Source of the DNA: Flavisolibacter sp.
Lineage (GTDB): Bacteria; Bacteroidota; Bacteroidia; Chitinophagales; Chitinophagaceae
Direction of reading: 5' to 3'
Assembly (NCBI GenBank): GCA_035554655.1
Contig: DATMIF010000004.1
Location: 8,922 to 72,921 of the forward strand
DNA: 64,000 bases
In this document: piece after piece, positions 1-64,000 of the stretch
Layout: each line of letters begins with the position of its first letter
Position numbering within the stretch: position 1 is the first letter of the stretch
Made by a program: the position numbers and the translations under genes
Notes under the pieces: generated by a model
What the model was told of the DNA's origin: nothing
Seen by the model: the letters and a program-made list of their open reading frames with translations, nothing else
Database searches by the model: none

Positions 1-582
1 GTAGCACAAACAAAAATGGAATTGTTGCTGCAGGATGCTAATCTCACCAACGCACAAACAGAAACCATTGTGCAGGCAACAACCGCATTACAGAGACTAA
101 GTAAGCTCAATCAGTCCTTGCTGTTACTTGCTAAAATTGAGAACCAGCAATACGAGGCCGATACATCAATTGACCTGGTTCAGGTAACAAAAAAATATTT
201 GCAGTTGTTCGACGAGATCACTAGCGACAAACAAATTAAAGTTGTAACGCAGTTTGATGATGCTTTTGAAGTAAAGCTTCATCCCTTCCTTGCTGATTCC
301 CTAATTAGTAATTTGCTTGGGAATGCCATCAAATACAATAGTACCAATGGAAAGATAGAGATTGAGGTGAGCAAGCTTCATTATTGTATCAGCAATACTT
401 CCGAACATCCTTCCATTGATCCGCAAAAGCTGTTTAAGCGTTTTACCGCCGCAGGCAGCCGTGACACATCAACAGGTTTGGGATTAGCTATTGTTAAGCG
501 AATTGCAGATACGCACCAACTAACGGTTTCCTATACCTTCAAAAAAGAGATGCACAAATTCTGTCTCAATAAAAACCAATAG
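1..582 (+). CDS. Sensor histidine kinase, C-terminal part (5' end lies outside the window)
   Basis: The reading frame is open from base 1. HATPase_c-type motifs are present: LLGNAIKYN (N-box) and GLGLAIVKRIA (G2-box). Confidence 0.85.
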   Translation, partial: VAQTKMELLLQDANLTNAQTETIVQATTALQRLSKLNQSLLLLAKIENQQYEADTSIDLVQVTKKYLQLFDEITSDKQIKVVTQFDDAFEVKLHPFLADSLISNLLGNAIKYNSTNGKIEIEVSKLHYCISNTSEHPSIDPQKLFKRFTAAGSRDTSTGLGLAIVKRIADTHQLTVSYTFKKEMHKFCLNKNQ

Positions 583-675
583 CTATTCGCAGGTTTTCAA
601 CATCTCTGTAAACCACGCAACAACTCATATTTTCATATTGATCACTTATGTACTTTTAAGGAATATCTCACCAAT

Positions 676-1221
676 ATGAATAGAAGACAATTGATCCAGG
701 CTATGGCTGTCATTACAGGACATGCCATGTTTCCTTCTGTACTTTCATCTTTCCTTACAGGCTGCGCCAATGCGGAAATGAGTGGTTATGTTCCCACTTT
801 CTTTTCAAAAGATGAATTCAACTCCATGGCAGAAATCATCGACGTTATTATACCCGCCACTAAAACAAAATCTGCCTCGCAGGTATATATGCATGTATTC
901 CTTGACCAGGTGTTTACTCAATGCCTTGACAAGGATGCACAAACAAAACTTAAAGATGGAATCAAGGATCTGGTAAAAGGATTTAATGATGCAAAAGACA
1001 AAATCCAATATGTAACGGCAATCGATAAAAAAGCTTTTGATAAAGATGAAACTGTAGCTTATTTCAAAACCATCAAGCGTTTCACCATGATCGGTTTCTT
1101 TACCTCACAGGAAGGCGAGGAGAAGGCTAGCAACTATGTAAAGATCCCAAGTGAATACAAAGGCGAGATAGCACTCGATGCCAATACACTTAATTACGGA
1201 AAGACTAACCTGCAATACTAA
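676..1221 (+). CDS. Gluconate 2-dehydrogenase subunit 3-like small subunit, Tat-signal lipoprotein
   Basis: The N-terminus MNRRQLIQAMAVITG carries a twin-arginine motif followed by the lipobox LTGC. It sits immediately upstream of a GMC oxidoreductase, the usual pairing. Confidence 0.75.
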   Translation: MNRRQLIQAMAVITGHAMFPSVLSSFLTGCANAEMSGYVPTFFSKDEFNSMAEIIDVIIPATKTKSASQVYMHVFLDQVFTQCLDKDAQTKLKDGIKDLVKGFNDAKDKIQYVTAIDKKAFDKDETVAYFKTIKRFTMIGFFTSQEGEEKASNYVKIPSEYKGEIALDANTLNYGKTNLQY

Positions 1222-1270
1222 GACAGCCATCTTTAAAACAATTCGTGTAACAAAATCAAACTAACTGAAT

Positions 1271-2974
1271 ATGCCTTTCAACATTCTCGGTAAAGGAGTT
1301 TCAGGTAACACGTACGATGCTATTGTAATTGGTTCCGGCATCACCGGAGGTATTGCTGCCAAAGAGTTAACCGAAGCTGGTTTAAAAGTCCTCGTTCTCG
1401 AAAGAGGAAGAATGGTGGAACACATCAAAGATTACCCCACCGTTATGAAAGATCCATGGGAATTTCCACTACGTAACATGGTGCCTCTTGAAGAACAAAA
1501 GCAATACGAGGTTCAAAAAACACTTTACCTCTTTGGTGAAGACAGCAAGCATTTTTTAGTAAAGGATAGTGATCATCCATACATCCAGGACAAACCCTTC
1601 AAATGGTATCGTGGCTATCAATTAGGCGGACGATCATTGCTTTGGTCGAAGCATTGTTACCGCTACAGCAATCTCGATTTCGAAGCCAACACAAAAGAAG
1701 GCATTGGCATCGACTGGCCTATTCGTTACAAAGACATTGCTCCATGGTACGGTAAGATCGAATCTTATATTGGCATCAGTGGTAACAGGGATGGTATCGC
1801 CAATCTTCCCGACGGTAATTATTTGCCACCATTTGAAATGAATGCTTTTGAAAAACACATCAGGGAAAGACTAAGAAAGAATTTCAAAGACCGTGATCTC
1901 ATCATCGGTCGCATGGCTATTCTTACGCAAGATCATAATGGAAGACAAAAATGTCATTCACGCAACCTTTGTCACCGTGGCTGTGTGTTTGGGGCACCAT
2001 ACAGTAGCAATTCCGGAGCCTTGCCCGATGCACATAAAACAGGCAACTTAACATTGCGTCCTTTTTCCGTTGTGCATAGTTTGATCTACGATGATAATAC
2101 AAGAAGAATAAAAGGAGTGAGGGTCATTGATTCGGAAAACAATCAAAGCCTCGAGTTTTTTTCGAAGTTGGTGTTTTTGAATGCATCCACATTAGGCAGC
2201 ACACAAATTTTGTTACAATCAAAAACAAATGAATTTCCAAATGGTCTTGCCAACACAAGCGGTGCATTAGGACATTACCTCATGGACCATCATGCACTCA
2301 TTGGCGCCATTGGCGGTTACAGTGGTTTGAAGAATAGTTTTTATTATGGTCAGCGGCCGGCAAGTGTGTACATACCGAGGTTCAGGAATGTAAAACAAAA
2401 CGACCAGCCCTACCTGCGTGGCTTTGGTTTTGAAAACTATACAAGCCGCAGCGACTGGACCAGGGGCTTTGATGCGCCGGGCATTGGCGCCGAATGGAAA
2501 GAAAGCATGACGAAGCCCGGCGACTGGTTTGCTTATTTTGAAGCCTATGGTGAAACGCTTCCCGATCACAACAACATGGTTACGCTTAGCGAAGACAAAA
2601 AAGATAAATGGGGTTTGCCTTTGCTGAAAATATCGATGGAGTACAGAGAGAATGAGAGGAAGATGCGTGTGGACATGCAGCAAACAGCAGTTGATATGTT
2701 GAAGGCAGCCGAACTGGATTGGGTGAGTCCATTTGATTACAAAGGTGCGCCGGGAACTGTTATCCACGAAATGGGTACGGCACGCATGGGCAACGATCCA
2801 AAAACTTCTGTGCTCAACAAATGGAACCAAAGCCACGACATTGCTAATTTGTTTGTAACCGATGGTTCGTGCATGGTTTCATCGCCCTGCCAAAATCCAT
2901 CGCTCACTTATATGGCGCTTACTGCAAGGGCTTGCGATTATGCGGTGAAGGAGTTGAAGAATGGGAGTATTTAG
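1271..2974 (+). CDS. GMC-family FAD oxidoreductase (sugar or glycoside dehydrogenase-like large subunit)
   Basis: Rossmann FAD motif DAIVIGSGITGG...LVLERG. C-terminal GMC-type HEMGTARMG and NLFVTDGS motifs. No signal peptide of its own. Confidence 0.9.
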   Translation: MPFNILGKGVSGNTYDAIVIGSGITGGIAAKELTEAGLKVLVLERGRMVEHIKDYPTVMKDPWEFPLRNMVPLEEQKQYEVQKTLYLFGEDSKHFLVKDSDHPYIQDKPFKWYRGYQLGGRSLLWSKHCYRYSNLDFEANTKEGIGIDWPIRYKDIAPWYGKIESYIGISGNRDGIANLPDGNYLPPFEMNAFEKHIRERLRKNFKDRDLIIGRMAILTQDHNGRQKCHSRNLCHRGCVFGAPYSSNSGALPDAHKTGNLTLRPFSVVHSLIYDDNTRRIKGVRVIDSENNQSLEFFSKLVFLNASTLGSTQILLQSKTNEFPNGLANTSGALGHYLMDHHALIGAIGGYSGLKNSFYYGQRPASVYIPRFRNVKQNDQPYLRGFGFENYTSRSDWTRGFDAPGIGAEWKESMTKPGDWFAYFEAYGETLPDHNNMVTLSEDKKDKWGLPLLKISMEYRENERKMRVDMQQTAVDMLKAAELDWVSPFDYKGAPGTVIHEMGTARMGNDPKTSVLNKWNQSHDIANLFVTDGSCMVSSPCQNPSLTYMALTARACDYAVKELKNGSI

Positions 2975-3103
2975 TATTAGCCAAACGACATTACTACTAT
3001 TAATAGTCTTTTGCGTCGCACTCTTGTACGGTTGGCAATTCTTATCATCAAAGCCACAAACAGTCTTTACTGTTTCAATCGTTCATAAACCACATTCTAC
3101 AGA

Positions 3104-3218
3104 TCCTTCCTGCGTTAGGAGGACAAATGAGAGTGTTTAGTGTGTTTGTAACACTCTCATAACTTTAAGAGGTAAAACGTGCATTACCTCTAGCTTGTCA
3201 TGGTGAGGAACGAACCAT
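3104..3218. repeat. Cluster of four consecutive stem-loops in an intergenic region
   Basis: Perfect 10-bp stem 3128-3137/3150-3159 (tgagagtgtt/aacactctca). An 8-bp stem 3168-3175/3184-3191. Weaker stems at 3104-3123 and 3200-3218. No T-tract follows. Confidence 0.5.
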
Positions 3219-3338
3219 CTTTGCTTTGTGTGTGGAGAAATTTTGAGGCAGACTACTTTATTGCTTTACGTTTTTATTTTCTTCAAATAATTATAACAAA
3301 TAATACCCAATCATCAATGTCTGATTTTACATTTAGGT

Positions 3339-3572
3339 TCACCGGCAAATAATCTCAACATCGGGTTTAATTCCAATATTATCAATTGGGTATTTCGGTA
3401 ATCTTGCTGATTGCGTCATAGGATATTTGATATACAATCCCTTCTTTAATAAATTCTCAGGAACACCATTCGAATAATCTAAAACTCCGAATGTTTCAGT
3501 TCCAAAAACAGTAGTTTTTTTACCGTCGCGGCGTGAAAGAGCAAATGATGTGAATATCGTTTTGTCAGTTAT
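3339..3572 (-). pseudogene. C-terminal relic of an S41-type (tail-specific protease-like) peptidase
   Basis: The minus-strand frame reads ITDKTIFTSFALSRRDGKKTTVFGTETFGVLDYSNGVPENLLKKGLYIKYPMTQSARLPKYPIDNIGIKPDVEIICR then a stop. There is an upstream in-frame stop at 3573-3575 and no start codon. The pattern resembles the S41 C-terminus (GE.T.G ... GI.PD). Confidence 0.4.
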
Positions 3573-3649
3573 TTACAACAATATCTTTGTGGACGAACCT
3601 ACCTGTTGTTTGCAGCAATTGCTCCGCAACAAGAGTGTAAAAAGAAACT

Positions 3650-3877
3650 ATGATCGGGTTATTAATCTTTGCTGTTGTTACGCTTGGGATATTAATTTTC
3701 AGAACCTATCGCTTAGTACAATACTTTAAGGAAGCAAACAGTAATCCAACTCCCAAAGGCAGGCGTATTGCTTACATAAACTTTGCTATTCACTTATTCG
3801 TTTGCCTGGTTATAATATACTGTATAGGAAAAATTGTTTACGGAATGGTTATTTACGGAATGATGCGTGGGGAATAA
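3650..3877 (+). CDS. Small hypothetical membrane protein (two predicted TM helices)
   Basis: ORF with two hydrophobic stretches. No recognisable family. Confidence 0.3.
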   Translation: MIGLLIFAVVTLGILIFRTYRLVQYFKEANSNPTPKGRRIAYINFAIHLFVCLVIIYCIGKIVYGMVIYGMMRGE

Positions 3878-3912
3878 CCATTTTTTTTAAATGCCTCAGT
3901 GGTGCGACACAT

Positions 3913-4617
3913 CTATTTGTTGACCGCTGTGTACGATTTCGAGCCGATACGTTTATTATTCTGTGTAACAGTTATCAAAAAACTTCCTTTTCTTGAAGGG
4001 AAAACTTCAAATTTGTTTTCAGCAATTCTTTTTATAGTTGCACCTGTCGTAACAGATATTGATACATTGCCTTTTGATCCACTAATTTCAATCACGTTCT
4101 TAATTGCAATATAGAGGATGGCTGAATCAGGATTTTTTAAACTTGTGTTTTTAATTTGAATCAGTGGGGTTGCGGTTTGCTTTTGTTCCGGCTGAGTCGA
4201 TTCGTTCATTTTTGGTTTGCATACCATTTTTAATTCTCCTTCCGCAAATCCATTTTTATCTGTATTCATTTGCATTATGAGCATGCTGTTATTCAGACCG
4301 GTAATCACACCTGTGTTTTTGTTGTAGGTAACTATTTTAACGCGTTTGTTTTTTACATCGTAAATCCATGAACCCCTTGTTTTGTCTTTGTCTGTAGCAG
4401 CACTGGTTGTCATGATCACGGTACCATTTTTGAGAAACTCGTAATTGATCTCTGTTGCACCCGGCGGTTGTTCAATTTTCATATTGCCCATCAACGCGTA
4501 ATCAACCTGCCATTTTTTACAAAGCAGGGTGTTGACACTGTCAATGGAGAGATTGATGTTTTGCGAGAATGTACTGATGGTCAAAAATGTAAGTAAAAAG
4601 GATAGAATCATTCTCAT
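3913..4617 (-). CDS. Hypothetical exported protein
   Basis: Signal peptide MRMILSFLLTFLTISTFSQ. No recognisable catalytic motifs. Confidence 0.6.
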   Translation of the reverse strand: MRMILSFLLTFLTISTFSQNINLSIDSVNTLLCKKWQVDYALMGNMKIEQPPGATEINYEFLKNGTVIMTTSAATDKDKTRGSWIYDVKNKRVKIVTYNKNTGVITGLNNSMLIMQMNTDKNGFAEGELKMVCKPKMNESTQPEQKQTATPLIQIKNTSLKNPDSAILYIAIKNVIEISGSKGNVSISVTTGATIKRIAENKFEVFPSRKGSFLITVTQNNKRIGSKSYTAVNK

Positions 4618-4731
4618 GCGAAATATTTCTTTTCGAGATTATAAAGCTAAACTGTTATTGACGATAAATACCAGAACTTTTCTCAGTCCACACTGTATAA
4701 ATCAGCAGTAAGACTATGAAAGTGAAACGGT

Positions 4732-5169
4732 TTAACTTGCTTTTTTCTTTGTTCCTTCATTAATGTTAATGATCTGCTTTAACCGGTCGATAAGGAGTCC
4801 ATTCTTTGGTGGCACAGAAATAAACCTGGTTACTACCTTGTTTTCTACATTGGTATATTCTAAAACGAAGACAAAGTAAGGGCCCGATGGCAGTCTGTTT
4901 ATAATGGGCACATAAAATATCTTGTTTATTCGCAGGTAATCAATCTTTTTCCCGCCTTTCATTAAAATAATTTGTTCGCTTTCATCAATGAAGACACTTA
5001 TAAAATTGAAGTTGTAATAAAACGGGCCTGTCAAAAAAATCAGTAAGACAGATAATCCTATCAACGTTGATGCTCGTGTTGACAAAAATAAATTGATGAT
5101 TACGGCTATAATGCACACAACAACTATGGTAAGGTTCAATCTTCTCTCTCCCGAGGTTATTTCACGCAT
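4732..5169 (-). CDS. Hypothetical membrane protein
   Basis: Two N-terminal TM segments followed by a small soluble domain. No recognisable family. Confidence 0.45.
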   Translation of the reverse strand: MREITSGERRLNLTIVVVCIIAVIINLFLSTRASTLIGLSVLLIFLTGPFYYNFNFISVFIDESEQIILMKGGKKIDYLRINKIFYVPIINRLPSGPYFVFVLEYTNVENKVVTRFISVPPKNGLLIDRLKQIININEGTKKKAS

Positions 5170-5200
5170 CTTAAAATTTTTTATACCGACACCTAGAACC

Positions 5201-6787
5201 TCACTTAACCCTCACCAGTTCCACATCATCCACCAAACACCATGCATTAGCTTCGGCTTCTGCAATAAAGCCGATCTCTATCTTTCCTTTTTTTACAGGT
5301 ATTTTATCAATGCTGATGACAGTCCATGATGCGTTTTGCTTGATGTTGTACGTAAACATCTTTTCATTGCTCTCAGCATACATCTGAAGCTTTGAGAATC
5401 CGTCGGAGTTCTTCACTTTCGCTGTGAGTTTGTAGGTTCCGTCTTTCAGCGGCACAAACGGTGTAGATGCAATAAGCTGTGAAATCTTTCTTTTGAAATC
5501 AACCTTATCGCTGATATTCAAACTGTGTTCGCCAATTACTTCCTTTCTTTCTTCCTGCGTGTTGTTATGGTTTAAAACAGGAGAGGAGTTGCTATCGAGA
5601 CTGGGCTTGTTGCCTTGTATCACCGTGGTTGTCCAACCGAGTAATTCTATTTGCACGGGTTTAACACGACTTGGAATTAGTTTCCTGTCTGCCTCAAAGC
5701 TGGCATTTCTTACATAGTTGTTATCATCAGCAACTTTCCATCCGCCTGTTTTTTCATTGAGCTGCCATGAACTGAGTGAATTGAAATAAGGAACAGTATC
5801 GTTAAAAGAAATAGGAAACCATTGATTGTAGCCTAAACCGTTTCCTGCAAAATCGGCCCACCTGTCGCCGCAGTAAACAATTGTTTCCTGCTTGCTTCCT
5901 TTTACAGAAAAGAAAAAACCGGTTTGTGTAACGTGTGCGTAATCGTTTTCGGCACCTTTTACCACCAGCATTTCATTTTTCGGCAGATATGGTCCACGAA
6001 TGTTGTCAGCCACCATGTAATAGGCATTGGACCCATCCCAGCCATATAAATTGGATGCACACATATAATACCTGCCGTTGTATTTGAACAGGCAGTTGCC
6101 TTCGCGGCCTTCGCCCCTAAACACTTCTGTACAATCAAGCAAATTCACCTTGCCATCTTTTACGCCGATCTCTGAAACATAGATTTTATTTCTACCGCTA
6201 CCGTATGAATAAATGAGATAGGATTTACCATCATCTTCATCTGTAAATACAGTTTGATCGCCGGTGTTGGTAGTGCCAATCATTTCCTTCATGCTTATTT
6301 TTTGATGCCATGCGAAAGGGCCTGTTGGTGTATTGGCAACAGCGATGAGCACCTGGTCGCCGTGTTGTACAAACATGGCATATTGCTTTAACTCTTTAAT
6401 ATAGGCAACGCCTAAACGTCCCACCCACGTTAATCTTTCGTGCTTCAACAGTTCTTCCTTAGTAAGCACATTTGCTTCAAAGGCCCAGTTAACAGCATCT
6501 GTAGAAGTGTAACAGGTGACGGCTTCAAAGCTGCTTCTCGGTTGGGTTACAGAAGGATCATTTCGATAAACCTCCGCTTCTTTATAGTGAACTCCATACC
6601 AGTAGTATTTCATTTTGCCTGAAGCAGGATCAGTGAATTTGAATATGCCACCTCCCTGGCTATAAATGGGAAGACCCTCTTTTGTATTCCAGAAAATATC
6701 GTTTTTAATATGCTGATACTGTGCATCTGCAATGAAGCAGTTTAACAATAGCATGCACAAGAATGAAAAGTAATTTGATGTTTTCAA
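5201..6787 (-). CDS. GH43-like five-bladed beta-propeller glycosidase with a C-terminal carbohydrate-binding-like domain
   Basis: Signal peptide. Propeller-type repeats (YYWYGVHY, CYTSTDAVNWAF, YMCASNLYGWDGS). The C-terminal beta-sandwich begins NASFEAD. By eye it resembles exo-beta-1,3-galactanase-type GH43 members. Confidence 0.75.
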   Translation of the reverse strand: MKTSNYFSFLCMLLLNCFIADAQYQHIKNDIFWNTKEGLPIYSQGGGIFKFTDPASGKMKYYWYGVHYKEAEVYRNDPSVTQPRSSFEAVTCYTSTDAVNWAFEANVLTKEELLKHERLTWVGRLGVAYIKELKQYAMFVQHGDQVLIAVANTPTGPFAWHQKISMKEMIGTTNTGDQTVFTDEDDGKSYLIYSYGSGRNKIYVSEIGVKDGKVNLLDCTEVFRGEGREGNCLFKYNGRYYMCASNLYGWDGSNAYYMVADNIRGPYLPKNEMLVVKGAENDYAHVTQTGFFFSVKGSKQETIVYCGDRWADFAGNGLGYNQWFPISFNDTVPYFNSLSSWQLNEKTGGWKVADDNNYVRNASFEADRKLIPSRVKPVQIELLGWTTTVIQGNKPSLDSNSSPVLNHNNTQEERKEVIGEHSLNISDKVDFKRKISQLIASTPFVPLKDGTYKLTAKVKNSDGFSKLQMYAESNEKMFTYNIKQNASWTVISIDKIPVKKGKIEIGFIAEAEANAWCLVDDVELVRVK

Positions 6788-6814
6788 GTTTATTGATTTA
6801 ATGTTTTGATTCGA

Positions 6815-8248
6815 TTATTCTTTGATGACGATTTTACCAAGCGAAATGCTATAGCCTTTACTGCCTGAACGTCTCCCGCTTTTTTCTACCCAATACCAGT
6901 TTTCACCCAATACAGAAACAGTTATAGTATAATTATCTTTTGGAAGAAGTGGACTTATAAATTTTAGTGTTGACACAGGGTATTTGCAATACATGTCGAT
7001 ATTGGAAAACAAAATAGTTTTGCCTTTGCTGTTTTGAATGCCGACATGTGCATATCCGCCATCAGGACGAGCCAATCCATAAAAGCCTATTTGTCTTGCT
7101 TTAGCTGTGAATGAGAATGAACCTCCTTTTTCTTTTGAAGTTTTTACAGATAATGTATCGTTCTTCCAGTTACCTGAATAATGGATTTTTGTATCGAAGG
7201 CGTTAACGCTTTTTACGCCTGATGTTCCTAAGAAAACTTTTCCTGTAGAGAGATCTACTTTCCATGCTTCCATATAAGCAGGCATGGAAAGATTGTATCC
7301 GTTAACAGTAAGAGGTTGCCAAACATAGGTAGCGGCCGAAGCCTGTTTAGGAAACGACCAGCGATCGCCCATGAACATGAAAGTAGTTTCTTTTAAACCG
7401 TGTATAGCTAATACAAAAGTTGTTTGCGAGTTCCATGTAAGTGTGCCTTGCGGCGCAAAATTGCCTCTATAGATCCACGGGCCTTTTAACGATGTTGCTG
7501 TGTAATAATAGTTTTCGTTGCGTTCCCATCCGCTCAGATCAGAACCAAGAAAATAATAAAGACTGTCTTTGTGGAAGATCGCGGGAGCTTCAAATCCGCG
7601 GGCCATTGCTTTGTTCACCTGTTCGGTAATGCTTCGATAATCATCACTGAGCTTGTAAATATCTCCTCCGTGCAGCAATAGATAACCAATGCCATCCTCA
7701 TCCTGAAAAGTCCCCATATCCCATTTGCGGATTGGCCTGCCATTAAAAAGCAACGGTCCTTTGAATGTATATGGTCCAGCAACATTTTTTGATGTGGCAT
7801 ATCCAACAAATTGGTCAACGTAACCGAATGTGTCCACATGCATATACATAATATACTCGCCTGTAGAGGGACATTTCATCAGTTTTGGTCTTTCGCCAAC
7901 ACGATTGGGTCCTAATTTGCCTGATGACTGTAAAGGCAATGCGATGCTTTCAAACTTCCAGTTGAATAGATCATCGGAGGAATAGCAATTAAAGCCTGCA
8001 AAAGCATTGCTGGTATCTGTATGGCGCTCGCCAAAAAGATAGAAACGATCTTTGTCTTTTATAATGTTTGCTCCGTGTGCACTAACCACATTTTCTTTAT
8101 CATCAAACCAGGGAACTCCGGAGTAAATAGCGTTGTATGCCTTTTGTCTTTGAGAAAAAGAGGTAATAGGATTAATCAGTAAAAAGCAAATAAAAAAATA
8201 CGTTGAGATTGTCTTAGCCAATGAATTCATAAGCAGCAATTCGTTCAT
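6815..8248 (-). CDS. GH43-like beta-propeller glycosidase plus a C-terminal beta-sandwich
   Basis: VPWFDDKENVVSAHGANII..FYLFGERH and CYSSDDLFNWKFE motifs are typical of GH43 propellers. It is a paralog of the adjacent gene. The alternative start at 8230 (MNSLAK) gives a cleaner signal peptide. Confidence 0.75.
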   Translation of the reverse strand: MNELLLMNSLAKTISTYFFICFLLINPITSFSQRQKAYNAIYSGVPWFDDKENVVSAHGANIIKDKDRFYLFGERHTDTSNAFAGFNCYSSDDLFNWKFESIALPLQSSGKLGPNRVGERPKLMKCPSTGEYIMYMHVDTFGYVDQFVGYATSKNVAGPYTFKGPLLFNGRPIRKWDMGTFQDEDGIGYLLLHGGDIYKLSDDYRSITEQVNKAMARGFEAPAIFHKDSLYYFLGSDLSGWERNENYYYTATSLKGPWIYRGNFAPQGTLTWNSQTTFVLAIHGLKETTFMFMGDRWSFPKQASAATYVWQPLTVNGYNLSMPAYMEAWKVDLSTGKVFLGTSGVKSVNAFDTKIHYSGNWKNDTLSVKTSKEKGGSFSFTAKARQIGFYGLARPDGGYAHVGIQNSKGKTILFSNIDMYCKYPVSTLKFISPLLPKDNYTITVSVLGENWYWVEKSGRRSGSKGYSISLGKIVIKE

Positions 8249-8378
8249 TAAGAACCCTAAATATTTGCAATTTTTATAGCTATGGCATCCTATACAATCC
8301 TGCTTTGCTCAGTGCTTCAATGAAAGAACAGGATGGCAGGTTTTTGTTCTTTATTACTTTACGCTTTTAGTTTGTTAT

Positions 8379-9455
8379 ATGATGCGAAGTTTATTTTCAT
8401 TTTTAATGCTGTTTGTATTTTCAATTTGCTTTGCTCAAAGGGCAAAAGATTCCGTTGCTAACAAAACCAAACGATTAACACTGGTTGCTGAATATAAAGG
8501 TCCTTTAATTGGGATTGATCATCCTGATGTTATTGCAAGTAACAACAAATCTGGTTTTGAGACTGGGCAGATTGTAAAGCTCAATGGCGTTTACCACATG
8601 TTTGTCAACGAAATGTTTGACAGGCCGCATAGGGACCTACGTATATCTTATTGGACAAGCAGGAATGCCCTGAACTGGAAACGTCAATCAATTGTTGTAT
8701 CAAGTATTCCGGGAAGAACAGCAACCAATCCACGTTCGGAGGTATGGGTGACGGCAGTTGTTTATAATGAAGATGAAGATGCATGGAATATATTTTACGT
8801 GGCATACAGGGCAGGCGATAGTACTCGTGGTGAAATTGCAGGCAATGATTATGAAGGAAGGATATGGCGTGCCAAATCAGTAATTAATGGTATGGATGGT
8901 ATTGCCGGGCCATATGCTGATATGGGAATTGTGTTGCAACCAGATAGCACTTCTCAACCGTGGGAGGGGCAACAGGCTGTTGCTTCTTTTTCTCCTTACC
9001 AGGTGAATAAAAAATGGTTTGCTATTTATGATGGGCATTTTCATACACCACGTGGTCCATGGCCCGATGGTATGGCTTTCGCACAAAAACTAAATGGCCC
9101 ATGGACAAGAATGCCGGAGGGATTCAACCCGTTGAACATAGTTGATTCTTTTGCTGAAAACCATGTGGTCTCGAGATTAAGAGACGGCAGGTATTTAATG
9201 GTGTTTGATTCGCTTGGCGACCAGGAAATAGGGTATAGTACTTCTGAAGATGGAGTGCACTGGAAACACGAAACAAGGGTGAAAGTGCAATCGCCAAAAA
9301 ACTTATGGGCAGAACCGGGAGATCATTACACACGAACACCGCTTTGTGCTATTGAGGAAGATGATGGAACCTTTACTGTTATTTATACAGCAATGATGAA
9401 GGTTAGCAACAGGAATTTTTATGCAATTGGAAAGTGTACGCTGGCTTGGAAGTAG
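8379..9455 (+). CDS. Uncharacterised exported beta-propeller protein (GH43/GH32 clan-like fold)
   Basis: Signal peptide MMRSLFSFLMLFVFSICFAQ. Repeated W/Y-rich blade motifs (YHMFVNEM, NIFYVAYRAG, WFAIYDGH, YLMVFDS). The family is not resolved. Confidence 0.5.
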   Translation: MMRSLFSFLMLFVFSICFAQRAKDSVANKTKRLTLVAEYKGPLIGIDHPDVIASNNKSGFETGQIVKLNGVYHMFVNEMFDRPHRDLRISYWTSRNALNWKRQSIVVSSIPGRTATNPRSEVWVTAVVYNEDEDAWNIFYVAYRAGDSTRGEIAGNDYEGRIWRAKSVINGMDGIAGPYADMGIVLQPDSTSQPWEGQQAVASFSPYQVNKKWFAIYDGHFHTPRGPWPDGMAFAQKLNGPWTRMPEGFNPLNIVDSFAENHVVSRLRDGRYLMVFDSLGDQEIGYSTSEDGVHWKHETRVKVQSPKNLWAEPGDHYTRTPLCAIEEDDGTFTVIYTAMMKVSNRNFYAIGKCTLAWK

Positions 9456-9462
9456 GACGAAA

Positions 9463-10138
9463 TTATTTCATCTTGTTGTTCTTTACTAAACCAAGTTTTA
9501 CCCCTAATTGCGGCGAAGGCCAGGTGTAATAAAACTTATCTTTCTTATAAGCATATGGCGTTCTATCGACATAGCCATTGAAAGTTTCGTAAGTCTCTTC
9601 CTTATGTCGAATGCCTGCACCGGCATATACATCCCAATATGTTTTGAATCTTTTTTCTTTATGGGAAAGGAAAGTTTTCCCAACTAACACTTTCAAACAG
9701 TACACATCTACATTCTCTGTACGAAGTCCTTTGAAATTGTACCCTTCAACAGTTCTATATTCTGCTTGTTTCTTTTTAAAATTCCAATTCCGATAGAGCA
9801 CATCTGTTTCAATAAAAAAATCCAGCGCTTTATTAAGATAAGTTTTCTGGTAAAGTCCTAACGTATAGGAATGATAAAGCCTGTTGAAATGTGGCTTGCC
9901 ATAACCACCTGCAGCACCTGAACCAGGAAGTTTAATCAGTCCAGAATCCTTTGTTCCAGGCCTGTAAGCAAGAATAATTCCGTAACGTGTCTTTGGTGTA
10001 CCAAAAGCAAAATTAGTTTCGATATTAAGGAAAGGGAGTTCAGTTGGTTTTGATACCAAATTCAATAACACGTTGCGCCTTGCTTTGCATATTTGCAAAA
10101 CAGCAAATTAATAGTGCAGTGAATAATGACTTTTTCAT
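9463..10138 (-). pseudogene. Exported hypothetical protein with an N-terminal frameshift (or a sequencing error)
   Basis: The ATG at 10138 encodes a clean signal peptide, MKKSLFTALLICCFANMQSKAQ. That frame stops at 10040-10042. The 211-aa body (ORF 9463-10098) is in the adjacent frame and has no signal peptide. Confidence 0.6.
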
Positions 10139-10152
10139 AATGATAGCTTACA

Positions 10153-10761
10153 TTAAAGATGCCTGTCGAACATTTTTAGTGAAGACATCAAATCAGCTAT
10201 AAACACTTTGATTTTTATGATATCATCATTTTGGAAAACCGGTACATTCAAATCAAGAACCTGATTAAAACATATGGTTGAGGAATAAACCTGGCTTTTT
10301 GTTTTTTGCGCCAGTTGTTCTGATACATCCTGTGCTACTACATCAAAGCTCCAGATAAGCCAAAGCTTTGAATCGATGAATATCCATTCCTTCTTAATAT
10401 TCTGGCAATCGAGTTTTAGTTCGTTCTTAAAGTAATCCGTCTCATAATCCACATAACCCGAGAGAGCGCCTTTTTGTTGATCGATAGTTAACCCGGATAA
10501 GTCGATAATGGTAGGTTGAAGCGGAATTGCAGAAACCTGTACGATACGTTTGTCAACAATTACATAATTGGGATACTCGGTTGTTTTGATACTGTCGGCC
10601 ACTATGTCGATACTAAAAGCATGTGCCTTGCCATTGTATAAAAATTGGGCACTATTGTCTTTAGTTAAATAAGAGAGCTGAAATTCTTCATTATTGATAT
10701 CGCTTTGAGCAAGCGTTGTCAAACTGATTAACAATGCCAAAAAGAGAAGTGGTGATCTCAT
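10153..10761 (-). CDS. Hypothetical exported protein
   Basis: The ATG at 10761 gives the signal peptide MRSPLLFLALLISLTTLAQS. The longer ORF-track start at 10827 is a TTG. Confidence 0.55.
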   Translation of the reverse strand: MRSPLLFLALLISLTTLAQSDINNEEFQLSYLTKDNSAQFLYNGKAHAFSIDIVADSIKTTEYPNYVIVDKRIVQVSAIPLQPTIIDLSGLTIDQQKGALSGYVDYETDYFKNELKLDCQNIKKEWIFIDSKLWLIWSFDVVAQDVSEQLAQKTKSQVYSSTICFNQVLDLNVPVFQNDDIIKIKVFIADLMSSLKMFDRHL

Positions 10762-10833
10762 AGAGTGATGTATTGCCATAAATATATGAACATGCACCAA
10801 ATGAAAAAATGACAAGACAGATTTCAATCGGCA

Positions 10834-11427
10834 TTAGTCGTCCAGCCCTTTCCCCTCAAGTATCTGCGGTATGTATTTTTCAATCCTGGCTTCCCGTGTC
10901 TTGGATTGTTTAGCCTGCGAGAAGTAAAAAATGTAGGCTCTTTGTCTTCCAGGGGTTAGTGTGCTGAAAGCGTTTTTCAATACAGGCATTGTATTAAGCT
11001 TGTTTTGAAACTCCTCAGGTATATCGAAGTCAGAAGTTTTTTTAAGGTTCACTTTTAGCCCTGCTTTTTCTACTGTAATGGCTTGTTTGATCAGATCTTT
11101 TATCGCAGGTTCCTTTTTGATTATCTCCTTAACGTTAGTGAAGCGTAACTGTCTTGCCGATTGCACATTTTCTGTCTGCTGAATTAGAATGCCTTTTTTA
11201 TCTTTCAACAAGGCACCCTTGAAAAACAGGAGGGCACAATATTCCTTGAAGCCGTGTATTAACACAATGTTCTTCTTGTCGAGCGTATAACAGGGACATC
11301 CCCATTTCAATTCTTCGGTGAGACCACTATCAAGAACGATCATTCTTAACTGTTCATACTCTTCTGCCCATTTACTGGACTTATTGAAAAAGAAATCAAC
11401 TTTTGGATTCATGATGCTCTTTGCCAT
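10834..11427 (-). CDS. YdeI/OmpD-associated family protein (DUF1801 + YdeI domains)
   Basis: The C-terminus RQRAYIFYFSQAKQSKTREARIEKYIPQILEGKG is typical of YdeI. The start was moved to the ATG at 11427 (MAKSIMNPK) to avoid overlap with the upstream gene. Confidence 0.8.
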   Translation of the reverse strand: MAKSIMNPKVDFFFNKSSKWAEEYEQLRMIVLDSGLTEELKWGCPCYTLDKKNIVLIHGFKEYCALLFFKGALLKDKKGILIQQTENVQSARQLRFTNVKEIIKKEPAIKDLIKQAITVEKAGLKVNLKKTSDFDIPEEFQNKLNTMPVLKNAFSTLTPGRQRAYIFYFSQAKQSKTREARIEKYIPQILEGKGLDD

Positions 11428-11437
11428 GCTAACAAAT

Positions 11438-11992
11438 TTAAACCTTAAGTGATCCACGAAATCCTCTTGCTGCATAATAAGATTCCGCTCCGTTGTGATA
11501 AGTGAAAACGGTATCGTAGCGACGATCGCAAAATATAGCACCACCAAGCTTCCTGATGTCAGCAGGTGTTTTTATCCAGCTCGATGTTTTGGAATCGAAT
11601 GCTCCAAGTTGTTGCAGTTGCCTGTATTGTTCTTCAGTTAAAATTTCAATGCCCATTGCAGCGGCCATACCAATGGAACTACCGTCCGGTTTGTGTTCCT
11701 TTCTTGACGCCAGAGCTTCGTCATCATAACAAAGGCTTCTTCGTTCTTTTGGACTTTCGGCAGAACAATCATAGAAGGCGTATTCACCTGATTTGTTATC
11801 ATAACCAACAACATCAGGTTCACCACCGGTTTGTTCCATTTCGTAAAGCGACCAAAGGTTATCACTGGCGTTAAGCTTTGCCTCCACCTTATTCCATTCA
11901 ATGCCTTTATGCCTGTTCATGTTTTTTTCAAAACGGGCTTTCAATGTTTTGAGTAATTCCTGTTGTTGATCTATTGATAATTTCTTTTTCAT
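11438..11992 (-). CDS. DUF4256 domain protein
   Basis: Full-length resemblance to the DUF4256 pattern: LKTLKARFEKNMNRHKGIEW ... GGEPDVVGYD ... HNGAESYYAARGFRGSL. Confidence 0.85.
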   Translation of the reverse strand: MKKKLSIDQQQELLKTLKARFEKNMNRHKGIEWNKVEAKLNASDNLWSLYEMEQTGGEPDVVGYDNKSGEYAFYDCSAESPKERRSLCYDDEALASRKEHKPDGSSIGMAAAMGIEILTEEQYRQLQQLGAFDSKTSSWIKTPADIRKLGGAIFCDRRYDTVFTYHNGAESYYAARGFRGSLKV

Positions 11993-12392
11993 GCAAAAAT
12001 TTATTGACGAACCAAAATGAGTTTTTTATTCGGGGCCTGAAATGCCAGGATATAACCGTAAGAGCTAAAAGTAATAAAGAAGGAACTAATTCAACCACCT
12101 GGTCGCCTAGTGTCAAGTGTGAAAATATAGCTCCTGTCATAATGAAAAAGAAGCCTGCATAAGCCCATTCCCTCAGCAGGGGATTCCTCGGCATAAGCAA
12201 TGCAACTACGCCTAAAATTTTCCAAATACCGATGATGGTAAGCAGGTACGCAGGATAGCCGAGGTGTGTGATCATATCAACACCACCTTGTCCTTCTTTT
12301 GTTTTAACTAATTGCACTACGCCTGTTGATGTCATGCCCAGTGCAAGCCATATGGTGGAAACCCAGTAAATGATTTTGTTTCTCTTTGTCAT
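11928..12392 (-). CDS. DoxX family membrane protein
   Basis: Four TM helices with a DoxX-type pattern. There is a 4-nt overlap with the upstream SRPBCC gene. The 3' tail overlaps the DUF4256 start by 65 nt. Confidence 0.8.
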   Translation of the reverse strand: MTKRNKIIYWVSTIWLALGMTSTGVVQLVKTKEGQGGVDMITHLGYPAYLLTIIGIWKILGVVALLMPRNPLLREWAYAGFFFIMTGAIFSHLTLGDQVVELVPSLLLLALTVISWHFRPRIKNSFWFVNKFLHEKEIINRSTTGITQNIESPF

Positions 12393-12865
12393 AGCGGGTT
12401 GTTTTGTTTAGTGAGTATGTCCTGTATACGGTCATGTGCCATATTGATGCCCTGTGCAAAAGGTAATTGCAAAACCTGGTTTCTTTGTGCAACTGATTCA
12501 TAAATCACATGCATGGTAAGCTTACTGGTGTCTTCAGAGACCTGCTCAAATTCATACACCTCCAGTTGAACACCAAAAGGAGTGCCCTCCATTTCAAATG
12601 TCCTGGTGATTTTTTTGTTTGTAATTAATTCATGAATTACTCCGTTGGCACGGAAGGCAGCGTTTCCGTTGTTATCGGAAGTTTCGATCTGGTAGCTGCC
12701 ATGTTTTTTACTTTCCAGTTTGATGACTTTTGTTCCCATCCATTGTTCAATAATATCTGGCTCTACATAAGCAGTGAAAAGAAGTTCTATAGGCAAATCA
12801 AATTCTCTTGTTATCGTTATTTCCTGCCTGCCGCTTTCTGCGTTGATTTTCGTTTTGCGTTCCAT
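12389..12865 (-). CDS. SRPBCC/AHSA1-like (activator of Hsp90 ATPase homolog) domain protein
   Basis: Its size, its position directly downstream of an ArsR gene and the ITREFDLPIELLF..W pattern are typical of this common gene pair. Confidence 0.75.
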   Translation of the reverse strand: MERKTKINAESGRQEITITREFDLPIELLFTAYVEPDIIEQWMGTKVIKLESKKHGSYQIETSDNNGNAAFRANGVIHELITNKKITRTFEMEGTPFGVQLEVYEFEQVSEDTSKLTMHVIYESVAQRNQVLQLPFAQGINMAHDRIQDILTKQNNPL

Positions 12866-12870
12866 GATGT

Positions 12871-13194
12871 TTATTTTTTTGACTTGTATTTCTTCATTAC
12901 GGTTTCCAGTTTATTAAACCTGTCGTCCCACATTTTGCGGAAAGGCTCAATGAAGTCTGCTATCTCTTTGATTTTTTTTGGATTGAAGTGATAATAAATT
13001 TCCCTGCCGTTCTGTTCCCGTTCAAGCAACTCACATTCAGTAAGTATTTGCAGATGTTTTGAAACGGTAGGTCTTGCTGTACCGAAGTTGGCAGCAATGG
13101 CGCCTGCTGTCATCGCTTGCGAAGCCACCAACAGGAGTATGGCTCGCCTTGTTGGATCTGCTATGGCTTGAAAAACATCTCTTCGCAAATTCAT
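12871..13194 (-). CDS. ArsR/SmtB family transcriptional regulator
   Basis: The winged-HTH motif [17 protein letters not shown]...TVSKHLQIL is present. Confidence 0.9.
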
Positions 13195-13195
13195 T

Positions 13196-13239
13196 GTGTA
13201 GCTATTTGACTACAAATATAAGTGTAGTTATTTGACTAC
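13196..13239 (-). promoter_or_regulatory. Tandem 18-bp operator-like direct repeats flanking a -7-type promoter box of the ArsR operon
   Basis: gtgtagctatttgactac (13196-13213) and gtgtagttatttgactac (13222-13239) match at 17/18 positions. Each contains GTAG(T/C)-N6-ACTAC dyad symmetry. The spacer caaatata (13213-13220) is the reverse complement of TATATTTG, which matches the Bacteroidetes -7 consensus TAnnTTTG. Confidence 0.6.
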
Positions 13240-13327
13240 GTAAATTTTTTTGCGCGGGTATTGGATTTTTGACAACTGTCATTTGGATTGATACGGAAAC
13301 CGGATATCTTAGTTTGTGTAAATATTA

Positions 13328-13834
13328 ATGATGAGAACTAAGGCTAGTGCTTTCTTTATTATACTGGTTATGCTCACTGCATCGTCATGTATAAAAGTGA
13401 GCAATAAACATTGCTGGCAATTATTGGATGCATTTGGAAATGACGTTGGTACCGTATGCGATAAATCAGAAGCACAGATGAAAGCTTCCTATCCAAGTTC
13501 ATGTAACTATTATAAACTTGGCGGCACCAATTATTGCTGGCTGATAGATAACAATATTTTCGTTAAGGACAAACCGCAGGAGTATATTGATCTTTTCCTG
13601 CATTGTTATAACTACGCTAATGCAAAAAAAGTTGCCTGCGATTATTGTCAAATATGGTACACAAGACAAAAAAACATTTACAAACCTGCTAATACTTTCC
13701 GTTATTCTACGGTGACAATACAACGCCTTTGTGGAGATACGGTGCATACTTTATTTCCCGGAAGAGAAATTATCCTGAGAGAAAGTGCCGACTCATTAAT
13801 TGTTTTGCAATTCAGTAATGATGGAAAGTTTTGA
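13328..13834 (+). CDS. Cysteine-rich hypothetical lipoprotein
   Basis: Signal peptide with a lipobox-like ASSC. The mature part has about ten Cys residues. No recognisable family. Confidence 0.55.
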   Translation: MMRTKASAFFIILVMLTASSCIKVSNKHCWQLLDAFGNDVGTVCDKSEAQMKASYPSSCNYYKLGGTNYCWLIDNNIFVKDKPQEYIDLFLHCYNYANAKKVACDYCQIWYTRQKNIYKPANTFRYSTVTIQRLCGDTVHTLFPGREIILRESADSLIVLQFSNDGKF

Positions 13835-13968
13835 ACAATTCCATGCAACAATTGCATAACCGTTATTTACAGTTAAAAATCTCAGCTTTCTATAGCTGAT
13901 TAATCATTGGGATGTACCTTAGTCCGCGTCGTTGCATTATCTAATGTTTTGATCTTAACTGTTGTAAC

Positions 13969-16038
13969 ATGAAAACCTTTCTGAACTTTTTTTTTCTGTT
14001 TATTTCATTTATTTCTTTAAAAGCTGAAGATGGTCATGATCTATGGCTTCGAAATCATAAAGCAAATCCAGTGAAGGTTGTTTGCAGTAAACAATCGACC
14101 ACATTAGATATTGCCAGGAAAGAATTGGAACAAGGATGGCTTGGTAAATCTGCAGCTACTGTTACTTTGAGCCTTACGTCGGATAAATTTATCAAAGGAG
14201 AAGGATATAAAATTGATGCTTCAGGAATTCACGCCAATACAGAAGTTGGAATCCTTTACGGCGTTTTTGAGCTTTTGCGTCGTCAACAAACCGGAGAGCC
14301 TGTTGTCGGTGTTATTTCAAATCCGTCTTACGAACGACGCATTCTTAATCATTGGGATAATCTCAACGGAACAATAGAACGTGGTTATGCGGGACCGTCT
14401 ATTTTTTGGAGGCAGGAAAGCACACCAACTATTACAGAGAAAGATAAAATGCTTTGGGCAGCATATGCCCGTGCTAATGCATCAATAGGAATAAACGGTT
14501 CAGTGCTCAATAATGTAAATGCATCGCCAAAAATGTTGGGAATCGAAGTTCTTCAAAAAGTAAAAGCGATTGCAGATGTGCTAAGACCATATGGAATTAA
14601 AACTTATCTCGCAGTGAATTTTAATTCGCCTGCAAGTTTAGGCGGATTAAAAACCTCTGATCCTTTGAATAAAGAGGTAGTTCAGTGGTGGGTTGATAAA
14701 GTAAAGGAGATTTACACACTTGTTCCTGATTTTGGTGGCTTTCTTGTCAAAGCAAATAGCGAAGGACAGCCCGGACCACAGGACTTCGGACGTACACATG
14801 CCGATGGCGCCAATATGATGGCCGATATTTTAAAACCCTACGGTGGAATTGTGATGTGGAGAGCTTTTGTTTACAGCCCTAATGATAAAGATCGTGCGAA
14901 GCAAGCCTACAATGAGTTTATGCCGTTTGATGGAAAGTTCCGCGATAACGTTATTATCCAGGTAAAGAATGGCCCTGTTGATTTTCAACCAAGGGAACCA
15001 TTTAGCCCCTTGTTTGGTGCAATGAAAAAAACTTCTGTTATGCCCGAATTACAAATTACGCAGGAGTACTTGGGACATGAACATCAGCTTGTTTTTTTAT
15101 CTACCATGTGGGAAGAATGTTTGAAGAGTGATACTTACCAGGGGGGAAAAGGAAGCACTGTTGCACGGGTTACAGATGGGAGTATTTATCCTCAAAAATA
15201 TACCGCCATTGCAGGTGTGTCAAATGTTGGATCCGACACAAATTGGACGGGTCATTACTTTGCACAAGCCAACTGGTATGCCTTCGGCAGGCTCGCATGG
15301 AATAATCAACTGACAAGTGAAAAAATTGCAGATGAATGGATAAAACTTACATTCTCTAATTCGACTACGAATAATACTGAAAGGAATAAGTGGAGTACAA
15401 ACTTTTTGGTGCCGGTAAAACAAATGATGCTGCAAAGTCGTGAGGCTGTGGTGAATTATTCAATGCCTTTAGGATTTCATCACATTTTTGCCGGCGATCA
15501 TCACTATGGCCCCGGTCCGTGGTATGCGCCAAAAGGCGTAAGAGCCGATTGGACGCCGCCATACTATCACCAGGCGGATAGTAATGGAGTTGGTTTCGAT
15601 CGTACTAAAACCGGTAGCAATGCAGTAAGTCAATATCACGAGCCACTTGCTTCTCAATTTGAAAATTTACAAACCTGCCCTGAAATTTATTTGTTATGGT
15701 TTCACCATTTGCCGTGGACCTACAAAATGAAGAGTGGAAGAATTTTATGGGATGAAATATGTTATCACTATGACAAAGGGGTGAAGCAGGTGAGGGAGTT
15801 TCAAAAAATTTGGGACAAGGTTGAACCTTATATAGACGCAGAACGTTTTGCTGACGTTCAAAGCAAGCTACGCAGGCAATGCCGTGATGCGCAAATTTGG
15901 AAAGATGGCTGCTTGCTTTACTTTCAGCAGTTCAGCCATCGTCCAATTCCGTTTGATCTGGAACGTCCTGTGTATGATTTGCAATACCTGATGAATACCG
16001 ATCCACTTACATTGAAGCCGATTCCTCAAAGAAAATAG
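13969..16038 (+). CDS. aguA: GH67 alpha-glucuronidase
   Basis: GH67 signature stretches are present: EDGHDLWLR, VKNGPVDFQPREPFSPLFG, QITQEYLG and ANWYAFGRLAWN. Signal peptide present. Confidence 0.9.
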   Translation: MKTFLNFFFLFISFISLKAEDGHDLWLRNHKANPVKVVCSKQSTTLDIARKELEQGWLGKSAATVTLSLTSDKFIKGEGYKIDASGIHANTEVGILYGVFELLRRQQTGEPVVGVISNPSYERRILNHWDNLNGTIERGYAGPSIFWRQESTPTITEKDKMLWAAYARANASIGINGSVLNNVNASPKMLGIEVLQKVKAIADVLRPYGIKTYLAVNFNSPASLGGLKTSDPLNKEVVQWWVDKVKEIYTLVPDFGGFLVKANSEGQPGPQDFGRTHADGANMMADILKPYGGIVMWRAFVYSPNDKDRAKQAYNEFMPFDGKFRDNVIIQVKNGPVDFQPREPFSPLFGAMKKTSVMPELQITQEYLGHEHQLVFLSTMWEECLKSDTYQGGKGSTVARVTDGSIYPQKYTAIAGVSNVGSDTNWTGHYFAQANWYAFGRLAWNNQLTSEKIADEWIKLTFSNSTTNNTERNKWSTNFLVPVKQMMLQSREAVVNYSMPLGFHHIFAGDHHYGPGPWYAPKGVRADWTPPYYHQADSNGVGFDRTKTGSNAVSQYHEPLASQFENLQTCPEIYLLWFHHLPWTYKMKSGRILWDEICYHYDKGVKQVREFQKIWDKVEPYIDAERFADVQSKLRRQCRDAQIWKDGCLLYFQQFSHRPIPFDLERPVYDLQYLMNTDPLTLKPIPQRK

Positions 16039-16095
16039 TTTAGATTAGAGGTGGCTCTGTTAGCAGAGAATTTATTGCTCATATAAAATGCGGTT

Positions 16096-16605
16096 ATGAA
16101 GCAACTGTTTTATTTCCTAGCATGTGTTACATTCATTAGTTGTAATGATATATCAAAACAACCAAAGGCTCATTATCCAAATCGTAATTATCAATTCGTT
16201 TCTCTAGATAAAAAATCATTTCATACAATTGAGCAATATTATGTGCCGGTGTATTCCAGCATTTATGGAGCAACCGGCAAGCATGAATATTATCTGACAG
16301 CCACATTGAGCATAAGAAACATTGGCTACACTGACAGCCTTTATTTATCGAAGATCTATTACTACGACTCGAATGGAAATTTGCTGAAAAAATATTTGGA
16401 TTCCACAGCGCTGCTAAAACCTATGGCTTCCATGGAAATTGTAATACCAACAAATGAAAAGGAAGGAGGTGCCGGGGCCAATTTTGTAGTTGAGTGTTTA
16501 GGGAACAACATTCTAAACGAACCATTGATTCAGACTGTGATGACCACATCTGACCTGAGAGTTGGATTCACAGCAAATGCTGTGAAAATAAAAATAATGA
16601 AATGA
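16096..16605 (+). CDS. DUF3124 domain lipoprotein
   Basis: Lipobox FISC. The YVPVYSSIY ... LSIRN pattern is characteristic of DUF3124. Confidence 0.7.
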   Translation: MKQLFYFLACVTFISCNDISKQPKAHYPNRNYQFVSLDKKSFHTIEQYYVPVYSSIYGATGKHEYYLTATLSIRNIGYTDSLYLSKIYYYDSNGNLLKKYLDSTALLKPMASMEIVIPTNEKEGGAGANFVVECLGNNILNEPLIQTVMTTSDLRVGFTANAVKIKIMK

Positions 16606-16620
16606 GTTTTGTACTCAGGA

Positions 16621-16821
16621 TCAATTTCTTCCAATTCTCCGGATGTATTTCAATGAGTGCCATAAAGAAACCATGATGAGAAGACTCAATAGCATAGTTA
16701 CATAAAACGTTAACGGAATACTGTTTAGTAATAATGAATTGACTACGTTCGTTAGTCTCTCAAGTTGAGAAACAATAATCATAAGGAGTACAAAAAGTCC
16801 GAGTAGTGATAATTTTCGCAT
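16621..16821 (-). CDS. Small hypothetical membrane protein
   Basis: Two hydrophobic helices. Coding status is uncertain. Confidence 0.3.
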   Translation of the reverse strand: MRKLSLLGLFVLLMIIVSQLERLTNVVNSLLLNSIPLTFYVTMLLSLLIMVSLWHSLKYIRRIGRN

Positions 16822-16980
16822 TTGCCAGAAGTTAGAAGTTACTGAGCATTAACATTTACAAAATTAAGATTTTGCAGATTTTTCTGTGGAAATCAGGTTC
16901 TATGGAATGGAAAGTTAAGGAGTTAAGAAATGTGAATAAACTCGTGATTTTTGAATGCCCATTCTATTTAAATTCGAATA

Positions 16981-17208
16981 ATGAGATACCAAAACGGAGA
17001 CCGCGTAGTACTACTGGAAAACATGTCATTTAAAGGTGGCGGAAAAGGGGGCCCGATTGCATCCGCCGAAATTCTTAGCTACAACAGAATCACGGAACAA
17101 TACAAAATCAGTTACGAAGTTTTCGGAACCGGAGAGAAGGGCGAGATCGAAGTCCCTGAAGAACGGCTTGTTAATTCTGCTGATGATACTTTCAAAATAA
17201 AAAGATAG
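16981..17208 (+). CDS. Small hypothetical protein
   Basis: The ORF has protein-like composition. No recognisable family. Confidence 0.3.
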   Translation: MRYQNGDRVVLLENMSFKGGGKGGPIASAEILSYNRITEQYKISYEVFGTGEKGEIEVPEERLVNSADDTFKIKR

Positions 17209-17395
17209 GTATCAAAATTCTCTAGTCAATTATTCTTTTAGTCCTTTCAATTAGCATCGCAATGATGGCCTTCCTTTCATGCCTTGTTAAAGGACATTGG
17301 AGTGCTGTTATACTCAGTAAGGTTTACAACACAGGAGAGTACAGGTCAGAGAATTGCCCAATATGCAATTTCTTTAGAGTAGTGACTCCCGATAT

Positions 17396-17620
17396 ATGAA
17401 AGAAGAAAAATTACTGCTAGAAGTGGTCAACAACAATTCCATTTTAGTTAACATCATCAACTGCGTACAGAAGGCTAATGTTACCATCAATGAGTTCAAG
17501 GCTGAAGAATCCACAAAAACCAGCGGTCATGTTTCGATAGTTATTGAAGCTGAAAAGGAAAATATTGATGTGCTGATCAAAGAACTTGCGAGGTTAGAAG
17601 GCGTTGAGCATGTCTCTTAA
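17396..17620 (+). CDS. Small ACT-domain-like hypothetical protein
   Basis: The beta-alpha-beta-beta-alpha-beta-like pattern (LLEVVNNNSILVNII...VSIVIEAEKENIDVLIKELARLEGV) resembles ACT regulatory domains. Confidence 0.3.
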   Translation: MKEEKLLLEVVNNNSILVNIINCVQKANVTINEFKAEESTKTSGHVSIVIEAEKENIDVLIKELARLEGVEHVS

Positions 17621-17758
17621 AGTAAAACTTTGCTCCCAAGCAGCGAATTGCTAAACAGTTTTGAGGAATAAAGCTTTGTAAATCCCTGCATATGCTGTAT
17701 AATTTCATTTGAAATTATAGTGCTACAAACAATTTATTAGTTCCTGAAAAGTCGGAAA

Positions 17759-17947
17759 TTGCGTCCGGGTTTATTTTCCAGTTCACTTACAGGGATCGGT
17801 ACCGAAAATGTAAGAGCGCCACGTTTAATACTTGATGGAAAGGAAAGAGAGGATGTGATTTCAATAGTTGAAACAGCTTTGAAGATAAGGCCTGAGTTGC
17901 CTGACTACTTAAATCTTCAGCCGGCAGAAAACATTCAGTGGGCATAA
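17759..17947 (+). pseudogene. Possible C-terminal relic of a DapA/DHDPS-family lyase
   Basis: GTENVRAPRLILDGKEREDVISIVETAL resembles the ..VR.P.L.L...e...l...l.. C-terminus of DHDPS-family enzymes. There is no full-length frame upstream. Confidence 0.2.
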
Positions 17948-18389
17948 TTGTTTTTTTTAGAAAGTTTGTAACAACAGTGAGCGTCGAATGTGACCGATAG
18001 CTTACCGGAGGTACAAGTAAGAGGAAACAACCATTACACTAAAAAAGCAATTGTTCCAAGTATAGAGGATGGGCAATGATAACGGGATACAACACGATTA
18101 TTATTGATGACGATGATCCGCATGCTCACGGATTTCAGGTGATATAGCATATAGGGAACGATTGCTGAAGAAGATTCGCATCTTGCACACAAAGCACGAA
18201 AAATGTGGATGCTGTGGTGCTTAATCAGTCTCACTGTACTATTAATGTTTGAACAACAGCAAGAAAACATTTGTTTCATAAGTTTCAACAAATAAGCGCC
18301 TTTGCGGCACCCTGGAGTTTTAAATTTGATGAAACTTAATTTTACGCCTTTGCCGGCTTAAAATAAAGACCAACTAAAAATCATAGCTA

Positions 18390-19967
18390 ATGATGAAGAA
18401 GTTTTTGTTGTGCATTACAGGATTTATCGGAATATTTCTTTCTGTTGAAGCACAGGTAAAGCAAGCACACAACCCAATCATTTTTGCCGATGTTCCCGAT
18501 ATGTCTATGATACGTGTGGCAGACATTTACTACATGAGCAGCACAACTATGCACATGAGTCCTGGTTTGCCTATCATGAAATCAAAGGACCTGGTTAACT
18601 GGCAGCTTGTTAACTACGCATACGATACATTGGTTAACAATGATGAAATGAATTTGGAAAATGGAAAGTCCACTTATGGAAGAGGATCATGGGCAAGCAG
18701 TATCCGCTACCATAACGGCACTTATTATGTTTCTACTTTCGCCGCTACCAGTGGCAAAACACATATCTACATAACAAACAACATCGAGAAAGGGCCCTGG
18801 AGAGAAATTTCTTTTAGACCAGCATTGCATGATCATTCCTTATTCTTTGATGATGACGGAAAAATCTACATGATCTATGGAAACAAAAAATTGACCCTTG
18901 TTGAATTGAAAAACGATTTATCCGGCATGAGGGAAGGCGGCATCAACCAGGTGATTATTGAAAATACAAGTCAGCCAAGTGAAAATATTGCGGTGAGTGG
19001 TTTAGGTGAAGGTTCGCAATTGTTTAAAGTGAATGGGAAATATTACCTGTTCAACATCACCTGGCCGAGGGGCGGTATGAGAACTGTTGTGATTCACAGG
19101 GCAGATAAGATTACCGGACCATGGGAGGGAAGAGTTGCATTGCAGGATTTAGGAGTTGCACAAGGAGGATTAATTGATACACCTGATGGAACATGGTACG
19201 CTTACCTGTTTCGTGATTTTGGTTCAGTTGGACGAATTCCATACTTGGTTCCGGTGAAATGGGATGATGGCTGGCCAGTACTGGGCGTAAATGGCAAGGT
19301 TCCTGAAACACTTGATCTTCCTGAGAGCAAAGGATTAATTCCGGGCATTGTTGCTTCTGATGAATTTACCCGCAAAAAGAATGATCGTGCAATACCACTT
19401 GTCTGGCAATGGAACCATAATCCTGATAACAGGCTTTGGTCGCTCAATGCAAGAAAGGGCTACTTACGTTTAATTGCAGGCAGAATTGATACGAGTTTTG
19501 TATTGGCGAGAAATTCATTAACACAACGCACCATTGGCCCTGTTTGCACCGGCTCTATTTCACTTGATGTTTCAAATATGAAGGATGGTGATTTTGCAGG
19601 CTTAGGACTACTACAAAAAAATTATGGTTTGATTGGTGTTCATGCAGAAGGAGAGAAGAAAGTGATTGTGATGATCAATGCAAGCACAGGAAATGCCGTT
19701 GAAGCACAAACGGTACCGCTCAATCAAAACACAATCTTCTTTAAAGCCGAGTGCGATTTCACCGATAAAAGAGATATAGCTAATTTCTTTTACAGCCTTG
19801 ATGGTAAAAGATGGATGCCTATTGGTACGCAGTTGAAAATGACTTACACACTACCGCATTTTATGGGATATCGTTTTGCGCTGTTTAACTATGCTACCAA
19901 GAACATCGGTGGGTTTGTAGATTTTGACTATTTCCATATTGTGGATTCGATCGGAACCAAGCAATAA
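18390..19967 (+). CDS. GH43 beta-xylosidase / alpha-L-arabinofuranosidase-like enzyme with a C-terminal concanavalin-like domain
   Basis: NPIIFADVPDMSMIRV..YYMSSTTMH and LFFDDDGKIYMIYG are GH43 blades. The WQWNHNPDN..W start is typical of the GH43 C-terminal domain. Signal peptide present. Confidence 0.9.
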   Translation: MMKKFLLCITGFIGIFLSVEAQVKQAHNPIIFADVPDMSMIRVADIYYMSSTTMHMSPGLPIMKSKDLVNWQLVNYAYDTLVNNDEMNLENGKSTYGRGSWASSIRYHNGTYYVSTFAATSGKTHIYITNNIEKGPWREISFRPALHDHSLFFDDDGKIYMIYGNKKLTLVELKNDLSGMREGGINQVIIENTSQPSENIAVSGLGEGSQLFKVNGKYYLFNITWPRGGMRTVVIHRADKITGPWEGRVALQDLGVAQGGLIDTPDGTWYAYLFRDFGSVGRIPYLVPVKWDDGWPVLGVNGKVPETLDLPESKGLIPGIVASDEFTRKKNDRAIPLVWQWNHNPDNRLWSLNARKGYLRLIAGRIDTSFVLARNSLTQRTIGPVCTGSISLDVSNMKDGDFAGLGLLQKNYGLIGVHAEGEKKVIVMINASTGNAVEAQTVPLNQNTIFFKAECDFTDKRDIANFFYSLDGKRWMPIGTQLKMTYTLPHFMGYRFALFNYATKNIGGFVDFDYFHIVDSIGTKQ

Positions 19968-20060
19968 ATCCATCAAACACTTATTAACCGCCGGTAGTTG
20001 ATTTATTTGTTCGGGTAACTGTTCAACAAGATCGCTAACAGAAAGGGATTTTTGTTTAAA

Positions 20061-21245
20061 CTATCTAAACAAGAGCTCCTCTAACACATCTTTTTCGCCA
20101 ATGATTTCATTTGCCTTGTCCAAATATTTTTCATCATGGAATTTTTCAGCAGCCTGCAGCAACAAAGAATAAAAATCTTTGGAGTTGTATGGACTAATTT
20201 GCTGGTAAATCCATTTCTTTTCTTTCAGTGTATACGGTAATAGCCAATCAACTGCTGTTTGCAAGCCGGCTCCTGAAGTTGTTTTGTAATTCCAGAGATC
20301 GACACCAATCTTTTCTGCAAGCCTTGCTACCTGGAACCATGCCGACACAACGAAAGTGCTGTAGCCAAGTCCATTGGTTCTTTCCAGTTCCAGGGGAAAT
20401 TTTCCTTCTTTGGTTAATTGACTGTCGAGACGTTTTTTGCTTTCATCGAATAATTGCAATGCTGTCTTTTTATCCCCCGTGAACAGCGCAAAATCTATAG
20501 CCTGGACATAAAACCAGGCACCACGGTTATTTTGCCAATAATGTTCTTCTTTACCATTTTTACTGGTCAGCATCCAGTGTAAATATTCCTTGTACCAGTC
20601 CTGCAATTGTTTGCTATCATTCGTTGTCCATGACGCAGAGCCTTCAAGCAATGCTGCCGCATCTGCAATGCCCGTAAGTGAACGGCTTTCAATAATACCA
20701 ATTCCTCTTCCAGTCGTAATGCCAGGAATGCCTTGTGCATATTCAAGATTTGGATTCATCTTCGCGGCTTTATCAAAGAACCAATGATAGATTAGTGCAG
20801 ATGCCTTTGCCGCATATTTTTCTTCACCTGATAAATACCATGCAACAGATAAAATTGTAGCAGCGTTTTCAAGATCACTGAAATAAGTATGATCTGTTAT
20901 TCTTTTTATTTCCGGATTATGTTGGCCATCTCGCCTAATGTATGGCAGGCCATTGGTTTTGCTGCTGTCATACCAGAAATAAGGTGCCTGGCTCATGTAA
21001 TCATGCTTGTTTCCACTTGGAGGAGTAATGGCTTTGTCCATCACTGAAACCGGTTTCATGTTTAGCAGGGCATCTGCTTTCTTTTTTAGTTCATTAACCA
21101 ATCTTAAAGTGTACGCATCTTTCTGCTCCGCTTTATTTTTTACTTGCATCAGATGATTCGCATCAATGATAAATGTATTTGGCGTTTGCGCCGATATTTT
21201 GAATTGAAGAGATAAGGTAAGGATCAATACGAAATAGATTTTCAT
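20061..21245 (-). CDS. Alginate-lyase-fold (alpha/alpha toroid) family protein, substrate unknown
   Basis: Signal peptide. The overall pattern matches the Alginate_lyase (PL5-like) family, including the YWQNNRGAWF region. Confidence 0.65.
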   Translation of the reverse strand: MKIYFVLILTLSLQFKISAQTPNTFIIDANHLMQVKNKAEQKDAYTLRLVNELKKKADALLNMKPVSVMDKAITPPSGNKHDYMSQAPYFWYDSSKTNGLPYIRRDGQHNPEIKRITDHTYFSDLENAATILSVAWYLSGEEKYAAKASALIYHWFFDKAAKMNPNLEYAQGIPGITTGRGIGIIESRSLTGIADAAALLEGSASWTTNDSKQLQDWYKEYLHWMLTSKNGKEEHYWQNNRGAWFYVQAIDFALFTGDKKTALQLFDESKKRLDSQLTKEGKFPLELERTNGLGYSTFVVSAWFQVARLAEKIGVDLWNYKTTSGAGLQTAVDWLLPYTLKEKKWIYQQISPYNSKDFYSLLLQAAEKFHDEKYLDKANEIIGEKDVLEELLFR

Positions 21246-21257
21246 AGTTTCAGTTAA

Positions 21258-22079
21258 TTATTTCAAAGTGTACGCAGCAACAGTTTTACCATTAAATGAA
21301 GGAACGTAAACAATTTTCTTTACAGCATCGTAACCAATATCAGCAGTGTTCTTTTTGGCTTCATGTGTATCTAACAATGTTTGCACATTGCCATTAGAAG
21401 AAACGTAATAAACAAAACCTATCCAGGAAGTAACAACAAAATCACCATTGCCAAGAGGCTCAATACCATCAATGCCATTAGGCAATTCGGCAATTTTTGT
21501 CACCAGTTTTTGAGCATTTGCTTTTTGCAATAATTTGCCTTCTGCAAACACAACATCATTGCCAATCGCTTTCAATCCGTTTGCTCCTTGTATGTTGTCA
21601 AGAAAAAGAGATGGAACATCATTCTGTATTCGCCAGATTTTTGCTGTTTTTGAATCGGAAACGTAAATGGCCCCTGAATCATCGACGGAAATATCGTTCA
21701 GACCATTTGCACCATCAATAGCAATTCTTTTTTCGATCTTCCCGTTTTTAATGTCAATAACAACTACTTTGCTGATATCGGCAACATAAAGTTTGTCTTT
21801 ATAAATTCCCAGTCCTTTTGGCGCATTCAGTCCGCTGATCCAGGAACCATTGTAGTTTTTGCCTTCAAAATCTAGTTTGCCTATGCCACCTTTGCCATCT
21901 GCGTCCCATGGCCCTCCGTCTATCAACGATATATAAAGCGTCTTGTTTGAGAAATCAGGTAGAACAGATTCCGGGATTGCAATAACGCTATCTGTTTCCC
22001 AAAGTTTTTCAAGCTTGTATGTTTGTGCATTTGCAAATACTGACACGAAAAATGCAGCGACTAAAAAAAGTTTCTTCAT
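21258..22079 (-). CDS. Exported beta-propeller protein (SMP-30/gluconolactonase/LRE- or NHL-like)
   Basis: The ATG at 22079 gives the signal peptide MKKLFLVAAFFVSVFANAQ. Repeated blades are present (LYISLIDGG, LYVADISK, IYVSDSKT, DFVVTSW, IVYVPSF). Confidence 0.55.
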   Translation of the reverse strand: MKKLFLVAAFFVSVFANAQTYKLEKLWETDSVIAIPESVLPDFSNKTLYISLIDGGPWDADGKGGIGKLDFEGKNYNGSWISGLNAPKGLGIYKDKLYVADISKVVVIDIKNGKIEKRIAIDGANGLNDISVDDSGAIYVSDSKTAKIWRIQNDVPSLFLDNIQGANGLKAIGNDVVFAEGKLLQKANAQKLVTKIAELPNGIDGIEPLGNGDFVVTSWIGFVYYVSSNGNVQTLLDTHEAKKNTADIGYDAVKKIVYVPSFNGKTVAAYTLK

Positions 22080-22165
22080 AACGGTATATTTTGTTGAGCT
22101 CAACCGGAGCAGTAATATCAATGTCTATCGCTGCAATTTAAGGCAGTTAAAAATATTTTCACTTT

Positions 22166-22569
22166 GTGCTGGCTGTATTTTTTTTGTGCTTTCTGTCCGC
22201 TTGTTTTGGTGGCTATTGTCAAAATACAATCGGGATACCGATCGTGGTTAATTATTCTAAACAGGTTTATAACACAGGGCGGCAGAACTGCGGTATAGCG
22301 CAGGATAAAACGGCATCATCTACTTTGCTAATAAGGATGGTTTCGTCAGTTTTGACGGAAACTTTTGGCGCAGATTTTATCTTCCTAATAAAACAAAAGT
22401 TTGTTCAATTGTCATTGACAAGAACAATAGCGTCAACGTAGCCGCACAGTCTGAAATTGGCTACTTTTCATCAGGTGAAAGGGGTGCTCAATTACACTTC
22501 ATCAATGCCTCTAATTGCGCAAGTGGAAAGAATGATTTTGTAGAAGTTTTCAGCAATATGATGAAGTAG
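22166..22569 (+). pseudogene. Frameshifted, truncated N-terminal relic of a two-component sensor with Reg_prop beta-propeller repeats (HTCS or sensor-kinase type)
   Basis: Frame 1 reads a signal peptide followed by NYSKQVYNTGRQNCGIAQDK. After a shift near 22307-22310 the next frame reads NGIIYFANKDGFVSFDGNFWRRFYLPNKTKVCSIVIDKNNSVNVAAQSEIGYF and stops at 22567-22569. Only about 135 codons remain, whereas intact proteins of this class are many times longer. Confidence 0.7.
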
Positions 22570-22797
22570 AAAAGCAGGGAATGGTATTTCGCTGTTATAA
22601 TTAGACCACTTGTCGGGCAATCTATATAAAGCTCGTTGAAAATCCAGGACAAGAAGCTACTTACACTGTAAATGCCTTCGTTATCCACGGAAACTAAGAA
22701 AACTACCACTATTTCATATTATCCAAGCCGGTTATAACCTGCACAATAAGTTTACACGAAAAAATAACATCAGTATATTTATAGCAAACTTCTTGCT

Positions 22798-23910
22798 ATG
22801 ACTTCCCGTCGTGATTTTTTGCAGAAGATCACTTTATCAACTGCAGTTCTTCCATTTTTGCGTTTCAATAAAGAAACTAAAACAACAGTAACAAAAAACT
22901 CCGGTGATGAACGAATCCTTCGTGTTGCCATCATGGGATTAGGCAGTTACGGAAATCGTGTGGCAGAAGCCATGCAATCATGCAAAAGAGCAAAGGTTGC
23001 CGGGGTAATTAGTGGCACGCCTTCTAAAATAAAAGACTGGCAAAGCAGGTACAACATTCCTGATAAGAGCTGTTACAACTACCAAAACTTTGATGCAATA
23101 AAAAACAATCCAGATATCGATGCGGTGTATGTTATTACACCGAATGCCTTGCATCACGACGAAGTAATAAGGGTGGCCAAAGCCGGTAAACATGTCATTT
23201 GCGAAAAACCGATGGCCATAAATGCAAAGGAGGGTCAGGAGATGGTTGATGCATGTAAGAAAGCAAACGTAAAACTGTTGGTAGGTTATCGCATGCACTT
23301 TGAGCCGAAAACTTTGGAAGTGATTCGAATGAGAAAGGACGGCGAGTTAGGAAAGATCATGTTTTTTCAGGGACAAACCGGTTTTACCGCAGGCGATCCC
23401 ACGCAATGGAGATTGAACAAACAACTGTCGGGTGGCGGCTCATTGATGGATATTGGTATTTACTCCATTAATGGTGCCCGCTATATGGTTGGAGAAGAGC
23501 CTATTTGGGTAACCGCACAGGAAACAAAAACGAATCCTGAAAAATTCAAAGAAGGTGTAGATGAAACAATCCAGTTTGAATTTGGTTTTCCAAGCGGTGC
23601 TGTCGCTTCCTGCCTGTCCACTTACAATATGAGCTATCTCGATCGCTTCTTCCTAACAGGTCAAAAAGGTTTTGCAGAATTATGGCCCGCTACAGGTTAT
23701 GGTCCCATTAAAGGAAAAACAAATAAAGGTGAATTGGCGCAACCACACATGACACACCAAACAGTTCAGATGGATGAAATGGCTGCAATTATTTTCGATG
23801 GAAAACAACCAATAGTGCCTGTCGACGGCGAAGAAGGCGTGAGAGATTTAAAACTGATTGATGCCATTTATGAAGCCGCAAGAAAGGGCAAACGAGTAGA
23901 TTTGAAATAG
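22798..23910 (+). CDS. Gfo/Idh/MocA family oxidoreductase with a Tat signal (periplasmic sugar dehydrogenase-like)
   Basis: MTSRRDFLQKITLSTAVLPFL is a twin-arginine signal. Rossmann motif VAIMGLGSYG. The EKP motif (ICEKPMA) is present. Confidence 0.9.
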   Translation: MTSRRDFLQKITLSTAVLPFLRFNKETKTTVTKNSGDERILRVAIMGLGSYGNRVAEAMQSCKRAKVAGVISGTPSKIKDWQSRYNIPDKSCYNYQNFDAIKNNPDIDAVYVITPNALHHDEVIRVAKAGKHVICEKPMAINAKEGQEMVDACKKANVKLLVGYRMHFEPKTLEVIRMRKDGELGKIMFFQGQTGFTAGDPTQWRLNKQLSGGGSLMDIGIYSINGARYMVGEEPIWVTAQETKTNPEKFKEGVDETIQFEFGFPSGAVASCLSTYNMSYLDRFFLTGQKGFAELWPATGYGPIKGKTNKGELAQPHMTHQTVQMDEMAAIIFDGKQPIVPVDGEEGVRDLKLIDAIYEAARKGKRVDLK

Positions 23911-23937
23911 CAGTCTCTTTGTTTAAAATCCGTCAGT

Positions 23938-23980
23938 GGTTTTTATTGGAAGTTTTTTCTTTTCAGTTTTAGATATTTTG
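23938..23980 (+). promoter_or_regulatory. Promoter with the shared 20-bp motif (copy 1), upstream of the RraA-like/enolase/MFS/ALDH operon
   Basis: ggtttttattggaagttttt lies at 23938-23957. A -7-like box TATTTTG lies at 23974-23980, starting 17 nt past the end of the 20-mer. The ATG is 102 nt from the motif start. Confidence 0.6.
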
Positions 23981-24039
23981 TATCCTGTAGTGTTAACCGC
24001 ATTCTTAAAATTATAGTCACTACTAAAACCACTTGCAAT

Positions 24040-24969
24040 ATGAATAAGCAGACTGCTATTCTCTTATCTTTCATTTTTCTTTTTTCATTTTCTCATGCAC
24101 AACAAATACAAATCACTCCCGGTGTTGATCAAATAAAATTGTACACGCCTGATTGGAAAGGTGAACGTTTTCCTGATGGCCGTCCGAAAGTGGCGGACAA
24201 ATTATTGGAACGGTTGAAAAATATTTCGATGGAAGAAGCCTGGGGTTATTTAAGAAATAAAGGTTTTCAAAATCAGTACGAAGGTGACTGGCAGGTTTTG
24301 CGTCCTGATTCAGTAATGGTGGGCCGCGTGGTTACAGCGCAATACATGCCGCTTCGACCTGATGTTGATAGTTTAGTAAGAAAGCAGGGAAGAAAGGAAG
24401 GTCGCATTGGCGGAACGAATTCATGGCCAATAGATGTTTTGAAAGAAGGTGACATTTATGTGGCAGATAGCTATGGAAAAATTGTAGATGGAACTTTAAT
24501 TGGTGATAATCTTGGTAATTCCATTTATGCGCATTCTCATAAGGGTGTCATTTTTTACGGTTCGGTAAGAGATGTTGAAGGTCTTGAGGACATCAATGGT
24601 TTTAATGCATGGATCAAAGGCTCTGATCCTTCTTACATACAACAGATGATGCTTACCGGTATCAACGTCCCTATTCGTATTGGAAGAGCAACTGTGTTGC
24701 CCGGCGATGTTGTCCTGGCCAAAAAAACAGGGACTATTTTTATTCCTGCATCAATGGCGGAGGACCTTGTTTTAAGTTCCGAGTTTATTCAATTGAAGGA
24801 TGAATTTGGTCACCTCCGTTTACGCGAAAAAAAATACACTCCTGGCCAAATTGATCAACAGTGGACAGATGAAATCAAAAAAGATTTTCTTCAGTGGATC
24901 GACGCGAAGAAGAACCTTCCCATGACAAGGCAGGAACTGGATGAATACATGAAGCAAAGAACCTGGTAA
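24040..24969 (+). CDS. Exported RraA-family protein (HMG/CHA aldolase-like fold) with an N-terminal extension
   Basis: Sec signal MNKQTAILLSFIFLFSFSHAQ. RraA-type core: KEGDIYVADSYGKIVDGTLIGDNLG, GSVRD and VLPGDVVLAKKTGTIFIP. Confidence 0.85.
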   Translation: MNKQTAILLSFIFLFSFSHAQQIQITPGVDQIKLYTPDWKGERFPDGRPKVADKLLERLKNISMEEAWGYLRNKGFQNQYEGDWQVLRPDSVMVGRVVTAQYMPLRPDVDSLVRKQGRKEGRIGGTNSWPIDVLKEGDIYVADSYGKIVDGTLIGDNLGNSIYAHSHKGVIFYGSVRDVEGLEDINGFNAWIKGSDPSYIQQMMLTGINVPIRIGRATVLPGDVVLAKKTGTIFIPASMAEDLVLSSEFIQLKDEFGHLRLREKKYTPGQIDQQWTDEIKKDFLQWIDAKKNLPMTRQELDEYMKQRTW

Positions 24970-25028
24970 TAAAACAATCATGCATTGGCAAATAACAATT
25001 ATCCTTCTTTAACTGCAAAACAATCACC

Positions 25029-26525
25029 ATGACACCCGCACAAAAAATTTTATCAAAGCTTGGATTAAAAGATCCGGAAACAATAGAATCAACAAAGATT
25101 TCGAACAGGGAAAATATTTCGGAAAATCCTCGTCGTGATTTTTTGAAGAAATCTGCTCTAGGTGGAATTGCACTTGGTGGAGCATTCATGTTTTCACCAA
25201 TTGAAGAAGTGCTTGCCAATACTACACAGAAAGTAAATCGTTATTCTGCTCCGTCCGATCTGAAAATTACCGATCTGCGTTACGCAACAACAACTGTACT
25301 TGGTCGTACTTCCATCATTCGCATTGATACGAATCAGGGCATTTATGGTCTGGGCGAAGTGAGAGATGGTGCTGATGTTCGATATGCTTTGATGTTGAAG
25401 AGTCGCATACTCGGAATGAATCCCTGCAATGTTGAACTGATCTTCAAAAAAATAAAACAGTTTGGTGGTCCATCGCGACAAGCTGGTGGTGTGTGTGGAG
25501 TGGAGATGGCTTTGTGGGATTTATGCGGTAAGGCTTATAACATTCCAGCATGGCAATTATTAGGAGGAAGATATCGTGATAAAATAAGATTGTATGCTGA
25601 TACGCCGGAAGCGGGTTCGCCAGCAGAACAAAAGAAATTGATGGACTATAGAATTAATGAGCAAGGTTACACCTGGTTGAAAATGGATTTAGGAATTGGC
25701 GAGATCAATAAGATTCCGGGTGCAGTTGTCAATTCAAAATTTTGGGAAACTGAAAAAGGCGATTTGCAGCAATGGGGCAACTGGGGGCCGACAAGCTATT
25801 CCAACACAAGACATGCTTTCACACAAATACAAATTACTGAAAAAGGTTTGGATGAAATGGCGAAACTGGTTGACAACGTAAGAAGCATGTTGGGATATGA
25901 AATTCCACTTTCAACAGATCATTATGGACACTTCGATTTAAATAACGGAATTCGTCTTGGTAAAAAACTAGAGAAGTATCGATTAGCGTGGATGGAAGAT
26001 GTTGTTCCATGGGATTATGTTGATCAATGGAAAACTTTATCAGATTCATTGGAAACGCCAATGCTTACAGGTGAAGATGTTTATTTGCTTTCAGGTTTTA
26101 AACCACTCATCGACATTCATGCAGTAGATATTGTTCATCCAGACCTGGCTTCATCCGGTGGATTGCTCGAAACAAAACGTATTGGTGATTACGCAGAAGA
26201 GCATGGAATTGCCATGGCAATGCACCAGGCGGGAACACCGATTTCATTTATGGCGAATGTTCATTGTGCAGCAGCTACACAAAACTTTTTGGCGCTGGAG
26301 CATCACTCAATTGATTTGCCGTGGTGGGAGAGTTTAGTCAAAACAACTGATGGAAGAAAACTGATCACGAAAGGTTATGCAAATCTTCCGTTGACAGCGC
26401 CGGGACTCGGCGTTGAATTGAATGAAGATGTAGTAAAACAACATTTACATCCTGATGATAAATCTTTCTTTGCACCAACAACGGAGTGGGATCAATTGAG
26501 ATCGCATGACAGGATCTTTAGTTGA
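25029..26525 (+). CDS. Enolase-superfamily enzyme (mandelate racemase/muconate lactonizing family, acid-sugar dehydratase-like) with a Tat signal
   Basis: Twin-arginine motif NPRRDFLKKSALGGIALGG. MR/MLE motifs are present: MALWDLCGK, STDHYGH, LAWMEDVVP, LTGEDVY and DIVHPDLASSGG. Confidence 0.85.
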   Translation: MTPAQKILSKLGLKDPETIESTKISNRENISENPRRDFLKKSALGGIALGGAFMFSPIEEVLANTTQKVNRYSAPSDLKITDLRYATTTVLGRTSIIRIDTNQGIYGLGEVRDGADVRYALMLKSRILGMNPCNVELIFKKIKQFGGPSRQAGGVCGVEMALWDLCGKAYNIPAWQLLGGRYRDKIRLYADTPEAGSPAEQKKLMDYRINEQGYTWLKMDLGIGEINKIPGAVVNSKFWETEKGDLQQWGNWGPTSYSNTRHAFTQIQITEKGLDEMAKLVDNVRSMLGYEIPLSTDHYGHFDLNNGIRLGKKLEKYRLAWMEDVVPWDYVDQWKTLSDSLETPMLTGEDVYLLSGFKPLIDIHAVDIVHPDLASSGGLLETKRIGDYAEEHGIAMAMHQAGTPISFMANVHCAAATQNFLALEHHSIDLPWWESLVKTTDGRKLITKGYANLPLTAPGLGVELNEDVVKQHLHPDDKSFFAPTTEWDQLRSHDRIFS

Positions 26526-26563
26526 GGAAAATTTAGACGCTCCTGCTTTGACAAAAGAATTTT

Positions 26564-27850
26564 ATGGAAACGACAATTGCGAAAACACGATGGTATAGAT
26601 TAGTGCCCATTGCTTTCATAACATACAGTCTTGCTTATTTGGATAGAGCAAATTTTGGTTTTGGTACTGCGGGGGGTATGGCCAAAGATTTAAATATTAC
26701 TCCCGGTATTTCATCATTATTAAGCTCGTTATTCTTTTTAGGTTATTTCTTTTTTCAAATCCCGGGTACGCACTATGCCGCTGTGAGAAGTACAAAAAAA
26801 TTGATCTTCTGGTCGCTCATACTTTGGGGTGCTTGCGCAATGGCAACCGGTATGACCAACAATGTGAACATTTTGATTGCCATCCGTTTTATGCTTGGTG
26901 TAGTGGAAAGTGCAGTTATGCCGGCAATGATTCTTTTGTTGAGCCGGTGGTTCACAAAAAAAGAACGATCAAGAGCTAACACGTTTTTAATTCTTGGCAA
27001 TCCTGTCACCATTTTGTGGATGTCTATTCTCTCCGGTTATTTAATTAATTCCTTGGGTTGGAGATGGATGTTTATACTGGAAGGATTGCCCGCAATCATT
27101 TGGGCTTTCTTTTGGTGGAACCTTGTCAATGACAAACCTAAAGATGCGAAATGGTTATCGCAGGAAGACAAAGATGCTTTGGAAGCAGTTTTGCGAAAGG
27201 AACAGCAAAATATCAAGCCTGTAAAAAATTACATGGAGGCCTTTAAAAGCAAGGCTGTTATTCTGCTTTGTTTGCAATATGCATTTTGGAGCATTGGTGT
27301 TTACGGTTTTGTAATGTGGTTGCCAACCATCATAAAAGGTGCGCCAAATATGAGCATAGTTGAAACCGGATGGCTTGCTTCAGTTCCTTATTTATTTGCG
27401 ATTATTGCGATGCTCATCACTTCTTATTTTTCTGATAAGACATTGAATAGGAAAATTTTTGTTTGGCCATTTTTGTTGATCGGCGCCATTGCATTTTATA
27501 GTTCTTATTTACTTGGAACAAGTAACTTTTGGCTGTCGTTCGCTTTGTTGGTAATTGCTGGTGCAGTTATGTATGCACCTTACGGTCCCTTCTTTGCTAT
27601 CATGCCTGAAATATTACCGTCAAATGTTACAGCGGGTGCCATTGCGCTTATCAACAGCCTGGGTGCTCTAGGCTCCTTTGCAGGATCTTATCTGGTTGGT
27701 TACCTAAATGGGGTAACGGGTGGCTTTGGTGCTTCTTATATTTTTATGTCAGGATCTTTATTGATTGCGGCTATTCTTACAATTATTGCGCTAAAAGATT
27801 CACAGAGGAAAGCTCAGTTGGAACAAAAAATTATCGCCGCAAGCGCATGA
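26564..27850 (+). CDS. MFS transporter, anion:cation symporter (ACS)-like (sugar-acid permease type)
   Basis: Twelve TM segments. The YLDRANFGF motif near TM1 is typical of ACS-family hexuronate/aldonate/tartrate permeases. Confidence 0.85.
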   Translation: METTIAKTRWYRLVPIAFITYSLAYLDRANFGFGTAGGMAKDLNITPGISSLLSSLFFLGYFFFQIPGTHYAAVRSTKKLIFWSLILWGACAMATGMTNNVNILIAIRFMLGVVESAVMPAMILLLSRWFTKKERSRANTFLILGNPVTILWMSILSGYLINSLGWRWMFILEGLPAIIWAFFWWNLVNDKPKDAKWLSQEDKDALEAVLRKEQQNIKPVKNYMEAFKSKAVILLCLQYAFWSIGVYGFVMWLPTIIKGAPNMSIVETGWLASVPYLFAIIAMLITSYFSDKTLNRKIFVWPFLLIGAIAFYSSYLLGTSNFWLSFALLVIAGAVMYAPYGPFFAIMPEILPSNVTAGAIALINSLGALGSFAGSYLVGYLNGVTGGFGASYIFMSGSLLIAAILTIIALKDSQRKAQLEQKIIAASA

Positions 27851-27881
27851 TTCATTTATTTTGCTCATCAAAATTTATTTC

Positions 27882-29492
27882 ATGATCTCAGGATATAATT
27901 TAGTCGGGTTCGAAAAGCAAGCTTCAGGTGAAAAAAAATTACATTCATTCAGCACGGTTCTGAAAAATAATTTGCCCGGAGAGTTTGTTATAGCGACGGA
28001 TAGTGAAATTCAAACTGCAGTTGAAAAAGCAACGACTGCTTTTGAAGTCTACAGGCAAACATCATTTATCGAAAGAGCGAATTTTTTGGATGTAATTGCA
28101 GACGAGATCATGCAAATAGGAGATGAGTTGATCCAGAGAGCTCATCTTGAAAGCGGCCTGCCTGAAGCAAGAATAACCGGCGAACGGGGGAGAACAGTTG
28201 GACAATTGAAACTCTTTGCTTCTCTTTTGCGTGAAGGTTCATTTGTTGAAGCCATTATTGATACGGCATTGCCAGATCGAAAACCTTTGCCTCGTTCCGA
28301 CTTACGCTTAATGCTGCAACCTATCGGCCCGGTAGCTGTTTTTGCGGCAAGCAATTTTCCGTTGGCCTTTTCAACTGCAGGTGGCGATACTGCTTCGGGA
28401 CTTGCTGCGGGTTGTCCCGTAATTGTAAAAGCACATAGTTCTCATTTGGGAACAAATGAACTGGTGGCAACTGCTATCATTTCTGCAGCACAAAAGTGTA
28501 ACATGCCTGATGGCGTTTTTTCTTCGTTAATTGGCGAGGGATCACAACTGGGACAACAATTAGTAAAACATCCACAAATAAAAGCCGTTGGCTTTACAGG
28601 TTCTTTCCGTGCGGGAATGTCCCTGTTGAAAGCATCTGTTAATGAAAGAGAAGAGCCCATTCCTGTATATGCAGAAATGAGCAGCATTAATCCTGTTCTT
28701 GTTCTTCCAAATAAAATCAAACAAGATATTGATACTGTAGTTGCACAACTTACTGCTTCTATCACTCTTGGTGTCGGGCAATTTTGTACCAATCCAGGGT
28801 TATTATTTGTTGTAAAAGATGAAAACACAGAAGCTTTCATTCAGAAGTTAGCCGGATCGTTACAGCAGGTACAACCAGCAATCATGTTGAATCAAACTAT
28901 TTGTGCCGCTTATTACAAAGAACGCCAACATTTGCTAGAGCAGGAAGGTGTAACTGCTTCCTGGGTTGGTGACGATACCAAGGCGGATTACAAAGGCAGC
29001 GCATTACTTGCCCAAACAGAAGCAAAGACTTTTATTCAAAACACGGACTTGCAAAACGAAGTGTTTGGACCTACATCTTTAGTAGTTATTTGTGAAGATG
29101 AAAAAGAGTTACAATCTGCATTAAAATCATTGCATGGACAATTAACCGGAACCGTCATTGGCACTTCAAATGATTTTAGCCAATTCAAAAATTGTATCGA
29201 CATTTTAATATCAAGAGTTGGAAGAGTAATTTATAATGGTGTTCCTACAGGAGTTGAAGTAAGTCATGCGATGATGCATGGCGGGCCTTTTCCTGCAACG
29301 ACATTTGCTCATTTTACGTCGGTCGGTACCGAAGCTATCAAACGTTTCTTACGTCCTGTATGTTACCAGGATTGTCCCCAGGAATTTTTGCCTGATGCAT
29401 TGAAAGATGTAAATCCGCTTCGTACTATGCGAAAGGTAAACGGAGAACTAACACGGGATGCTGTGCAAAAGATGGAAGCAATTCCTCAATAA
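27882..29492 (+). CDS. NAD(P)+ aldehyde dehydrogenase, alpha-ketoglutaric semialdehyde dehydrogenase (KGSADH)-like
   Basis: ALDH catalytic motifs are present: YAEMSSINPV (Glu) and GVGQFCTNPG (Cys). The length and N-terminal pattern match KGSADH-type enzymes. The start was placed at the ATG at 27882; the ORF-track start at 27861 is a TTG. Confidence 0.8.
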   Translation: MISGYNLVGFEKQASGEKKLHSFSTVLKNNLPGEFVIATDSEIQTAVEKATTAFEVYRQTSFIERANFLDVIADEIMQIGDELIQRAHLESGLPEARITGERGRTVGQLKLFASLLREGSFVEAIIDTALPDRKPLPRSDLRLMLQPIGPVAVFAASNFPLAFSTAGGDTASGLAAGCPVIVKAHSSHLGTNELVATAIISAAQKCNMPDGVFSSLIGEGSQLGQQLVKHPQIKAVGFTGSFRAGMSLLKASVNEREEPIPVYAEMSSINPVLVLPNKIKQDIDTVVAQLTASITLGVGQFCTNPGLLFVVKDENTEAFIQKLAGSLQQVQPAIMLNQTICAAYYKERQHLLEQEGVTASWVGDDTKADYKGSALLAQTEAKTFIQNTDLQNEVFGPTSLVVICEDEKELQSALKSLHGQLTGTVIGTSNDFSQFKNCIDILISRVGRVIYNGVPTGVEVSHAMMHGGPFPATTFAHFTSVGTEAIKRFLRPVCYQDCPQEFLPDALKDVNPLRTMRKVNGELTRDAVQKMEAIPQ

Positions 29493-29501
29493 AATCACCC
29501 G

Positions 29502-30107
29502 TTAGTTTTCAGACACTGCTTTTATTTTAATCACAATCTTCTTCACTACTTTGTTACCGCCAGGAGTAATGTTAGGACGGTGTGCTTCTGTTGGAAAAAA
29601 AAGCATGAATGTTCCCGCAGGCACTGTGTAGATTTTTCCTTCGCCTGTATAATTCGCCAGATCAGTTGCTTCATTGTAAGGTTTGCTAACTGCTACAGAA
29701 CTTAGCGATGCCTTAGCCATATTTTCTTCCCCTGTTATCACCAATTGAAGGTCGATATACTTTCGATGCGATTCAAAAGCTGTTTTATCATAGTCTTTTG
29801 TAGGGGCTTCAGTTACGCTGGCATAAACATTGTCGCCATCAATTTCATGTCTGCCAGTGGTAAGCGTTTTCAAATCTGTGTTTTTCAAATAAGCAAAGGC
29901 TTTGTCCCATGCTGTCTTGTTCAGATGATATTGTTTTGCAAATTGTAATTTGTCAATGGACGAATGTGGTGTGACAGAGAGGCCGTGCAGCCATTCTTTT
30001 TTCTTGAACCATTTTTTTGCTTTGTGTGATGACCAATGATTAGTGGATTGTGCAGAAAGATGGCTAACACTAAATAATATCCATACAACCAGAAAAATAC
30101 TTCTCAT
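29502..30107 (-). CDS. Exported YhcH/YjgK/YiaL (DUF386) family protein
   Basis: Signal peptide MRSIFLVVWILFSVSHLSAQ. The HRKYIDLQLVITGEE and FFPTEAH motifs are typical of the family. Confidence 0.8.
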   Translation of the reverse strand: MRSIFLVVWILFSVSHLSAQSTNHWSSHKAKKWFKKKEWLHGLSVTPHSSIDKLQFAKQYHLNKTAWDKAFAYLKNTDLKTLTTGRHEIDGDNVYASVTEAPTKDYDKTAFESHRKYIDLQLVITGEENMAKASLSSVAVSKPYNEATDLANYTGEGKIYTVPAGTFMLFFPTEAHRPNITPGGNKVVKKIVIKIKAVSEN

Positions 30108-30346
30108 ATTGTGACATTTTGCATTCTTAAATTAATTGCGATTTCGTGACACGATAATAAATTAAACCTCCAATGAAGAGCCACAATGTGAACCGGATTT
30201 TCATGTCGAATAAATTTTAGTAAAAAAACAAAGAAAATTAAAAATAAGAGAAGCTGAAGCAAAAAATGTGCAATTAAATCCGACGATAAATTCTACACCC
30301 CTGATAAAATTGCCTGGATTGTAACTTTCTATGACTGCATTTTTTA

Positions 30347-32512
30347 CTAATTCAGACCAGCAATCGCATTTCTCGCCGTTTCTACATCCTTTGCTACGTC
30401 AGGGCGAAGCTTTTCCCAATGAAAAGTAAGATGTTTATTTTCTTCTGAACGTACCCCATTTTGTTCACTATAATGTACAAGTGGCATGTCCTTGTAAATA
30501 GGGCGGGTAATACGAACAATATCATCCCAAAACCTTAAAGCATTTTGCAAGTGTTTTATTGCGTTCTGTCTATTTTCTTCGCCTCCTTTTAGACGATAGG
30601 TTTGCAGTGCTATAGCACCTTTTAATTTCTCTGCAAAATGGAGGCCCATATATGTCCAGGCTTTTGCATCAGCTACTTCAAACATCAAATCATTATTCGC
30701 TGATGTATTGATATCTTTTACCAACCCAAGTGCCCTGTTACAGTCCTGCTGTAGCATTTTAATTAATACCGGTGGTGTTATTTTATTTTTGTTGAAAGAC
30801 GTACCGTTAATAGTTGCATTGACATAGTCTTCAACAGATACATACTCAGGATCAGTTACGCGTTGATGAACGAGACGGTCAACAGAAATATATTCAACCC
30901 GCTTTGCTTTGTCATTCAGGGCCATAAAACCTTCTTCATACAAAGTCAGATCCATTGTAAAATCAAACAGAGATCCAAGACGTAAAGGCGTTTTGCCTGC
31001 TAAAGAAAAAGCTTCGAGTAAATTGCTTCCCTGTTTGCCGTAACGATGAATAAACTCGGCCCGAAAAACAGCATCTTGAGTTTGCGGATTGTATAATAAT
31101 CTTCCCCACAATTTGTAAAACAACCATTGCCTTTCAAAAGCATATTTCCAGCTAACGGAAGTGCCTGGCTTTGTAAAATAGTCCTTTGCCGGAATGTATG
31201 TTTCGGAACCAATCATATACCCGCCAACATAAGATTGACTGTTAGTTGCTATGTGCGATCGTATAAAACTGGGCACACCCCAACGAAGACAGAAAAAATC
31301 TTCGTTACGAACGGTCCAGTTGATCTTATAATTTTTTGGCTCGGGATTGAAGTAGGTATCATACAATTTTCCGCCGTGCACTTTTACTAATGTCGGTGTG
31401 GAATGCGCATGCGACCAATTGTATTTTAGATCGGCAAAAACTGGCGGCTGCAGAAAAGAGAGTTCGCCTTGTGCGTCTAATTCTTTCCTTGTTAATTTTT
31501 CTGTTTCAATGCTGGTAACACCTAAAGAGTTTGTTGTGCTTGAAAAAGGAATGCGGTGAATGAGTTTTAGTTTGCGGCCGGATAAACGCATTCCTTCAAT
31601 GATGGTTTCTTTCATCCATTCTTCCCGCTCTTGCGGTGTCATACCCCCCATGCCTTCACCAAGTGTAAGTCCCATTCCTGTGATTTCGGGATACTCTTGC
31701 AGCATTTGAGTTACACATTCGCGGGTATAACGCTTCACCAGTTCTGAAGTATCGCCTTTTACAAAAAAATCATGTTGAAGGTTATCGATGTTGACGTTAT
31801 GTGCTTTCGAAAATTCAGGGCTTACAAAAATGTTGAAAGGAATGATATAGACATCAATGGCACGTTCTTTTGCCAAGCGAAAAATACCATGAAAAAGCGT
31901 TTGCCATTCTTGCAGCTCTGCATCGGTAAACGATGACGCTTCGGGAAAGTTTTTGGGTTTAATCATGAAGGTGTAGGGATGGAGGTTCCATAAAGTGAGA
32001 GCGTTGAGACGGTTTTCCGTCATCATATCCAAAAATGCTTCCCAAAAATTTAAGTCCTTGCACGTTTCATAATGCAAATCCAACGCATCGCTGTGCCGAT
32101 AAGTGTCCCAGGGCAAATCAAACTTAATGGCACGAAAACCGTAATGGGGACTTTCATGTTTTGACTTGATTGCATCCAACCGGCTTCCGTTTCTTAGTTC
32201 TTCAGCAAGTGATAAACAGCCGTAAATCATTCCTCGGTTATCACCACCCGTGATAATAATTTTTTTGTTCTTAGCCTGAATTGTATAAGCTTCTTCTTTC
32301 AGTTGTTTAGCATCGGTAAAAATTGAAATAACAACGTCCGCTTTCGAACCCTTGAGAATATATCCTTTCGCTGCCAATGCTTTTTCCAACATTTGAGCAC
32401 CATAAGATGCTTGTCGAGATGCATTGTCATAAACGATATTTACGTTTTGAGAAAACGCCAGTGAGTAAAAGATCAACAGAATAATGAGTGAAAAACATCT
32501 CAATCTATTCAT
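30347..32512 (-). CDS. Large exported glycoside-hydrolase-like protein, CAZy family unresolved
   Basis: Signal peptide from the ATG at 32512. The N-terminal domain resembles GH20b/GH67N-type domains (EAYTIQAKNKKIIITGGDNRGMIYG). It is followed by a TIM-barrel-like region (FRAIKFDLPWD, NALTLWNLHPY). Confidence 0.5.
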   Translation of the reverse strand: MNRLRCFSLIILLIFYSLAFSQNVNIVYDNASRQASYGAQMLEKALAAKGYILKGSKADVVISIFTDAKQLKEEAYTIQAKNKKIIITGGDNRGMIYGCLSLAEELRNGSRLDAIKSKHESPHYGFRAIKFDLPWDTYRHSDALDLHYETCKDLNFWEAFLDMMTENRLNALTLWNLHPYTFMIKPKNFPEASSFTDAELQEWQTLFHGIFRLAKERAIDVYIIPFNIFVSPEFSKAHNVNIDNLQHDFFVKGDTSELVKRYTRECVTQMLQEYPEITGMGLTLGEGMGGMTPQEREEWMKETIIEGMRLSGRKLKLIHRIPFSSTTNSLGVTSIETEKLTRKELDAQGELSFLQPPVFADLKYNWSHAHSTPTLVKVHGGKLYDTYFNPEPKNYKINWTVRNEDFFCLRWGVPSFIRSHIATNSQSYVGGYMIGSETYIPAKDYFTKPGTSVSWKYAFERQWLFYKLWGRLLYNPQTQDAVFRAEFIHRYGKQGSNLLEAFSLAGKTPLRLGSLFDFTMDLTLYEEGFMALNDKAKRVEYISVDRLVHQRVTDPEYVSVEDYVNATINGTSFNKNKITPPVLIKMLQQDCNRALGLVKDINTSANNDLMFEVADAKAWTYMGLHFAEKLKGAIALQTYRLKGGEENRQNAIKHLQNALRFWDDIVRITRPIYKDMPLVHYSEQNGVRSEENKHLTFHWEKLRPDVAKDVETARNAIAGLN

Positions 32513-32596
32513 AAACAAAAATTGCCTGTGCAATTTATCATGTTTTGTTGCAGATACTCATAGGCATATTGATCAACGGCTTCTGGCGATAAACAA

Positions 32597-33871
32597 TTAC
32601 GCAAAGAAAGGCACCTCCGGTGTTGCGTATTTTTTCAAGCCTTCTTCATTAATTTCGACACCAATTCCCGGTTTGTCCGATACAACCAGAAACCCTTTTT
32701 CAATGAATGGCTTGTCATATTTGACGATCTCTTTCCATTTTGGTTCTGTATCGCTTAATGTTTGCCATTCAAGAATATGAAAATTTGGTACCGATGCGCA
32801 GACATGTGCTGATGCCATTGCTCCAAGAAATGAACCAACCATATGTGGTGAAAAAGGTGTGTAGTAGGCGTTCGCAAGATTAGCAATACGTTGTCCTTCA
32901 CCAAGTCCTCCGCATTTTTGAAGATCGGGCATGATGATATCAATAGCTGCTTCGGACAACAACCTAGTATATCCATATGTCAGGTAGAAATTTTCTCCTC
33001 CGCAAATGGGTGTGCTGGTTTCCTGTGTGATGGTTTTATAAACGTCAATATTATCAGCAGGAACAGGTTCTTCAAGCCACATCAGGTTCAATGGCTCCAT
33101 CACCTTTGCTACTTTTCTTCCGGTTGGTGCGTCGTAGCGTCCATGCATGTCAACGCAAATATCAATGTGAGGTCCTACTGCTTTGCGAACCGCTTCAATG
33201 GAATTGTACATTCTTTCAATTTCGGCATTGCTTGCCGTCCAGTTCCACCTGTCATATTTGTTTGGATCAGTTGCCGAGTCAATATCAAACTTAATGGCAG
33301 TATAACCTCTTGCAACTGCATCCATACCTGCTTTTGCATAATCTTCGGGTTTGGGATTCCTCACTGCATATAATTCGGTATCGCAATACACTCTTACTTT
33401 ATCCCGAAACTTTCCACCTAATAATTGATAGACAGGTAAGCCTAATGCTTTCCCGCATAAATCCCAGAGCGCAGCATCAAATGCACTCAGCACTGCTACA
33501 TACATTCCTGATTGAGCGCCACCAAAAAAGGCTTGCTTGCGAAATTGCTCAAAGATGACGTTTGGAGATAATGGACTTCTTCCATTTAATTGTTTTCCTA
33601 ATCGTTGAACCAAATAATAAGTTCCGCCTATGGCATCCACAGCTTCACCATAACCTACAATATCCTGGTTGGTATAAATTTTTACGAATAATCCGCCACC
33701 TGAGTAGGCGCATTTGACGTCAGTAATTTTTAAATCTGATGGTGCAGATGGTTTGGATGTTTTTTCTATTGCATGTTCGAGTCCGCGTCCATATGTTTTA
33801 GATAAAGATGCAAACGGAGCCAATGCTGCTGCTATAGCTGTCTTTGTAACGAACGATCTTCTTGTCGACAT
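32597..33871 (-). CDS. Enolase-superfamily enzyme (MR/MLE family, acid-sugar dehydratase-like) with a Tat signal; paralog of 25029-26525
   Basis: MSTRRSFVTKTAIAAALAPFASL is a twin-arginine signal. It shares SAPSDLKITD with the paralog. Motifs AALWDLCGK, CVDMHGRY, LMWLEEPVP, CGGENFY and DIIMPDLQKCGG are present. Confidence 0.85.
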   Translation of the reverse strand: MSTRRSFVTKTAIAAALAPFASLSKTYGRGLEHAIEKTSKPSAPSDLKITDVKCAYSGGGLFVKIYTNQDIVGYGEAVDAIGGTYYLVQRLGKQLNGRSPLSPNVIFEQFRKQAFFGGAQSGMYVAVLSAFDAALWDLCGKALGLPVYQLLGGKFRDKVRVYCDTELYAVRNPKPEDYAKAGMDAVARGYTAIKFDIDSATDPNKYDRWNWTASNAEIERMYNSIEAVRKAVGPHIDICVDMHGRYDAPTGRKVAKVMEPLNLMWLEEPVPADNIDVYKTITQETSTPICGGENFYLTYGYTRLLSEAAIDIIMPDLQKCGGLGEGQRIANLANAYYTPFSPHMVGSFLGAMASAHVCASVPNFHILEWQTLSDTEPKWKEIVKYDKPFIEKGFLVVSDKPGIGVEINEEGLKKYATPEVPFFA

Positions 33872-33931
33872 AAACAGTATTTTGAGGGTGAAAAGAAGTT
33901 TGAGTTGATTTTTGTTTTTAGTCAGTATTTA

Positions 33932-34888
33932 TTACCATGTTCTGTCTTTCAAATAATTTTGAATCGTTTCTTTTGGAACGGGCAATTCATTAATGTGGTC
34001 ATTCAACCACTTTGAAAAATCTTTTTCAATATCGTCCGTCCATCTTGCATCAATTTGTCCCGCTGTGTATTTTCCTTCTCTCAATCGCTGGTGTCCGAAC
34101 AAATCTCTCAACCGAACAATTTCTGAAGTGATCACAACTTTTTCTGCTAGCTGTGGAGGAATAAAAACAACAACACCCAATTTGCCTAATACAACATCAC
34201 CCGGCATAACAGTTACAGTTCTTATGCGTGTTGGATGATTAATACCAACAATCATTGTGGTGAGATCCCTGCTTTGCCCTGCACCAGGATTGTGATAAGA
34301 AGGATCGTAGCTTGTATAAAAGGAAGTAAAGCCGCCAATTTCTTTCAGGCCTTCCAAATCTCTTATGGCGCCGTCATACACAATTCCATTTCCTGTCCTT
34401 GCATAAATAGCATTACCTATATTGTCACCAATAGTTGGACCGTTTCTTTTAGCGCCAAATTGGTCGGCAACATATACATCTCCTTTTTGTAGCATTTCCA
34501 CAGCCCAAACATTTTGAGCTCTTCTTCCTTCTTTCTTTCCAAAAGAGTCAATCACACTCCAAACATCCGGGCGGCCAGGCATGAACGTTGCTGTTACTGC
34601 ACGGCCAACGAGCACACTGTCAGGATTGATTGTTTCCCATCCTTCGGCAATCTGATACCTGTAACCTGCATTCGTGAGAACAGCCCACGCTTCTTCAACA
34701 CTTACAGCTTTCATTCTTCTAATGATATCATCAGGCACTTTAGGGCGACCATCGGGAAAACGTTCTCCTTTCCATTCATGTGTTAATGCAATGAGTTCTT
34801 CTTTGCTTATTTGCACATGCTGTGCTATTGCCTGGTTAAAGACAAATGCTATTGTAAATAGGGATAGCAAACGTTTCATCATTAACAT
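33932..34888 (-). CDS. Exported RraA-family protein; paralog of 24040-24969
   Basis: Signal peptide MKRLLSLFTIAFVFNQAIAQ. It shares WKGERFPDGRPKV with the paralog. The GAIRD motif and VMPGDVVLGKLGVVVFIP are present. Confidence 0.85.
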   Translation of the reverse strand: MLMMKRLLSLFTIAFVFNQAIAQHVQISKEELIALTHEWKGERFPDGRPKVPDDIIRRMKAVSVEEAWAVLTNAGYRYQIAEGWETINPDSVLVGRAVTATFMPGRPDVWSVIDSFGKKEGRRAQNVWAVEMLQKGDVYVADQFGAKRNGPTIGDNIGNAIYARTGNGIVYDGAIRDLEGLKEIGGFTSFYTSYDPSYHNPGAGQSRDLTTMIVGINHPTRIRTVTVMPGDVVLGKLGVVVFIPPQLAEKVVITSEIVRLRDLFGHQRLREGKYTAGQIDARWTDDIEKDFSKWLNDHINELPVPKETIQNYLKDRTW

Positions 34889-34916
34889 GGGTGTATTTAT
34901 TTTTTAGTTAGAGGAT

Positions 34917-36044
34917 TTAAGTAAGACTTACTTCTACAGGTGTCTCTTCTTTTTTAGAAGGATTTTCTTTCGGCAAATGATTGTGCCACCAACTTGCTAA
35001 ACAAGAACCATTCACATTCATCACAGGTCCGAAGATGGCCGGCGCTAATCCTACAGTTGCAATTTTGCCCATGGTTAATGCCAGACCTGTTGCAAGTCCC
35101 GCATTCTGCATTCCAACTTCTAATGCAATTGTTCTGCAATCTCTTTCTCGAAATTTTAATAAGCGTGCAGACCAGTATCCAAGAAAAAAACCAGCAACAT
35201 TATGAAGAAACGTTGCTACCAGCAACAGCGCTCCGACCTTTAAAAGATTATCTCTTCCGGCTGCAACCATAATGGCTAGGATGATTGCAATGCCGGCCAT
35301 TGAAAGAAGTGGCATGATCTTATCAAGCCAATTGAATCTTCCACGCATTAAATAGTGAAATGCTAATCCGGCAACAATAGGAATGATCACAATCTTTGTA
35401 ATATCCCACACCATCGACCAAAAATCAATTTGCACAAAACTTCCACCAAGCAGTTTTAAAAGCAGTGGCGTTAGAAAAGGCGCAAGCAATGTTGATATGG
35501 TTGTAACTGAAACCGACAATGCAAGATTGGCTCTTGCGAGATAAGACATTACGTTTGATGCCAGGCCGCTCGGGCAACATCCAACTAAAATAATTCCTGC
35601 AGCAATCTCGTTGGGAAAATGGAATAAACTCGCAATTGTGAAACCAATTAGTGGCATGATCAAATAGTGGAAGACAACGCCAACTATTATTCCCTTAGGC
35701 ATGCGCACCACGTTAACAAAATCTTTCAAACTTAATTCTGTACCCATGCCGAACATGATGATTTGAAGCAATGGAATAATTAACGCTGATAGTTTGAAAC
35801 TGCCGATTGTTTTAAAATATTGCGGATGATACATAGCAAAACTCACAACACCAATGATGATTACAGTAAAAGAAAGCCCCTTTAAGAATTGATTGCCTCT
35901 GAATGCGATGGCAAGACAGAAAAAAAATAGCATCAATAACCAGCCAGCTAAATTGTGCGATTGCTTAATAGTTAGAATTAGCCAGGCAATTAAAAAAATA
36001 AATGCAGCTAAGTAAAGTATGGTATGGATGGATTTTCGTTTCAT
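34917..36044 (-). CDS. Bile acid:sodium symporter (BASS/SBF) family transporter
   Basis: A polytopic membrane protein with the SBF-type motif GCCPSGLASNVMSYLARANLALSV. Confidence 0.85.
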   Translation of the reverse strand: MKRKSIHTILYLAAFIFLIAWLILTIKQSHNLAGWLLMLFFFCLAIAFRGNQFLKGLSFTVIIIGVVSFAMYHPQYFKTIGSFKLSALIIPLLQIIMFGMGTELSLKDFVNVVRMPKGIIVGVVFHYLIMPLIGFTIASLFHFPNEIAAGIILVGCCPSGLASNVMSYLARANLALSVSVTTISTLLAPFLTPLLLKLLGGSFVQIDFWSMVWDITKIVIIPIVAGLAFHYLMRGRFNWLDKIMPLLSMAGIAIILAIMVAAGRDNLLKVGALLLVATFLHNVAGFFLGYWSARLLKFRERDCRTIALEVGMQNAGLATGLALTMGKIATVGLAPAIFGPVMNVNGSCLASWWHNHLPKENPSKKEETPVEVSLT

Positions 36045-36071
36045 AGCAAGTAATGAGAAGTGATTATCGTT

Positions 36072-37598
36072 TTAGTTGTCCTGTTGTAGATCAGCAATGG
36101 CCTCAAATTCATCAAACAGCTTCACGCTCAATCTTTCAAAAATTGAGTAATGCTTCATATAAACACTATGGAGTTCTTTGCTAGGAGTAAAACTGTCCGG
36201 CAGTTTCACCGTTTCCGCAGCCTCATCTAAATTTTTATACAAGCCAATCTCAGTTGCACTTAGTAAAAAAGATCCAAAAGCAACACTGTCGGAACCCGAC
36301 CCCTGCTTAATATGGACAGGCTTGTTGAAAACATCCGCCATCAACTGCGTCCAGAAAGGATAAGAAGCAAAGGTCCCGTTTGCAGAAAGCCTTTTAAACG
36401 AGCGATGCTCTTCCAAAGTTTTTCCGATGCTATAAATAGCATATAATATTCCTTCAATTGTGGCACGAACGAAATGCTGCTGTTCGTGTTTGATGTTTAA
36501 TCCGAAATAGACACCTCTTGCATTCGCATTCCACATCGGTGCCCTTTCACCTTGCAGGTAAGGAAGAAAAATCAATCCATCAGATCCTGGCGCAACCTTT
36601 GCTGCATCAGCGATCAGGTTTTCAATACAGTCTTCAAGGTCAAATGCTTTTTTGAAATCTCCGAATTGCTTTGCGTACCATTCAAACACAGCGCCTGCAT
36701 TGTTCGTTGGGCCACCGGATATATAGTGATCTTCAGTCAGCAGGTAGTTAAACAACCGCTGCTTTTCGTCCTGCAAAACTTCTTTGCCTACTACTCTTAC
36801 GGCTCCGCTTTCTTCAAGTGTAACCGTAGCTTTTCCATCTCCCCACACGCCGGCGCCCAGCGTAGCCATGCAACCATCGCTTGATCCCACAAGTAATTTC
36901 ACTTTGTCATGTAAGCCCAGAGAAGTCTGATATTCTTTTTTCAATTTCTTTGGAGCATAAAAAACAGAAACAAGATCAGCCAGTTTTTCTTTCTCTATGC
37001 CTGCGTGTTTCAATGCATTCTCTTCCCATTTTATTGTGCGGATATTCAACATGCCCGTTGCAGAAGCCATGCTATAATCAACTATGTATTCACCTGTCAG
37101 TTGCTGTATGATGTAAGTTTTGATGGAGAGAAATTTTTGTGCGGCATTGAAACGTTGCTTATCATTATTTTTTAGCCAGGTTATTTTGTTGAGTGGAGAC
37201 ATTGCATGTATTGGTGTGCCGGTGGTTTTATACAATGACTTTCCGAGCGAAGAATTTTTAAGATCATCAGCTTCCTTTTTTGCACGATTATCTGACCACA
37301 CCATTGCATAGCCAAGAGGAACGCCATTCTTGTCAATTGGCAAAACACTATGCATTGCCGAACTAAAACAAATACAAACAACTTTGTACTTGCGGGGATG
37401 AATTTTTTCATTCAAAAAATTCTTTAGGATATAAAGCATTGTGATGAAGATCTGTTCGGGATCTTGTTCGCTATAATCAGGTTTAACATGAAAAGTGGGA
37501 TAGGATCCCTTTGAAGATCCAAGCATGTTGCCTTTTAAATCGAATGCTACCACTCTTATGGCGCCTGTTCCTATTTCGATGGTAATAACACAATCCAT
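36072..37598 (-). CDS. FGGY-family carbohydrate kinase (gluconokinase-like)
   Basis: IEIGTGAIRVVAFD (phosphate-1) and VGSSDGCMATLGAG motifs are present. The start was set at the ATG at 37598, which avoids overlap with the AraC gene. Confidence 0.8.
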   Translation of the reverse strand: MDCVITIEIGTGAIRVVAFDLKGNMLGSSKGSYPTFHVKPDYSEQDPEQIFITMLYILKNFLNEKIHPRKYKVVCICFSSAMHSVLPIDKNGVPLGYAMVWSDNRAKKEADDLKNSSLGKSLYKTTGTPIHAMSPLNKITWLKNNDKQRFNAAQKFLSIKTYIIQQLTGEYIVDYSMASATGMLNIRTIKWEENALKHAGIEKEKLADLVSVFYAPKKLKKEYQTSLGLHDKVKLLVGSSDGCMATLGAGVWGDGKATVTLEESGAVRVVGKEVLQDEKQRLFNYLLTEDHYISGGPTNNAGAVFEWYAKQFGDFKKAFDLEDCIENLIADAAKVAPGSDGLIFLPYLQGERAPMWNANARGVYFGLNIKHEQQHFVRATIEGILYAIYSIGKTLEEHRSFKRLSANGTFASYPFWTQLMADVFNKPVHIKQGSGSDSVAFGSFLLSATEIGLYKNLDEAAETVKLPDSFTPSKELHSVYMKHYSIFERLSVKLFDEFEAIADLQQDN

Positions 37599-37611
37599 TT
37601 TCAATAATTTT

Positions 37612-38502
37612 TTAGTCGGTCGTTGGTATATTTTTCTTTCTAAACTCACTGGGCGTATAGCCCGTTAGCTTTTTGAATGTAGTTGCAAAGTGTTGTGATG
37701 AATAGAATCCGATATCCAGCGCAATGTCTGTAACATGGACATCCGGACGTTTCAACAATTTGATCGCTTCGGAAATTCTAATGTTGATCAGGTAATTCAA
37801 TGGTGAAAAGCCCGTATAGCTTTTTACTTTTTCTGAAAAGGCAGTTGTTCCTAATCCAACCAAGGCTGCCATTTCTTCTACGGTCCATTGATGTGAAAGG
37901 TTTTCGCGGAGCGCTTGTTCCAACTTCATAAATGTTTGAGGAAAATCCCTTCTCGAATTATTCTGCCTTGTTAGCTGTCTTGCTGATAAAATAAAAAGTT
38001 CATCTATTAATTGGTTGATGCGTGCGGTATATCCAATTTCCTGGTTGATGAATTCATTCTGCATGCATTGAAATATTGAACCAGCTTCTTTTATTTTAGA
38101 AAGAATGGGGCAGTTGTTGAGCATGAGAATTTTTCCAATCGTCCTGCATTCGCTGTCTGCAAGATGACTCCATTTGCCCATTGCCATATTTCCCGTTTTT
38201 TCCAGTTGTTGTAACTCAAGGTGCAGCCATGAAACAGTTCCGATATCAAGCAAATCTTTTTCGCCGCCGAAACTTTGTCCAGGTAAAATAATAGCCAGGT
38301 CCTCGGGATAAAGTATGTGATGCTCATTATTAATGATCCAGTCAAAACGGCCATCAAGTACATAATAAAAACGGAGAAATTCTGAAGCTTCTTTTTTTAA
38401 AGAATCAAACTGTATAGTGTTGGTTTTCCTTAGTGCGAATTCGATAATATGAGGGAAGGCATGAAGCTCTTTGTTATCTTTTTTTAAGAGGAACTGGTTC
38501 AT
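37612..38502 (-). CDS. AraC-family transcriptional regulator (cupin sensor + HTH_18)
   Basis: The C-terminal double HTH is present (WTVEEMAALVGLGTTAFSEKVK...VTDIALDIGFYSSQHFATTFKKLTGYTPSEFR). It is divergent from the SusC promoter. Confidence 0.9.
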   Translation of the reverse strand: MNQFLLKKDNKELHAFPHIIEFALRKTNTIQFDSLKKEASEFLRFYYVLDGRFDWIINNEHHILYPEDLAIILPGQSFGGEKDLLDIGTVSWLHLELQQLEKTGNMAMGKWSHLADSECRTIGKILMLNNCPILSKIKEAGSIFQCMQNEFINQEIGYTARINQLIDELFILSARQLTRQNNSRRDFPQTFMKLEQALRENLSHQWTVEEMAALVGLGTTAFSEKVKSYTGFSPLNYLINIRISEAIKLLKRPDVHVTDIALDIGFYSSQHFATTFKKLTGYTPSEFRKKNIPTTD

Positions 38503-38577
38503 GCAATCGTTAGGTTTCTAAATTCCGAAAACGATATTACTAATAAAATCTAAACAGCTTGTACAATATCCTTCGCT

Positions 38578-38620
38578 GTTTTTTATTGGAAGTTTTTTGT
38601 TCAAAACTTCAGATACTTTG
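38578..38620 (+). promoter_or_regulatory. Promoter with the shared 20-bp motif (copy 2), in the AraC-SusC divergent region
   Basis: gttttttattggaagttttt at 38578-38597 matches copy 1 at 19/20 positions. The -7-like box TACTTTG lies at 38614-38620 with the same spacing. The ATG is 103 nt from the motif start. Further positional identity to copy 1 extends for about 45 bp. Confidence 0.6.
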
Positions 38621-38680
38621 TTATAGCATAAAAACCCTTACTGGTTTTGAGCGGTATTAAATAACAAACCCCTTGCTATT

Positions 38681-41600
38681 ATGAGAAGTAGACTACGGCA
38701 GTTGTCTGCCCCATTTAACTATCTGTTCGTTTTAGTTTCCCTTTTACTTTTCTCTTCTGCAGCTTTTTCACAATCAGTTTCCGGAACTGTTACTGACGGT
38801 ACCAAGCCAATAGGCCAGGTAACGATACAGGTTAAAGGCACATCGAGGACAGCCCAAACTGATGATGCAGGAAAGTACACCATCAAAGCTTCAGGCAACG
38901 ACGTGTTGATTTTTTCTTCTGTTGGTTTTTTAAAACAGGAACTGGCTGTCAATGGCAAACAAACACTGGATGTTGTTTTGTTTACAGACGCAAAAAACAT
39001 GGAAGATGTTGTAGTAACAGCATTAGGCATCAGTAAAAGAACAAGAGGACTGGGTTACTCCGCAACAAGCGTGAAGCCGGATGAACTAACGGAGAACCGC
39101 ACTACAAATCCGATTAATGCATTGGAAGGGAAAGTTGCCGGCGTAAACATTACAAGCCTGGGCACAGGTCCCGGTGGGTCTTCTAAGGTCCGTATCAGGG
39201 GGCAATCGGCAATTACAGTTGGCGACAACGGGCCGCTTATTGTTGTTAATGGAGTTCCCATCAATAACGGAAGTAATACTGCAAACTTCAATAATGGTAC
39301 GGTCGGTGTTTCAGGAGGAGGTGCTTATGCAGATGGGGGGGATAACTATTCAAGTATCAATCCTGATGATATTGAAAGCATGACTGTTTTGAAAGGAGCA
39401 CCTGCTGCAGCCCTCTATGGTTATCGTGCAGCCAATGGTGTAATTATGATCACAACAAAAACAAAAGGAAAGGGCAGGGGTATCGGTGTATCTCTCAATT
39501 CGAATTACACCAATGAGACTCCGTTGGATTACACAGACTATCAAAAAGTATATGGACAAGGTGAGAATGGTGTGCGTCCTACAACAATAAATCCAACTTC
39601 CGGCGAATGGTCTTTTGGAGAAAAGATACAGGCGGGCATGACCAATATTCTTTTTAATAATCTGACGGTTCCGTACGTAGCTCAAGGCAGTCGCATAAAA
39701 GAATTTTACCGGCATGGACAGAACTTTTCCAATACCGTTACTTTGGAAAGTTCCACAGATAAAGGAGGATTGCATTTATCATTAAATAATACAGACAATT
39801 ACGGCATTACGCCCAATAATAAATTCAATCGAAAGAACATGAACCTTGGTTTCAATCATAATTTGTCGAACCAGTTCAGTTTCGGTGGAAACATTAATTA
39901 TTCAAGAGAGTTTAATCGCAACCCGCCAAACATTGCCAACCAGGATAATTCTATTCCAACGACACTAATGGCTTTGGCCAACACGATGCCTTTGAGTGTA
40001 CTTAAAGAAAATATGTACAATGCCCAGGGAAACGAATATGTCTTCTCCAGGTTTATGAATCGTACCAATCCTTACTGGGTATTGGAAAACCAGTTTCATA
40101 ATATCAAACGCGACAGGCTTTACGGAAATGTTTTTGCAAAATATAACATTCTTCCATGGTGGTGGGTGCAGGGCCGCTTCGCTCAAGACTTTTACTCACG
40201 TGATGAAGATCTAAACAATTTCCCGACAGGACATGCATCCCGTTCTCCTGCACCTGCAGGTTTCGTAAACGGCGTTTACACGCAGGAGTCCCGCCGTTTC
40301 AGGGAGACAAATCTTGACTTCTTGAGCAGTGCAAACAAAACTTTTGGAGATATGGATGTAACGCTTACTGTTGGTGGTAATGAAATGCGCAGGCGCACTG
40401 ATATCAATAATGTACAGGTAACGGACTTTGTAGTAAAAGGTTTGTACACAGTTCAAAATGGAAGAGCCAAAAATCCTGTCTATGCGCTTGAAGAAAAAGG
40501 GGTGAACTCGCTTTATGGTTCTGCTGATCTTTCATGGAACAAAACATTCTATTTAACGGGTTCTGTAAGAAAAGACTGGTTCTCAACTTTATCTGCTGAA
40601 AATAATGGTATACTGTATCCTTCTGTTTCTGGTTCCTACGTTTTTTCGGAGTCACTTAAAGTTCCATGGTTAACATTTGGTAAGGTACGTCTTGGTTATG
40701 CTGAAGTAGGAAGCGATGCAGATCTTCAGCCATATGCAGATCAACTTTTTTATAGTGTAAATGCTAACACTATAAACAATCCTGCGGGTACTGCAGTAAC
40801 TGTTGGAAGCAGCGGGGCAGTTCTTCCGAATAAGAATTTGAAACCAATGCGGATAAAAGAAACGGAGGCAGGTCTTGAATTAAAATTGTTTCAGAACAGG
40901 GTAAATCTTGATGTAGCGGTTTATAAAAAGATAACACTGGATCAAATCGTTTCTGTTCAAACATCAGACGCTTCGGGTTTTACAAGTACATTAATCAACA
41001 GCGGTGAAAGTCAGAACAAGGGTTTTGAAGGATTGTTGAATCTCATTCCTGTTCAGACAAAGACTTTCAGGTGGGAATTCACTGCAAATACTGCATATAA
41101 TAAAACCCGGGTAAATAAAATTATTACAGACAAAGCCGGGGAAAAACTAACAACAGGTTCTCATCCATTTAATGGAGAGGTTAGAATGGTAGTAGGACAG
41201 GAGATAGGCCAGATTGCGGGTTTCGGTTATGCACGAGATGCAAAAGGACAAATGGTCTTCCAGGCTAATGGACTTCCTCTTCGCAGTCCCGATTTTATTT
41301 TATTCGGAAGTGGTTTGCCAAAATGGACCGGTGGTTTCCTAAACAATTTTGCTTACAGAGGGCTAAATCTTTCTATATTGGTTGATTACAAATTAGGTAA
41401 CAAAATGCTATCGGGAACAAACTTCAACGCAGTGCGGCATGGCTTGCATATGATGACGCTAGAAGGACGTGAAACCGGTTTTGTCACCGGCAATGGTGTA
41501 AATCAATCTGGAGGTACAAACACTGCAAAAGCAGCTGTACAAACATATTGGGAACATCTGCGTTCGCAGCAAATTATAGAACCTGTGATTTATGACGGTG

Positions 41601-41842
41601 GCTTTTGGAAACTTCGCCAGGTGAGTTTAGGATATGATTTCACAAAACTTCTTCCTGGTAAATGGCCTATTAAAGGCGTCAAGCTTGATTTAGTTGCCAA
41701 TAATGTTTTACTCATTAAAAAATGGGTGGACAATATCGATCCGGAAACAGTGGGCTATGGTGTAGACGGCATGGTAGGCCTTGAATCTCCCGGCGTTCCA
41801 ACAACAAGAAGCCTCGGTGTGAATTTGAACCTTAAATTTTAA
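38681..41842 (+). CDS. SusC/RagA-family TonB-dependent outer-membrane transporter
   Basis: Signal peptide. CarboxypepD_reg-like domain (VSGTVTDG..GKYTIKA). Plug start DVVVTALGISKRTRGLGYS. The C-terminus ends in aromatic F. No STN (anti-sigma signalling) domain was seen. Confidence 0.95.
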   Translation: MRSRLRQLSAPFNYLFVLVSLLLFSSAAFSQSVSGTVTDGTKPIGQVTIQVKGTSRTAQTDDAGKYTIKASGNDVLIFSSVGFLKQELAVNGKQTLDVVLFTDAKNMEDVVVTALGISKRTRGLGYSATSVKPDELTENRTTNPINALEGKVAGVNITSLGTGPGGSSKVRIRGQSAITVGDNGPLIVVNGVPINNGSNTANFNNGTVGVSGGGAYADGGDNYSSINPDDIESMTVLKGAPAAALYGYRAANGVIMITTKTKGKGRGIGVSLNSNYTNETPLDYTDYQKVYGQGENGVRPTTINPTSGEWSFGEKIQAGMTNILFNNLTVPYVAQGSRIKEFYRHGQNFSNTVTLESSTDKGGLHLSLNNTDNYGITPNNKFNRKNMNLGFNHNLSNQFSFGGNINYSREFNRNPPNIANQDNSIPTTLMALANTMPLSVLKENMYNAQGNEYVFSRFMNRTNPYWVLENQFHNIKRDRLYGNVFAKYNILPWWWVQGRFAQDFYSRDEDLNNFPTGHASRSPAPAGFVNGVYTQESRRFRETNLDFLSSANKTFGDMDVTLTVGGNEMRRRTDINNVQVTDFVVKGLYTVQNGRAKNPVYALEEKGVNSLYGSADLSWNKTFYLTGSVRKDWFSTLSAENNGILYPSVSGSYVFSESLKVPWLTFGKVRLGYAEVGSDADLQPYADQLFYSVNANTINNPAGTAVTVGSSGAVLPNKNLKPMRIKETEAGLELKLFQNRVNLDVAVYKKITLDQIVSVQTSDASGFTSTLINSGESQNKGFEGLLNLIPVQTKTFRWEFTANTAYNKTRVNKIITDKAGEKLTTGSHPFNGEVRMVVGQEIGQIAGFGYARDAKGQMVFQANGLPLRSPDFILFGSGLPKWTGGFLNNFAYRGLNLSILVDYKLGNKMLSGTNFNAVRHGLHMMTLEGRETGFVTGNGVNQSGGTNTAKAAVQTYWEHLRSQQIIEPVIYDGGFWKLRQVSLGYDFTKLLPGKWPIKGVKLDLVANNVLLIKKWVDNIDPETVGYGVDGMVGLESPGVPTTRSLGVNLNLKF

Positions 41843-43392
41843 TGAAGTCAATTATGAAAAAAATATTCAGATATAGTTTGGTGTTCGTTGTAACAGCAGT
41901 CGCAATTTCGTGTACTAAGAAGCTTGAAGAAATAAATGTCAATAAAGTAAGCCCTACCTCACTTGATCCTGCCTTGCTGTTAAACAATGCCATTATCAAT
42001 ACATCCTTCCCAACCAAAACAGTTGTGTACGAGATGTCTATCGTTCAACAAATGGTTACACCTAATGGCGGTGTACTTGCGGGGGGTAATTTCAACCAGG
42101 ATAGTCGCGATGTAACGAACGCACCATTATGGGCAGGCTATTATCAAAACGTAATTAAGTATACACACGATGCAATTGTAAAAACAAAAGACGTTGCCGC
42201 AAGATCGAACCTTTACAATATGGCACGTATCTGGCAGGCCTATGCATTCATGGTGCTTACAGACACTTATGGTGCTATACCTTATACAGAAGGCGGCGCA
42301 GGATTAACAGATCAAATATTCTTTCCTAAGTACGATCAGCAGCAGGATATTTATCCAAAGCTTATCCAGGAGTTGACAGAGGCATCGGCTGCGTTAAGTA
42401 CCTCGGCAGCTGTGGAAGCTTCTGATATTCTCTACGCGGGAAATATAACTAAGTGGAAAAAGTTTGGATACTCTTTGCTTTTGAGAGTTGGAATGCGTTT
42501 AAGCAAAGTAGATCCTGCAAAAGCTCAAACAATAGTACAAGCTGCATTCACGGGGGGAGTAATAACAGACAATGCAGATAATGCCTATATGAGGCATGAT
42601 GCCAATTATCAAAGTCCTATAGGTGTGATGTTGAACGGTACAGAAGGTGCGAACTGGTATCTTGTAAAATCTTTTGTAGACACTTTGAAGAACAACAATG
42701 ATCCCCGTTTATCTGCTATTGCCATTCGTTACAAAGGTGCTACCTCAGGGCCAGGACAAACAGTAGACAAGGGATCAACTGCCCCTGCAGATCAAATTGG
42801 TATGCCGATGGGTTATGATAACGGGACCATTATAGCCCGAGTTACTTCCGACGGTCTTGCAAGTTTTTACGACTATAGCCAGTTGGATAGAAGAAGGATG
42901 GGAAAGACATCTGCTCCAATATTTTTTGTAACGGCTGCTCAAACAAATTTGTTATTGGCTGAAGCAAGATTCAGAGGTTGGATTACATCGGGTACGGCTG
43001 CACAATATTTTGCCGATGGCATAAAAGCTCACATGGATCAATTAGCTACTTATGACGCAGGTTCGGCCATTGCACCAGCCGCAAGGGATGCTTATATAGC
43101 TGCTCATCCGTTGATAGCAGGAAGAGAACTGGAACAGATCAATACGCAATATTGGATCGCTTCATTTTTAAATGGACCCGAAGCCTTTGCCAATTTCAGA
43201 AGATCCGGGTATCCTGCGCTAGCACCTAATCCATACGGACAGCCCAACAATCCTGATGTGCCGAACGGAACATTTATCAGGAGAATTGGCTACCCAACCT
43301 CAGAGCTATCGGTAAATAGCGCTAATGTAAATGCAGCAATAGCAACCATGGGCCCTGATAAATTGAGTACAAAACTGTGGTGGGACAAATAA
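41842..43392 (+). CDS. SusD/RagB-family nutrient-binding outer-membrane lipoprotein
   Basis: TAATG overlap with the SusC gene. Lipobox AISC. The C-terminal RRSGYPAL motif is typical of SusD-like proteins. An alternative start lies at 41854. Confidence 0.9.
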   Translation: MKSIMKKIFRYSLVFVVTAVAISCTKKLEEINVNKVSPTSLDPALLLNNAIINTSFPTKTVVYEMSIVQQMVTPNGGVLAGGNFNQDSRDVTNAPLWAGYYQNVIKYTHDAIVKTKDVAARSNLYNMARIWQAYAFMVLTDTYGAIPYTEGGAGLTDQIFFPKYDQQQDIYPKLIQELTEASAALSTSAAVEASDILYAGNITKWKKFGYSLLLRVGMRLSKVDPAKAQTIVQAAFTGGVITDNADNAYMRHDANYQSPIGVMLNGTEGANWYLVKSFVDTLKNNNDPRLSAIAIRYKGATSGPGQTVDKGSTAPADQIGMPMGYDNGTIIARVTSDGLASFYDYSQLDRRRMGKTSAPIFFVTAAQTNLLLAEARFRGWITSGTAAQYFADGIKAHMDQLATYDAGSAIAPAARDAYIAAHPLIAGRELEQINTQYWIASFLNGPEAFANFRRSGYPALAPNPYGQPNNPDVPNGTFIRRIGYPTSELSVNSANVNAAIATMGPDKLSTKLWWDK

Positions 43393-43554
43393 CGGACCTT
43401 AATATAATCTCTCAATGTAAGCAGTCAGACCTTATGTTTTCACGAGGGTCTTTTAAATCAACGGAATCTTGCTAAAAAATTTCTATTGTTGCAGCAATTA
43501 TTATTAAGATTTATTGATACAATGTGATTGAAAAGTGTTAATTAAGCGGACTCA

Positions 43555-45294
43555 ATGAAAAAAACTACAAGTCATAATTCTTCAAATAAACTTCGCAGCG
43601 CCGATTGGTTTGGTAAAGATGACAAGATGGGCTTTGTTCATCGTTCCTGGCTGCGCAACCAGGGATATCCGGACGATTATTTCAGAGGTAGACCCGTAAT
43701 AGGTATATGCAACACCTGGAGTGAATTGACTCCGTGCAATGGTCACCTTCGCGATTTTGCAGAAGTAGTGAAACGTGGTGTAATTGAAGCAGGTGGATTC
43801 CCTTTGGAGTTTCCTGTGACATCACTTGGAGAAACGATTATGCGGCCAACAACCATGTTGTTTCGCAATTTGGCGGCGATGGATACTGAAGAAACCATTC
43901 GTGCCAATCCAATTGATGGTGTTGTTTTACTTACAGGTTGTGATAAAACCACTCCTTCAACATTAATGGGGGCATGTAGCGTTGATCTTCCGACCATCGT
44001 TGTTCCCGGCGGACCGATGCTTAACGGAAGATTTAAGGGAGAATGTCTCGGCTCCGGATCATTCAACTGGATGGTGAAAGAAAAAATGCTGGTTGAGAAT
44101 TATTCTGCGGAAGATATTTTGGAAGCCGAAATAGGAGTGGCAAGAAGTGCAGGACATTGCATGACAATGGGAACTGCATCCACTATGGCTTGCATGGTAG
44201 AAGCTCTCGGTTTAACATTGCCGGGTGCGGCAGCAATTCCTGCAGTTGATTCAAGAAAGAAAGTAATGGCCCAACTATCGGGAAGAAGAATTGTAGAAAT
44301 GGTAAAGGAAGATCTTAAGCTTTCAAAGATTCTGACAAAAGAAGCTTTTGAAAATTCAATTGTTGTTAATGCCGGGGTTGGAGGATCTACAAATTTTATT
44401 ATTCATCTTATAGCAATTGCAGGAAGAATAGGCATTGAATTAAAGCTTGAAGAATTTGACAGCATCGGCAGTAAAATCCCCCTGCTTGTCAATTTAAAAC
44501 CTTCAGGCAAATACCTGATGGAAGATTTCTTTTACGCAGGGGGACTTCCTGTTGTAATTAAAGAGCTAAAGAAGTATTTGCATGCCGGTGCAATTACTGT
44601 AAATGGAAGGACTATTGCTGAAAACAATACTACTCCAATTTGTTACAACCAGGATGTTATTGCAACCATTGATAATCCCTTACAAGAAACCGCCGGTATT
44701 GCAGTGTTAAAAGGAAATCTTTGTGAAAACGGTGCGGTCATCAAACCTTCGGCAGCAACAAAAGAATTGATGCAGCATCGTGGTCCTGCAGTTGTGTTTG
44801 AAACCATAGAAGATTATCATGAAAGAATCGATGATCCTGATTTGGAAATAGATGAAAACTCAGTGATCGTTTTAAAGGGTGTGGGCCCTGTTGGCTACCC
44901 CGGCATGCCTGAAGTTGGTAATGTTGATCTTCCTGAAAAATTATTACGCAAAGGAATTAAAGACATGATTCGCATTTCGGATGGAAGAATGAGCGGCACC
45001 GCTGCAGGAACAGTAGTGCTTCATGTTTCCCCCGAATCGGCGGTAGGAGGAACACTTGCATTGGTGAAGAATGGAGATATGATTGAACTTGATGTTGAAA
45101 AAAGAAGACTGCATTTGGATGTCAGTGATGAAGAACTTCAAAAAAGAAGAAGTGAATGGAAAGCTCCGCAGCCAATGGCGCAGAGAGGTTATGCAAAAAT
45201 TTATATTGATCATGTGCAGCAGGCTCACCTCGGCGCCGACTTTGATATCCTAAATGGTGGATCAGATGGAGAAGTTACAAGAGATTTGCACTGA
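43555..45294 (+). CDS. IlvD/Edd-family dehydratase, L-arabinonate/D-xylonate dehydratase-like
   Basis: LRSADWFGKDDKMGFVHRSWLRNQGYP..PVIGICNTWSELTPCNGHL is typical of the pentonate-dehydratase clade. The Fe-S motif GCDKTTPS and the ISDGRMSG motif are present. No signal peptide. Confidence 0.85.
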   Translation: MKKTTSHNSSNKLRSADWFGKDDKMGFVHRSWLRNQGYPDDYFRGRPVIGICNTWSELTPCNGHLRDFAEVVKRGVIEAGGFPLEFPVTSLGETIMRPTTMLFRNLAAMDTEETIRANPIDGVVLLTGCDKTTPSTLMGACSVDLPTIVVPGGPMLNGRFKGECLGSGSFNWMVKEKMLVENYSAEDILEAEIGVARSAGHCMTMGTASTMACMVEALGLTLPGAAAIPAVDSRKKVMAQLSGRRIVEMVKEDLKLSKILTKEAFENSIVVNAGVGGSTNFIIHLIAIAGRIGIELKLEEFDSIGSKIPLLVNLKPSGKYLMEDFFYAGGLPVVIKELKKYLHAGAITVNGRTIAENNTTPICYNQDVIATIDNPLQETAGIAVLKGNLCENGAVIKPSAATKELMQHRGPAVVFETIEDYHERIDDPDLEIDENSVIVLKGVGPVGYPGMPEVGNVDLPEKLLRKGIKDMIRISDGRMSGTAAGTVVLHVSPESAVGGTLALVKNGDMIELDVEKRRLHLDVSDEELQKRRSEWKAPQPMAQRGYAKIYIDHVQQAHLGADFDILNGGSDGEVTRDLH

Positions 45295-45320
45295 TGATAT
45301 AATTAAAGGAAAATTTAAGC

Positions 45321-46148
45321 ATGAAAATATACAAGACAAAACAAGGAATTGCGGTTGAAAATGAAAATGGATTTTATTTACTCGATGAAGATTGGGAAAC
45401 ATTTATAAATGATGATGCTATTCTTCATAAGGTGAAAGAAAAGATCAAAGGCCTTTCACTCTCTCAAACTAACTCAATCGAAAACATACTTGCTCCCATT
45501 GGAAGCCGACAGGAACTGTGGGCATGTGGCGTTACTTATTTAAGAAGTAAAATTGGAAGGCAGGAAGAAAGTAAAGATGCAGGCGGAGGTGATTTTTATG
45601 CAAGAGTATATGAAGCAGAAAGGCCCGAAGTTTTTTTTAAAGCAAATCCTCACCGGGTAGTTGGTCATAATGATAAAGTAAGAATAAGGAAAGACTCCAC
45701 ATGGGATGTTCCTGAACCTGAACTTACACTGGTTGTTTCTTCGTCCGGAAAAATTATTGGTTACACTATCGGCAACGATATTAGCAGCCGTAGCATTGAA
45801 GGAGAAAATCCACTCTATCTGCCACAGGCAAAAACCTATGATGCCTGTGCGGCACTTGGTCCATGCATTTATCTTACCGAAGAACCGCTTGACAGAAATA
45901 CAACTATCCACCTGGAAATAAACAGAGACAGAGAAACCGTTTTTAACGGAAGTATCGCCATCTCGCAAATAAAAAGATCATTTGGCGAATTGGTGTCTTT
46001 TGCTTTCAGGGAATGTTCTTTTCCTTATGGCTGTTTAATTATGACAGGAACTGGCATTGTTCCTGAAAATGATTTTACGCTTAAGAGCGGCGATGAAATA
46101 AAAATTTCTATTGACAGAATCGGAACCCTGGTAAATGAAGTAGAGTAA
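45321..46148 (+). CDS. Fumarylacetoacetate hydrolase (FAH)-family protein, 2-keto-3-deoxy-pentonate dehydratase-like
   Basis: The size, FAH-type C-terminal half ([29 protein letters not shown]) and position directly after a pentonate-type dehydratase support the call. Confidence 0.7.
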
Positions 46149-46238
46149 CTGGCGCAGGTTTATTTTTTGATCAAAGACTCTCAATTATTTTTCAAGCGAT
46201 AGCTTTGTCTATCCCTTCATTCAGTTGAAGAAATCTTT

Positions 46239-47438
46239 ATGGTAGGAACACTCAAAAAATTTTCGATCTTTTCTTTAACTGTTATGGCGATAACAAGCTT
46301 GACTCCTTTGATTTCGCTTGCACAACAAAAAGATTCAAAGTCAACTTCCGCAAATAAAAAAGAAAAAACACTAAAAGAAGTTTACAAAGATGCATTCCTG
46401 GTGGGTGTAGCCGTTAATCCTTCAATTACCTCCGGTGCGGACAAACCCTCCCAGAATATTGTACTCAAACATTTCAACGCCATTACTGTTGAAAATGTAA
46501 TGAAGGCAGCATTGATCAACCCTCAACCCGGTGTTTACAACTGGGGACCTGCGGATGATTATGTGGCCTTTGGTGAAAAAAATAAAATGTTTATTGTAGG
46601 TCACACACTTGTTTGGCATAACCAGGTTCCTGCGTGGTTCTTTACCAATGCAGAAGGAAAGCCAAACACAAAAGAAGAACAGATTGAGCGATTGCGAAGC
46701 CACATACAGACTGTCGCCAGGAGATATGTTGGCCGCGTAAACGCCTGGGATGTGGTGAATGAAGTGATGGGTGAAGACGGAAATTATCGCTCTACAAGTT
46801 GGGTCAACGCCGTTGGTAATGGCGATACGTTAGTAAAGTATGCTTTCAAATTTGCTGTCCAATATGCGCCGAATACAGAATTATACTACAACGATTTCAA
46901 TGCATGGCGTCCGTCGAAAAGGGATGGTATTGTCCGCATGATAAAAATGCTGCAAAAAGAAGGGATACGCATTGATGGTATTGGTATGCAGGGACACTGG
47001 GGATTAAACTATCCAAAAACAAAATACATTGAAGACGCCATTGATGCTTATGCTGCATGTGGTGTAAAAGTGATGATCACTGAACTGGACGTAGATGTTC
47101 TTCCTCTGACGAAAGAAGGACAGATCATCGGGCAGGGCATGGCGGACAAACAATTTCAGTTAGTAGAATTCAAAACGTTTCTAGATCCATATCAAAAAGG
47201 TTTGCCCGATAGCATGCAAAAACTGCTAGCCCTCCGTTACGCTGAGCTATTTTCGATTTTTTATAAGAGGAGGGACAAAATCGCAAGAGTAACGTTGTGG
47301 GGTGTGCATGACGGAATGAATTGGAAGAACGATTATCCCGTTCCGGGTAGAACAAATTATCCCTTATTGTGGGATAGGCAACACAGACCTAAACCTGCTT
47401 TTTATGCTGTACTGAACGTGCCTTCTCAATCTAAATAG
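46239..47438 (+). CDS. GH10 endo-1,4-beta-xylanase
   Basis: WDVVNEV (acid/base Glu) and ITELDV (nucleophile Glu) motifs are present. Signal peptide present. A candidate -7 box TAGCTTTG lies at 46200-46207. Confidence 0.9.
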   Translation: MVGTLKKFSIFSLTVMAITSLTPLISLAQQKDSKSTSANKKEKTLKEVYKDAFLVGVAVNPSITSGADKPSQNIVLKHFNAITVENVMKAALINPQPGVYNWGPADDYVAFGEKNKMFIVGHTLVWHNQVPAWFFTNAEGKPNTKEEQIERLRSHIQTVARRYVGRVNAWDVVNEVMGEDGNYRSTSWVNAVGNGDTLVKYAFKFAVQYAPNTELYYNDFNAWRPSKRDGIVRMIKMLQKEGIRIDGIGMQGHWGLNYPKTKYIEDAIDAYAACGVKVMITELDVDVLPLTKEGQIIGQGMADKQFQLVEFKTFLDPYQKGLPDSMQKLLALRYAELFSIFYKRRDKIARVTLWGVHDGMNWKNDYPVPGRTNYPLLWDRQHRPKPAFYAVLNVPSQSK

Positions 47439-47719
47439 TTGTTGAAAACACTTCCAACACCACCTGATTAACTACCAGAATTGTCGCCAAAAATTGAGTT
47501 TTAATAATTACGATCCCATCGGTTTGTCTTCCAATAAATAGTTCTTGGATAGGCGGGTGTAATAATTTCCATGTAATTACGGGCCTTTCGAATGGTGTAA
47601 CTCTCCAGACAGTTCGAAAAGAGCAATTTTTTCTTTTTTTCTTTCTTAAATTTTCCTTTATTTTTGAATTGTACTGATTTTTTTCGAAAATTTTCTATTT
47701 TATTCTTAAAGACAAGCTT

Positions 47720-48526
47720 ATGGCAAATGCCTATTCCGGGCATATGACGGCAAATCACCGACGGGAAAAAATTCTCGAACTGATCAAAGAGGATGGATCG
47801 GCAAAGGTGGTTGAGCTTGCAAAAATCTTTAAGGTTACTGAACCAACTATTCGCCAGGACCTGGAAAAATTAGAAAAAGATGAACTCGTTATCCGTGAGC
47901 ATGGCGGTGCGTATTTGAAGAACGTTGACATGAATGTGCGTTCCGTATCCTTAGCCCACCAAGAGCATTTAGATAAAAAAGAAATCATTGCCAGGAAATG
48001 CCTGGAGTTTCTCGAACCCGGTGATACCATCATCTTGGACTCCGGTTCAACAACTACAGAAATAGCAAAAAAACTTAAAGGCTTTAAGCAACTAACGGTC
48101 ATCACCAATGCCTTAAATATTGCATTAATGCTTGGTGCCGAACCAGGCATTGAAGTCCTTGTTACAGGGGGTGAGTTTAAACCACCAACGTTATCGTTAA
48201 CCGGACAAAAAGCAGCAGATTTTTTTAGTGGCATTAATGCACAAAAATTGTTTTTAGCAACTGCGGGCATTTCACTAAAGTCGGGTTTAACCTATCCAAG
48301 CATAAGTGATCTTGTTGTAAAGAAAGCAATGATCGATGCCTCGGAAGTTACCTATCTCGTTGCCGACTCAACCAAAATTGGTAAAAGCGCCTTTGCGAGC
48401 CTCGGAGCTTTATCCCTCATCAATTATATCATTACCGATGAAGGGATAGAGGACAAACACAAGGAAATTTTTCTCGATAACGAAATTGAATTGATCATAG
48501 CAACCGAAAAAAATGGAAGTAAATAA
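47720..48526 (+). CDS. DeoR/GlpR-family transcriptional regulator
   Basis: The N-terminal HTH (REKILELIKEDGSAKVVELAKIFKVTEPTIRQDLEKL) and a DeoR C-terminal sugar-phosphate sensor domain are present. An alternative start lies at 47744. Confidence 0.9.
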   Translation: MANAYSGHMTANHRREKILELIKEDGSAKVVELAKIFKVTEPTIRQDLEKLEKDELVIREHGGAYLKNVDMNVRSVSLAHQEHLDKKEIIARKCLEFLEPGDTIILDSGSTTTEIAKKLKGFKQLTVITNALNIALMLGAEPGIEVLVTGGEFKPPTLSLTGQKAADFFSGINAQKLFLATAGISLKSGLTYPSISDLVVKKAMIDASEVTYLVADSTKIGKSAFASLGALSLINYIITDEGIEDKHKEIFLDNEIELIIATEKNGSK

Positions 48527-49940
48527 TAAATCAGTTGTAAGTATAGGTGTCATTATTGGCAACAGGGATTTTTTCCCTGACAAATTAGTGGGCGAATGCC
48601 GTGCAGATCTGTTAGATGCATTTAAGAAGGCAGGCATAAAACCAATCATGCTGGACGAGAATGAAACCAAATTAGGAGGTGTTGAAACCTTCCAGGAAGC
48701 ACAAAAATGTGCGGCATTATTTAAAAAGCATGCAGACGAAATCATTGGTGTTTTGGTAGTGTTACCAAATTTCGGGGATGAGAAAGGAGTAGCAGAGACA
48801 TTGAAGCTTGCAGGTTTGAATGTTCCTGTTTTGGTGCAGGCTTATCCTGACGATCTAAATAAATTAGATGTCGCAAGACGGAGAGATGCCTGGTGTGGCA
48901 AGATATCCGTTTGCAATAACCTTTACCAATACGGAATTAAATTTTCTCTAACAACAAAGCATGTTGTTCATCCCTCCGACGAAAGCTTTGCACAGGATTT
49001 AAAAGATTTTATTGCTGTTTGCAGGGTGGTAAAAGGTTTAAGAAATGTAAGAATCGGAGCGGTAGGAGCAAGACCCGGAGCGTTTAACACGGTTCGCTAC
49101 AGTGAAAAAATATTGCAGCGCAATGGAATTTCCGTTGTTACGATTGATCTTTCTCACATTCTTGGTGCCGCAGACAAGCTTACTAAAAATGATAGCAGCG
49201 TCAAAGAAAGGCTCGATGCGATCAGGGCATATTCTCCAACAGGAAGAACACCTGAGGACAAGCTGGTTCAAATAGCAAAACTGGATGTCGTGCTTCACGA
49301 TTTTATGCAGGAGCATGCTCTTGACGCAACAGCAATCCAATGCTGGACATCGCTTCAGCAGAATTATGGATGTAACGTTTGCACTAGCATGAGCATGATG
49401 AGTGAAAACATGTTGCCTAGCGCATGTGAAGTAGATGTAACCGGAACGCTTACCATGTATGCAATGCAATTAGCATCAGGTTCACCCAGCGCATTAGTTG
49501 ACTGGAATAATAACTATGCAAGTGATGATGAGAAAGTAGTGTTATTCCATTGCGGCAATTGGGCAAAATCATTCCTGCCAGACATCGAAATAAGTACAGC
49601 GCCAATTTTAGGAACTACTGTCGGCGAAGAAAATACTTACGGCGCTTTGGCCGGTCGTACACCTGCTTCACCTCTTACTTATGGAAGAATCAGTACCGAT
49701 GACACCAAAGGAATTATTAAAGCTTATGTAGGTGAAGGTGCTTTAACTGATGATGAATTAAAAACATTCGGAACAAGAGCTGTTGCCAAAATAAGTGATC
49801 TGCAGGGATTGATGAAGTATGTATGCAAAACAGGCTTTGAACATCACGTGGTAATGAACGCTTCAAGAACAGCAGGTATATTAAAGGAGGCTTATGAAAA
49901 CTACATGGGTTGGGAAGTGTATCATCACGGTGGAAATTAG
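48513..49940 (+). CDS. L-fucose/L-arabinose isomerase-family protein (aldose-ketose isomerase, substrate unknown)
   Basis: The size and pattern match FucI/AraA-like family members (IGVIIGNRDFFP, LPNFGDE, RIGAVGARP, FHCGNW). It overlaps the DeoR stop by 14 nt. Confidence 0.75.
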   Translation: MEVNNKSVVSIGVIIGNRDFFPDKLVGECRADLLDAFKKAGIKPIMLDENETKLGGVETFQEAQKCAALFKKHADEIIGVLVVLPNFGDEKGVAETLKLAGLNVPVLVQAYPDDLNKLDVARRRDAWCGKISVCNNLYQYGIKFSLTTKHVVHPSDESFAQDLKDFIAVCRVVKGLRNVRIGAVGARPGAFNTVRYSEKILQRNGISVVTIDLSHILGAADKLTKNDSSVKERLDAIRAYSPTGRTPEDKLVQIAKLDVVLHDFMQEHALDATAIQCWTSLQQNYGCNVCTSMSMMSENMLPSACEVDVTGTLTMYAMQLASGSPSALVDWNNNYASDDEKVVLFHCGNWAKSFLPDIEISTAPILGTTVGEENTYGALAGRTPASPLTYGRISTDDTKGIIKAYVGEGALTDDELKTFGTRAVAKISDLQGLMKYVCKTGFEHHVVMNASRTAGILKEAYENYMGWEVYHHGGN

Positions 49941-49976
49941 TTATGAAATGTTTTTAAGAATCTAATCAGAGAAGAG

Positions 49977-50807
49977 ATGACAGTAAGTGAACTAACAAAG
50001 AAATCCATTGAGTACAGGAAAAATATTCTGAAGTATATTTTCCATGCAAATGCCGGTCATACTGGCGGAAGTCTTTCATGTATTGATATTTTGAATGTGT
50101 TGTATAATCATGTGATGAATGTGAGTCCTGAAAATTTTAAGTCTCCTGATCGCGACAGGTACATTCAAAGCAAAGGGCACAGCGTTGAAGCTTTGTATGT
50201 TGTGTTGGCCGACAAAGGATTTTTTCCCGAATCAGATTTGGAAACACTTTGCAAATACGGCTCACATTACATTGGTCATCCAACAAAAAAAGTAAATGGT
50301 GTGGAACAGAACACCGGTGCACTGGGTCATGGACTTCCTATTTGTGCAGGAACGGCTTTGTCAGCAAAACTGGATAATAAAAGTTTCCGCGTTTTTACAC
50401 TCTTAGGTGATGGCGAATTACCTGAAGGCTCTAACTGGGAGGCTGCACTTACAGCATCGCACTACAAGTTGGATAACTTATGTGCCGTCATTGATAATAA
50501 CAAATTGCAAATAACTGGTCCAACCTCCGAGGTTTGTAATACCGAGCCGATTGACAAAAAATTTGAAAGTTTTGGTTGGTCCGTCAGGCATGTTGATGGG
50601 CATGACTATGATGCACTTATACAAACTTTCGATGCGCTGCCTTTTGAAAAGGGTAAACCAAGTTTAGTTATTGCACATACTACAAAAGGTAAAGGCATTA
50701 GCTATATGGAGAACAACGTTAAGTGGCATCATGGTGTTCCCAATGAAAAACAATTTGAAGAAGCATTGAGTGAATTGGAAAGTGTAACGGTGCCTGACGA
50801 TTTTTAA
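49977..50807 (+). CDS. Transketolase, N-terminal (TPP-binding) subunit
   Basis: GHTGGSLSCIDIL and GDGELPEGSNWEA motifs are present. The split-transketolase architecture is completed by the next gene. Confidence 0.9.
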   Translation: MTVSELTKKSIEYRKNILKYIFHANAGHTGGSLSCIDILNVLYNHVMNVSPENFKSPDRDRYIQSKGHSVEALYVVLADKGFFPESDLETLCKYGSHYIGHPTKKVNGVEQNTGALGHGLPICAGTALSAKLDNKSFRVFTLLGDGELPEGSNWEAALTASHYKLDNLCAVIDNNKLQITGPTSEVCNTEPIDKKFESFGWSVRHVDGHDYDALIQTFDALPFEKGKPSLVIAHTTKGKGISYMENNVKWHHGVPNEKQFEEALSELESVTVPDDF

Positions 50808-50826
50808 AGAGCATAACAAAGGTCAA

Positions 50827-51813
50827 GTGGAAGAAATAATAGAAAACAAGAAGACAGCAAAAGCCAACCTTGAAGTTTTTTCCGAAACACTTCAGCAACT
50901 GGCAAAAGACGATCGCAATATCATTGTTGTGACAAGCGACTCACGTGGTTCCGGTAAGCTTGTGCCCTTCGGACAAAAATTTCCTGCACAGCATATTGAA
51001 GTAGGTATTGCAGAACAAAATCTTGTTGGTGTTGCGGCAGGTCTTGCTTCAACGGGCAAAAAAGTATTTGCTGTATCACCGGCGTGCTTCCTTTCCGCAA
51101 GAGCATTGGAGCAAATAAAAAATGATGTTGCCTATTCTGATAACCCTGTTAAATTAATTGGTATCAGTGCGGGTGTAAGTTATGGAGCATTGGGTTCAAC
51201 GCATCACAGTTTACACGACTTTGCTGTTTTGCGTGCCATCAATAACATAACAATTGTTGCGCCGGCAGATAACTTTGAAACTGAAGAAGTGATTAAAAAA
51301 TCTGCTGCGGCAAATACACCTTTTTACATACGCTTCGGAAAGAAATCAATGCCTTTGCTAAGCGAACAAAATCATGAATTTGAATTTGGCAAAGGTCGTA
51401 TCATAAAAGAAGGGGATGATATTGCATTGATCGCAACGGGAGAAACTGTTTATCCCGTTTTGCTTGCCGCACAAAAGCTGCAGCAAAAGAATATTCATGC
51501 AACGGTAATTAGCATGCATACGATAAAACCTTTGGACTACGAGTTGATCGGTAAGATCGCATCAAAGGGTTTCCCAATAATTACGGTAGAAGAACATAGT
51601 GTTTTCGGAGGGCTTGGTGAAGCCTGTGCTTCTTTCCTTTTGCAAAATGGTTACAGTAATAAGTTTAAAATAATTGGCATTCCCGACGAATACACTGTTA
51701 CAGGATCGCAGTCGGAAATATTTAATTACTATGGAATTTCCGAAAATGGGATTTCCGAAAAAGCACTGGAATTATTAAACAGGAAAAACTCCAGAATTTT
51801 AGATGAAGATTGA
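50827..51813 (+). CDS. Transketolase, C-terminal (pyrimidine-binding) subunit
   Basis: EVGIAEQNLVGVAAGLA motif present. GTG start at 50827. Adjacent to the N-terminal subunit gene. Confidence 0.9.
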   Translation: MEEIIENKKTAKANLEVFSETLQQLAKDDRNIIVVTSDSRGSGKLVPFGQKFPAQHIEVGIAEQNLVGVAAGLASTGKKVFAVSPACFLSARALEQIKNDVAYSDNPVKLIGISAGVSYGALGSTHHSLHDFAVLRAINNITIVAPADNFETEEVIKKSAAANTPFYIRFGKKSMPLLSEQNHEFEFGKGRIIKEGDDIALIATGETVYPVLLAAQKLQQKNIHATVISMHTIKPLDYELIGKIASKGFPIITVEEHSVFGGLGEACASFLLQNGYSNKFKIIGIPDEYTVTGSQSEIFNYYGISENGISEKALELLNRKNSRILDED

Positions 51814-51847
51814 CAAAGCAAACTCAAAAAGCGAATAGCGATTAATA

Positions 51848-53374
51848 ATGGTCGGGAATAAATCTTACATATTAGCAATTGACCAAGGAACAAGTGGCAC
51901 GAAAACAATTTTGTTTGACGAAGAAGGTAAAGTTGTTGTAAAAGTTACCGAACCATTGAAGACTTATTTTTTGGAAGGCGGTTCTGTTGAACAGGATCCG
52001 GAAGAAATCCATCAGAACGTATTGACGTCGGTTGAACAATGTGTTGAAACATTCAAGTCGAATGGCGGTGACATTGCTGAAATTAAAGCTTGTGGCATTT
52101 CCAATCAAAGAGAAACTTTTGTGATTTGGGATGAAAACGGAAAGCCATTATATAATGCTGTGGTGTGGCAATGCAAACGTTCTATTCAAATTTGCGAACG
52201 TTTAAAAAGCGCTGGACTTGAAGAACAAATAAAAAAGAAAACGGGCTTGATTATCGACCCTTATTTTTCCGGGACGAAATTGATGTGGCTTTGTGAAAAT
52301 GTAAGTAATGTCCGAAACGCAATAGATGCAGGCAAGGCTTATTTCGGAACAATTGATGCATGGCTATTATATAAGCTGACAAGCGGCAAAAGTTATTTTA
52401 CAGATTACACCAATGCATCGAGAACATTGTTCTTTAACCTCCAGGATCTTTCATGGGACAAAGAACTACTTAACGCTTTTGGATTATCTGACATTAATCT
52501 TCCCCAGGCAAAACCATCTTCATATCTATTCGGCGAAACTGATTTCAATGGAATAATCAGCAACAAAATTCCAATCACCGGTATGATTGGTGATTCGCAT
52601 GCTGCAGCTTTTGGAGAAGGCTGTTATTCACTTGGTACTGCTAAAGCAACACTCGGTACAGGTTCATCCATTATAATGAATATCGGTACTGAAGTGAAGT
52701 CATCTCAAAACGGAATGGTAACAACGATTTGCTGGAGCACAGAAAACCGTGTCGACTATGCCTTAGAAGGTGTAATCGTTAGTTGCGGTGCTACCATAGA
52801 ATGGATAAAGAATGAATTGGGTTTGATCAATGATAGCAAAGCCACAGAAGCCATGGCAACTTCTGTTAACGATAACAATGGAGTTTATTTGATTCCTGCA
52901 TTTAGTGGATTGGGTGCACCGCATTGGGATATGAATCGCAAAGCTTCTATCACGGGATTAACATTTGACTGCAATAAAAATCACATCGTTCGTGCTGCTT
53001 TAGAATCCATTCCATATCAAATCAAAGATGTGATTGTTGCAATGGAACAGGATGCAGAAATTGAACTGGAGCAGTTGATGGTTGATGGAGGAATTACGTC
53101 TAACAAATTCGTTCTGCAATTTTTAGCTGATTTGCTGCAACGAACAATTGTAACCATCGGCATACCGGATGTTTCTGCTCTTGGAGCAGCATATATGGCA
53201 GGTTTGAAAATTGGCGTTTATAAGGGCATCGAACATTTAAAAATTTTGAACAGCAATAAAAGTTTTGTATATCCTGCAGATAATACAAAAGTGATTGACT
53301 GGTACGAAGGCTGGAGAGCAAACATTAGAAGCAAGGCTGAAAAATTGTTTATTGAATCTGGATCAGAAAGCTAA
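51848..53374 (+). CDS. FGGY-family kinase, glycerol-kinase-like
   Basis: AIDQGTSGTKTILFDEEG, NQRETFVIWD, GDSHAAAFGEGC and VDGGITSN motifs are present. Confidence 0.85.
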   Translation: MVGNKSYILAIDQGTSGTKTILFDEEGKVVVKVTEPLKTYFLEGGSVEQDPEEIHQNVLTSVEQCVETFKSNGGDIAEIKACGISNQRETFVIWDENGKPLYNAVVWQCKRSIQICERLKSAGLEEQIKKKTGLIIDPYFSGTKLMWLCENVSNVRNAIDAGKAYFGTIDAWLLYKLTSGKSYFTDYTNASRTLFFNLQDLSWDKELLNAFGLSDINLPQAKPSSYLFGETDFNGIISNKIPITGMIGDSHAAAFGEGCYSLGTAKATLGTGSSIIMNIGTEVKSSQNGMVTTICWSTENRVDYALEGVIVSCGATIEWIKNELGLINDSKATEAMATSVNDNNGVYLIPAFSGLGAPHWDMNRKASITGLTFDCNKNHIVRAALESIPYQIKDVIVAMEQDAEIELEQLMVDGGITSNKFVLQFLADLLQRTIVTIGIPDVSALGAAYMAGLKIGVYKGIEHLKILNSNKSFVYPADNTKVIDWYEGWRANIRSKAEKLFIESGSES

Positions 53375-53390
53375 CAAAGTATAGCCGGCT

Positions 53391-54740
53391 TTGTGTGCAT
53401 TGCTTCAATTCGCCGATCATATTATAAGAACCAACATTTACACTGTGATTAAGATCATCTTTCTTTGTTGTGGTTTCTGCTTTTCATTTACACTGATTGC
53501 ACAGAAATCGGTTCCGGTCAAACCTCGCATTCTTATCAGCACCGACATCGGTGGTACGGATCCCGATGACAACCAGTCCATGATTCATTTTCTGATGTAC
53601 TGTAACCTGTTCAACACAGAAGGAGTGATCTCTTCTCCTTCTTATGGCAAAGGAAGCAAGCAAGAAATTTTACGGATGATTGCGTTGTACGAAAAAGATT
53701 TGCCGAAGCTTCAAAAACATGCGAAAGGGTTTCCGTCACCTGATGCCTTGCGTGCCATTACAAAACAAGGCAGGCAGGGAGCAGCTCCACTCAAGGGTTA
53801 CACAACAGCAACCGAAGCTTCCAGTTGGATCATAAAGTGTGCAAGGAAGAAAAGCAGTCAACCGCTTTGGATATTGGTATGGGGCGGACTTGATGATCTT
53901 GCACAGGCATTACACGATGCACCTGACATCGGAAATAAAATAAAAATTTACTGGATTGGTGGTCCCAATAAAAAATGGAGTGCTAATAGCTATGCATACA
54001 TTGTTAAAAACTTTCCGGAGCTGTGGTTTATCGAAGTCAATTCCTCTTATTATGGTTTCTTTTCCACCAATGGAATGCCTGATAGCGTAAAAACAACTTC
54101 TTACTATGACCAATATATCAATAGTGCAGGTAGCATGGGCAAGGACTTTAAGAATTATTATGGTGGTAACGTAAAAATGGGTGACACCCCTTCGCTATTG
54201 TACATGATGGACGGGGATCCCAATAATCCTTTAAAAGAAAGCTGGGGTGGAAGCTTTGAAAAATTCAATCACAGCCCCAGGATCGTTTTTAATCGCAACG
54301 CCACTTTGGCAGATACGGTTACTGTTTGCTCTATAATTGAATTTCATTTCAAAGGACCTTATGTAAATATTGCTGTTGATTCGGCATGTGTTACTATGAG
54401 TATGAAAGCAGGTATTGGTGTGCAAAATTGGGCAGGCTATTACCTGGGAAATGGAAACTATGTTGTGCAATATGCTCCCAAGCAATCTGAAAACCTTTCT
54501 TACAAAATCACGTCATCTATTCCTGGCTTCCAGGAACAGTCCGGGGACTTTGTTGTCGATAATATCTGGCCGGGCAAAAGGAGAGAAACAGATTTCGCTT
54601 TGGGAGCCCACTGGTACACTGACCGCAGTGATTCCAAATTATATGATGGCAAAATACAAGGTGGAATTACTGTAAAAAAATGGCGCAATGAAGCTTTAGA
54701 GGATTGGGCAAAAAGGTGGAGATGGTTACAAACTCCATAA
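53391..54740 (+). CDS. DUF1593 domain protein (nucleoside-hydrolase-like N-domain + Ig-like C-domain), exported or membrane-anchored
   Basis: KPRILISTDIGGTDPDDNQSMIHFLMY is the DUF1593 signature. The start is uncertain: TTG at 53391 or in-frame GTG at 53445. A hydrophobic N-terminal segment is present. Confidence 0.75.
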   Translation: MCALLQFADHIIRTNIYTVIKIIFLCCGFCFSFTLIAQKSVPVKPRILISTDIGGTDPDDNQSMIHFLMYCNLFNTEGVISSPSYGKGSKQEILRMIALYEKDLPKLQKHAKGFPSPDALRAITKQGRQGAAPLKGYTTATEASSWIIKCARKKSSQPLWILVWGGLDDLAQALHDAPDIGNKIKIYWIGGPNKKWSANSYAYIVKNFPELWFIEVNSSYYGFFSTNGMPDSVKTTSYYDQYINSAGSMGKDFKNYYGGNVKMGDTPSLLYMMDGDPNNPLKESWGGSFEKFNHSPRIVFNRNATLADTVTVCSIIEFHFKGPYVNIAVDSACVTMSMKAGIGVQNWAGYYLGNGNYVVQYAPKQSENLSYKITSSIPGFQEQSGDFVVDNIWPGKRRETDFALGAHWYTDRSDSKLYDGKIQGGITVKKWRNEALEDWAKRWRWLQTP

Positions 54741-54955
54741 ATCTATAATTCTTAAAGCAACCGCTTCTACACATAATAATTCCCATCTTATCTTCTGCAC
54801 ATAGATTTTTAAACATTTCGTGCATTAAAATAATTATTTGTGCTATTGATTGGCACTGCCTTGCTGGAATTTTAGCCTGTAAGCTCCAATAACTGAAACA
54901 GGAGGTTTGTAAGGTGGTAAAAAGTTATTAACCCGTTTGTTCAGAATTCTTCAAT

Positions 54956-54998
54956 GGTTTTTATTGGAAGTTTTTAAACCTTTGGGTTGAATACCTTG
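54956..54998 (+). promoter_or_regulatory. Promoter with the shared 20-bp motif (copy 3), upstream of the esterase/GH8 array
   Basis: ggtttttattggaagttttt at 54956-54975 is identical to copy 1. The -7-like box TACCTTG lies at 54992-54998 with the same spacing. The leader to the ATG at 55163 is longer, about 165 nt. Confidence 0.55.
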
Positions 54999-55150
54999 TG
55001 ACTATTAGTTTCAATTTTGTTTGCTGAAATGTAACCATGCGAATTCGTAAAAGGCAAACACTGCTCTTAAATCCCTTTCAACTTGCAGGGGAAATCAACC
55101 AATCGTTCAGGACATTCATGTTTAACCATAACAACCAGTTCTTAATTTAA

Positions 55151-56293
<1,143 letters not shown>

Positions 56294-56356
56294 AAGTTCT
56301 GAATCTAATAATAGCAGAGAGGCAGTCTCCTGTTATTAATTCAGTTCATCGCACTA

Positions 56357-57319
56357 TTGGAAAATTATAGGTTAATTATAAAACAAGCAGATGTGATACG
56401 TGAATTGGTGAACTCACAAAAAGGCAGAACTAAAGCAAGCAAATCATATTTGATGATTTGCTTGTTCTTTTCTTTTATTGCCCATGCACAGGAAATTGTT
56501 GAATTGTACCCAAGTACAGTTCCTAATTCGAAACAAAGTGAAAAAAAGGAAACATTTACTTCAGGAATGTTCCGAGACGTAACAAAGCCAACACTGGAAA
56601 TTTATCTTCCTGAAAAAGAAAAAGCAACAGGTACTGCAGTTATTATTATTCCCGGCGGAAGTTATGCCGTAGTTGTTTACCAGGGAGAAGGTGTTTCAAA
56701 CGCAAAGCAATTTGCAAAGAATGGCATTGCTGCTTTTGTTTTAAAATACAGGTTGCCCGATGATTCCATCATGGTGAATAAAGCCATTGGTCCTTTACAG
56801 GACGCACAGCAAGCTATAAAATACGTTCGTGAAAATGCCGCTAAGTGGGGAGTTGATGTAAACAAGATCGGCATCGTTGGGTTTTCTGCCGGCGGACATT
56901 TAGCTTCCACTGCTGCAACGCATTTTCAAAAACCGCTGATCGAAAATTCAAACAATACAAATCTGCGTCCTGATTTCCAGGTAGTGGTTTACCCGGTAAT
57001 AAGTATGCAGGATAGTTTGACGCACAGCGATTCGAGAAAAAATTTGCTTGGTAAAAATCCATCTAAAGAAACTATCGATCTATACTCAAACGAATTGCAG
57101 GTAACCAACAATACACCGCCTGCCTACATAACACATGCGGCGGACGATAAAGTAGTGGATGTAGACAATAGCGTTAGATATTTTGAAGCGTTAAGACATA
57201 ATAAGATTCCTGTTGAAATGCATATCTATCAAAGCGGAGGACATGGATTTATTTTCCGCCAACCGGATTGGATTGATCCTTTGCTTTTGTGGCTGAAGAA
57301 AAATAAATGGATTAACTAA
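56357..57319 (+). CDS. Alpha/beta hydrolase, acetyl/feruloyl esterase-like (Abhydrolase_3 / BD-FAE type)
   Basis: Motifs IIIPGGSY, GFSAGGHLAS (GxSxG) and HADDKVV are present, plus HIYQSGGHGF. The likely true start is the ATG at 56453, which gives a signal peptide. The ORF-track start is a TTG. Confidence 0.85.
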   Translation: MENYRLIIKQADVIRELVNSQKGRTKASKSYLMICLFFSFIAHAQEIVELYPSTVPNSKQSEKKETFTSGMFRDVTKPTLEIYLPEKEKATGTAVIIIPGGSYAVVVYQGEGVSNAKQFAKNGIAAFVLKYRLPDDSIMVNKAIGPLQDAQQAIKYVRENAAKWGVDVNKIGIVGFSAGGHLASTAATHFQKPLIENSNNTNLRPDFQVVVYPVISMQDSLTHSDSRKNLLGKNPSKETIDLYSNELQVTNNTPPAYITHAADDKVVDVDNSVRYFEALRHNKIPVEMHIYQSGGHGFIFRQPDWIDPLLLWLKKNKWIN

Positions 57320-57397
57320 GGTGCAGGCCTCTCTGTAAATGCTCTTTAATTATAAATATTTCGAACCAAAATTTTAATAAAGAACAACAAGAATAAC

Positions 57398-59652
<2,255 letters not shown>

Positions 59653-59674
59653 CGCAACAAATAAATATTGGAAT

Positions 59675-62910
<3,236 letters not shown>

Positions 62911-62922
62911 AATTACTTCCTG

Positions 62923-64000
62923 ATGAATAAGGGCTTTTTGTTATTACTCGTGACGTTTGTTATTTCAATTACAATTTGTGGTCAACAGACTACTATCTGC
63001 AATCCTATGAACCTGAGCTACCGCTTTTGTTTGGATACGCCATCTCGACGTGAAGCAGCCGATCCAACTATGGTAGTGTATAAGGGCGAGTATTATTTAT
63101 TTGCATCAAAGTCTGGTGGATATTTTCATTCAATTGATTTTATTCATTGGGATCTTATCACAACCAATGATCTTCCGCTTGAAGATTATGCACCTGCCGC
63201 TGTAGTCATAAATGACACTTTGTATTTCATGGCATCCGCCGGCGCTCCATTGAAAATTTATAAAACAGCAAATCCTAAATCCGGCAAATGGCAGGTGGCT
63301 AATGCTTCATTTCCCATTGGCATGATTGACCCGGATTTATTTGTTGATGATGATGGAAGATTGTTTTTTTATTACGGTTGCTCCAATATTAATCCTATAT
63401 ATGCAGTTGAACTCGACACAAAAACATTGAATCCAATTGGAAAACCTGTAGCTCTTTTTAACAGCAATAAAAAAAATTATGGCTGGGAGAGGAGTGGCGA
63501 TTATAATGACCTCGGTGATAATCCCTGGATTGAAGGTTCATGGATGACAAAACACAATGGCAAGTACTATTTGCAATATGCAGCTCCGGGAACTCAATTT
63601 AAAAGTTACAGCGACGGCTTGTATGTTTCAGACAAACCATTAGGGCCTTTTACTTTAGCCAGCCACAATCCTGTTTCTTATAAACCCGAAGGTTTTGCAG
63701 CCGGTGCAGGGCACAGTAGCACTTTCCAGGATAAATATGGAAACTACTGGCACATATCAACCATGACCATTTCTGTAAAACACATGTTTGAACGAAGGCT
63801 CGGATTGTTTCCAACTTTTTTTGATAAGGATGGAGAAATGTATGTGTACACCGGCTTTGGCGATTTTCCTTTTAAAGTGCCAACAAGAAAAATTAAAAGT
63901 CCCGAAGAATTGTTTCCAAAATGGATGTTGCTTTCTTACAACACACCGGTCCAGGTATCTTCTGAACTAACAGGTCATTCAAAAGAATATGCAACAGATG
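62923..64000 (+). CDS. GH43-family glycosidase, 3' end outside the window
   Basis: The frame is open from the ATG at 62923 to the window end; it is absent from the ORF track because it has no stop. Motifs are signal peptide MNKGFLLLLVTFVISI, DPTMVVYKGEYYLFAS, DPDLFVDDDGRLFFYYG and NPWIEGSWMTKHNGKYYLQYA. Confidence 0.85.
   Translation, partial: MNKGFLLLLVTFVISITICGQQTTICNPMNLSYRFCLDTPSRREAADPTMVVYKGEYYLFASKSGGYFHSIDFIHWDLITTNDLPLEDYAPAAVVINDTLYFMASAGAPLKIYKTANPKSGKWQVANASFPIGMIDPDLFVDDDGRLFFYYGCSNINPIYAVELDTKTLNPIGKPVALFNSNKKNYGWERSGDYNDLGDNPWIEGSWMTKHNGKYYLQYAAPGTQFKSYSDGLYVSDKPLGPFTLASHNPVSYKPEGFAAGAGHSSTFQDKYGNYWHISTMTISVKHMFERRLGLFPTFFDKDGEMYVYTGFGDFPFKVPTRKIKSPEELFPKWMLLSYNTPVQVSSELTGHSKEYATD

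Follow-up and report, generated by a model that had tools for sequence, protein, structure and literature searches.

Two gene pairs in the window, the 64,000-nucleotide stretch of DNA analysed here, each encode an RraA-like protein followed by an enolase-superfamily protein with predicted export signals, and on balance they probably supply the core enzymes of a widespread module for acid-sugar catabolism in the periplasm, set inside a SusC/SusD uptake locus. The recurrence of such exported pairs near outer-membrane importers points to an undescribed breakdown of sugar acids outside the cytoplasm; a paper describing an exported RraA-like/enolase module was not found in a literature search. Protein families, export signals, pairing and conserved catalytic residues are established by sequence and comparison; what each enzyme does, in which order and on what substrate is inferred.

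Two RraA-like/enolase gene pairs

The pairs comprise the following open reading frames (ORFs):

24040..24969, + strand: RraA1, 309 aa, long RraA/HMG-CHA-aldolase-like protein with a Sec signal (Pfam PF03737, E 1.3e-17)
25029..26525, + strand: Eno1, 498 aa, enolase superfamily (MR/MLE) protein with a Tat signal (MR_MLE_C, E 3e-44)
32597..33871, - strand: Eno2, 424 aa, enolase superfamily protein with a Tat signal (MR_MLE_C, E 1.5e-59)
33932..34888, - strand: RraA2, 318 aa, RraA-like paralogue with a Sec signal (Pfam PF03737, E 1.5e-16)

RraA1 and RraA2 share 46% identity, and Eno1 and Eno2 share 32%. The coordinates are exactly those given by the first-pass annotation and its families match Pfam, which assigned both MR_MLE_N and MR_MLE_C to the two enolase ORFs. 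The motifs it quoted (WKGERFPDGRPKV, RRDFLKKSALGG, TRRSFVTKTAIAAALA and SAPSDLKITD) were all found in the sequence, as were the catalytic-type motifs STDHYGH/CVDMHGRY, WMEDV/WLEEP, TGED/GGEN and GSVRD/GAIRD. Its description of a roughly 130-aa N-terminal extension on the RraA-like proteins held only in part: most of this region is the normal N-terminal segment of long RraA/HMG-CHA-aldolase proteins (the alignment to PDB 5x15 begins at residue 53 and that to NCBIfam PRK08245 at residue 51), and the subfamily-specific part is limited to some 30 residues, among them the W-x-GERFPDGRPKV block. This block also occurs in signal-less Firmicutes homologues and is therefore unrelated to export.

Export signals

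Signal peptides were called by heuristics and one HMM, the NCBIfam model TAT_signal_seq (TIGR01409, cut-off 16.7 bits), which scored 23.4 bits on Eno1, 19.0 bits on Eno2 and 17.9 bits on the GFO/IDH/MocA oxidoreductase encoded upstream of RraA1. The predicted signals cover residues 1-20 of RraA1 (24040-24099), with Gln21 at the +1 position, and residues 1-22 of RraA2 (34823-34888). In Eno1 the twin arginines are residues 35-36 within a signal region of about residues 1-63 (25029-25217), and in Eno2 they are residues 4-5, with the mature domain starting from about residue 44. Across 80 related loci, a hydrophobic N-terminus was present in all 78 RraA1 and all 27 RraA2 orthologues, and an [AGS]-Q junction lay 14-21 residues before the conserved block in 102 of 105 RraA orthologues (at 14 or 16 residues in 94); the +1 Gln was unchanged in 107 RraA-like orthologues. 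An RR motif, replaced by KR in one case, was found in 66/66 Eno1 and 34/35 Eno2 matches, the single Eno2 match without it being an ORF at a contig end; two of the Eno2 matches belong to a third, ManD-like type.

Since the ORF calls were mechanical only and the stretch before the RR motif of Eno1 is unusually long (34 residues), the signals might be thought to reflect mis-called start codons in four ordinary cytoplasmic enzymes. This is exceedingly unlikely, because the signal regions are conserved as amino acids in every orthologue, as are the residues ahead of RR in Eno1 and the +1 Gln, independent gene callers chose the same starts, and cytoplasmic orthologues begin exactly at the mature-domain starts. 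The predicted signals of both protein types are far beyond chance. With the signal type kept in every Bacteroidota orthologue scanned and, among the three Acidobacteriota loci examined, in two, the placement of the RraA-like and enolase proteins outside the cytoplasm, as first suggested from the window by itself, is strongly supported by these sequence features.

Pairing and distribution

Behind RraA1 there is an enolase gene in 64 of 70 loci, and behind RraA2 there is Eno2 in 27/27, confirming the pair as a real conserved unit, and the pair has at least 595 genome matches. The commonest layout among the 80 related loci is SusC-SusD-RraA2-Eno2-RraA1-Eno1-SBF transporter: SusC/SusD adjoin the pairs in many of them and the SBF gene comes after Eno1 in most, while the order AraC-FGGY-RraA1-Eno1 is kept in Chitinophagaceae loci. 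A compact version in Cyclobacteriaceae, under FecR/ECF elements, has neither a glycoside hydrolase nor any oxidoreductase. In Acidobacteriota, the exported pair, with the same Tat/Sec split, stands beside periplasmic PQQ dehydrogenases in two of the three loci examined; cytochrome c is also among its neighbours, one locus has two PQQ dehydrogenases, and one of the three has an RraA-like gene with no enolase neighbour. Three Firmicutes loci carry signal-less versions together with SDR dehydrogenases; in a signal-less operon MR_MLE-SDR-SDR-RraA-like, the MR_MLE protein is 45% identical to mature-length Eno1. These versions show that the two enzymes form a conserved functional unit and that the signals are an addition to it.

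Kinases near the pairs are GntK-like in Chitinophagaceae and, beside SBF, KdgK-like in Bacteroidales, and Clostridial homologues have Eda and KdgK as neighbours. Other neighbours are acid-sugar transporters, a lactonase, UxuA, and GFO or PQQ dehydrogenases. Fusion proteins were also found in which an RraA-like domain is joined to a DUF1080, glucuronoyl-esterase-like or FAH domain.

Catalytic residues and nearest relatives

The enolase metal ligands D241/E267/E293, the His/Asp dyad D316/H343, E368 and K194/D196 were unchanged in 99 enolase sequences; group-specific differences were also seen. Eno2 carries a GalD-like D-x-H motif, and the differing active-site residues of Eno1 and Eno2 imply two different substrates. 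The nearest PDB entry to Eno2 is 2qq6 (E 1.2e-94, aligned from residue 44), and the enolase proteins are most closely related to GalD/ManD/gluconate-dehydratase types; all equivalog models scored below their cut-offs (GalD 234 vs 311 bits; LigK 55 vs 304 bits). These enolase relatives, together with the acid-sugar transporters, GntK-/KdgK-like kinases, lactonase and GFO/PQQ dehydrogenases nearby, support the acid-sugar context proposed initially.

Aromatic pathways also include members of both superfamilies, the locus encodes many feruloyl/acetyl-esterase-like proteins, and matches to LigK/PcmE and muconate cycloisomerase models were obtained. The pairs might accordingly be imagined to degrade aromatic or lignin-derived acids, with a lactonising enzyme of the muconate-cycloisomerase type and a genuine HMG/CHA-type aldolase acting on tricarboxylic ring-cleavage products. 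We consider this very unlikely, given that Eno2 matched acid-sugar dehydratase models at E 2e-69 vs 1e-26 for muconate cycloisomerase, that the LigK score is so far under its threshold, and that what recurs around the pairs is a set of sugar kinases, lactonase, UxuA and SusC/SusD, with ring-cleavage genes not seen among them.

In the RraA-like partner, R177-D178 of RraA1 align with R123-D124 of HMG/CHA aldolase (PDB 3noj), and the AF2 model of RraA1 (pLDDT 92.6) had 5ir2, 3k4i, 5x15 and 3noj as its best Foldseek matches. Among solved structures, the one nearest in sequence is RraAS2 (5x15), an inhibitor of RNase ES; by analogy with RraA, which binds RNase E, and in view of the strict adjacency of the two genes, the RraA-like protein could be a non-catalytic partner of the enolase, such as a regulator, inhibitor or assembly factor. 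There is very little probability of this: 107 RraA-like sequences all keep the Arg-Asp pair together with many further polar residues, export follows a different route for each of the two proteins, RraA-like genes also exist without an enolase neighbour, and RNase E is cytoplasmic.

Neighbouring genes in the window

The pairs are surrounded by the following genes:

21258..22079, - strand: beta-propeller protein with a Sec signal and weak lactonase similarity (Pfam Arylesterase E 3.7e-5, SGL E 8.6e-4, both below cut-off)
22798..23910, + strand: GFO/IDH/MocA oxidoreductase with a Tat signal, upstream of RraA1 (Pfam GFO_IDH_MocA)
26564..27850, + strand: MFS transporter of the anion:cation symporter/D-galactonate-transporter type, 38 bp past Eno1 (Pfam MFS_1)
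27861..29492, + strand: aldehyde dehydrogenase (ALDH), last gene of the + strand operon (Pfam Aldedh, E 5.6e-49)
29502..30107, - strand: YhcH/YjgK/YiaL (DUF386) protein with a Sec signal, last gene of the - strand operon (Pfam DUF386, E 1.3e-41)
30347..32533, - strand: glycoside-hydrolase-like protein with a signal, downstream of Eno2 and resembling a GH138 alpha-galacturonidase over its N-terminal 300 aa
34917..36044, - strand: SBF/BASS-family Na+ symporter, usual last module gene (Pfam SBF, E 2.5e-43)
36072..37649, - strand: FGGY-family kinase, nearest gluconokinase (TIGR01314 gntK_FGGY 451 bits, below the 648-bit cut-off)
37612..38502, - strand: AraC-family regulator, divergent from SusC, its position kept in Chitinophagaceae loci (Pfam HTH_AraC/HTH_18)
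38681..41842, + strand: SusC-like TonB-dependent transporter (Pfam Plug/CarbopepD_reg_2)
41842..43392, + strand: SusD-like lipoprotein (Pfam SusD-like_2)

The Tat-signal GFO oxidoreductase, with Gfo6 D-xylose 1-dehydrogenase as its best NCBIfam match (206 bits, below the 350-bit cut-off), is a candidate periplasmic sugar dehydrogenase; homologues lie no more than 8 kb from the pairs in 5 of the 80 scanned loci (L007, L008, L012, L014, L038), plus L005/L006. The SBF symporter resembles PanS, scoring 250 bits where the cut-off is 400 bits, and has ASBT homologues in the PDB (E 9e-61), and the MFS transporter scored 264 bits with TIGR00893, below the 395-bit cut-off. The kinase and the ALDH have no signal peptide and are thus expected to be cytoplasmic. 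The true start of the kinase is probably the ATG at 37598, and that of the ALDH, which weakly matches 2,5-dioxovalerate and alpha-ketoglutarate-semialdehyde dehydrogenases, is likely 27882; the gene call in the related locus L001, where the beta-propeller gene was called as 273 aa, begins at the equivalent position. The DUF386 protein, whose N-terminal signal is seen in the translation, belongs to a sugar-acid anomerase-type family (N-acetylneuraminate anomerase model 94 bits, below the 160-bit cut-off). The glycoside-hydrolase-like protein matched PDB 6hze (BPa0997) over residues 27-317 (E 8e-30) and scored 156 bits with the NCBIfam alpha-D-galacturonidase model, a long way short of its 1300-bit cut-off; no homologue was found among the 80 loci, making it a window-specific neighbour.

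The first-pass annotation had linked the pairs to GH67 and 4-O-methyl-glucuronate. This link is not supported and not conserved: a scan of the 80 related loci out to 8 kb found no homologue of GH67, GH10, GH43, CE, ALDH, IlvD or FAH in any of them. The xylan setting is therefore local to the genome of the window.

We propose SusC/SusD (38681..43392) as the cognate outer-membrane importer of the module. The nearest solved relatives of the SusD-like protein are glycan binders (beta-glucans, chitin), raising the question of whether the pairs act on oligosaccharides, the enolase dehydrating an aldonic-acid (C1-oxidised) reducing end and the RraA-like protein then eliminating the 4-O-linked glycan from the resulting 2-keto-3-deoxy end, so that oxidised glycans, for example those made by LPMOs or dehydrogenases, would be 'peeled' without hydrolysis. 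The FecR/ECF control in Cyclobacteriaceae is typical of glycan PULs, the compact module there lacks a glycoside hydrolase, one fusion partner of the RraA-like domain (DUF1080) is a 3-keto-disaccharide-hydrolase domain, and 5ir2, the top structural neighbour of RraA1, was deposited as a 'cellulase'. In addition, 3-O ether elimination is known for enolase-superfamily cycloisomerases such as DauC, which was among the PDB matches of the enolase search (5olc). Nevertheless, this scheme is purely inferential, the Firmicutes orthologues lie in ordinary monosaccharide-type operons, and a lid over small substrates usually closes enolase active sites, so it is rather improbable.

Proposed pathway

In the favoured scheme, SusC/SusD would admit either an acid sugar or a sugar that is converted to its acid in the periplasm, the oxidation being carried out by the Tat-exported GFO dehydrogenase in the window or by PQQ dehydrogenases in Acidobacteriota. 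Eno1 and Eno2 would coordinate the carboxylate to Mg2+, remove the alpha-proton and eliminate the beta-hydroxyl, giving a 2-keto-3-deoxy acid, on which the RraA-like enzymes (HMG/CHA-aldolase fold, Arg-Asp metal/enolate site) could act through C3 carbanion chemistry. This step is most likely a retro-aldol cleavage to pyruvate and an aldehyde, with C4 elimination or 2,4-diketo-acid hydrolysis as alternatives. The small 2-oxo-carboxylate product may be imported by the SBF/BASS symporter, in the window also by the MFS anion transporter, and a gluconokinase-like or KDG-kinase-like kinase, or an aldehyde dehydrogenase, would complete the pathway in the cytoplasm. The RraA-like gene comes first and the enolase gene second, an order that runs against this scheme. 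Also counted against it is the compact Cyclobacteriaceae module, in which the lack of a dehydrogenase implies that the imported substrate is already an acid.

The KDG-kinase and Eda neighbours and the twin-dehydrogenase operons make other 2-keto-acid reactions possible for the RraA-like step. A pyruvate-releasing step would leave the GntK-/KdgK-like kinases and the Clostridial Eda/KdgK with no obvious substrate, favouring a non-aldolase reaction or another order. Within the same periplasmic module, the RraA-like enzyme could be a Weimberg-type KdpD/XylX analogue that forms a 2,5-dioxo acid by C4 beta-elimination, an LRA6/FAH analogue that hydrolyses a 2,4-diketo-3-deoxy acid, or a C4 epimerase, with the intact keto acid imported and then phosphorylated or oxidised. 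Two dehydrogenases accompanying the pair, SDR-SDR in Firmicutes and two PQQ enzymes in an Acidobacteriota locus, fit routes with a sugar 1-dehydrogenase and a keto-deoxy-acid 4-dehydrogenase; NCBIfam PRK12764 is a fusion of FAH and RraA-like domains, and in the window Eno1 is followed by the MFS transporter and an ALDH with the semialdehyde-dehydrogenase similarity noted above. However, we know of no RraA-fold enzyme for any of these three reactions, an oxidoreductase is missing from the compact module, and ALDH does not recur in the related loci, so that this alternative is plausible but unlikely.

Comparison with known systems

The assertion that no characterised pathway pairs these enzymes stands for the RraA fold. 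Cytoplasmic pairs of an enolase-superfamily dehydratase and a class II pyruvate aldolase, such as RhmD/RhmA and GudD/GarL, are however well known.

Paired RraA-like and enolase-superfamily genes

Two RraA-like genes, each followed by an enolase-superfamily (MR/MLE) gene, were proposed in the first-pass annotation. All four open reading frames were reproduced by a mechanical ORF list, and every motif quoted for them was found in the sequence:

24040-24969, + strand: RraA1, RraA-like protein (Pfam RraA-like, PF03737)
25029-26525, + strand: Eno1, enolase-superfamily protein (Pfam MR_MLE_N and MR_MLE_C)
33932-34888, - strand: RraA2, RraA-like protein (PF03737)
32597-33871, - strand: Eno2, enolase-superfamily protein (MR_MLE_N and MR_MLE_C)

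RraA1 and RraA2 share 46% identity, and Eno1 and Eno2 share 32%. The two RraA-like proteins scored 64.9 and 61.4 bits on PF03737 (cut-off 24.5 bits), placing them in the RraA-fold superfamily. Eno1 and Eno2 both exceeded the Pfam cut-offs for MR_MLE_N and MR_MLE_C, have dozens of PDB relatives and show the superfamily architecture of an N-terminal capping domain and a C-terminal modified TIM barrel. The G+C content of the window is ~40%, and Chitinophagaceae-type metagenome contigs match it.

Conservation of the pair across Bacteroidota

A genome scan (one genome per species) with an eight-sequence alignment of the RraA-like protein found relatives encoded in at least 595 genomes, of which the best 80 loci were analysed. 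Among these best 80, an enolase gene lay 3′ of RraA1 on the same strand and within 400 bp in 64 of the 70 loci with enough sequence, and the same held for RraA2 in all 27 loci. In Cyclobacteriaceae (Algoriphagus and relatives) and Pontibacter, the layout was SusC-SusD-RraA2-Eno2-RraA1-Eno1-SBF (SBF, an SBF/BASS Na+ symporter), which recurred in many of the 80 loci, often with FecR or ECF-sigma genes upstream and with no other conserved enzyme. Chitinophagaceae instead had AraC-FGGY kinase-RraA1-Eno1-SBF(-RraA2-Eno2), divergent from SusC/SusD and in some cases with a gene for a Tat-signal GFO/IDH/MocA oxidoreductase (GFO); the FGGY kinase is gluconokinase-like. Bacteroidales MAGs carried a single RraA1-Eno1 pair adjoining an SBF-KdgK-like operon, together with Zn-dependent dehydrogenases, PfkB kinases and a GH88-like lipoprotein. 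Two contigs labelled Planctomycetota (L067) and Limnohabitans (L040) have the Cyclobacteriaceae-type layout; they are suspected of being mis-binned and were left out of the phylum count.

In the window, the two pairs lie in two convergent operons with short intergenic gaps, GFO-RraA1-Eno1-MFS-ALDH and AraC-FGGY-SBF-RraA2-Eno2-GH138-like-YhcH. The adjacent SusC and SusD genes, with degradative enzymes and a regulator, make this a polysaccharide utilization locus (PUL):

38681-43392: SusC and SusD, divergent from AraC

A scan of 22000-39000 for sigma-70 promoters and terminators gave counts no higher than the shuffled expectation, a result that carries little information because promoters of Bacteroidota differ. 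Gene order marks the pair as a conserved unit and the putative core of a larger module.

Export signals

Enolase-superfamily acid-sugar dehydratases and RraA-fold lyases are textbook cytoplasmic enzymes, and here both types bear conserved export signals. Twin-arginine signals are typified by an N-terminal S/T-R-R-x-F-L-K-type motif with a hydrophobic stretch after it, and Eno1 and Eno2 scored 23.4 and 19.0 bits on the NCBIfam twin-arginine model TIGR01409 (cut-off 16.7 bits); the GFO encoded upstream of RraA1 scored 17.9 bits. Among the related loci, the RR motif was kept in 66/66 Eno1-type matches, counting one KR variant, and in 34/35 Eno2-type matches; the remaining ORF sits at a contig end, and two of the Eno2-type matches belong to a third, ManD-like type. 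Apparent regex misses were RRxFF variants, and the Tat motif was also kept in Acidobacteriota homologues.

The RraA-like proteins, judged by heuristics only, have predicted Sec/signal peptidase I signals of the Bacteroidota type; such signals are characterised by a positive n-region, a hydrophobic h-region and a small-x-small cleavage site, often with Gln at +1. A hydrophobic N-terminus (a 10-mer with a Kyte-Doolittle mean of at least 2.0) was present in all full-length orthologues (78/78 RraA1-type and 27/27 RraA2-type), and an [AGS]-Q junction in 102 of 105, located 14-21 residues before the conserved W-x-GER block (94 of them at 14 or 16). Bacteroidota signal-peptidase-I substrates commonly begin with Gln, a habit that the invariant Gln21 fits.

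Cytoplasmic relatives begin exactly where the mature Eno domains begin. The alignment with PDB 2qq6 starts at Eno2 residue 44, and a Firmicutes orthologue that shares 45% identity with Eno1 has its start five residues ahead of the S-x-PSDL-[KR]-ITD block. The predicted signals are real features and not start-codon artefacts, and it is very probable that the proteins are exported. Most of the ~130-aa N-terminal extension that the first-pass annotation noted in RraA1 and RraA2 proved to be what long RraA-like proteins normally have at this end, and cytoplasmic homologues share it.

The ~30-residue region ahead of the Eno1 RR motif is conserved within families. Compared with other Tat n-regions, residues 1-34 (25029-25130) stand out in both length and conservation, reading MTPSQKYLxKLGLKD... 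in Chitinophagaceae and MKSxLQxxIxxNK... in Cyclobacteriaceae.

Three more normally cytoplasmic enzyme types encoded in the window also bear export signals:

22798-23910, + strand: GFO/IDH/MocA oxidoreductase, Tat signal
21258-22079, - strand: lactonase-like beta-propeller, Sec signal
29502-30107, - strand: YhcH/DUF386 anomerase-type protein, Sec signal

Active site of the RraA-like proteins

R177-D178 is invariant in 107 RraA-like sequences and aligns with R123-D124 of the HMG/CHA aldolase PDB 3noj; D138, D156, N157, R96, R106, D108 and the N-terminal W39-x-G-E-R...G-R-P block are likewise invariant. The AF2 model of RraA1 (pLDDT 92.6) matched the long-form RraA-fold structures 5ir2, 3k4i, 5x15, 3noj and 2c5q, as well as 1j3l. 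These conserved residues make the RraA-like proteins look catalytically competent. They resemble the HMG/CHA aldolase family and are placed by model scores outside its LigK/PcmE equivalog, with 55 vs 304.5 bits on TIGR02798, although the Arg-Asp pair is present, and 53 vs 179 bits on PRK09262. RraA itself binds and inhibits cytoplasmic RNase E; such a regulatory role is implausible here, because the predicted export would part the protein from RNase E. The score on PRK09372 (RraA, regulator of RNase E) was 38 vs 136 bits.

The best structural neighbour of the RraA1 model, 5ir2, is an RraA-fold entry deposited as 'novel cellulase from microbes associated with the gut ecosystem', for which no publication was found in the literature searched. 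Some RraA-like proteins (P0123, P0233 and P0269) are fused to an N-terminal DUF1080 (3-keto-disaccharide hydrolase) domain, a C-terminal glucuronoyl-esterase-like region or an SGL lactonase domain. Apparent fusions with GH2, GH3 or SDR C-termini (P0170, P0171, P0178 and P0254) all have the same N-terminus, as if they were chimeras of assembly or gene calling; they were not used as evidence.

Active site and specificity of the enolases

D241, E267, E293, D316, H343, E368 and K194/D196 (Eno2 numbering) are invariant in 99 enolases (67 Eno1-type and 32 Eno2-type). By alignment and general knowledge, D241, E267 and E293 would be the three carboxylate metal ligands, which in this superfamily lie at the ends of barrel strands 3-5, and D316/H343 the dyad that serves as general base; both enolases look catalytically competent. 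Four further positions are fixed differently between the two groups (H243 vs Y/F, R245 vs H, K319 vs S/T and W369 vs H), which implies two distinct specificities; in Eno1 the GalD-type D-x-H histidine is replaced by Tyr or Phe. The enolase superfamily gains two uncharacterised subgroups, which differ in their active sites.

Acid-sugar dehydratase models were by far the top NCBIfam matches of the enolases, and none of these equivalogs reached its cut-off. Eno2 scored 234 vs 311 bits on PRK14017 and 227 vs 750 bits on NF040790, and Eno1 scored 172 vs 311 and 146 vs 550 bits. Membership of the D-galactonate, D-mannonate or gluconate dehydratase equivalogs was rejected on these sub-cut-off scores, and the rhamnonate, talarate and glucarate dehydratase models fell far under their cut-offs on the window enolases.

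The unit in other phyla

In Acidobacteriota, genes for Tat-signal MR_MLE and Sec-signal RraA-like proteins adjoin those for PQQ dehydrogenases, cytochromes c and Tat-signal UxuA-like dehydratases, all of which are predicted to be periplasmic; the enolase neighbour was missing in 1/3 Acidobacteriota loci. Firmicutes have signal-less versions in operons such as MR_MLE-SDR-SDR-RraA-like, or MR_MLE and SDR genes near a separately transcribed RraA-like gene; these latter loci add UxuA and an ABC transporter in Cohnella and a lactonase in Massilimaliae. Clostridial loci were of the form LacI-Eda-PfkB-RraA-like. A rough neighbour-joining tree placed the exported RraA-like proteins apart from the cytoplasmic ones, and RraA1 and RraA2 as sister groups within Bacteroidota. 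The dehydrogenase partner varies by compartment, being an NAD-dependent SDR within the cell and a Tat-GFO or PQQ enzyme outside it, while the enolase/RraA-like core is constant. The unit crosses phyla, and its predicted signals track the compartment.

Two more kinds of twin-arginine-bearing proteins are encoded near RraA-like genes. UxuA-type mannonate-dehydratase-like proteins, apparently a second exported dehydratase fold, occur in a Rikenellaceae MAG (one protein) and an Acidobacteriota genome (two proteins), and the third, ManD-like enolase-superfamily type, with the motif ...LYG[YL]GCATFTQRA..., adjoins RraA-like genes at three loci:

L031, 12709-13839: UxuA-type protein
L094, 9554-10720 and 10876-12033: UxuA-type proteins
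L094, 5395-6729, - strand: ManD-like type
L042, 6530-7894: ManD-like type
L058, 28-1299: ManD-like type

Relation to the xylan locus

The window is a xylan locus with GH10, GH43, GH8 and many esterases, besides a GH67 gene confirmed as real:

13969-16038: GH67

Glucuronoxylan, through this GH67, had been suggested as the substrate source of the pairs. Homologues of the window GH67, GH10, GH43, CE, ALDH, IlvD and FAH genes were found within 8 kb in 0/80 loci, and GH8 was the only xylan-locus homologue found (2/80 loci). GH67/xylan was therefore rejected as a conserved link, and glucuronoxylan-derived acids would be at most a local substrate; direct action of the enolases as 4-O-methyl-glucuronate methanol-lyase or uronate dehydratase is chemically possible.

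Several other genes of the window deserve mention:

30347-32533, - strand: signal-bearing protein of 728 aa, matching the GH138 alpha-galacturonidase BPa0997 (6hze) with E 8e-30 over the N-terminal 300 residues only
43555-46148, + strand: IlvD/EDD dehydratase and FAH-family protein, signal-less, directly 3′ of SusD
47720-53374, + strand: cluster of DeoR regulator, FucI_C-domain isomerase, split transketolase and glycerol-kinase-like FGGY kinase
1271-2974, + strand: GMC oxidoreductase
53391-54740, + strand: Sde182 nucleoside-hydrolase-like/DUF5060 protein

The 728-aa protein, with no family match beyond its N-terminal 300 residues and no homologue in the 80 related loci, may represent a new uronidase-like family. 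On the model for L-arabinonate dehydratase the IlvD/EDD dehydratase reached 851 bits, narrowly short of the 882-bit cut-off, and with the FAH-family protein it forms a predicted classical cytoplasmic Weimberg-type pair beside the exported module. The cluster at 47720-53374, whose isomerase has weak similarity to sulfoquinovose isomerase, resembles an uncharacterised sugar or polyol pathway. The GMC oxidoreductase and the Sde182-like protein are further non-CAZyme candidates of the xylan locus.

A putative periplasmic acid-sugar module

We propose that the pairs act in periplasmic acid-sugar catabolism within SusC/SusD nutrient-uptake loci. The substrate would enter via SusC/SusD, or a sugar would be oxidized to its acid by a periplasmic dehydrogenase, perhaps with a lactonase. 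The Tat-exported enolases could then dehydrate the acid sugar to a 2-keto-3-deoxy acid, on which the Sec-exported RraA-like enzymes would perform Mg2+- and Arg-stabilised enolate chemistry. The SBF/BASS family carries small carboxylates, e.g. pyruvate, 2-keto acids, pantoate and bile acids, and its member here could import the small 2-oxo-carboxylate produced; an MFS anion transporter is also present in the window. Cytoplasmic kinases or an aldehyde dehydrogenase would complete the pathway. On balance, we lean slightly towards this mechanism as a whole. For the RraA step the simplest chemistry is retro-aldol cleavage, but the recurrence of acid-sugar kinases, Eda neighbours and twin dehydrogenases leaves room for C4 elimination or hydrolysis of a diketo acid instead.

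On the other hand, the exported pairs could be a new class of non-hydrolytic carbohydrate-active enzymes, which would strip imported oligosaccharides of an oxidised end residue, an aldonic or uronic acid, through consecutive carbanion-driven eliminations in the periplasm. Hints in this direction come from the SusC/SusD context with SusD relatives of glycan type, the compact module having no glycoside hydrolase, the DUF1080 fusion and the 'cellulase' label of 5ir2, and we regard it as improbable. If true, Bacteroidota and Acidobacteria would have a pathway specifically for glycans that LPMOs or periplasmic dehydrogenases have oxidised and, more broadly, a complete non-phosphorylative sugar-acid pathway would operate outside the cytoplasm.

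Often the SusC/SusD locus of the pair contains no other enzymes. Should the predicted signals be functional, soil, aquatic and gut Bacteroidota, and Acidobacteria, would carry out some of their sugar-acid catabolism in the periplasm, which would change both the annotation of such loci and the modelling of carbon flow from oxidised sugars. A large RraA-like subfamily now annotated 'RNase E regulator' or 'HMG aldolase' also gains a carbohydrate-metabolic context. Candidate cultured carriers of the module are Algoriphagus yeomjeoni DEN5, A. jejuensis JCM 16112, A. iocasae DSM 102044, Pontibacter sp. E15-1, Arthrospiribacter ruber and Lunatimonas salinarum.

Comparison with known systems

The L-rhamnonate (RhmD/YfaW, RhmA/YfaU and RhmT) and glucarate (GudD and GarL) systems of E. 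coli place the gene for an acid-sugar dehydratase of the enolase superfamily beside genes for a Mg2+-dependent class II pyruvate aldolase and an acid-sugar transporter, and share with the proposed module the logic of dehydrating and then cleaving. However, their aldolases have the HpcH/TIM-barrel fold instead of the RraA fold, and all their proteins are cytoplasmic, without export signals or SusC/SusD context. The HMG/CHA aldolase (LigK/GalC/ProA; 3noj) has the RraA-type fold in common (Foldseek E 1e-13) with its Arg-Asp pair aligned, but is only ~18% identical, cytoplasmic and active on aromatic ring-cleavage products, whereas the window proteins have an extra N-terminal block, a ~70-aa C-terminal helical extension and a signal peptide. 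The closest solved sequence relative, the long-form Streptomyces coelicolor RraAS2 (5x15; E 1.8e-17, residues 53-264), is described as a cytoplasmic RNase ES inhibitor and has neither signal peptide nor enolase partner. The closest solved relative of both Eno2 (E 1.2e-94) and Eno1 (E 4e-54) is the Rubrobacter xylanophilus MR/MLE-like protein (2qq6), with the same motif set but without a Tat signal.

The Weimberg/Dahms and L-fucose/L-rhamnose routes (FucD/LRA3, KDF-4-dehydrogenase, FAH hydrolase) run through a dehydrogenase, a lactonase, an enolase-type dehydratase and an enzyme converting the 2-keto-3-deoxy acid, a layout mirrored by the Firmicutes MR_MLE-SDR-SDR-RraA-like operon. To our knowledge, however, the last enzyme of these non-phosphorylative oxidative pathways belongs to the FAH, DHDPS or HpcH family, never to the RraA-like proteins, and the known versions are all cytoplasmic. 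Periplasmic sugar oxidation is carried out by Zymomonas GFOR, PQQ glucose dehydrogenase and Bacteroides GFO-type glycoside 3-dehydrogenases, and such enzymes flank the pairs in the window and in Acidobacteriota; yet the known systems go no further than the aldonate or ketoaldonate, or else they cleave 3-keto-glycosides. No description of a periplasmic acid-sugar dehydratase or lyase step was found in the papers searched, nor is one known to us, and a full-text search of literature open without subscription turned up nothing that connects RraA-like proteins to enolase-superfamily enzymes, sugar acids, PULs or the periplasm. In function, the module comes closest to the cytoplasmic dehydratase-aldolase pairs RhmD/RhmA and GudD/GarL and to non-phosphorylative sugar pathways, and in location to periplasmic sugar oxidation by GFOR or PQQ enzymes. 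What is new here is the RraA-fold partner, the conserved Tat/Sec export predicted for both enzymes and their embedding in SusC/SusD loci.

Follow-up and report, generated by a model that had tools for sequence, protein, structure and literature searches.

The 64-kb window, by which we mean the whole stretch of DNA that was analysed, is a hemicellulose-utilisation region of a Bacteroidota genome according to Pfam and NCBIfam annotation, and it contains exactly three sites of a 41-bp bipartite DNA element. This is a conserved cis-regulatory element that, judged from sequence comparison, defines a predicted family-wide xylan/pentose regulon in Chitinophagaceae. The three copies are likely to be the sites of one transcription factor, most probably the AraC-family regulator encoded at 37612..38502 on the minus strand, and each copy would be part of an activator-dependent promoter.

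The promoter-proximal part of the element contains the 20-mer GGTTTTTATTGGAAGTTTTT, which occurs exactly at 23938-23957 and 54956-54975 and with one mismatch at 38578-38597, in all cases on the plus strand. A pattern search that allowed up to three mismatches found no further match within the 64-kb window. In dinucleotide-preserving shuffles, the mean number of matches of the 20-mer was 0.07, and three or more matches were obtained in 0 of 100 shuffles. The positions of the copies and the lack of any other, which had been reported in a first-pass annotation of this DNA, were thereby confirmed. The same annotation described the operator as 20 bp long. The shared site is real, but its true extent is 41 bp: in an alignment of the three regions, the likeness runs ∼20 bp farther upstream of the 20-mer, as cTTTGTTCAAAATCCTTCAnTG, and the 20-mer corresponds to the promoter-proximal block together with a few poorly conserved Ts. 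The likeness among the copies ends at the edges of the element, and the spacers differ between copies.

A 41-column weight matrix that was built from independent AraC-linked orthologous sites gave scores of 51.8 bits for copy 1 (23918..23958), 58.2 bits for copy 2 (38558..38598) and 41.6 bits for copy 3 (54936..54976), all on the plus strand. The runner-up position in the window reached 8.3 bits and the peak of 20 shuffled windows was 7.8 bits, less than one-fifth of the score of any of the three copies. A candidate fourth site on the minus strand (30261-30301), upstream of the DUF386 gene, was rejected, as its 8.3 bits were no better than the shuffle maximum. In the window scan, no site was found for several xylan genes, namely those of GH67 (at 13969) and GH43 (at 5201, 6815 and 18390). 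Other identities of the element were also considered and rejected. A sigma-54 promoter (GG-N10-GC) would require a GC at a distance at which none was seen by eye in the three copies. A CRP/FNR-like palindrome in the distal block did not fit when examined by hand, the spacing being TGTAy-N8-TCRC and not N6. An RNA element was rejected because an Rfam search of the whole window gave no match at gathering score and the 41-bp element is located upstream of the predicted transcription start.

The three copies precede three predicted transcription units, all on the plus strand. Copy 1 is located in the 129-nt gap between the gene of a GFO/IDH/MocA oxidoreductase (22798-23910, plus strand; nearest model D-xylose 1-dehydrogenase) and the gene of an RraA-like protein. 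The latter is the first gene of a predicted transcription unit (24040..29492; gaps of ≤60 nt) that also encodes an enolase-superfamily protein (MR_MLE), an MFS transporter and an aldehyde dehydrogenase. The proteins of the RraA-like/enolase-superfamily module bear signal peptides. Copy 2 is part of the 178 bp that separate the divergent AraC-family and susC genes, with its distal block TTGTACAATATCCTTCGCTG at 38559-38578 and its proximal block TTTTATTGGAAGTTTTT at 38581-38597, both on the plus strand. The second predicted unit (38681..47438) comprises the genes of SusC, SusD, an IlvD/Edd pentonate dehydratase (nearest NCBIfam model, L-arabinonate dehydratase), an FAH-family protein and a GH10 xylanase; the GH10 gene may also have a promoter of its own. 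On the opposite strand, the regulator gene heads a string of genes encoding an FGGY kinase, an SBF transporter, a second RraA-like protein, a second enolase-superfamily protein, a glycosidase and a DUF386 protein. Copy 3 is located upstream of the esterase/GH8 array, the third predicted unit (55163..62910), which encodes four esterases (one with a CBM48), a GH8 protein and a 640-aa double esterase.

The consensus of the element, derived from 77 distinct sites, is tTGTAyAAwATyCwtCrcyG-nn-tTTTwTTGGAAGTTTtt. Positions T4, A7, A10, C16 and T29 are invariant over these sites, and G3, A8, T26, T28, G31, A33 and G34 are almost invariant. The information-content profile of the 77 sites places the conserved blocks at positions 1–20 and 23–39. 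The blocks are ∼19 and ∼17 bp long with a centre-to-centre distance of ∼20 bp, so both would be presented on one face of the helix. Each block contains two clusters of conserved positions that are ∼10 bp apart. By analogy with MarA and AraC complexes with DNA, we assume that this is the pattern that one dual helix-turn-helix (HTH) domain per block would give. Self-comparison of the matrix detected a weak inverted CAAwA...TwTTG symmetry (TAyAAwA/TwTTGGA, centred on position 18) and no clear direct repeat between the two blocks. It had been proposed from the window alone that the site contains two GTTTTT direct half-sites 13 bp apart; this is not borne out by the 77 sites, in which the upstream GTTTTT has low information content and the actual conserved blocks are TGTAyAAwATyC..C...G and TTwTTGGAAGTTT.

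Conservation of the element was analysed in three sets of loci that were selected in different ways. For the first set, an alignment of five AraC orthologs served as the query in a scan of metagenome contigs, so that the motif was not used in the selection, and the set comprised 80 loci with AraC proteins of 61–88% identity. The 41-bp element was present in ∼70 of the ∼76 loci with enough upstream DNA, in the same orientation and in the divergent region between the AraC and SusC genes. Of the 80 loci, 52 have the 8-mer ATTGGAAG within the 260 nt that precede the AraC ortholog, and in every case it is on the strand that faces SusC; one of these 52 is locus L171, in which the 8-mer is off-site and is not the element's own box. 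Most other AraC-selected loci carry one-base variants of the 8-mer, for example TTTGGAAG, ATTAGAAG and TTTGGTAG. When sites were anchored on ATTGGAAG alone, the distal block 20 bp upstream was found to be as conserved as the proximal block.

The second set was selected by the motif itself: searching species-representative genomes for exact matches of the 18-mer TTTTTATTGGAAGTTTTT returned at least 120 loci. Most of the listed matches arise by chance in AT-rich DNA, and some of these lie in a conserved coding segment of Flavobacterium. Only nine of the listed loci pass the 41-bp matrix; all nine sites are located upstream of related genes, and these loci share the upstream block and the downstream box as well. 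Eight of the nine listed loci are from Chitinophagaceae (Flavisolibacter, Ferruginibacter, Lacibacter, Sediminibacterium, Niastella and a family-level MAG), and the ninth (L042) is labelled 'uncultured Bacteroidetes bacterium'. The divergent arrangement of AraC/FGGY-kinase and SusC genes, with AraC proteins 55–63% identical, is present in four of the nine. In three of the remaining five, the site precedes the gene of an SMP-30-like lipoprotein; in the other two, it precedes a GH43/GH51/esterase cluster with a GH43 protein 80% identical to the window ORF at 18390 and a carboxylesterase/esterase cluster (L042), respectively. For nearly every match of the matrix, either a gene start is located 35–200 nt downstream or the contig ends.

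Additional copies of the element precede genes encoding a second SusC, an SMP-30-like lactonase lipoprotein (at least nine loci), GH3, GH43, FAH, RraA-like and esterase proteins. The third set of loci was fetched through orthologs of the RraA-like protein. In L203/L204, which have the gene order of the window and 88% identity, a 57.6-bit copy lies 80 nt upstream of the RraA ortholog, and in L201, L202 and L208/L209 the RraA-like and enolase genes are located behind the SusC and SusD genes, under the single copy of the AraC–SusC divergent region. No copy of the element was found in L205/206 and L207, whose RraA orthologs are 74–75% identical. The RraA/enolase module is thus under the element in four of six independent genomes, through two different gene arrangements. 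A GH43 ortholog in another genome (L100) has a site, unlike the GH43 genes of the window, which indicates that membership in the regulon is plastic. Taken together, the site lies beside orthologs of the regulator in loci that were chosen blind to the motif, and its secondary targets are conserved, two of the features by which regulons are recognised in comparative genomics.

Downstream of each copy, a box of the −7 type is found at a fixed distance. The heptamers TATTTTG (23974), TACTTTG (38614) and TACCTTG (54992) each start 17 nt past the end of the 20-mer. The complete boxes are TATTTTGT for copy 1 (23974..23981, predicted start of transcription at ∼23986), TACTTTGT for copy 2 (38614..38621, predicted start at ∼38626) and TACCTTGT for copy 3 (54992..54999, predicted start at ∼55004), all on the plus strand. 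The distance from the 20-mer to the start codon is 102 nt for copy 1 (24040) and 103 nt for copy 2 (38681), and copy 3 would be followed by a leader of ∼160 nt between the predicted start and the ATG at 55163. The positions of the heptamers and the distances of 102 and 103 nt agree with those given in the first-pass annotation, in which the boxes were called Bacteroidetes −7-like elements. Their location is as described there, but their form, TAnnTTGY in each copy as well as in the consensus, is 1 nt shorter than the canonical TAnnTTTG of Bacteroidota. Among the 77 sites, the end of the element and the T of TAyyTTG are separated by 14–16 nt in 63, and the most frequent distance is 15 nt.

In the genome-wide map of transcription start sites of Flavobacterium psychrophilum, TAnnTTGY constitutes a separate promoter class, SM5, in which the box occupies positions −12 to −5; it was shown by mutagenesis to be a working promoter element, and the authors judged an alternative sigma factor to be the most likely explanation for the class (PMC9723704). 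If the register of the SM5 box is applied here, the 41-bp element would span positions from about −68 to −28. Its proximal edge would then abut or overlap the region equivalent to −35, with constant spacing to the core promoter. When the three promoters were read directly, neither TTG nor TTTG was seen where a −33 element would usually be. They therefore lack the features by which a Bacteroidota sigma-A promoter is recognised (TAnnTTTG with a −33 TTG/TTTG located about 19–21 nt upstream), and the absence of the −33 sequence makes them look dependent on a factor that binds over this region.

The candidate cognate regulator (37612..38502, minus strand) is a protein of 296 aa with a putative cupin/AraC_binding-like N-terminal domain and a C-terminal domain with a dual HTH_AraC motif. 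The C-terminal domain (residues 211–289) is matched by PF00165 in two stretches (5.1e-21) and by PF12833 (4.6e-20), which corresponds to the dual HTH of the AraC/XylS family, and the matches in the PDB are all AraC-type DNA-binding domains. Among solved structures, the nearest relative of the regulator is the DNA-binding domain of a hybrid two-component system from Bacteroides (12aw_A, E = 4e-13). The Cupin_2 match of the regulator itself is weak (E = 0.013). Among five scanned proteins, the regulator and four orthologs, Cupin_2 was matched in all five (best 1.7e-5) and AraC_binding in four (best 3e-6). The NCBIfam matches of the regulator include RhaS and AraC, but every score is far below the equivalog cut-off, and the protein is thus not an ortholog of any named regulator. 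Its 2449 homologs carry only generic names, and the closest of them ('AraC family transcriptional regulator' or 'helix-turn-helix') are from assemblies of Flavisolibacter and other Chitinophagaceae. The DNA-binding half is nearly invariant across orthologs. Copy 2 is located 55 nt from the start codon of the regulator gene (the median across orthologs is 81 nt), which raises the possibility of autoregulation of the divergent AraC-kinase operon. However, the AraC strand showed no −7 box similar to TAnnTTTG that was consistent among orthologs, so autoregulation stays speculative.

Co-variation between the site and the regulator points to the AraC protein as the binder. The conserved GGAAG of the proximal block is replaced by GGTAG in two AraC lineages whose mutual identity is only 56–58%, and L171 and L195 each have the variant in both of their sites. 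Both lineages have the substitution T219A, and a tentative manual alignment with MarA suggests that T219 is where the first recognition helix begins. L177, in which A219 is combined with GGAAG, is a counter-example. The signal of a general scan for protein–DNA mutual information was dominated by phylogeny and clade structure.

In the mechanism that we propose, each promoter would consist of the 41-bp bipartite site, a spacer of 14–16 nt and the TAnnTTGY box of the −7 type, with the site located where the −33 element is lacking. The cupin-AraC protein would occupy the site as a dimer, with one DNA-binding domain on each block. Upon binding of an intracellular effector in the cytoplasm, the proximal subunit would substitute for the −33 contact, recruit RNA polymerase and activate transcription. 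The predicted regulon of the window would include the operon of the RraA-like protein, enolase-superfamily protein, MFS transporter and aldehyde dehydrogenase; the SusC/SusD genes together with those of the pentonate dehydratase, FAH and GH10 proteins; and the esterase/GH8 array. The shared site very probably switches on the sugar-uptake, pentose-oxidation and esterase genes together. The content of the regulon (xylan uptake, depolymerisation, de-esterification and an oxidative pentose route) leads us to propose, as the probable effector, xylose, arabinose, a short xylo-oligosaccharide or an intermediate of the pentose pathway. The genes suggest that the oxidative route comprises a dehydrogenase, a lactonase, the pentonate dehydratase, the FAH-type dehydratase and a semialdehyde dehydrogenase. 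A common operator over the −33 region, bound by the adjacent AraC protein and uniting these genes in one regulon, had already been suggested in the first-pass annotation. That idea now has support in silico from the ∼70 AraC-selected loci, from the narrow distribution of distances to the box and from the recurrence of the same functional gene set elsewhere.

Alternative explanations of the element were weighed against this mechanism. The three copies could be a dispersed repeat, the remnant of a mobile element or a duplication, or a chance likeness with no regulatory role. Copies 1 and 3 indeed share the exact 20-mer, and the 18-mer alone arises by chance in many AT-rich genomes, including in a Flavobacterium coding region. 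But a repeat would not explain why the likeness stops at the edges of the element while the spacers differ, why conservation is position-specific across orthologous loci that are 61–88% identical, or why orientation and spacing to the promoter box are strict, and no shuffle reached one-fifth of the score of a genuine copy. Conservation, orientation and spacing effectively refute this explanation, which we regard as having next to no chance of being correct. It is also very unlikely, if slightly less so, that the conserved block and the TAnnTTGY box together form the extended promoter of an alternative sigma factor. Such a factor was suggested for the SM5 class of F. psychrophilum, which has the same box, but SM5 promoters serve unrelated genes (LPS, gliding) in that species (PMC9723704). 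The present regulon is narrow and catabolic. Moreover, 41 conserved base pairs that reach to about −68 far exceed any −35 contact of a sigma factor, and none of the copies has a sigma or anti-sigma gene linked to it.

Two further alternatives accept that the element is a true operator. In one, it is bound by an unlinked factor or factors, such as a hybrid two-component system, a global carbon regulator or a separate protein for each block. The dissimilarity of the two blocks leaves room for a pair of different proteins; the adjacency of regulator and site is confounded by the synteny of the AraC-kinase and SusCD genes; and xylan polysaccharide utilisation loci (PULs) of Bacteroides and Prevotella are under the control of hybrid two-component systems. 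However, no other regulator gene is consistently located near any copy, and the length, position and bipartite geometry of the site are those of AraC/XylS dimers. The GGTAG variant also tracks a substitution in the recognition helix of the AraC protein in two lineages, and the distal block, inspected by hand, does not have the spacing of CRP/FNR sites. We consider an unlinked factor unlikely, although it is the strongest of the alternatives. Only a little less probable is that the AraC-family protein is the binder but acts as a repressor, which would occlude the −33 region until released by an inducer. The site overlaps the region in which sigma would touch a −33 element, and copy 2, 55 nt from the AraC start codon, is near enough for autorepression. 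On the other hand, with no TTG or TTTG at the −33 distance, the three promoters would be weak without help, and the great majority of AraC/XylS proteins of the cupin type are activators, with binding sites at about −35 to −75.

Activation by the cupin-AraC protein, the reading that we prefer, has well-known parallels in the class-II activator sites of E. coli AraC (araI1-I2), RhaS/RhaR and Pseudomonas XylS. Sites of this class extend over ∼35–45 bp with two blocks that are about two helical turns apart, and the element described here has these dimensions. The regulator resembles AraC, RhaS and XylS in its C-terminal dual HTH and, as its weak cupin match suggests, may also have a cupin-like N-terminal domain for sensing and dimerisation. 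Likewise, a bipartite site of ∼40 bp at the −35-equivalent position is located upstream of a sugar-catabolic operon that is divergent from the regulator gene. Unlike in those systems, the promoter is of the Bacteroidota type, with a TAnnTTGY −7 box and no −10/−35 elements, and the target is a SusC/SusD PUL. The half-sites are not recognisable repeats, and the regulator is no ortholog of the named members of the family.

A second comparison is with the hybrid two-component systems of Bacteroides, whose sites have been predicted as two boxes ∼21 bp apart before susC-like genes (PMC3878776) and which were shown by EMSA to bind to susC promoters (PMC11253607). These systems provide the closest solved DNA-binding domain, and they share with our predicted system the bipartite sites and the switching on of a PUL. 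However, the 296-aa regulator has no periplasmic sensor, kinase or receiver domain. As a cytoplasmic one-component protein, it would sense an imported or intracellular molecule and not a periplasmic oligosaccharide. The known XylR proteins belong to the NrtR family in Bacteroides and to the LacI family in Xanthomonas, and in E. coli and Vibrio they combine a sensor of the LacI type (PBP fold) with an AraC domain. The likely role, induction of xylan/xylose genes through one motif that is common to several promoters, is the same, but the sensor domain (PBP fold versus cupin) or the whole protein family is different, as is the motif. The arrangement in Chitinophagaceae thus looks like a non-orthologous replacement of the xylose/xylan regulator.

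The regulation of PULs is known mainly from gut Bacteroides, in which it involves SusR, hybrid two-component systems and pairs of ECF sigma and anti-sigma factors. Small AraC-family genes are often located beside PULs in soil and aquatic Bacteroidota, and in the open-access papers that were searched we found no defined operator or regulon for such genes, nor anything specific on the present motif or regulator. We lean slightly towards the view that an undescribed one-component cupin-AraC regulator serves as a Chitinophagaceae-wide master switch for xylan and pentose utilisation. It would act through a 41-bp operator at TAnnTTGY promoters without a −33 element and would be the counterpart of the hybrid two-component systems and the NrtR-type XylR of gut Bacteroides. 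The prediction of the regulon is solid; it involves no new principle and is not surprising.

In summary, the element provides a precise operator, open to testing at the level of single bases, together with a predicted promoter architecture. It offers a handle for gene annotation and possibly a xylan- or xylose-inducible promoter–regulator pair for the genetics of Chitinophagaceae. Across genomes, the predicted regulon ties the uptake and degradation of xylan (SusCD, GH10, GH3, GH43 and esterases) to an oxidative pentose route that includes the xylose-dehydrogenase-like GFO protein, the lactonase, the pentonate dehydratase, the FAH protein and the aldehyde dehydrogenase. If this is correct, the so far unexplained RraA-like/enolase-superfamily module and the SMP-30-like lipoprotein would have a role that is linked to xylan or pentose utilisation.

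The 41-bp bipartite element, a predicted AraC-type operator, is the only diagnostic pattern; the 18-mer from its proximal block is insufficient by itself, as a conserved Flavobacterium sequence, ...GA(T/A)TTTTTATTGGAAGTTTTTCA(G/A)GA(G/A)CA...TAA, likewise carries the exact 18-mer, at its 3′ end. Among the matches listed, this sequence occurs in loci from Flavobacterium and Flavobacteriales (L004, L005, L019, L029, L036, L069, L080, L084 and L092), and, with the nucleotides read by eye, it resembles the 3′-terminal part of a coding sequence.

The window holds two copies of an RraA-like/enolase-superfamily gene pair on opposite strands (24040–26525, + strand, and 32597–34888, − strand). Only the + strand copy has a 41-bp element of its own, and the − strand copy belongs to the gene string that begins with the AraC gene. 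The pair is found directly 3′ of SusCD in other genomes. The RraA-like proteins of two loci from outside the window, L034 and L054, share 72–73% identity with the product of ORF 24040 and 48–49% with that of ORF 33932, and these protein comparisons mark the two copies in the window as diverged paralogs.

The AraC gene is adjoined by an FGGY kinase gene (36072–37649, − strand), for which the xylulokinase label may be mistaken, because the gluconokinase model TIGR01314 (451 bits) clearly outscores the xylulokinase model TIGR01312 (276 bits), with both scores under the cut-offs. When read from its GTG start, the kinase ORF shares 38 nt with the end of the AraC gene. The lengths of the orthologs (505–519 aa) indicate that the real start is probably located downstream of this GTG.

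The marginal match at 30261–30301 (− strand), within the 239-nt gap that precedes the DUF386 gene, scores 8.3 bits against the matrix of AraC-linked sites, equal to the best score in the shuffled control, and is possibly a decayed site or mere chance. A gene cluster that separates the PUL from the esterase array (47720–53374, + strand) lacks the 41-bp element and presumably forms a separate regulon. This cluster encodes a DeoR regulator, a protein with a fucose-isomerase C-domain, a second FGGY kinase and a split transketolase, its N and C halves encoded by separate genes. The predicted leader that follows copy 3 of the element (55004–55162) is unusually long, at ∼160 nt up to the esterase ATG at 55163, and contains a 37-codon ORF (55037–55150; MRIRKRQTLLLNPFQ...). 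The element is present at the GH43 ortholog of locus L100 but absent at the GH43 gene of the window. Between this gene and a DUF3124 gene lies a region of ∼1.8 kb (16606–18389) without any ORF of at least 100 aa. Both strands have only short ORFs, and the 74-aa product of one appears ACT-domain-like by eye; the region may comprise decayed genes or an unannotated feature.

Among the loci listed, the commonest secondary target of the element is a lipoprotein of ∼350 aa with an SMP-30/gluconolactonase-like sequence (FTEGPAVDK.GNVFFTDQPNDKIYKW...; L083, L102, L113, L128, L129, L131, L135, L140, L145 and L185). Its gene is frequently positioned with the AraC gene on one side and a second SusC gene on the other, and none of the window ORFs proved to be a close homolog.

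The element itself varies among loci with AraC orthologs. In L171 (sites at 8542, + strand, and 6974, − strand), L195 and L167/L168, all copies carry GGTAG in place of GGAAG, accompanied by T219A in the AraC ortholog; the ortholog of L177 also has A219, yet its site remains GGAAG. In L126, L138 and L141, the proximal boxes are visibly degraded (e.g. TTTTAATAGAAC, TTATTGAAGG and TTATTTGAAATGCC) and are followed by no recognisable −7 box, which points to decay of the site, or turnover of the promoter, in certain lineages.

Follow-up and report, generated by a model that had tools for sequence, protein, structure and literature searches.

Described oxidative pentose pathways and related systems

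Oxidative, non-phosphorylative catabolism of pentoses is associated with Proteobacteria and Archaea, and in the biology of Bacteroidota polysaccharide utilization loci (PULs) the entry of xylose and arabinose through isomerases and kinases is assumed. The locus described here lies in a 64-kb window of Flavisolibacter sp. DNA (the whole stretch that was analysed), and we compared it with the closest known systems.

Caulobacter crescentus xylXABCD comprises, like the route proposed here, an IlvD/EDD pentonate dehydratase, an FAH keto-deoxy-pentonate dehydratase, an aldehyde dehydrogenase (ALDH) leading to 2-oxoglutarate, and a lactonase step. However, the IlvD/EDD protein of this locus is nearer to L-arabinonate dehydratase (758 bits) than to chain 5oyn (444 bits), which we take to be the Caulobacter xylonate dehydratase, and its FAH protein belongs with the short archaeal KdaD enzymes (187.6 bits; the 383-residue FAH chain 9kkt scores 80 bits). 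Moreover, the candidate dehydrogenase is a Tat-exported Gfo/Idh/MocA protein, where Caulobacter XylB is a cytoplasmic short-chain dehydrogenase; an SGL lipoprotein, likewise exported, is the lactonase candidate; a GntP permease would join periplasm and cytoplasm; and the genes stand behind SusC/SusD, distributed over two loci.

[quoted passage not shown] In these archaea, the FAH enzymes serve both D-xylose and L-arabinose. The archaeal route differs in that its pentonate dehydratases are of the enolase superfamily and not IlvD/EDD, all its steps are cytoplasmic, and it has no PUL context. [quoted passage not shown] Their L-keto-deoxy-arabinonate dehydratase is of the DHDPS/NAL family, not FAH (PMC9795676).

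The Caulobacter aldose-aldose oxidoreductase (AAOR, CC1225) and the Zymomonas GFOR, both with periplasmic export signals, are the best solved relatives of the two Tat-exported Gfo/Idh/MocA (Tat-GFO) paralogues of this genome. AAOR converts D-xylose to D-xylonate and xylitol, carries a putative periplasmic targeting signal, and is encoded beside a predicted gluconolactonase gene (PMC4628093); its NADP is tightly bound and regenerated within the oxidation-reduction cycle (PMC9795676). These two papers describe its biochemistry and no downstream catabolic pathway, whereas the homologues found here have genetic links with lactonase, aldonate permease and lower Weimberg genes. For the Bacteroidota proteins, tightly bound NADP and a dismutating reaction are putative.

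The alginate, carrageenan and ribose 'rus' PULs resemble this locus in that cytoplasmic enzymes acting on the liberated sugar come after SusC/SusD, but their chemistry is of the kinase/aldolase or isomerase kind, unlike that proposed here. Among the genes abbreviated in the figure legend of the 'rus' survey are kdxD and those for an AraC regulator and an NADP-aldehyde dehydrogenase; loci bearing kdxD are drawn there and, in the text consulted, receive no oxidative pentose reading (bioRxiv 10.1101/574913).

Two predicted dehydratase genes between SusD and a GH10 xylanase

The SusC, SusD, IlvD/EDD, FAH and GH10 genes run head-to-tail on the plus strand of the window, and a divergent operon contains the AraC-family regulator:

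34917-36044, minus strand: BASS-family transporter (Pfam SBF; NCBIfam PanS-like, 250 bits), in the divergent AraC operon
36072-37649, minus strand: FGGY kinase, gluconokinase/xylulokinase-like (below cut-off on TIGR01314, 451 bits, as on the XylB model, 276 bits)
37612-38502, minus strand: AraC-family regulator (Pfam HTH_AraC and HTH_18), divergent from SusC
38681-41842, plus strand: SusC-type TonB-dependent transporter (Pfam Plug, CarbopepD_reg_2)
41842-43392, plus strand: SusD-like lipoprotein (Pfam SusD-like_2, 271 bits; lipoprotein-type signal)
43555-45294, plus strand: predicted IlvD/EDD pentonate dehydratase, L-arabinonate-dehydratase-like, cytoplasmic, 579 aa
45321-46148, plus strand: predicted FAH-family 2-keto-3-deoxy-pentonate dehydratase, KdaD type, cytoplasmic, 275 aa
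46239-47438, plus strand: GH10 endo-xylanase, exported (Pfam Glyco_hydro_10, 302.6 bits; signal peptide)

This order, already given in the preliminary description, was confirmed by the open reading frames and the Pfam family calls. The GH10 gene starts 90 nt past FAH. The SusC/SusD pair, the GH10, GH8, GH43 and GH67 genes, an esterase array and the AraC regulator characterize the region as a PUL, with xylanases, arabinofuranosidases and alpha-glucuronidases as neighbours. No signal peptide was predicted on IlvD, FAH or the ALDH, and the BASS transporter may import a hydroxy- or keto-acid. The locus also contains two exported enolase-type/RraA-like pairs, sugar-acid enzymes with no substrate assigned.

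We consider it probable that the IlvD/EDD and FAH proteins catalyse both dehydrations, in the cytoplasm, of an oxidative pentose pathway of the Weimberg type, with their genes apparently co-transcribed with SusC/SusD and GH10 in an AraC-controlled arabinoxylan locus. All functions given here are predictions from sequence and gene context.

Subtypes of the two predicted dehydratases

The IlvD/EDD protein has both Pfam domains of its family (ILVD_EDD_N, 368.9 bits; ILV_EDD_C, 226.2 bits) and passed NCBIfam NF004784 (908 bits, cut-off 539). On the L-arabinonate dehydratase equivalog NF009559, it scored 850.7 bits, 31 below the cut-off of 882, and we therefore call it arabinonate-dehydratase-like rather than an equivalog. 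Among solved structures, 8ej0 (804 bits) and the R. leguminosarum L-arabinonate dehydratase 5j83 (758 bits) ranked far above 5oyn (444 bits), the dihydroxy-acid dehydratases (none over about 339 bits) and EDD (176 bits). The motifs CNGH, GCDKTTPS, GHCMTMGTAS (C-x-TMGTAS) and RMSGTA matched 5j83 and 8ej0 column for column; with the residue roles that we take the R. leguminosarum enzyme to have, the aligned protein retains three Cys [2Fe-2S] ligands, an Asp-Lys Mg site and the catalytic Ser. The branched-chain ilvD model TIGR00110 gave 465.6 bits, below its cut-off of 618. Together, these results bear out the arabinonate/xylonate type first proposed for this protein, which we predict to be a pentonate dehydratase closest to L-arabinonate dehydratase.

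The FAH protein (Pfam FAA_hydrolase, 77.1 bits) matched the KdaD structure 2q18 with 187.6 bits (E 2.4e-54, residues 49-274), where the other solved FAH enzymes reached 80 bits or less, with 9kkt second best (80 bits) and diketo-deoxy-rhamnonate hydrolase at 35.8 bits. The columns of E143, E145 and D164 of 2q18, presumably its metal-binding positions (E-x-E ... D), hold E, E and D in the FAH protein. This match and the aligned triad uphold the assignment to a pentonate-pathway dehydratase family, and we predict an archaeal-type KdaD, a 2-keto-3-deoxy-pentonate dehydratase. The bacterial enzymes of the FAH type that have been characterised use the keto-deoxy acid in its D form. As the IlvD/EDD protein is nearest to an L-arabinonate enzyme, the two proteins may differ in substrate isomer, which we count against the proposal.

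Conservation across Bacteroidota

A block of AraC beside SusC-SusD-IlvD-(lactonase)-FAH-(GntP permease) recurs across Chitinophagaceae. AraC beside SusC-SusD-IlvD-FAH was found in Segetibacter, Flavisolibacter, Paracnuella, Cnuella and Terrimonas genomes and in many MAGs, and the block is present in the culturable Segetibacter koreensis, Flavisolibacter nicotianae, Cnuella takakiae, Paracnuella aquatica and Terrimonas species. SusD stands directly ahead of the pathway block in at least 22 of 52 loci with enough upstream DNA, and the fuller form SusC-SusD-IlvD-SGL-FAH-GntP occurs, for example, in L023, L049 and L064. The AraC regulator beside SusC is kept in most related loci; the FGGY kinase beside AraC and the BASS gene beside both are also kept in related loci, and one locus (L063) has a GH10 gene, 80% identical, between FAH and GntP. 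Five loci with SusD-FAH and no IlvD between them count against the proposal.

Other arrangements were found in Cyclobacteriaceae MAGs (AraR-ALDH-IlvD-FAH-GntP-TatGFO), whose operon is adjoined by an AraR (NrtR-type) regulator and a GH51 arabinofuranosidase, and in a Ferruginibacter MAG (GFO-GH88-IlvD-SGL-FAH-GntP-GH10). GntP follows FAH in 27 of the 52 loci, SGL is adjacent in 25, and a Tat-GFO gene adjoins the IlvD-FAH pair in 11. In a sample of 151 Chitinophagaceae genomes, FAH and pentonate-type IlvD occurred together in 48, FAH only in 4 and IlvD only in 10; close GntP homologues (at least 64% identity) adjoined FAH in 15 of 17 cases in this sample. The PUL-embedded layout is thus real and widely conserved, and our literature search found no published description of a SusC/SusD-embedded IlvD-FAH arrangement.

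The aldehyde dehydrogenase operon and a shared promoter element

A second operon of the window, which encodes RraA-like, enolase-type, MFS and ALDH proteins, is preceded by a repeat that also stands upstream of SusC:

23919-23981, plus strand: promoter/operator element copy 1, upstream of the RraA-like/enolase-type/MFS/ALDH operon
26564-27850, plus strand: MFS transporter, sugar-acid (D-galactonate transporter) subfamily (Pfam MFS_1; TIGR00893, 264 bits, below the cut-off of 395)
27861-29492, plus strand: NAD(P)-aldehyde dehydrogenase, cytoplasmic, fourth gene of the operon (Pfam Aldedh, 167 bits)
38559-38621, plus strand: promoter/operator element copy 2, upstream of SusC (repeat family D1)
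54937-54999, plus strand: promoter/operator element copy 3, upstream of the esterase/GH8 array

The repeated element spans 63 nt, and its exact 16-mer core has three sites in the window, a count reached in 0 of 100 shuffles. By this common element, the ALDH would belong to the same regulon as the SusC operon.

The ALDH gene starts with TTG at 27861; the start at 27882 given earlier is its first ATG. Its best solved relatives were 1eyy (434 bits) and 3v4c (413 bits), V. harveyi-type NADP-ALDHs, which we take to be grouped with KGSADH-II/III in CDD cd07129. No NCBIfam equivalog was reached (GucD, 92.7 bits against 770; DioxValDh, 95.9 bits against 750). The ALDH described behind a shared-motif promoter is real, as is the element upstream of its operon. 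Homologues with 46-49% identity adjoin FAH or IlvD in six loci (L014, L019, L034, L038, L040 and L072), which supports a role as 2,5-dioxopentanoate (alpha-ketoglutarate semialdehyde) dehydrogenase, for which the enzyme is a candidate. Its location in one operon with exported RraA-like and enolase-type proteins suggests a separate job, and a paralogue on contig C26 is nearer (59-62% identity) to the FAH-adjacent ALDHs of L014, L019 and L034. The MFS transporter is a candidate importer of an acid intermediate.

A candidate periplasmic front end

Two exported proteins had been suggested as the periplasmic front end of the route:

21258-22121, minus strand: six-bladed NHL/Pizza-type propeller, exported, with no support for a lactonase role
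22798-23910, plus strand: Gfo/Idh/MocA oxidoreductase, Tat-exported, AAOR/GFOR-like (twin-arginine motif SRRDFLQK)

The oxidoreductase matched Caulobacter AAOR (5a02, E 7.1e-91) and Zymomonas GFOR (E 1e-74). AAOR is the best solved relative of both this protein and its paralogue on contig C10 (308 and 277 bits), and the top NCBIfam match of both is D-xylose 1-dehydrogenase Gfo6 (206.6 bits for the window protein, below the cut-off of 350). As orthologues with 71-73% identity adjoin IlvD-FAH in L022, L037 and L039, a role at the front end is plausible, with the Tat-GFO as candidate periplasmic oxidiser of pentoses at C1.

The propeller, by contrast, is not "lactonase-like" by sequence. Its Pfam Arylesterase and SGL matches were below cut-off, with no significant stretch, and no lactonase is named among its PDB matches, which were Pizza designs, PknD NHL sensor domains and the chain CJ1041C.

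In relatives, IlvD-FAH is accompanied by an SGL lactonase, a GntP permease and one oxidoreductase paralogue; in this genome, these are encoded on contig C10, outside the window. There, 114531-122703 encodes orthologues of the cluster GFO (64-65% identity), SGL (70%) and GntP (66-72%), which form the tail of a second xylan operon, GH115-GH10-GH43-GH3. The SGL lipoprotein (Pfam SGL, 127 bits) is a lactonase candidate. The exact 16-mer core had no further copy anywhere in the 5.6-Mb genome, including ahead of these C10 genes, so the two halves of the route may not be co-induced.

Coexistence with the isomerase/kinase route

The preliminary description saw no xylose isomerase/xylulokinase pair in the window. 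Indeed, no xylA lies within the 64 kb, but the window encodes two kinases of the FGGY family (36072-37649 and 51848-53374), a FucI-like isomerase and, with it, a split transketolase. The genome search found a canonical xylB-xylA pair on contig C10 (152744-155589) and araA elsewhere, and xylA is also present in 50 of the 52 FAH-positive genomes of the family. The idea of an oxidative route replacing the isomerase/kinase route therefore fails: it accompanies the isomerase routes and does not take their place. The proposed non-phosphorylative use of xylan sugars is partly supported, by the IlvD and FAH subtypes, by the ALDH with its kin beside IlvD-FAH elsewhere and by the Tat-GFO as a plausible periplasmic oxidiser. 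With xylA and araA present, the cell would have no obvious need for the oxidative route, which counts against the proposal.

Proposed pathway and alternative explanations

In the pathway that we propose, SusC/SusD would bring in xylan fragments, and periplasmic cleavage would release pentoses. The AAOR-like Tat-exported enzyme would oxidize these at C1 to a lactone, the SGL lipoprotein would open the ring, and the pentonate would enter through the GntP-type permease, possibly also through the MFS or BASS carrier of the window. IlvD/EDD would then dehydrate pentonate to 2-keto-3-deoxy-pentonate, the KdaD-type FAH would convert this to 2,5-dioxopentanoate, and the NAD(P)-ALDH would yield 2-oxoglutarate. 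In this genome, the route would be split, with the lactonase, the permease and one oxidoreductase paralogue in the second xylan operon on C10. The sequence shows the family, subtype and predicted location of each enzyme, the kept order of the genes, the common promoter element and the joint occurrence of the genes in other genomes. The substrates (D-xylonate and/or L-arabinonate), the flux, the acting ALDH and transporter, and a possible dismutation of pentose to lactone and pentitol are inferred.

More broadly, and tentatively, Chitinophagaceae and other soil Bacteroidota might run a compartment-split Weimberg pathway hard-wired into their xylan PULs. In the periplasm, pentoses released by the PUL would undergo dismutation to pentonolactone and pentitol by the Tat-exported AAOR-type enzyme, with no external electron acceptor; by way of the lipoprotein lactonase and GntP, the pentonate would reach IlvD/EDD, KdaD and ALDH in the cytoplasm, giving 2-oxoglutarate; and the rest would pass through xylA/xylB. 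If so, soil xylan degraders would route part of their pentose carbon directly to 2-oxoglutarate with neither carbon loss nor ATP investment, a branch relevant to carbon-flux models of plant-litter decay, and new enzyme sets for xylonate and 2-oxoglutarate-derived bioproducts would be at hand. As AAOR-like periplasmic oxidoreductases are genetically linked to these genes, a natural role for enzymes of this type suggests itself; such a pathway would give the AAOR family a physiological role, and PULs would set the metabolic fate of a sugar beyond its uptake.

We find it rather unlikely that the block instead salvages ready-made aldonates, that is, pentonates or xylo-oligosaccharides oxidized at C1 by the oxidases, LPMOs or periplasmic dehydrogenases of other organisms, with IlvD-FAH-ALDH burning xylonate/arabinonate and the cell's own oxidoreductase dispensable. 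In its favour, FAH has no partner more constant than the GntP aldonate permease, the block lacks an oxidoreductase in many loci of the PUL type, the SusC operon of the window among them, free pentoses are already served by xylA and araA, and the organism comes from soil or rhizosphere metagenomes. Yet the lactonase accompanying IlvD-FAH in 25 of 52 loci implies a locally made lactone, Tat-GFO genes stand beside the pair in 11, and no glycosidase specific for aldonate-ended oligosaccharides was identified.

Service to another sugar acid (D-galactonate, D-fuconate or other rare one), with FAH acting by hydrolysis, isomerisation or decarboxylation and not as a KdaD-type dehydratase, is improbable. 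It would agree with the IlvD score just below the NF009559 cut-off, with the unassigned enolase-type/RraA-like pairs, and with the acceptance of D-galactonate and D-fuconate by relatives of L-arabinonate dehydratase. However, FAH is far closer to KdaD than to any other solved FAH enzyme, including diketo-deoxy-rhamnonate hydrolase, the 4-dehydrogenase that a hydrolase route would require is not adjacent, and the neighbours are xylanases, arabinofuranosidases and alpha-glucuronidases.

Finally, an ordinary branched-chain amino-acid dihydroxy-acid dehydratase placed in the PUL by chance, as the Pfam domains and the 'dihydroxy-acid dehydratase' names of NCBIfam subfamilies might suggest, is scarcely credible and already contradicted by the sequence ranking above, by tight linkage of IlvD/EDD with FAH, lactonase and GntP genes across genera, by a same-genus genome (G103) in which xylA but no pentonate-type IlvD was found, and by a separate gene on contig C15, the true ilvD of the genome, which reaches 740.2 bits on TIGR00110.

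The probable pathway genes behind SusC/SusD

The ORF list and the Pfam assignments bear out the gene order read in the preliminary description, in which an IlvD/EDD dehydratase and an FAH-family protein lie behind SusD, on the same strand and ahead of a GH10 xylanase:

38681-41842, + strand, SusC (Pfam Plug and CarbopepD_reg)
41842-43392, + strand, SusD (Pfam SusD-like_2)
43555-45294, + strand, IlvD/EDD protein, 579 aa (Pfam ILVD_EDD_N and ILV_EDD_C)
45321-46148, + strand, FAH protein, 275 aa (Pfam FAA_hydrolase)
46239-47438, + strand, GH10 xylanase, 399 aa (Pfam Glyco_hydro_10)

The intergenic gaps downstream of SusD measure 162 (to IlvD), 26 (IlvD to FAH), and 90 nt (FAH to GH10), and signal-peptide prediction found an export signal in GH10 and none in IlvD, FAH, or the aldehyde dehydrogenase (ALDH) of the window. 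A promoter and terminator scan of 38400-48000 gave counts no higher than those of shuffles, and its sigma-70 model is unsuited to Bacteroidota, so it does not inform the operon limits. A SusD paralogue, 38% identical, is found on contig C16, which stops directly after it.

Ranked by bit score against solved structures, the basis on which its subtype was assigned, the IlvD/EDD protein is closest to 8ej0 (804 bits) and to the Rhizobium leguminosarum L-arabinonate dehydratase (5j83/9evv, 758 bits), with a best E value of 5.3e-241. Galactonate dehydratase (492 bits), 5oyn (444 bits), dihydroxy-acid dehydratases (at most 339 bits), and EDD (176 bits) follow, in agreement with the first reading of the protein as pentonate-type and not branched-chain. 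A branched-chain IlvD identity is ruled out by this ranking and by the genome's separate, true ilvD on contig C15, which scores 740 bits on the NCBIfam model (cut-off 618) versus 465.6 for the window protein. The latter passes the subfamily model NF004784 (908 bits, cut-off 539), misses the cut-off of the L-arabinonate dehydratase equivalog by 31 bits (850.7 versus 882), and stays far under the cut-offs of the ilvD, edd, and YjhG/YagF models. In the alignment, it keeps the motifs that in the Rhizobium enzyme hold the three cysteine ligands of the cluster, bind magnesium through an Asp-Lys site, and supply the catalytic serine.

For the FAH protein, the best solved-structure match has an E value of 2.4e-54, and all the remaining solved FAH enzymes score at most 80 bits, with diketo-deoxy-rhamnonate hydrolase at 35.8; the alignment also matches up the metal positions (Glu-x-Glu ... 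Asp). We consider it probable that IlvD and FAH form the lower part of a Weimberg-type pathway.

The preliminary description knew of no PUL with an oxidative route behind SusC/SusD, and a search of the full-text literature with Weimberg or pentonate terms combined with Bacteroidota or PUL, largely outside subscription journals, likewise turned up no description of this arrangement. The AraR paper mentions neither dehydratases nor dehydrogenases, and the sole trace was in a figure legend of a survey of rus-type loci, in the abbreviations kdxD, AraC, and NADP-aldehyde dehydrogenase (bioRxiv 10.1101/574913). There is nothing unusual in the calls for the single genes, and catabolic genes embedded in PULs have been described before. 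What appears undescribed in the literature searched is the lower Weimberg pathway behind SusC/SusD, its conservation over many Bacteroidota genera, and its coupling to an exported oxidoreductase resembling the Caulobacter aldose-aldose oxidoreductase (AAOR), a lactonase, and a GntP permease.

Conservation of the block

In a scan of species-representative genomes, 395 loci encode an FAH relative, and the window proteins were mapped onto the best 80, nearly all of which belong to Chitinophagaceae and other Bacteroidota. Among these 80, the block of FGGY kinase and AraC genes next to SusC-SusD-IlvD-FAH is also found in many MAGs and in isolates (Segetibacter koreensis, Flavisolibacter nicotianae, Paracnuella aquatica, Cnuella takakiae, and Terrimonas species). 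Under a strict chaining rule, SusD lies immediately 5′ of the pathway genes in 22 of the 52 loci having at least 7 kb upstream. GntP is 3′ of FAH in 27/52 loci, and a gene of the SGL lactonase family adjoins in 25/52; 11/52 have a Gfo/Idh/MocA gene no more than 6 kb away, and 6/52 an ALDH gene within 4.5 kb. The fuller order SusC-SusD-IlvD-SGL-FAH-GntP, of which the window lacks SGL and GntP, is read for example in L023, L027, L049, and L064, and L063 has IlvD-SGL-FAH-GH10-GntP.

The versions outside PULs are complete operons. Two Cyclobacteriaceae MAGs carry an NrtR/AraR-type regulator, ALDH, IlvD, FAH, GntP, and a Tat-exported Gfo/Idh/MocA oxidoreductase (Tat-GFO), in this order, adjoining a GH51 arabinofuranosidase gene, beyond which come homologues of the window genome's araB- and araD-like genes. 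A Ferruginibacter MAG has the order Tat-GFO-GH88-IlvD-SGL-FAH-GntP-GH10.

SusD and FAH occur without an intervening IlvD in five loci (L034, L008, L015, L016, and L024). The first of these, from Ilyomonas limi (1507-12381), has on one strand a BASS transporter, RraA-like, enolase-type, SusC, SusD, FAH, and ALDH genes, which suggests that in some lineages the FAH step is fed by exported enolase-type dehydratases, and here such an enzyme may stand in for IlvD. In a complete genome of the window's genus, neither FAH nor the pentonate-type IlvD found a match, and the best SusD match reached only 36% identity, with xylA present; the whole locus thus seems to be accessory within the genus.

Isomerase routes in the same genomes

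The preliminary description had set an oxidative route against the isomerase/kinase route, and this part did not survive the genome-wide check. Contig C10 (152744-155589) encodes xylA (682 bits, over the cut-off) and an adjoining FGGY kinase that scores higher on the xylulokinase model than any other gene of the genome (310 bits, below the cut-off of 380). An araA gene adjoins an AraR homologue on contig C53, and araB- and araD-like genes are on contig C34.

Co-occurrence was counted over 151 genomes of the family, sampled evenly with a single genome for each genus and one extra for the window's genus; since related genomes are not independent, the counts describe a pattern and do not amount to a statistical test. 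FAH was found in 52 genomes and the pentonate-type IlvD in 58 (both in 48, FAH only in 4, IlvD only in 10), and xylA in 92. In 50 of the 52, FAH is accompanied by xylA; the other two genomes are 71% and 75% complete. A replacement of the isomerase route is rejected on these 50 genomes and on the xylA-kinase pair and araA of the window's own genome. The oxidative route is therefore an accessory addition in xylose-isomerase-bearing xylan degraders. In the same sample, a GntP permease at least 64% identical to that on C10 was found in 17/151 genomes, and in 15 of the 17 it lies within ~1.3 kb of FAH.

Directly 3′ of GH10, window positions 47720-53374 encode a DeoR regulator, a FucI-like isomerase, a split transketolase, and an FGGY kinase of the glycerol-kinase-like type, together a module for the phosphorylative use of a sugar.

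A predicted periplasmic front end

In the operons of relatives, the SGL proteins carry a lipoprotein signal and the GFO proteins a twin-arginine signal. The first two steps are therefore predicted to be periplasmic, with the GntP permease bridging to the cytoplasmic enzymes. The window's genome holds orthologues of the relatives' GFO (64-65% identity), SGL (70%), and GntP (66-72%) at C10:114531-122703, at the tail of a long xylan operon:

C10 operon, start, - strand: GH115, GH10, MFS_2 transporter, GH43
C10 operon, middle, - strand: several oxidoreductases and esterases, CE15-like esterase, CE4 deacetylase
C10 operon, end, - strand: GFO, PD40 propeller, GH3, SGL, GntP

Three more Gfo/Idh/MocA-type oxidoreductases, one with Oxidoreduct_C, and a cupin protein lie between GH43 and the esterases (C10:126000-133000; L089:2266-7055 in the mapped region).

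The window encodes a Tat-GFO of its own (22798-23910), 45% identical to its C10 paralogue; orthologues of the window protein (71-73% identity) lie next to IlvD-FAH in three loci (L022, L037, and L039). Both paralogues have the Haloferax D-xylose 1-dehydrogenase Gfo6 as top NCBIfam match, under the cut-off, and the Caulobacter AAOR as closest solved relative (308 and 277 bits), followed by the Zymomonas glucose-fructose oxidoreductase. The Caulobacter AAOR converts D-xylose alone to D-xylonate and xylitol, bears a putative signal for targeting to the periplasm, and is encoded next to a predicted gluconolactonase gene (PMC4628093); its NADP is tightly bound and regenerated during the oxidation-reduction cycle (PMC9795676). 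In the Bacteroidota proteins, an inferred AAOR-like dismutation would remove the need for an external electron acceptor in the periplasm. A front end of this dismutating kind is a tentative and somewhat doubtful reading.

The exported propeller at 21258-22121, first described as lactonase-like and placed in the front end, was rejected as a lactonase: its Pfam matches are sub-threshold, and its PDB matches are of the NHL/Pizza type plus one chain, CJ1041C, none named lactonase. A paralogue of the propeller, 78% identical, is encoded on contig C38, and the neighbouring gene in the xylan region is assigned to Pfam Alginate_lyase (20061-21245, 274.9 bits).

Candidate substrates and the shared promoter element

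In the archaea Sulfolobus acidocaldarius and Haloferax, FAH enzymes serve the use of D-xylose as well as of L-arabinose. The context of the locus is arabinoxylan (GH10, GH8, GH43, GH67, and feruloyl-type esterases). The L-arabinonate dehydratase as nearest relative of IlvD and the AraR-type regulator of the Cyclobacteriaceae operon point to L-arabinose. D-xylose is suggested by the position of GH10 amid the pathway genes and by the D-type specificity of the characterized S. solfataricus FAH enzyme (PMC9795676).

A 63-nt element precedes three units, the ALDH operon (23919), SusC (38559), and an esterase array (54937), so the ALDH does lie behind a promoter with the shared motif, as first described. 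Its 16-mer core is exact at all three sites, a number reached in 0/100 shuffles of the window, with no other exact copy in the rest of the 5.6-Mb genome and, by genome-wide search, no close copy by the C10 front-end genes. The only one-mismatch copy near sugar genes (C34:129298) is ~2 kb from the araB- and araD-like genes (C34:124935-127315), and may reflect chance or a tie to arabinose use.

Aldehyde dehydrogenases

27861-29492, ALDH, last of a four-gene operon (RraA-like, enolase-type, MFS transporter, ALDH)

The window ALDH reaches none of the NCBIfam equivalogs, and its closest solved relatives are the Vibrio harveyi NADP-ALDH (1eyy) and 3v4c. Homologues 46-49% identical to it directly adjoin IlvD or FAH in six loci (L014, L019, L034, L038, L040, and L072). 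A stand-alone paralogue (C26:771554-773068; L091:9552-11036 in the mapped region), 45% identical to the window ALDH, lies among unrelated genes (BshC and glycosyltransferase-like genes) and, at 59-62% identity, resembles the FAH-adjacent ALDH of L014, L019, and L034 more closely than the window ALDH does. The semialdehyde could be oxidized by the window ALDH, the C26 ALDH, or both. The shared promoter element links the window ALDH to the SusC operon. Because the window ALDH is also encoded together with an exported RraA-like protein, a Tat-enolase-type protein, and an MFS carrier of the sugar-acid type, its main role may lie with these neighbours.

The second-best NCBIfam match of the first RraA-like protein (24040-24969) is to the C-terminal half of NF009399 (positions 265-476 of 501; 72.5 bits, cut-off 444). 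This model is annotated as a fumarylacetoacetate hydrolase family protein and possibly represents a fusion of FAH and RraA-like domains, which, if so, would be a hint of cooperation between these two types of domain.

Follow-up and report, generated by a model that had tools for sequence, protein, structure and literature searches.

A cassette of five genes at positions 47720 to 53374 of the window (the whole stretch of 64,000 nucleotides of Flavisolibacter sp. DNA that was analysed) appears to encode a non-oxidative transketolase route by which this soil bacterium would use D-apiose, a branched sugar of plant pectin (probability roughly 0.78), and it is most likely the known apiose pathway with a first enzyme of a different fold. 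The gene families, the fold, the motifs, the synteny and the exchange of isomerase types within one slot were observed, and from them we infer the substrate, the reactions, the regulation and the uptake. In the proposed mechanism the genome's rhamnogalacturonan-II (RG-II) locus, located on contig C10 and containing a GH140 apiosidase, would free apiose from RG-II, and some carrier would bring the sugar into the cytoplasm. There, the AraA/FucI-fold enzyme, in which E306, D330, H346 and H445 would make up the metal site, would convert apiose to apulose, and the AplK-like kinase would form apulose 4-phosphate. With glyceraldehyde 3-phosphate as acceptor of a C2 unit, the AptAB-like transketolase would then yield DHAP and xylulose 5-phosphate; a transketolase reaction with these substrates and products was reportedly described by Carter and colleagues in 2018. 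The cassette and the gene that follows it are composed as follows:

47720..48526, + strand: DeoR-family regulator, 268 aa (Pfam HTH_DeoR PF08220 and DeoRC PF00455)
48513..49940, + strand: predicted AraA/FucI-fold aldose-ketose isomerase, metal-dependent, candidate D-apiose isomerase, 475 aa (Fucose_iso_C PF02952, E 1e-28)
49977..50807, + strand: transketolase N-terminal (ThDP-binding) subunit, AptA-like, 276 aa (Pfam Transketolase_N)
50827..51813, + strand: transketolase C-terminal subunit, AptB-like, 328 aa, GTG start (Transket_pyr and Transketolase_C)
51848..53374, + strand: FGGY kinase of the glycerol-kinase-like branch, AplK-like, candidate apulose kinase, 508 aa (FGGY_N and FGGY_C)
53391..54740, + strand: DUF1593/Sde182 nucleoside-hydrolase-like protein (PF07632) with a hydrophobic N-terminus

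Coordinates and Pfam domains agree with the preliminary description of this DNA, which had reported five co-directional genes of these families, a 14-nt overlap of the isomerase with the DeoR stop (48513–48526) and a lack of signal peptides. In a hydropathy scan no 19-residue window of the five proteins exceeded 1.46 (2.34 in the next gene), and the hydrophobic N-terminal stretch of the isomerase is the first β-strand of its fold. The gaps between the remaining cassette genes are 36, 19 and 34 nt. The alignment of DeoR with its same-genus orthologue begins at ATG 47744, which is probably the true start instead of 47720. DeoR is presumed to be a repressor released by a sugar phosphate of the pathway, and it would keep the operon repressed until that phosphate binds; a promoter scan remained at chance level (21 versus 20.7) and 8-mer counting in 56 upstream regions gave no convincing DeoR operator. 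Among 80 related loci, whose neighbourhoods were compared, the isomerase is accompanied by both transketolase halves in 77, by the kinase in 69 and by an adjoining DeoR gene in 57, so the arrangement is not due to chance. The co-directional DUF1593/Sde182 gene, which starts 16 nt after the kinase, may be a sixth member of the unit; its family is present in 22 of the 80 loci (inside the cassette in 11, adjacent to it in 8), and in the same-genus genome G062 the gene after the kinase is not DUF1593.

Of all proteins of the genome, the two transketolase halves come closest to AptA and AptB of E. coli SE15, the reference apiose cluster, whose carriers grew on D-apiose according to the accessible part of PMC13001218. 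The N-terminal half is 47% identical to AptA (37% for the other transketolases of the genome) and the C-terminal half is 41% identical to AptB (30–32% for its paralogues). The motifs GHTG, TGALGHG, EGSNWE and WHHxVP are common to the N-terminal half and AptA, and in the C-terminal half GALGSTHHS (GPLASTHHA in AptB) replaces the canonical GEDGP[TS]HQ/GEDGATHQ. These five features, defined in the present analysis and not curated, are absent from the genome's housekeeping transketolases and DXS, and in the form GHTG, TGxLGHG, EGSNWE, WHHxVP and GxLxSTHH they recur in 51–55 of 55 enterobacterial loci. By sequence, the enzyme is a split transketolase of the AptA/AptB type. It is not of the housekeeping type, since GEDG-x-[TS]HQ is replaced and two other transketolase systems are present, i.e., a split pair (N-half on C30, C-half on C37) and a full-length enzyme of 616 aa. 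For the kinase, overall identity is uninformative (38.6% to AplK, 42% to the genome's own GlpK, with 38.8% between that GlpK and AplK). It carries GDSHAA and GTGSS as AplK does, whereas the separate GlpK of the genome (C43) and E. coli GlpK have GDQQAA and GTGCF, which argues against a bona fide glycerol kinase; GDQQ or GTGCF was found in none of 69 related kinases. The window kinase scores 559.5 with the GlpK equivalog TIGR01311, below its cut-off of 590.35, and passes the broader subfamily NF000756 (572 against 498). The sharing of AptA/AptB/AplK motifs favours the succession of isomerase, kinase and transketolase that had been suggested earlier. Against the apiose reading speak the low identities of the transketolase and the kinase to enterobacterial Apt/Apl proteins (only 36–52%) and the presence of the same motifs in Rhizobium and Deinococcus clusters, which need not be apiose clusters.

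The first enzyme differs in fold from the one of the known pathway. Its predicted structure (AF2 pLDDT 94.3) aligns with L-arabinose isomerases over ~449 residues with TM 0.83 and Z 34, and with FucI at Z about 30, at sequence identities of 12–14%. The model thus assigns the enzyme to the AraA/FucI structural superfamily, with a three-domain fold and conserved metal ligands; E306, D330, H346 and H445 are invariant in 125 homologues, and this E-D-H-H set is spaced like the metal ligands of AraA and FucI. A sequence search of the PDB returned no match, solved FucI included, and the canonical FucI domain PF07882 had no match anywhere in the genome.

One link between this enzyme and apiose is the exchangeable entry slot of enterobacterial clusters. 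In 55 aptA loci (76–92% identical to AptA), sampled from 54 of 301 genomes, the slot is occupied by a FucI-like isomerase in 31, by an SDR in 16 and by a xylose-isomerase TIM barrel in 5, is empty in 3, and never contains two of these types together. At one genomic site (lapB...pgpB-ribA), three loci (L185, L187 and L194) carry the TIM barrel and in three others (L191, L203 and L204) its place is taken by the FucI-like gene, while AptA is 83–86% and the sugar-binding protein (SBP) 81–87% identical between the two groups. The TIM-barrel isomerase matches PDB 3KTC with 745 bits, which we take to be Pectobacterium ApsI; ApsI itself is a PF01261 TIM barrel, consistent with this match. The TIM-barrel type occurs in none of the 80 related loci, and elsewhere in the genome it finds only a partial match of 25–27%. 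The window isomerase is 52–55% identical to the FucI-like enzymes of the 31 aptA loci, and it is a candidate to stand in for the TIM-barrel ApsI as D-apiose isomerase. The earlier suggestion that a FucI-like entry enzyme would be a variant of the described route gains ground from these loci.

In FastTree and IQ-TREE quick searches with midpoint rooting, the window isomerase groups with the apt-linked isomerases of enterobacteria on one side of a branch (support 98 and 95, respectively), with relatives from arabinose operons on the other side, and 27 diagnostic positions tell the two groups apart. The family is not apiose-specific, since relatives at 47–51% and 24–30% identity sit in araD/ribulokinase-like operons. 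Such relatives at about 50% identity, a fold nearest to AraA and the location of the cassette, with a GH10 gene on one side and esterase/GH8 genes on the other, would also fit a second L-arabinose (or L-fucose) isomerase that serves an arabinoxylan locus, with the kinase and transketolase as accessories. This is highly improbable, given that the tree and the diagnostic positions part apt-linked from ara-linked enzymes, that the genome has an AraA-like gene on C53 and araD/ribulokinase-like genes on C34, away from the cassette, and that genes of the xylan locus do not recur beside the related cassettes (GH10 in 1 of the 80 loci, GH8 and IlvD/FAH in 0).

The apiose proposal had first been based on the plant-cell-wall context. 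The surrounding xylan locus has no bearing on it, and it is the RG-II pectin context of the relatives that supports the proposal. GH140-like genes lie in the flanks of 12 of the 80 loci, 7 of the 80 directly follow a BT1020-like RG-II gene, and DUF4038 (GH140-like) neighbours occur in Firmicutes plasmid records; in the present genome the cassette is not linked to the RG-II locus. Within the family, the isomerase is encoded by 22 of 251 genomes and GH140 by 96; a GH140 gene lies within 5 kb of the isomerase in 4 of the 22 and within 25 kb in 7. Co-occurrence at the genome level was rejected as evidence for apiose, since GH140 (20/22, background 96/251) is equalled by a GH10 control (20/22, background 121/251) and marks only plant-glycan degraders. 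The motifs, the slot exchange and these GH140/RG-II neighbours favour apiose as the candidate substrate. It is improbable that the same chemistry serves a different rare or branched sugar from pectin or from plant glycosides, whether a tetrose or an analogue of apiose, or that the Bacteroidota branch is of broad specificity. Such a reading would fit the wide separation of the Bacteroidota isomerase branch from the enterobacterial one, the differing SBP and the traffic in other branched sugars suggested by OiaX-like/OiaK-like genes beside 9 of the 80 loci (scoring 487/700 and 428/700, under the cut-offs), often with GH127 (7/80); no alternative substrate has positive evidence in its favour, and the recurrent GH140-like and DUF4038 neighbours speak for apiose.

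An SBP-DUF2291-ABC importer is inserted in 58 of the 80 related loci and is present in G062, and the E. coli cluster has it too, as do oxidative apiose clusters of the oiaX type; it was not found in the present genome (100% marker completeness, 65 contigs). The Bacteroidota SBP is 41–46% identical to the SBPs of oiaX clusters, one of which, from R. etli, is 5IBQ, presumably with apiose as ligand. It is closest (56–57%) to 2FN8, a T. maritima protein with bound ribose, and this would suit a route of D-arabinose/D-ribose type, in which D-arabinose is converted to D-ribulose and D-ribulose 5-phosphate and a transketolase of relaxed stereospecificity acts onward. The GEDG aspartate of transketolases is a determinant of hydroxyl stereochemistry, and the window enzyme is devoid of it, so that a straight-chain donor of a non-standard kind is chemically feasible. 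In T. maritima, TM0951 and TM0952, adjacent to split tktAB in an operon induced by ribose and xylose, are predicted as D-arabinose isomerase and D-ribulose kinase, yet in Table S1 of the same source the assayed substrate of TM0952 is glycerol (PMC3750489, accessible part). We regard this route as unlikely, since the functions assigned in Thermotoga are themselves predicted, the E. coli apiose cluster is marked by the same motifs, and the exchange with an ApsI-type TIM barrel in the entry slot, together with the GH140/RG-II links, points to apiose.

A wider proposal, with evenly balanced chances, is that the PF02952 branch constitutes an undescribed, convergent family of D-apiose isomerases, the first AraA/FucI-fold enzymes acting on a branched sugar, which would be the commonest entry enzyme of the enterobacterial sample (31/55) and standard in environmental Bacteroidota; in that case, similar cassettes that carry other annotations today, among them darA-drlK-tktAB of T. 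maritima and lmo1031-1036 of L. monocytogenes, would serve apiose or apiosides. No description of an AraA/FucI-fold apiose isomerase was found in the literature searched, with most subscription papers, the original pathway paper included, outside reach. The pathway itself is already known, which limits the surprise. If the apiose reading is true, a large family of uncharacterised isomerases (at least 8000 candidates were scored, with mixed substrates) would gain a function, and one step of apiose catabolism would have three unrelated solutions swapped in place. It would also tell which pectin-degrading Bacteroidota eat apiose and which release it (isomerase in 22/251 genomes versus GH140 in 96/251). 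According to the accessible part of a 2026 preprint (10.64898/2026.03.13.711244), most of the Flavobacteria that were tested on RG-II secrete its apiose, and the cassette may hence be a testable marker of this cross-feeding split.

Among known systems, SftI (NF048012) is the nearest curated isomerase model, yet with 92 bits it lies far under the cut-off of 700, and no sulfoglycolysis genes were noticed among the annotated recurring neighbours. AraA and FucI share the fold (TM 0.83; Z 34 and 30) and the E-D-H-H set, but the window enzyme is only about 13% identical to them, PF07882 is missing and the window operon has no cognate downstream genes. BVU_0214-0219, considered as the same cassette, was dropped, as BVU_0219 is an L-galactose dehydrogenase. 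The lmo1031-1036 genes of L. monocytogenes comprise an isomerase, transketolase halves, a kinase, a PTS and DUF4038. The RbsR operon of T. maritima (TM0951-0954; darA, drlK, tktB, tktA) resembles the cassette and its relatives, by annotation, in an isomerase, an FGGY kinase, a split transketolase and an ABC importer, but has a LacI regulator and D-arabinose as predicted substrate (PMC3750489, accessible part). The E. coli ST131/ST14 cluster (SE15 ECSF_RS02670-02715) shares AptA (47%), AptB (41%) and AplK (39%) with the same motifs and, in the accessible part of PMC13001218, is likewise without apsI, a term not found in the supplements of that paper; there two SDR oxidoreductases are the proposed substitute, whereas the window has a FucI-like isomerase. 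E. coli K-12, according to the same paper, shows no growth on apiose. The D-apiose transketolase pathway with ApsI, AplK and AptA/AptB (MetaCyc PWY-8089, as cited in the accessible parts of PMC13001218 and PMC13753588) corresponds in its split transketolase and FGGY kinase, both of which carry these diagnostic motifs, in its aldose-ketose entry step and in the DUF2291 ABC importer of most relatives, although the window genome is without one. The cassette differs from it in the regulator, DeoR in place of the E. coli-type sugar-binding one, and in the entry enzyme, a PF02952 protein of predicted AraA/FucI fold in place of a PF01261 TIM barrel.

The five cassette genes lie on the + strand where the preliminary description had placed them, with the DeoR and isomerase genes overlapping by 14 nt as it reported, and the remaining intergenic gaps amount to 36, 19 and 34 nt. 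The isomerase–kinase–transketolase logic and the apiose candidate proposed there are also the most likely reading here, at a probability of about 0.78: judged by apt-type sequence motifs, an entry-slot swap and trees, the cassette is probably an operon of the D-apiose transketolase route, in which an AraA/FucI-fold isomerase serves as substitute entry enzyme. The window features are as follows:

46239–47438, GH10 gene, before the cassette
47720–53374, + strand, five cassette genes with the Pfam domains DeoR; Fucose_iso_C; Transketolase_N; Transket_pyr and Transketolase C; FGGY N and C
53391–54740, DUF1593/Sde182 nucleoside-hydrolase-like gene, 16 nt past the kinase, with a DPDD motif and a hydrophobic N-terminus
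55163–62910, run of esterases (four PF00756, one BD-FAE-like) with a GH8 gene, past the cassette

No cassette enzyme is named at equivalog level by NCBIfam profiles; the kinase scores above the cut-off for the broad GlpK subfamily and below that for TIGR01311, and the isomerase reaches 92 bits on the SftI model, which requires 700. PMC13001218 gives the names aplK, aptA and aptB to genes of E. coli SE15, describes growth on D-apiose for cluster-positive E. coli strains and not for K-12, and has apsI replaced by two oxidoreductases in this cluster. The comparison with apulose kinase and transketolase sequences that had been suggested, made on the SE15 locus, revealed common motifs in both transketolase halves and the kinase. 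The N-terminal half (TK-N) is 47% identical to AptA vs 37% to the other transketolases of the genome, and the C-terminal half (TK-C) 41% to AptB vs 30–32%. TK-N and AptA have GHTG, TGALGHG, EGSNWE and WHHxVP in common, where housekeeping enzymes have GHP, GQG and WHG. In TK-C the motif is GALGSTHHS (GPLASTHHA in AptB), and all four canonical comparators carry GEDG at the same place; the missing Asp senses the hydroxyl group of the acceptor, and its loss would fit a donor that leaves DHAP and not an aldose. Overall identity to AplK is much the same for the window kinase (38.6%) and GlpK (38.8%), yet the former has GDSHAA and GTGSS, as does AplK, instead of GDQQAA and GTGCF, and the GlpK forms occur in none of 69 related kinases. 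Since these motifs are also present in Rhizobium and Deinococcus clusters, whose substrate is not established, they mark a subfamily and do not prove a substrate. Action of the cassette on another rare sugar is an unlikely alternative.

Within the genome (marker completeness 100%) the cassette transketolase is not the sole housekeeping one, as a second split pair (N-half of 278 aa on contig C30, C-half of 322 aa on C37) and a 616-aa transketolase are present, besides DXS. Nor does the kinase appear to be the bona fide glycerol kinase, for which a separate gene stands on C43.

The AlphaFold2 model of the isomerase (pLDDT 94.3, 60-sequence alignment) resembles L-arabinose isomerases most closely (TM 0.83, Z 34, 13% identity), then L-fucose/D-arabinose isomerases (Z about 30), all later matches being below 9. 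E306, D330, H346 and H445 are invariant in 125/125 aligned homologues, and their spacing resembles that of the AraA/FucI metal ligands. The closest relatives are from Chitinophagaceae and other Bacteroidota, and homologues occur in 23 of 401 genomes of the phylum sample: seven at ≥72% identity (this genome included), eight at 47–51% and eight at 24–30%. The mid-range loci have araD-like (7/8) and ribulokinase-like (6/8) neighbours, and the distant ones both in 6/6 read, so that the PF02952 family includes probable L-arabinose isomerases. Loci L124–L137 (e.g., L126:9115-10527) hold PF02952 homologues of about 50% and 28% identity in araD/ribulokinase/SSS operons, where a recognisable AraA is mostly not in view (L133 has both genes); they are probably uncharacterised L-arabinose isomerases. 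In genomes G032 and G399 the homologue is broken by a stop or frameshift (L130:9299-10705; L131). For the window enzyme itself, an arabinose or fucose isomerase is very improbable, given AraA-like, AraD-like (PF00596) and ribulokinase-like genes elsewhere in the genome (C53 and C34; labels from similarity to one reference locus and reading of the sequences) and no canonical FucI domain found in it. The window isomerase groups with apt-linked enterobacterial isomerases (support 98 in a FastTree tree with Firmicutes and two unplaced rows left aside, 95 in an IQ-TREE quick search).

These enterobacterial loci were recovered with E. coli AptA from 301 genomes of one family; 54 matched at 76–92% identity, in 55 loci, all fetched. 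Their entry slot holds a FucI-like gene in 31 (52–55% identical to the window isomerase), an E. coli-type SDR in 16, a PF01261 TIM barrel in five and nothing in three, and two types in none of the 55; related loci are not independent, and one of the 31, L207, shares its replicon with plasmid locus L087, the two being one and the same molecule. At the lapB / pgpB-ribA site a TIM barrel (L185, which has no pgpB side within the fetched stretch, L187 and L194) or a FucI-like gene (L191, L203 and L204) stands between aplK and the regulator, while AptA and the substrate-binding protein (SBP) are 83–86% and 81–87% identical between the two kinds of locus. The TIM barrel matches PDB 3KTC (745 bits), presumably the Pectobacterium protein later named ApsI. 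Provided that this identification holds, the swap is a pattern of non-orthologous displacement and the FucI-like protein a substitute enzyme. Loci L174, L183 and L190 carry aptAB-aplK with neither entry enzyme nor importer in the fetched stretch.

Of 585 related loci, the best 80 have both transketolase halves with the isomerase in 77 cases; 69 of the 80 include the kinase, 57 a DeoR gene and 58–59 an SBP/DUF2291/ABC importer. DUF2291 importers are likewise part of the E. coli cluster and of oxidative apiose clusters of the oiaX type, and one Shinella copy sits in a different cluster. In the same-genus genome G062 a 4.5-kb importer stands where the window has 34 nt (51814–51847); none was found anywhere in the assembly of the window genome, and TK-C joins the kinase directly in 9/80 loci too. 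The relatives' SBP is nearest to a ribose-bound T. maritima protein (56–57%) and reaches 41–46% to oiaX-cluster SBPs, to which the Sodalis SBP is about 70% identical. For similar T. maritima genes PMC3750489 predicts a D-arabinose route, and according to its Table S1 TM0952 was assayed with glycerol. A D-arabinose/ribose route is a minor alternative to the apiose operon.

The xylan neighbours of the cassette in the window are not conserved (GH10 in 1/80 loci; GH8, IlvD and FAH in 0/80), and the cassette appears to be inserted into a xylan locus formed by the GH10 gene and the esterase/GH8 run. Flanks of the 80 loci carry GH140-like genes in 12 and BT1020-like RG-II genes in seven. On C10 the genome itself carries an RG-II-type locus that includes GH140. 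In the family sample GH140 is found in 20/22 isomerase-bearing genomes (background 96/251), but so is the GH10 control (20/22; 121/251), therefore genome-level co-occurrence is uninformative and only physical linkage counts; GH140 lies within 5 kb of the isomerase in 4/22 genomes and within 25 kb in 7/22, counted by eye. The DUF1593 family is present in 22 of the 80 loci (within the cassette in 11, adjoining in eight), and the window member is a candidate apiose-releasing enzyme.

On C52 of the genome (L145; C52:3387-7992), genes for a RuBisCO-like protein, a DUF1537-type kinase, an Asp/Glu racemase-like protein and an SBF transporter precede a gene of the enolase superfamily. Their homologues adjoin the cassette in 9/80 loci, often with GH127, and representatives fall below OiaX/OiaK cut-offs; they may make up a pathway for some other branched sugar acid, e.g., aceric acid or apionate. 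Five small-genome Alphaproteobacteria (L076–L080) have a 70%-identical isomerase, divergently transcribed transketolase halves and other kinase motifs (GDAQAS, GTGFN); their cassette may have been acquired by transfer or put to a new use.

Records of Listeria and L. plantarum show a distant isomerase (about 27%) together with transketolase genes and a DUF4038 gene, and in Monoglobus the partner is a DUF5060 gene. L093:5296-13086 (L. monocytogenes) and L150 (L. plantarum plasmid) contain a FucI-like isomerase, transketolase gene(s), a beta-glucoside PTS and DUF4038 (GH140-like), L093 additionally a second transketolase half and a kinase. This set matches the lmo1031-1036 operon of PMC2996996, and both loci probably serve apioside utilisation. 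Compared with the D-apiose transketolase pathway, whose operation is alike, the cassette differs in isomerase family and, in this genome, in the absence of an importer; it is most likely a variant of an already known pathway.
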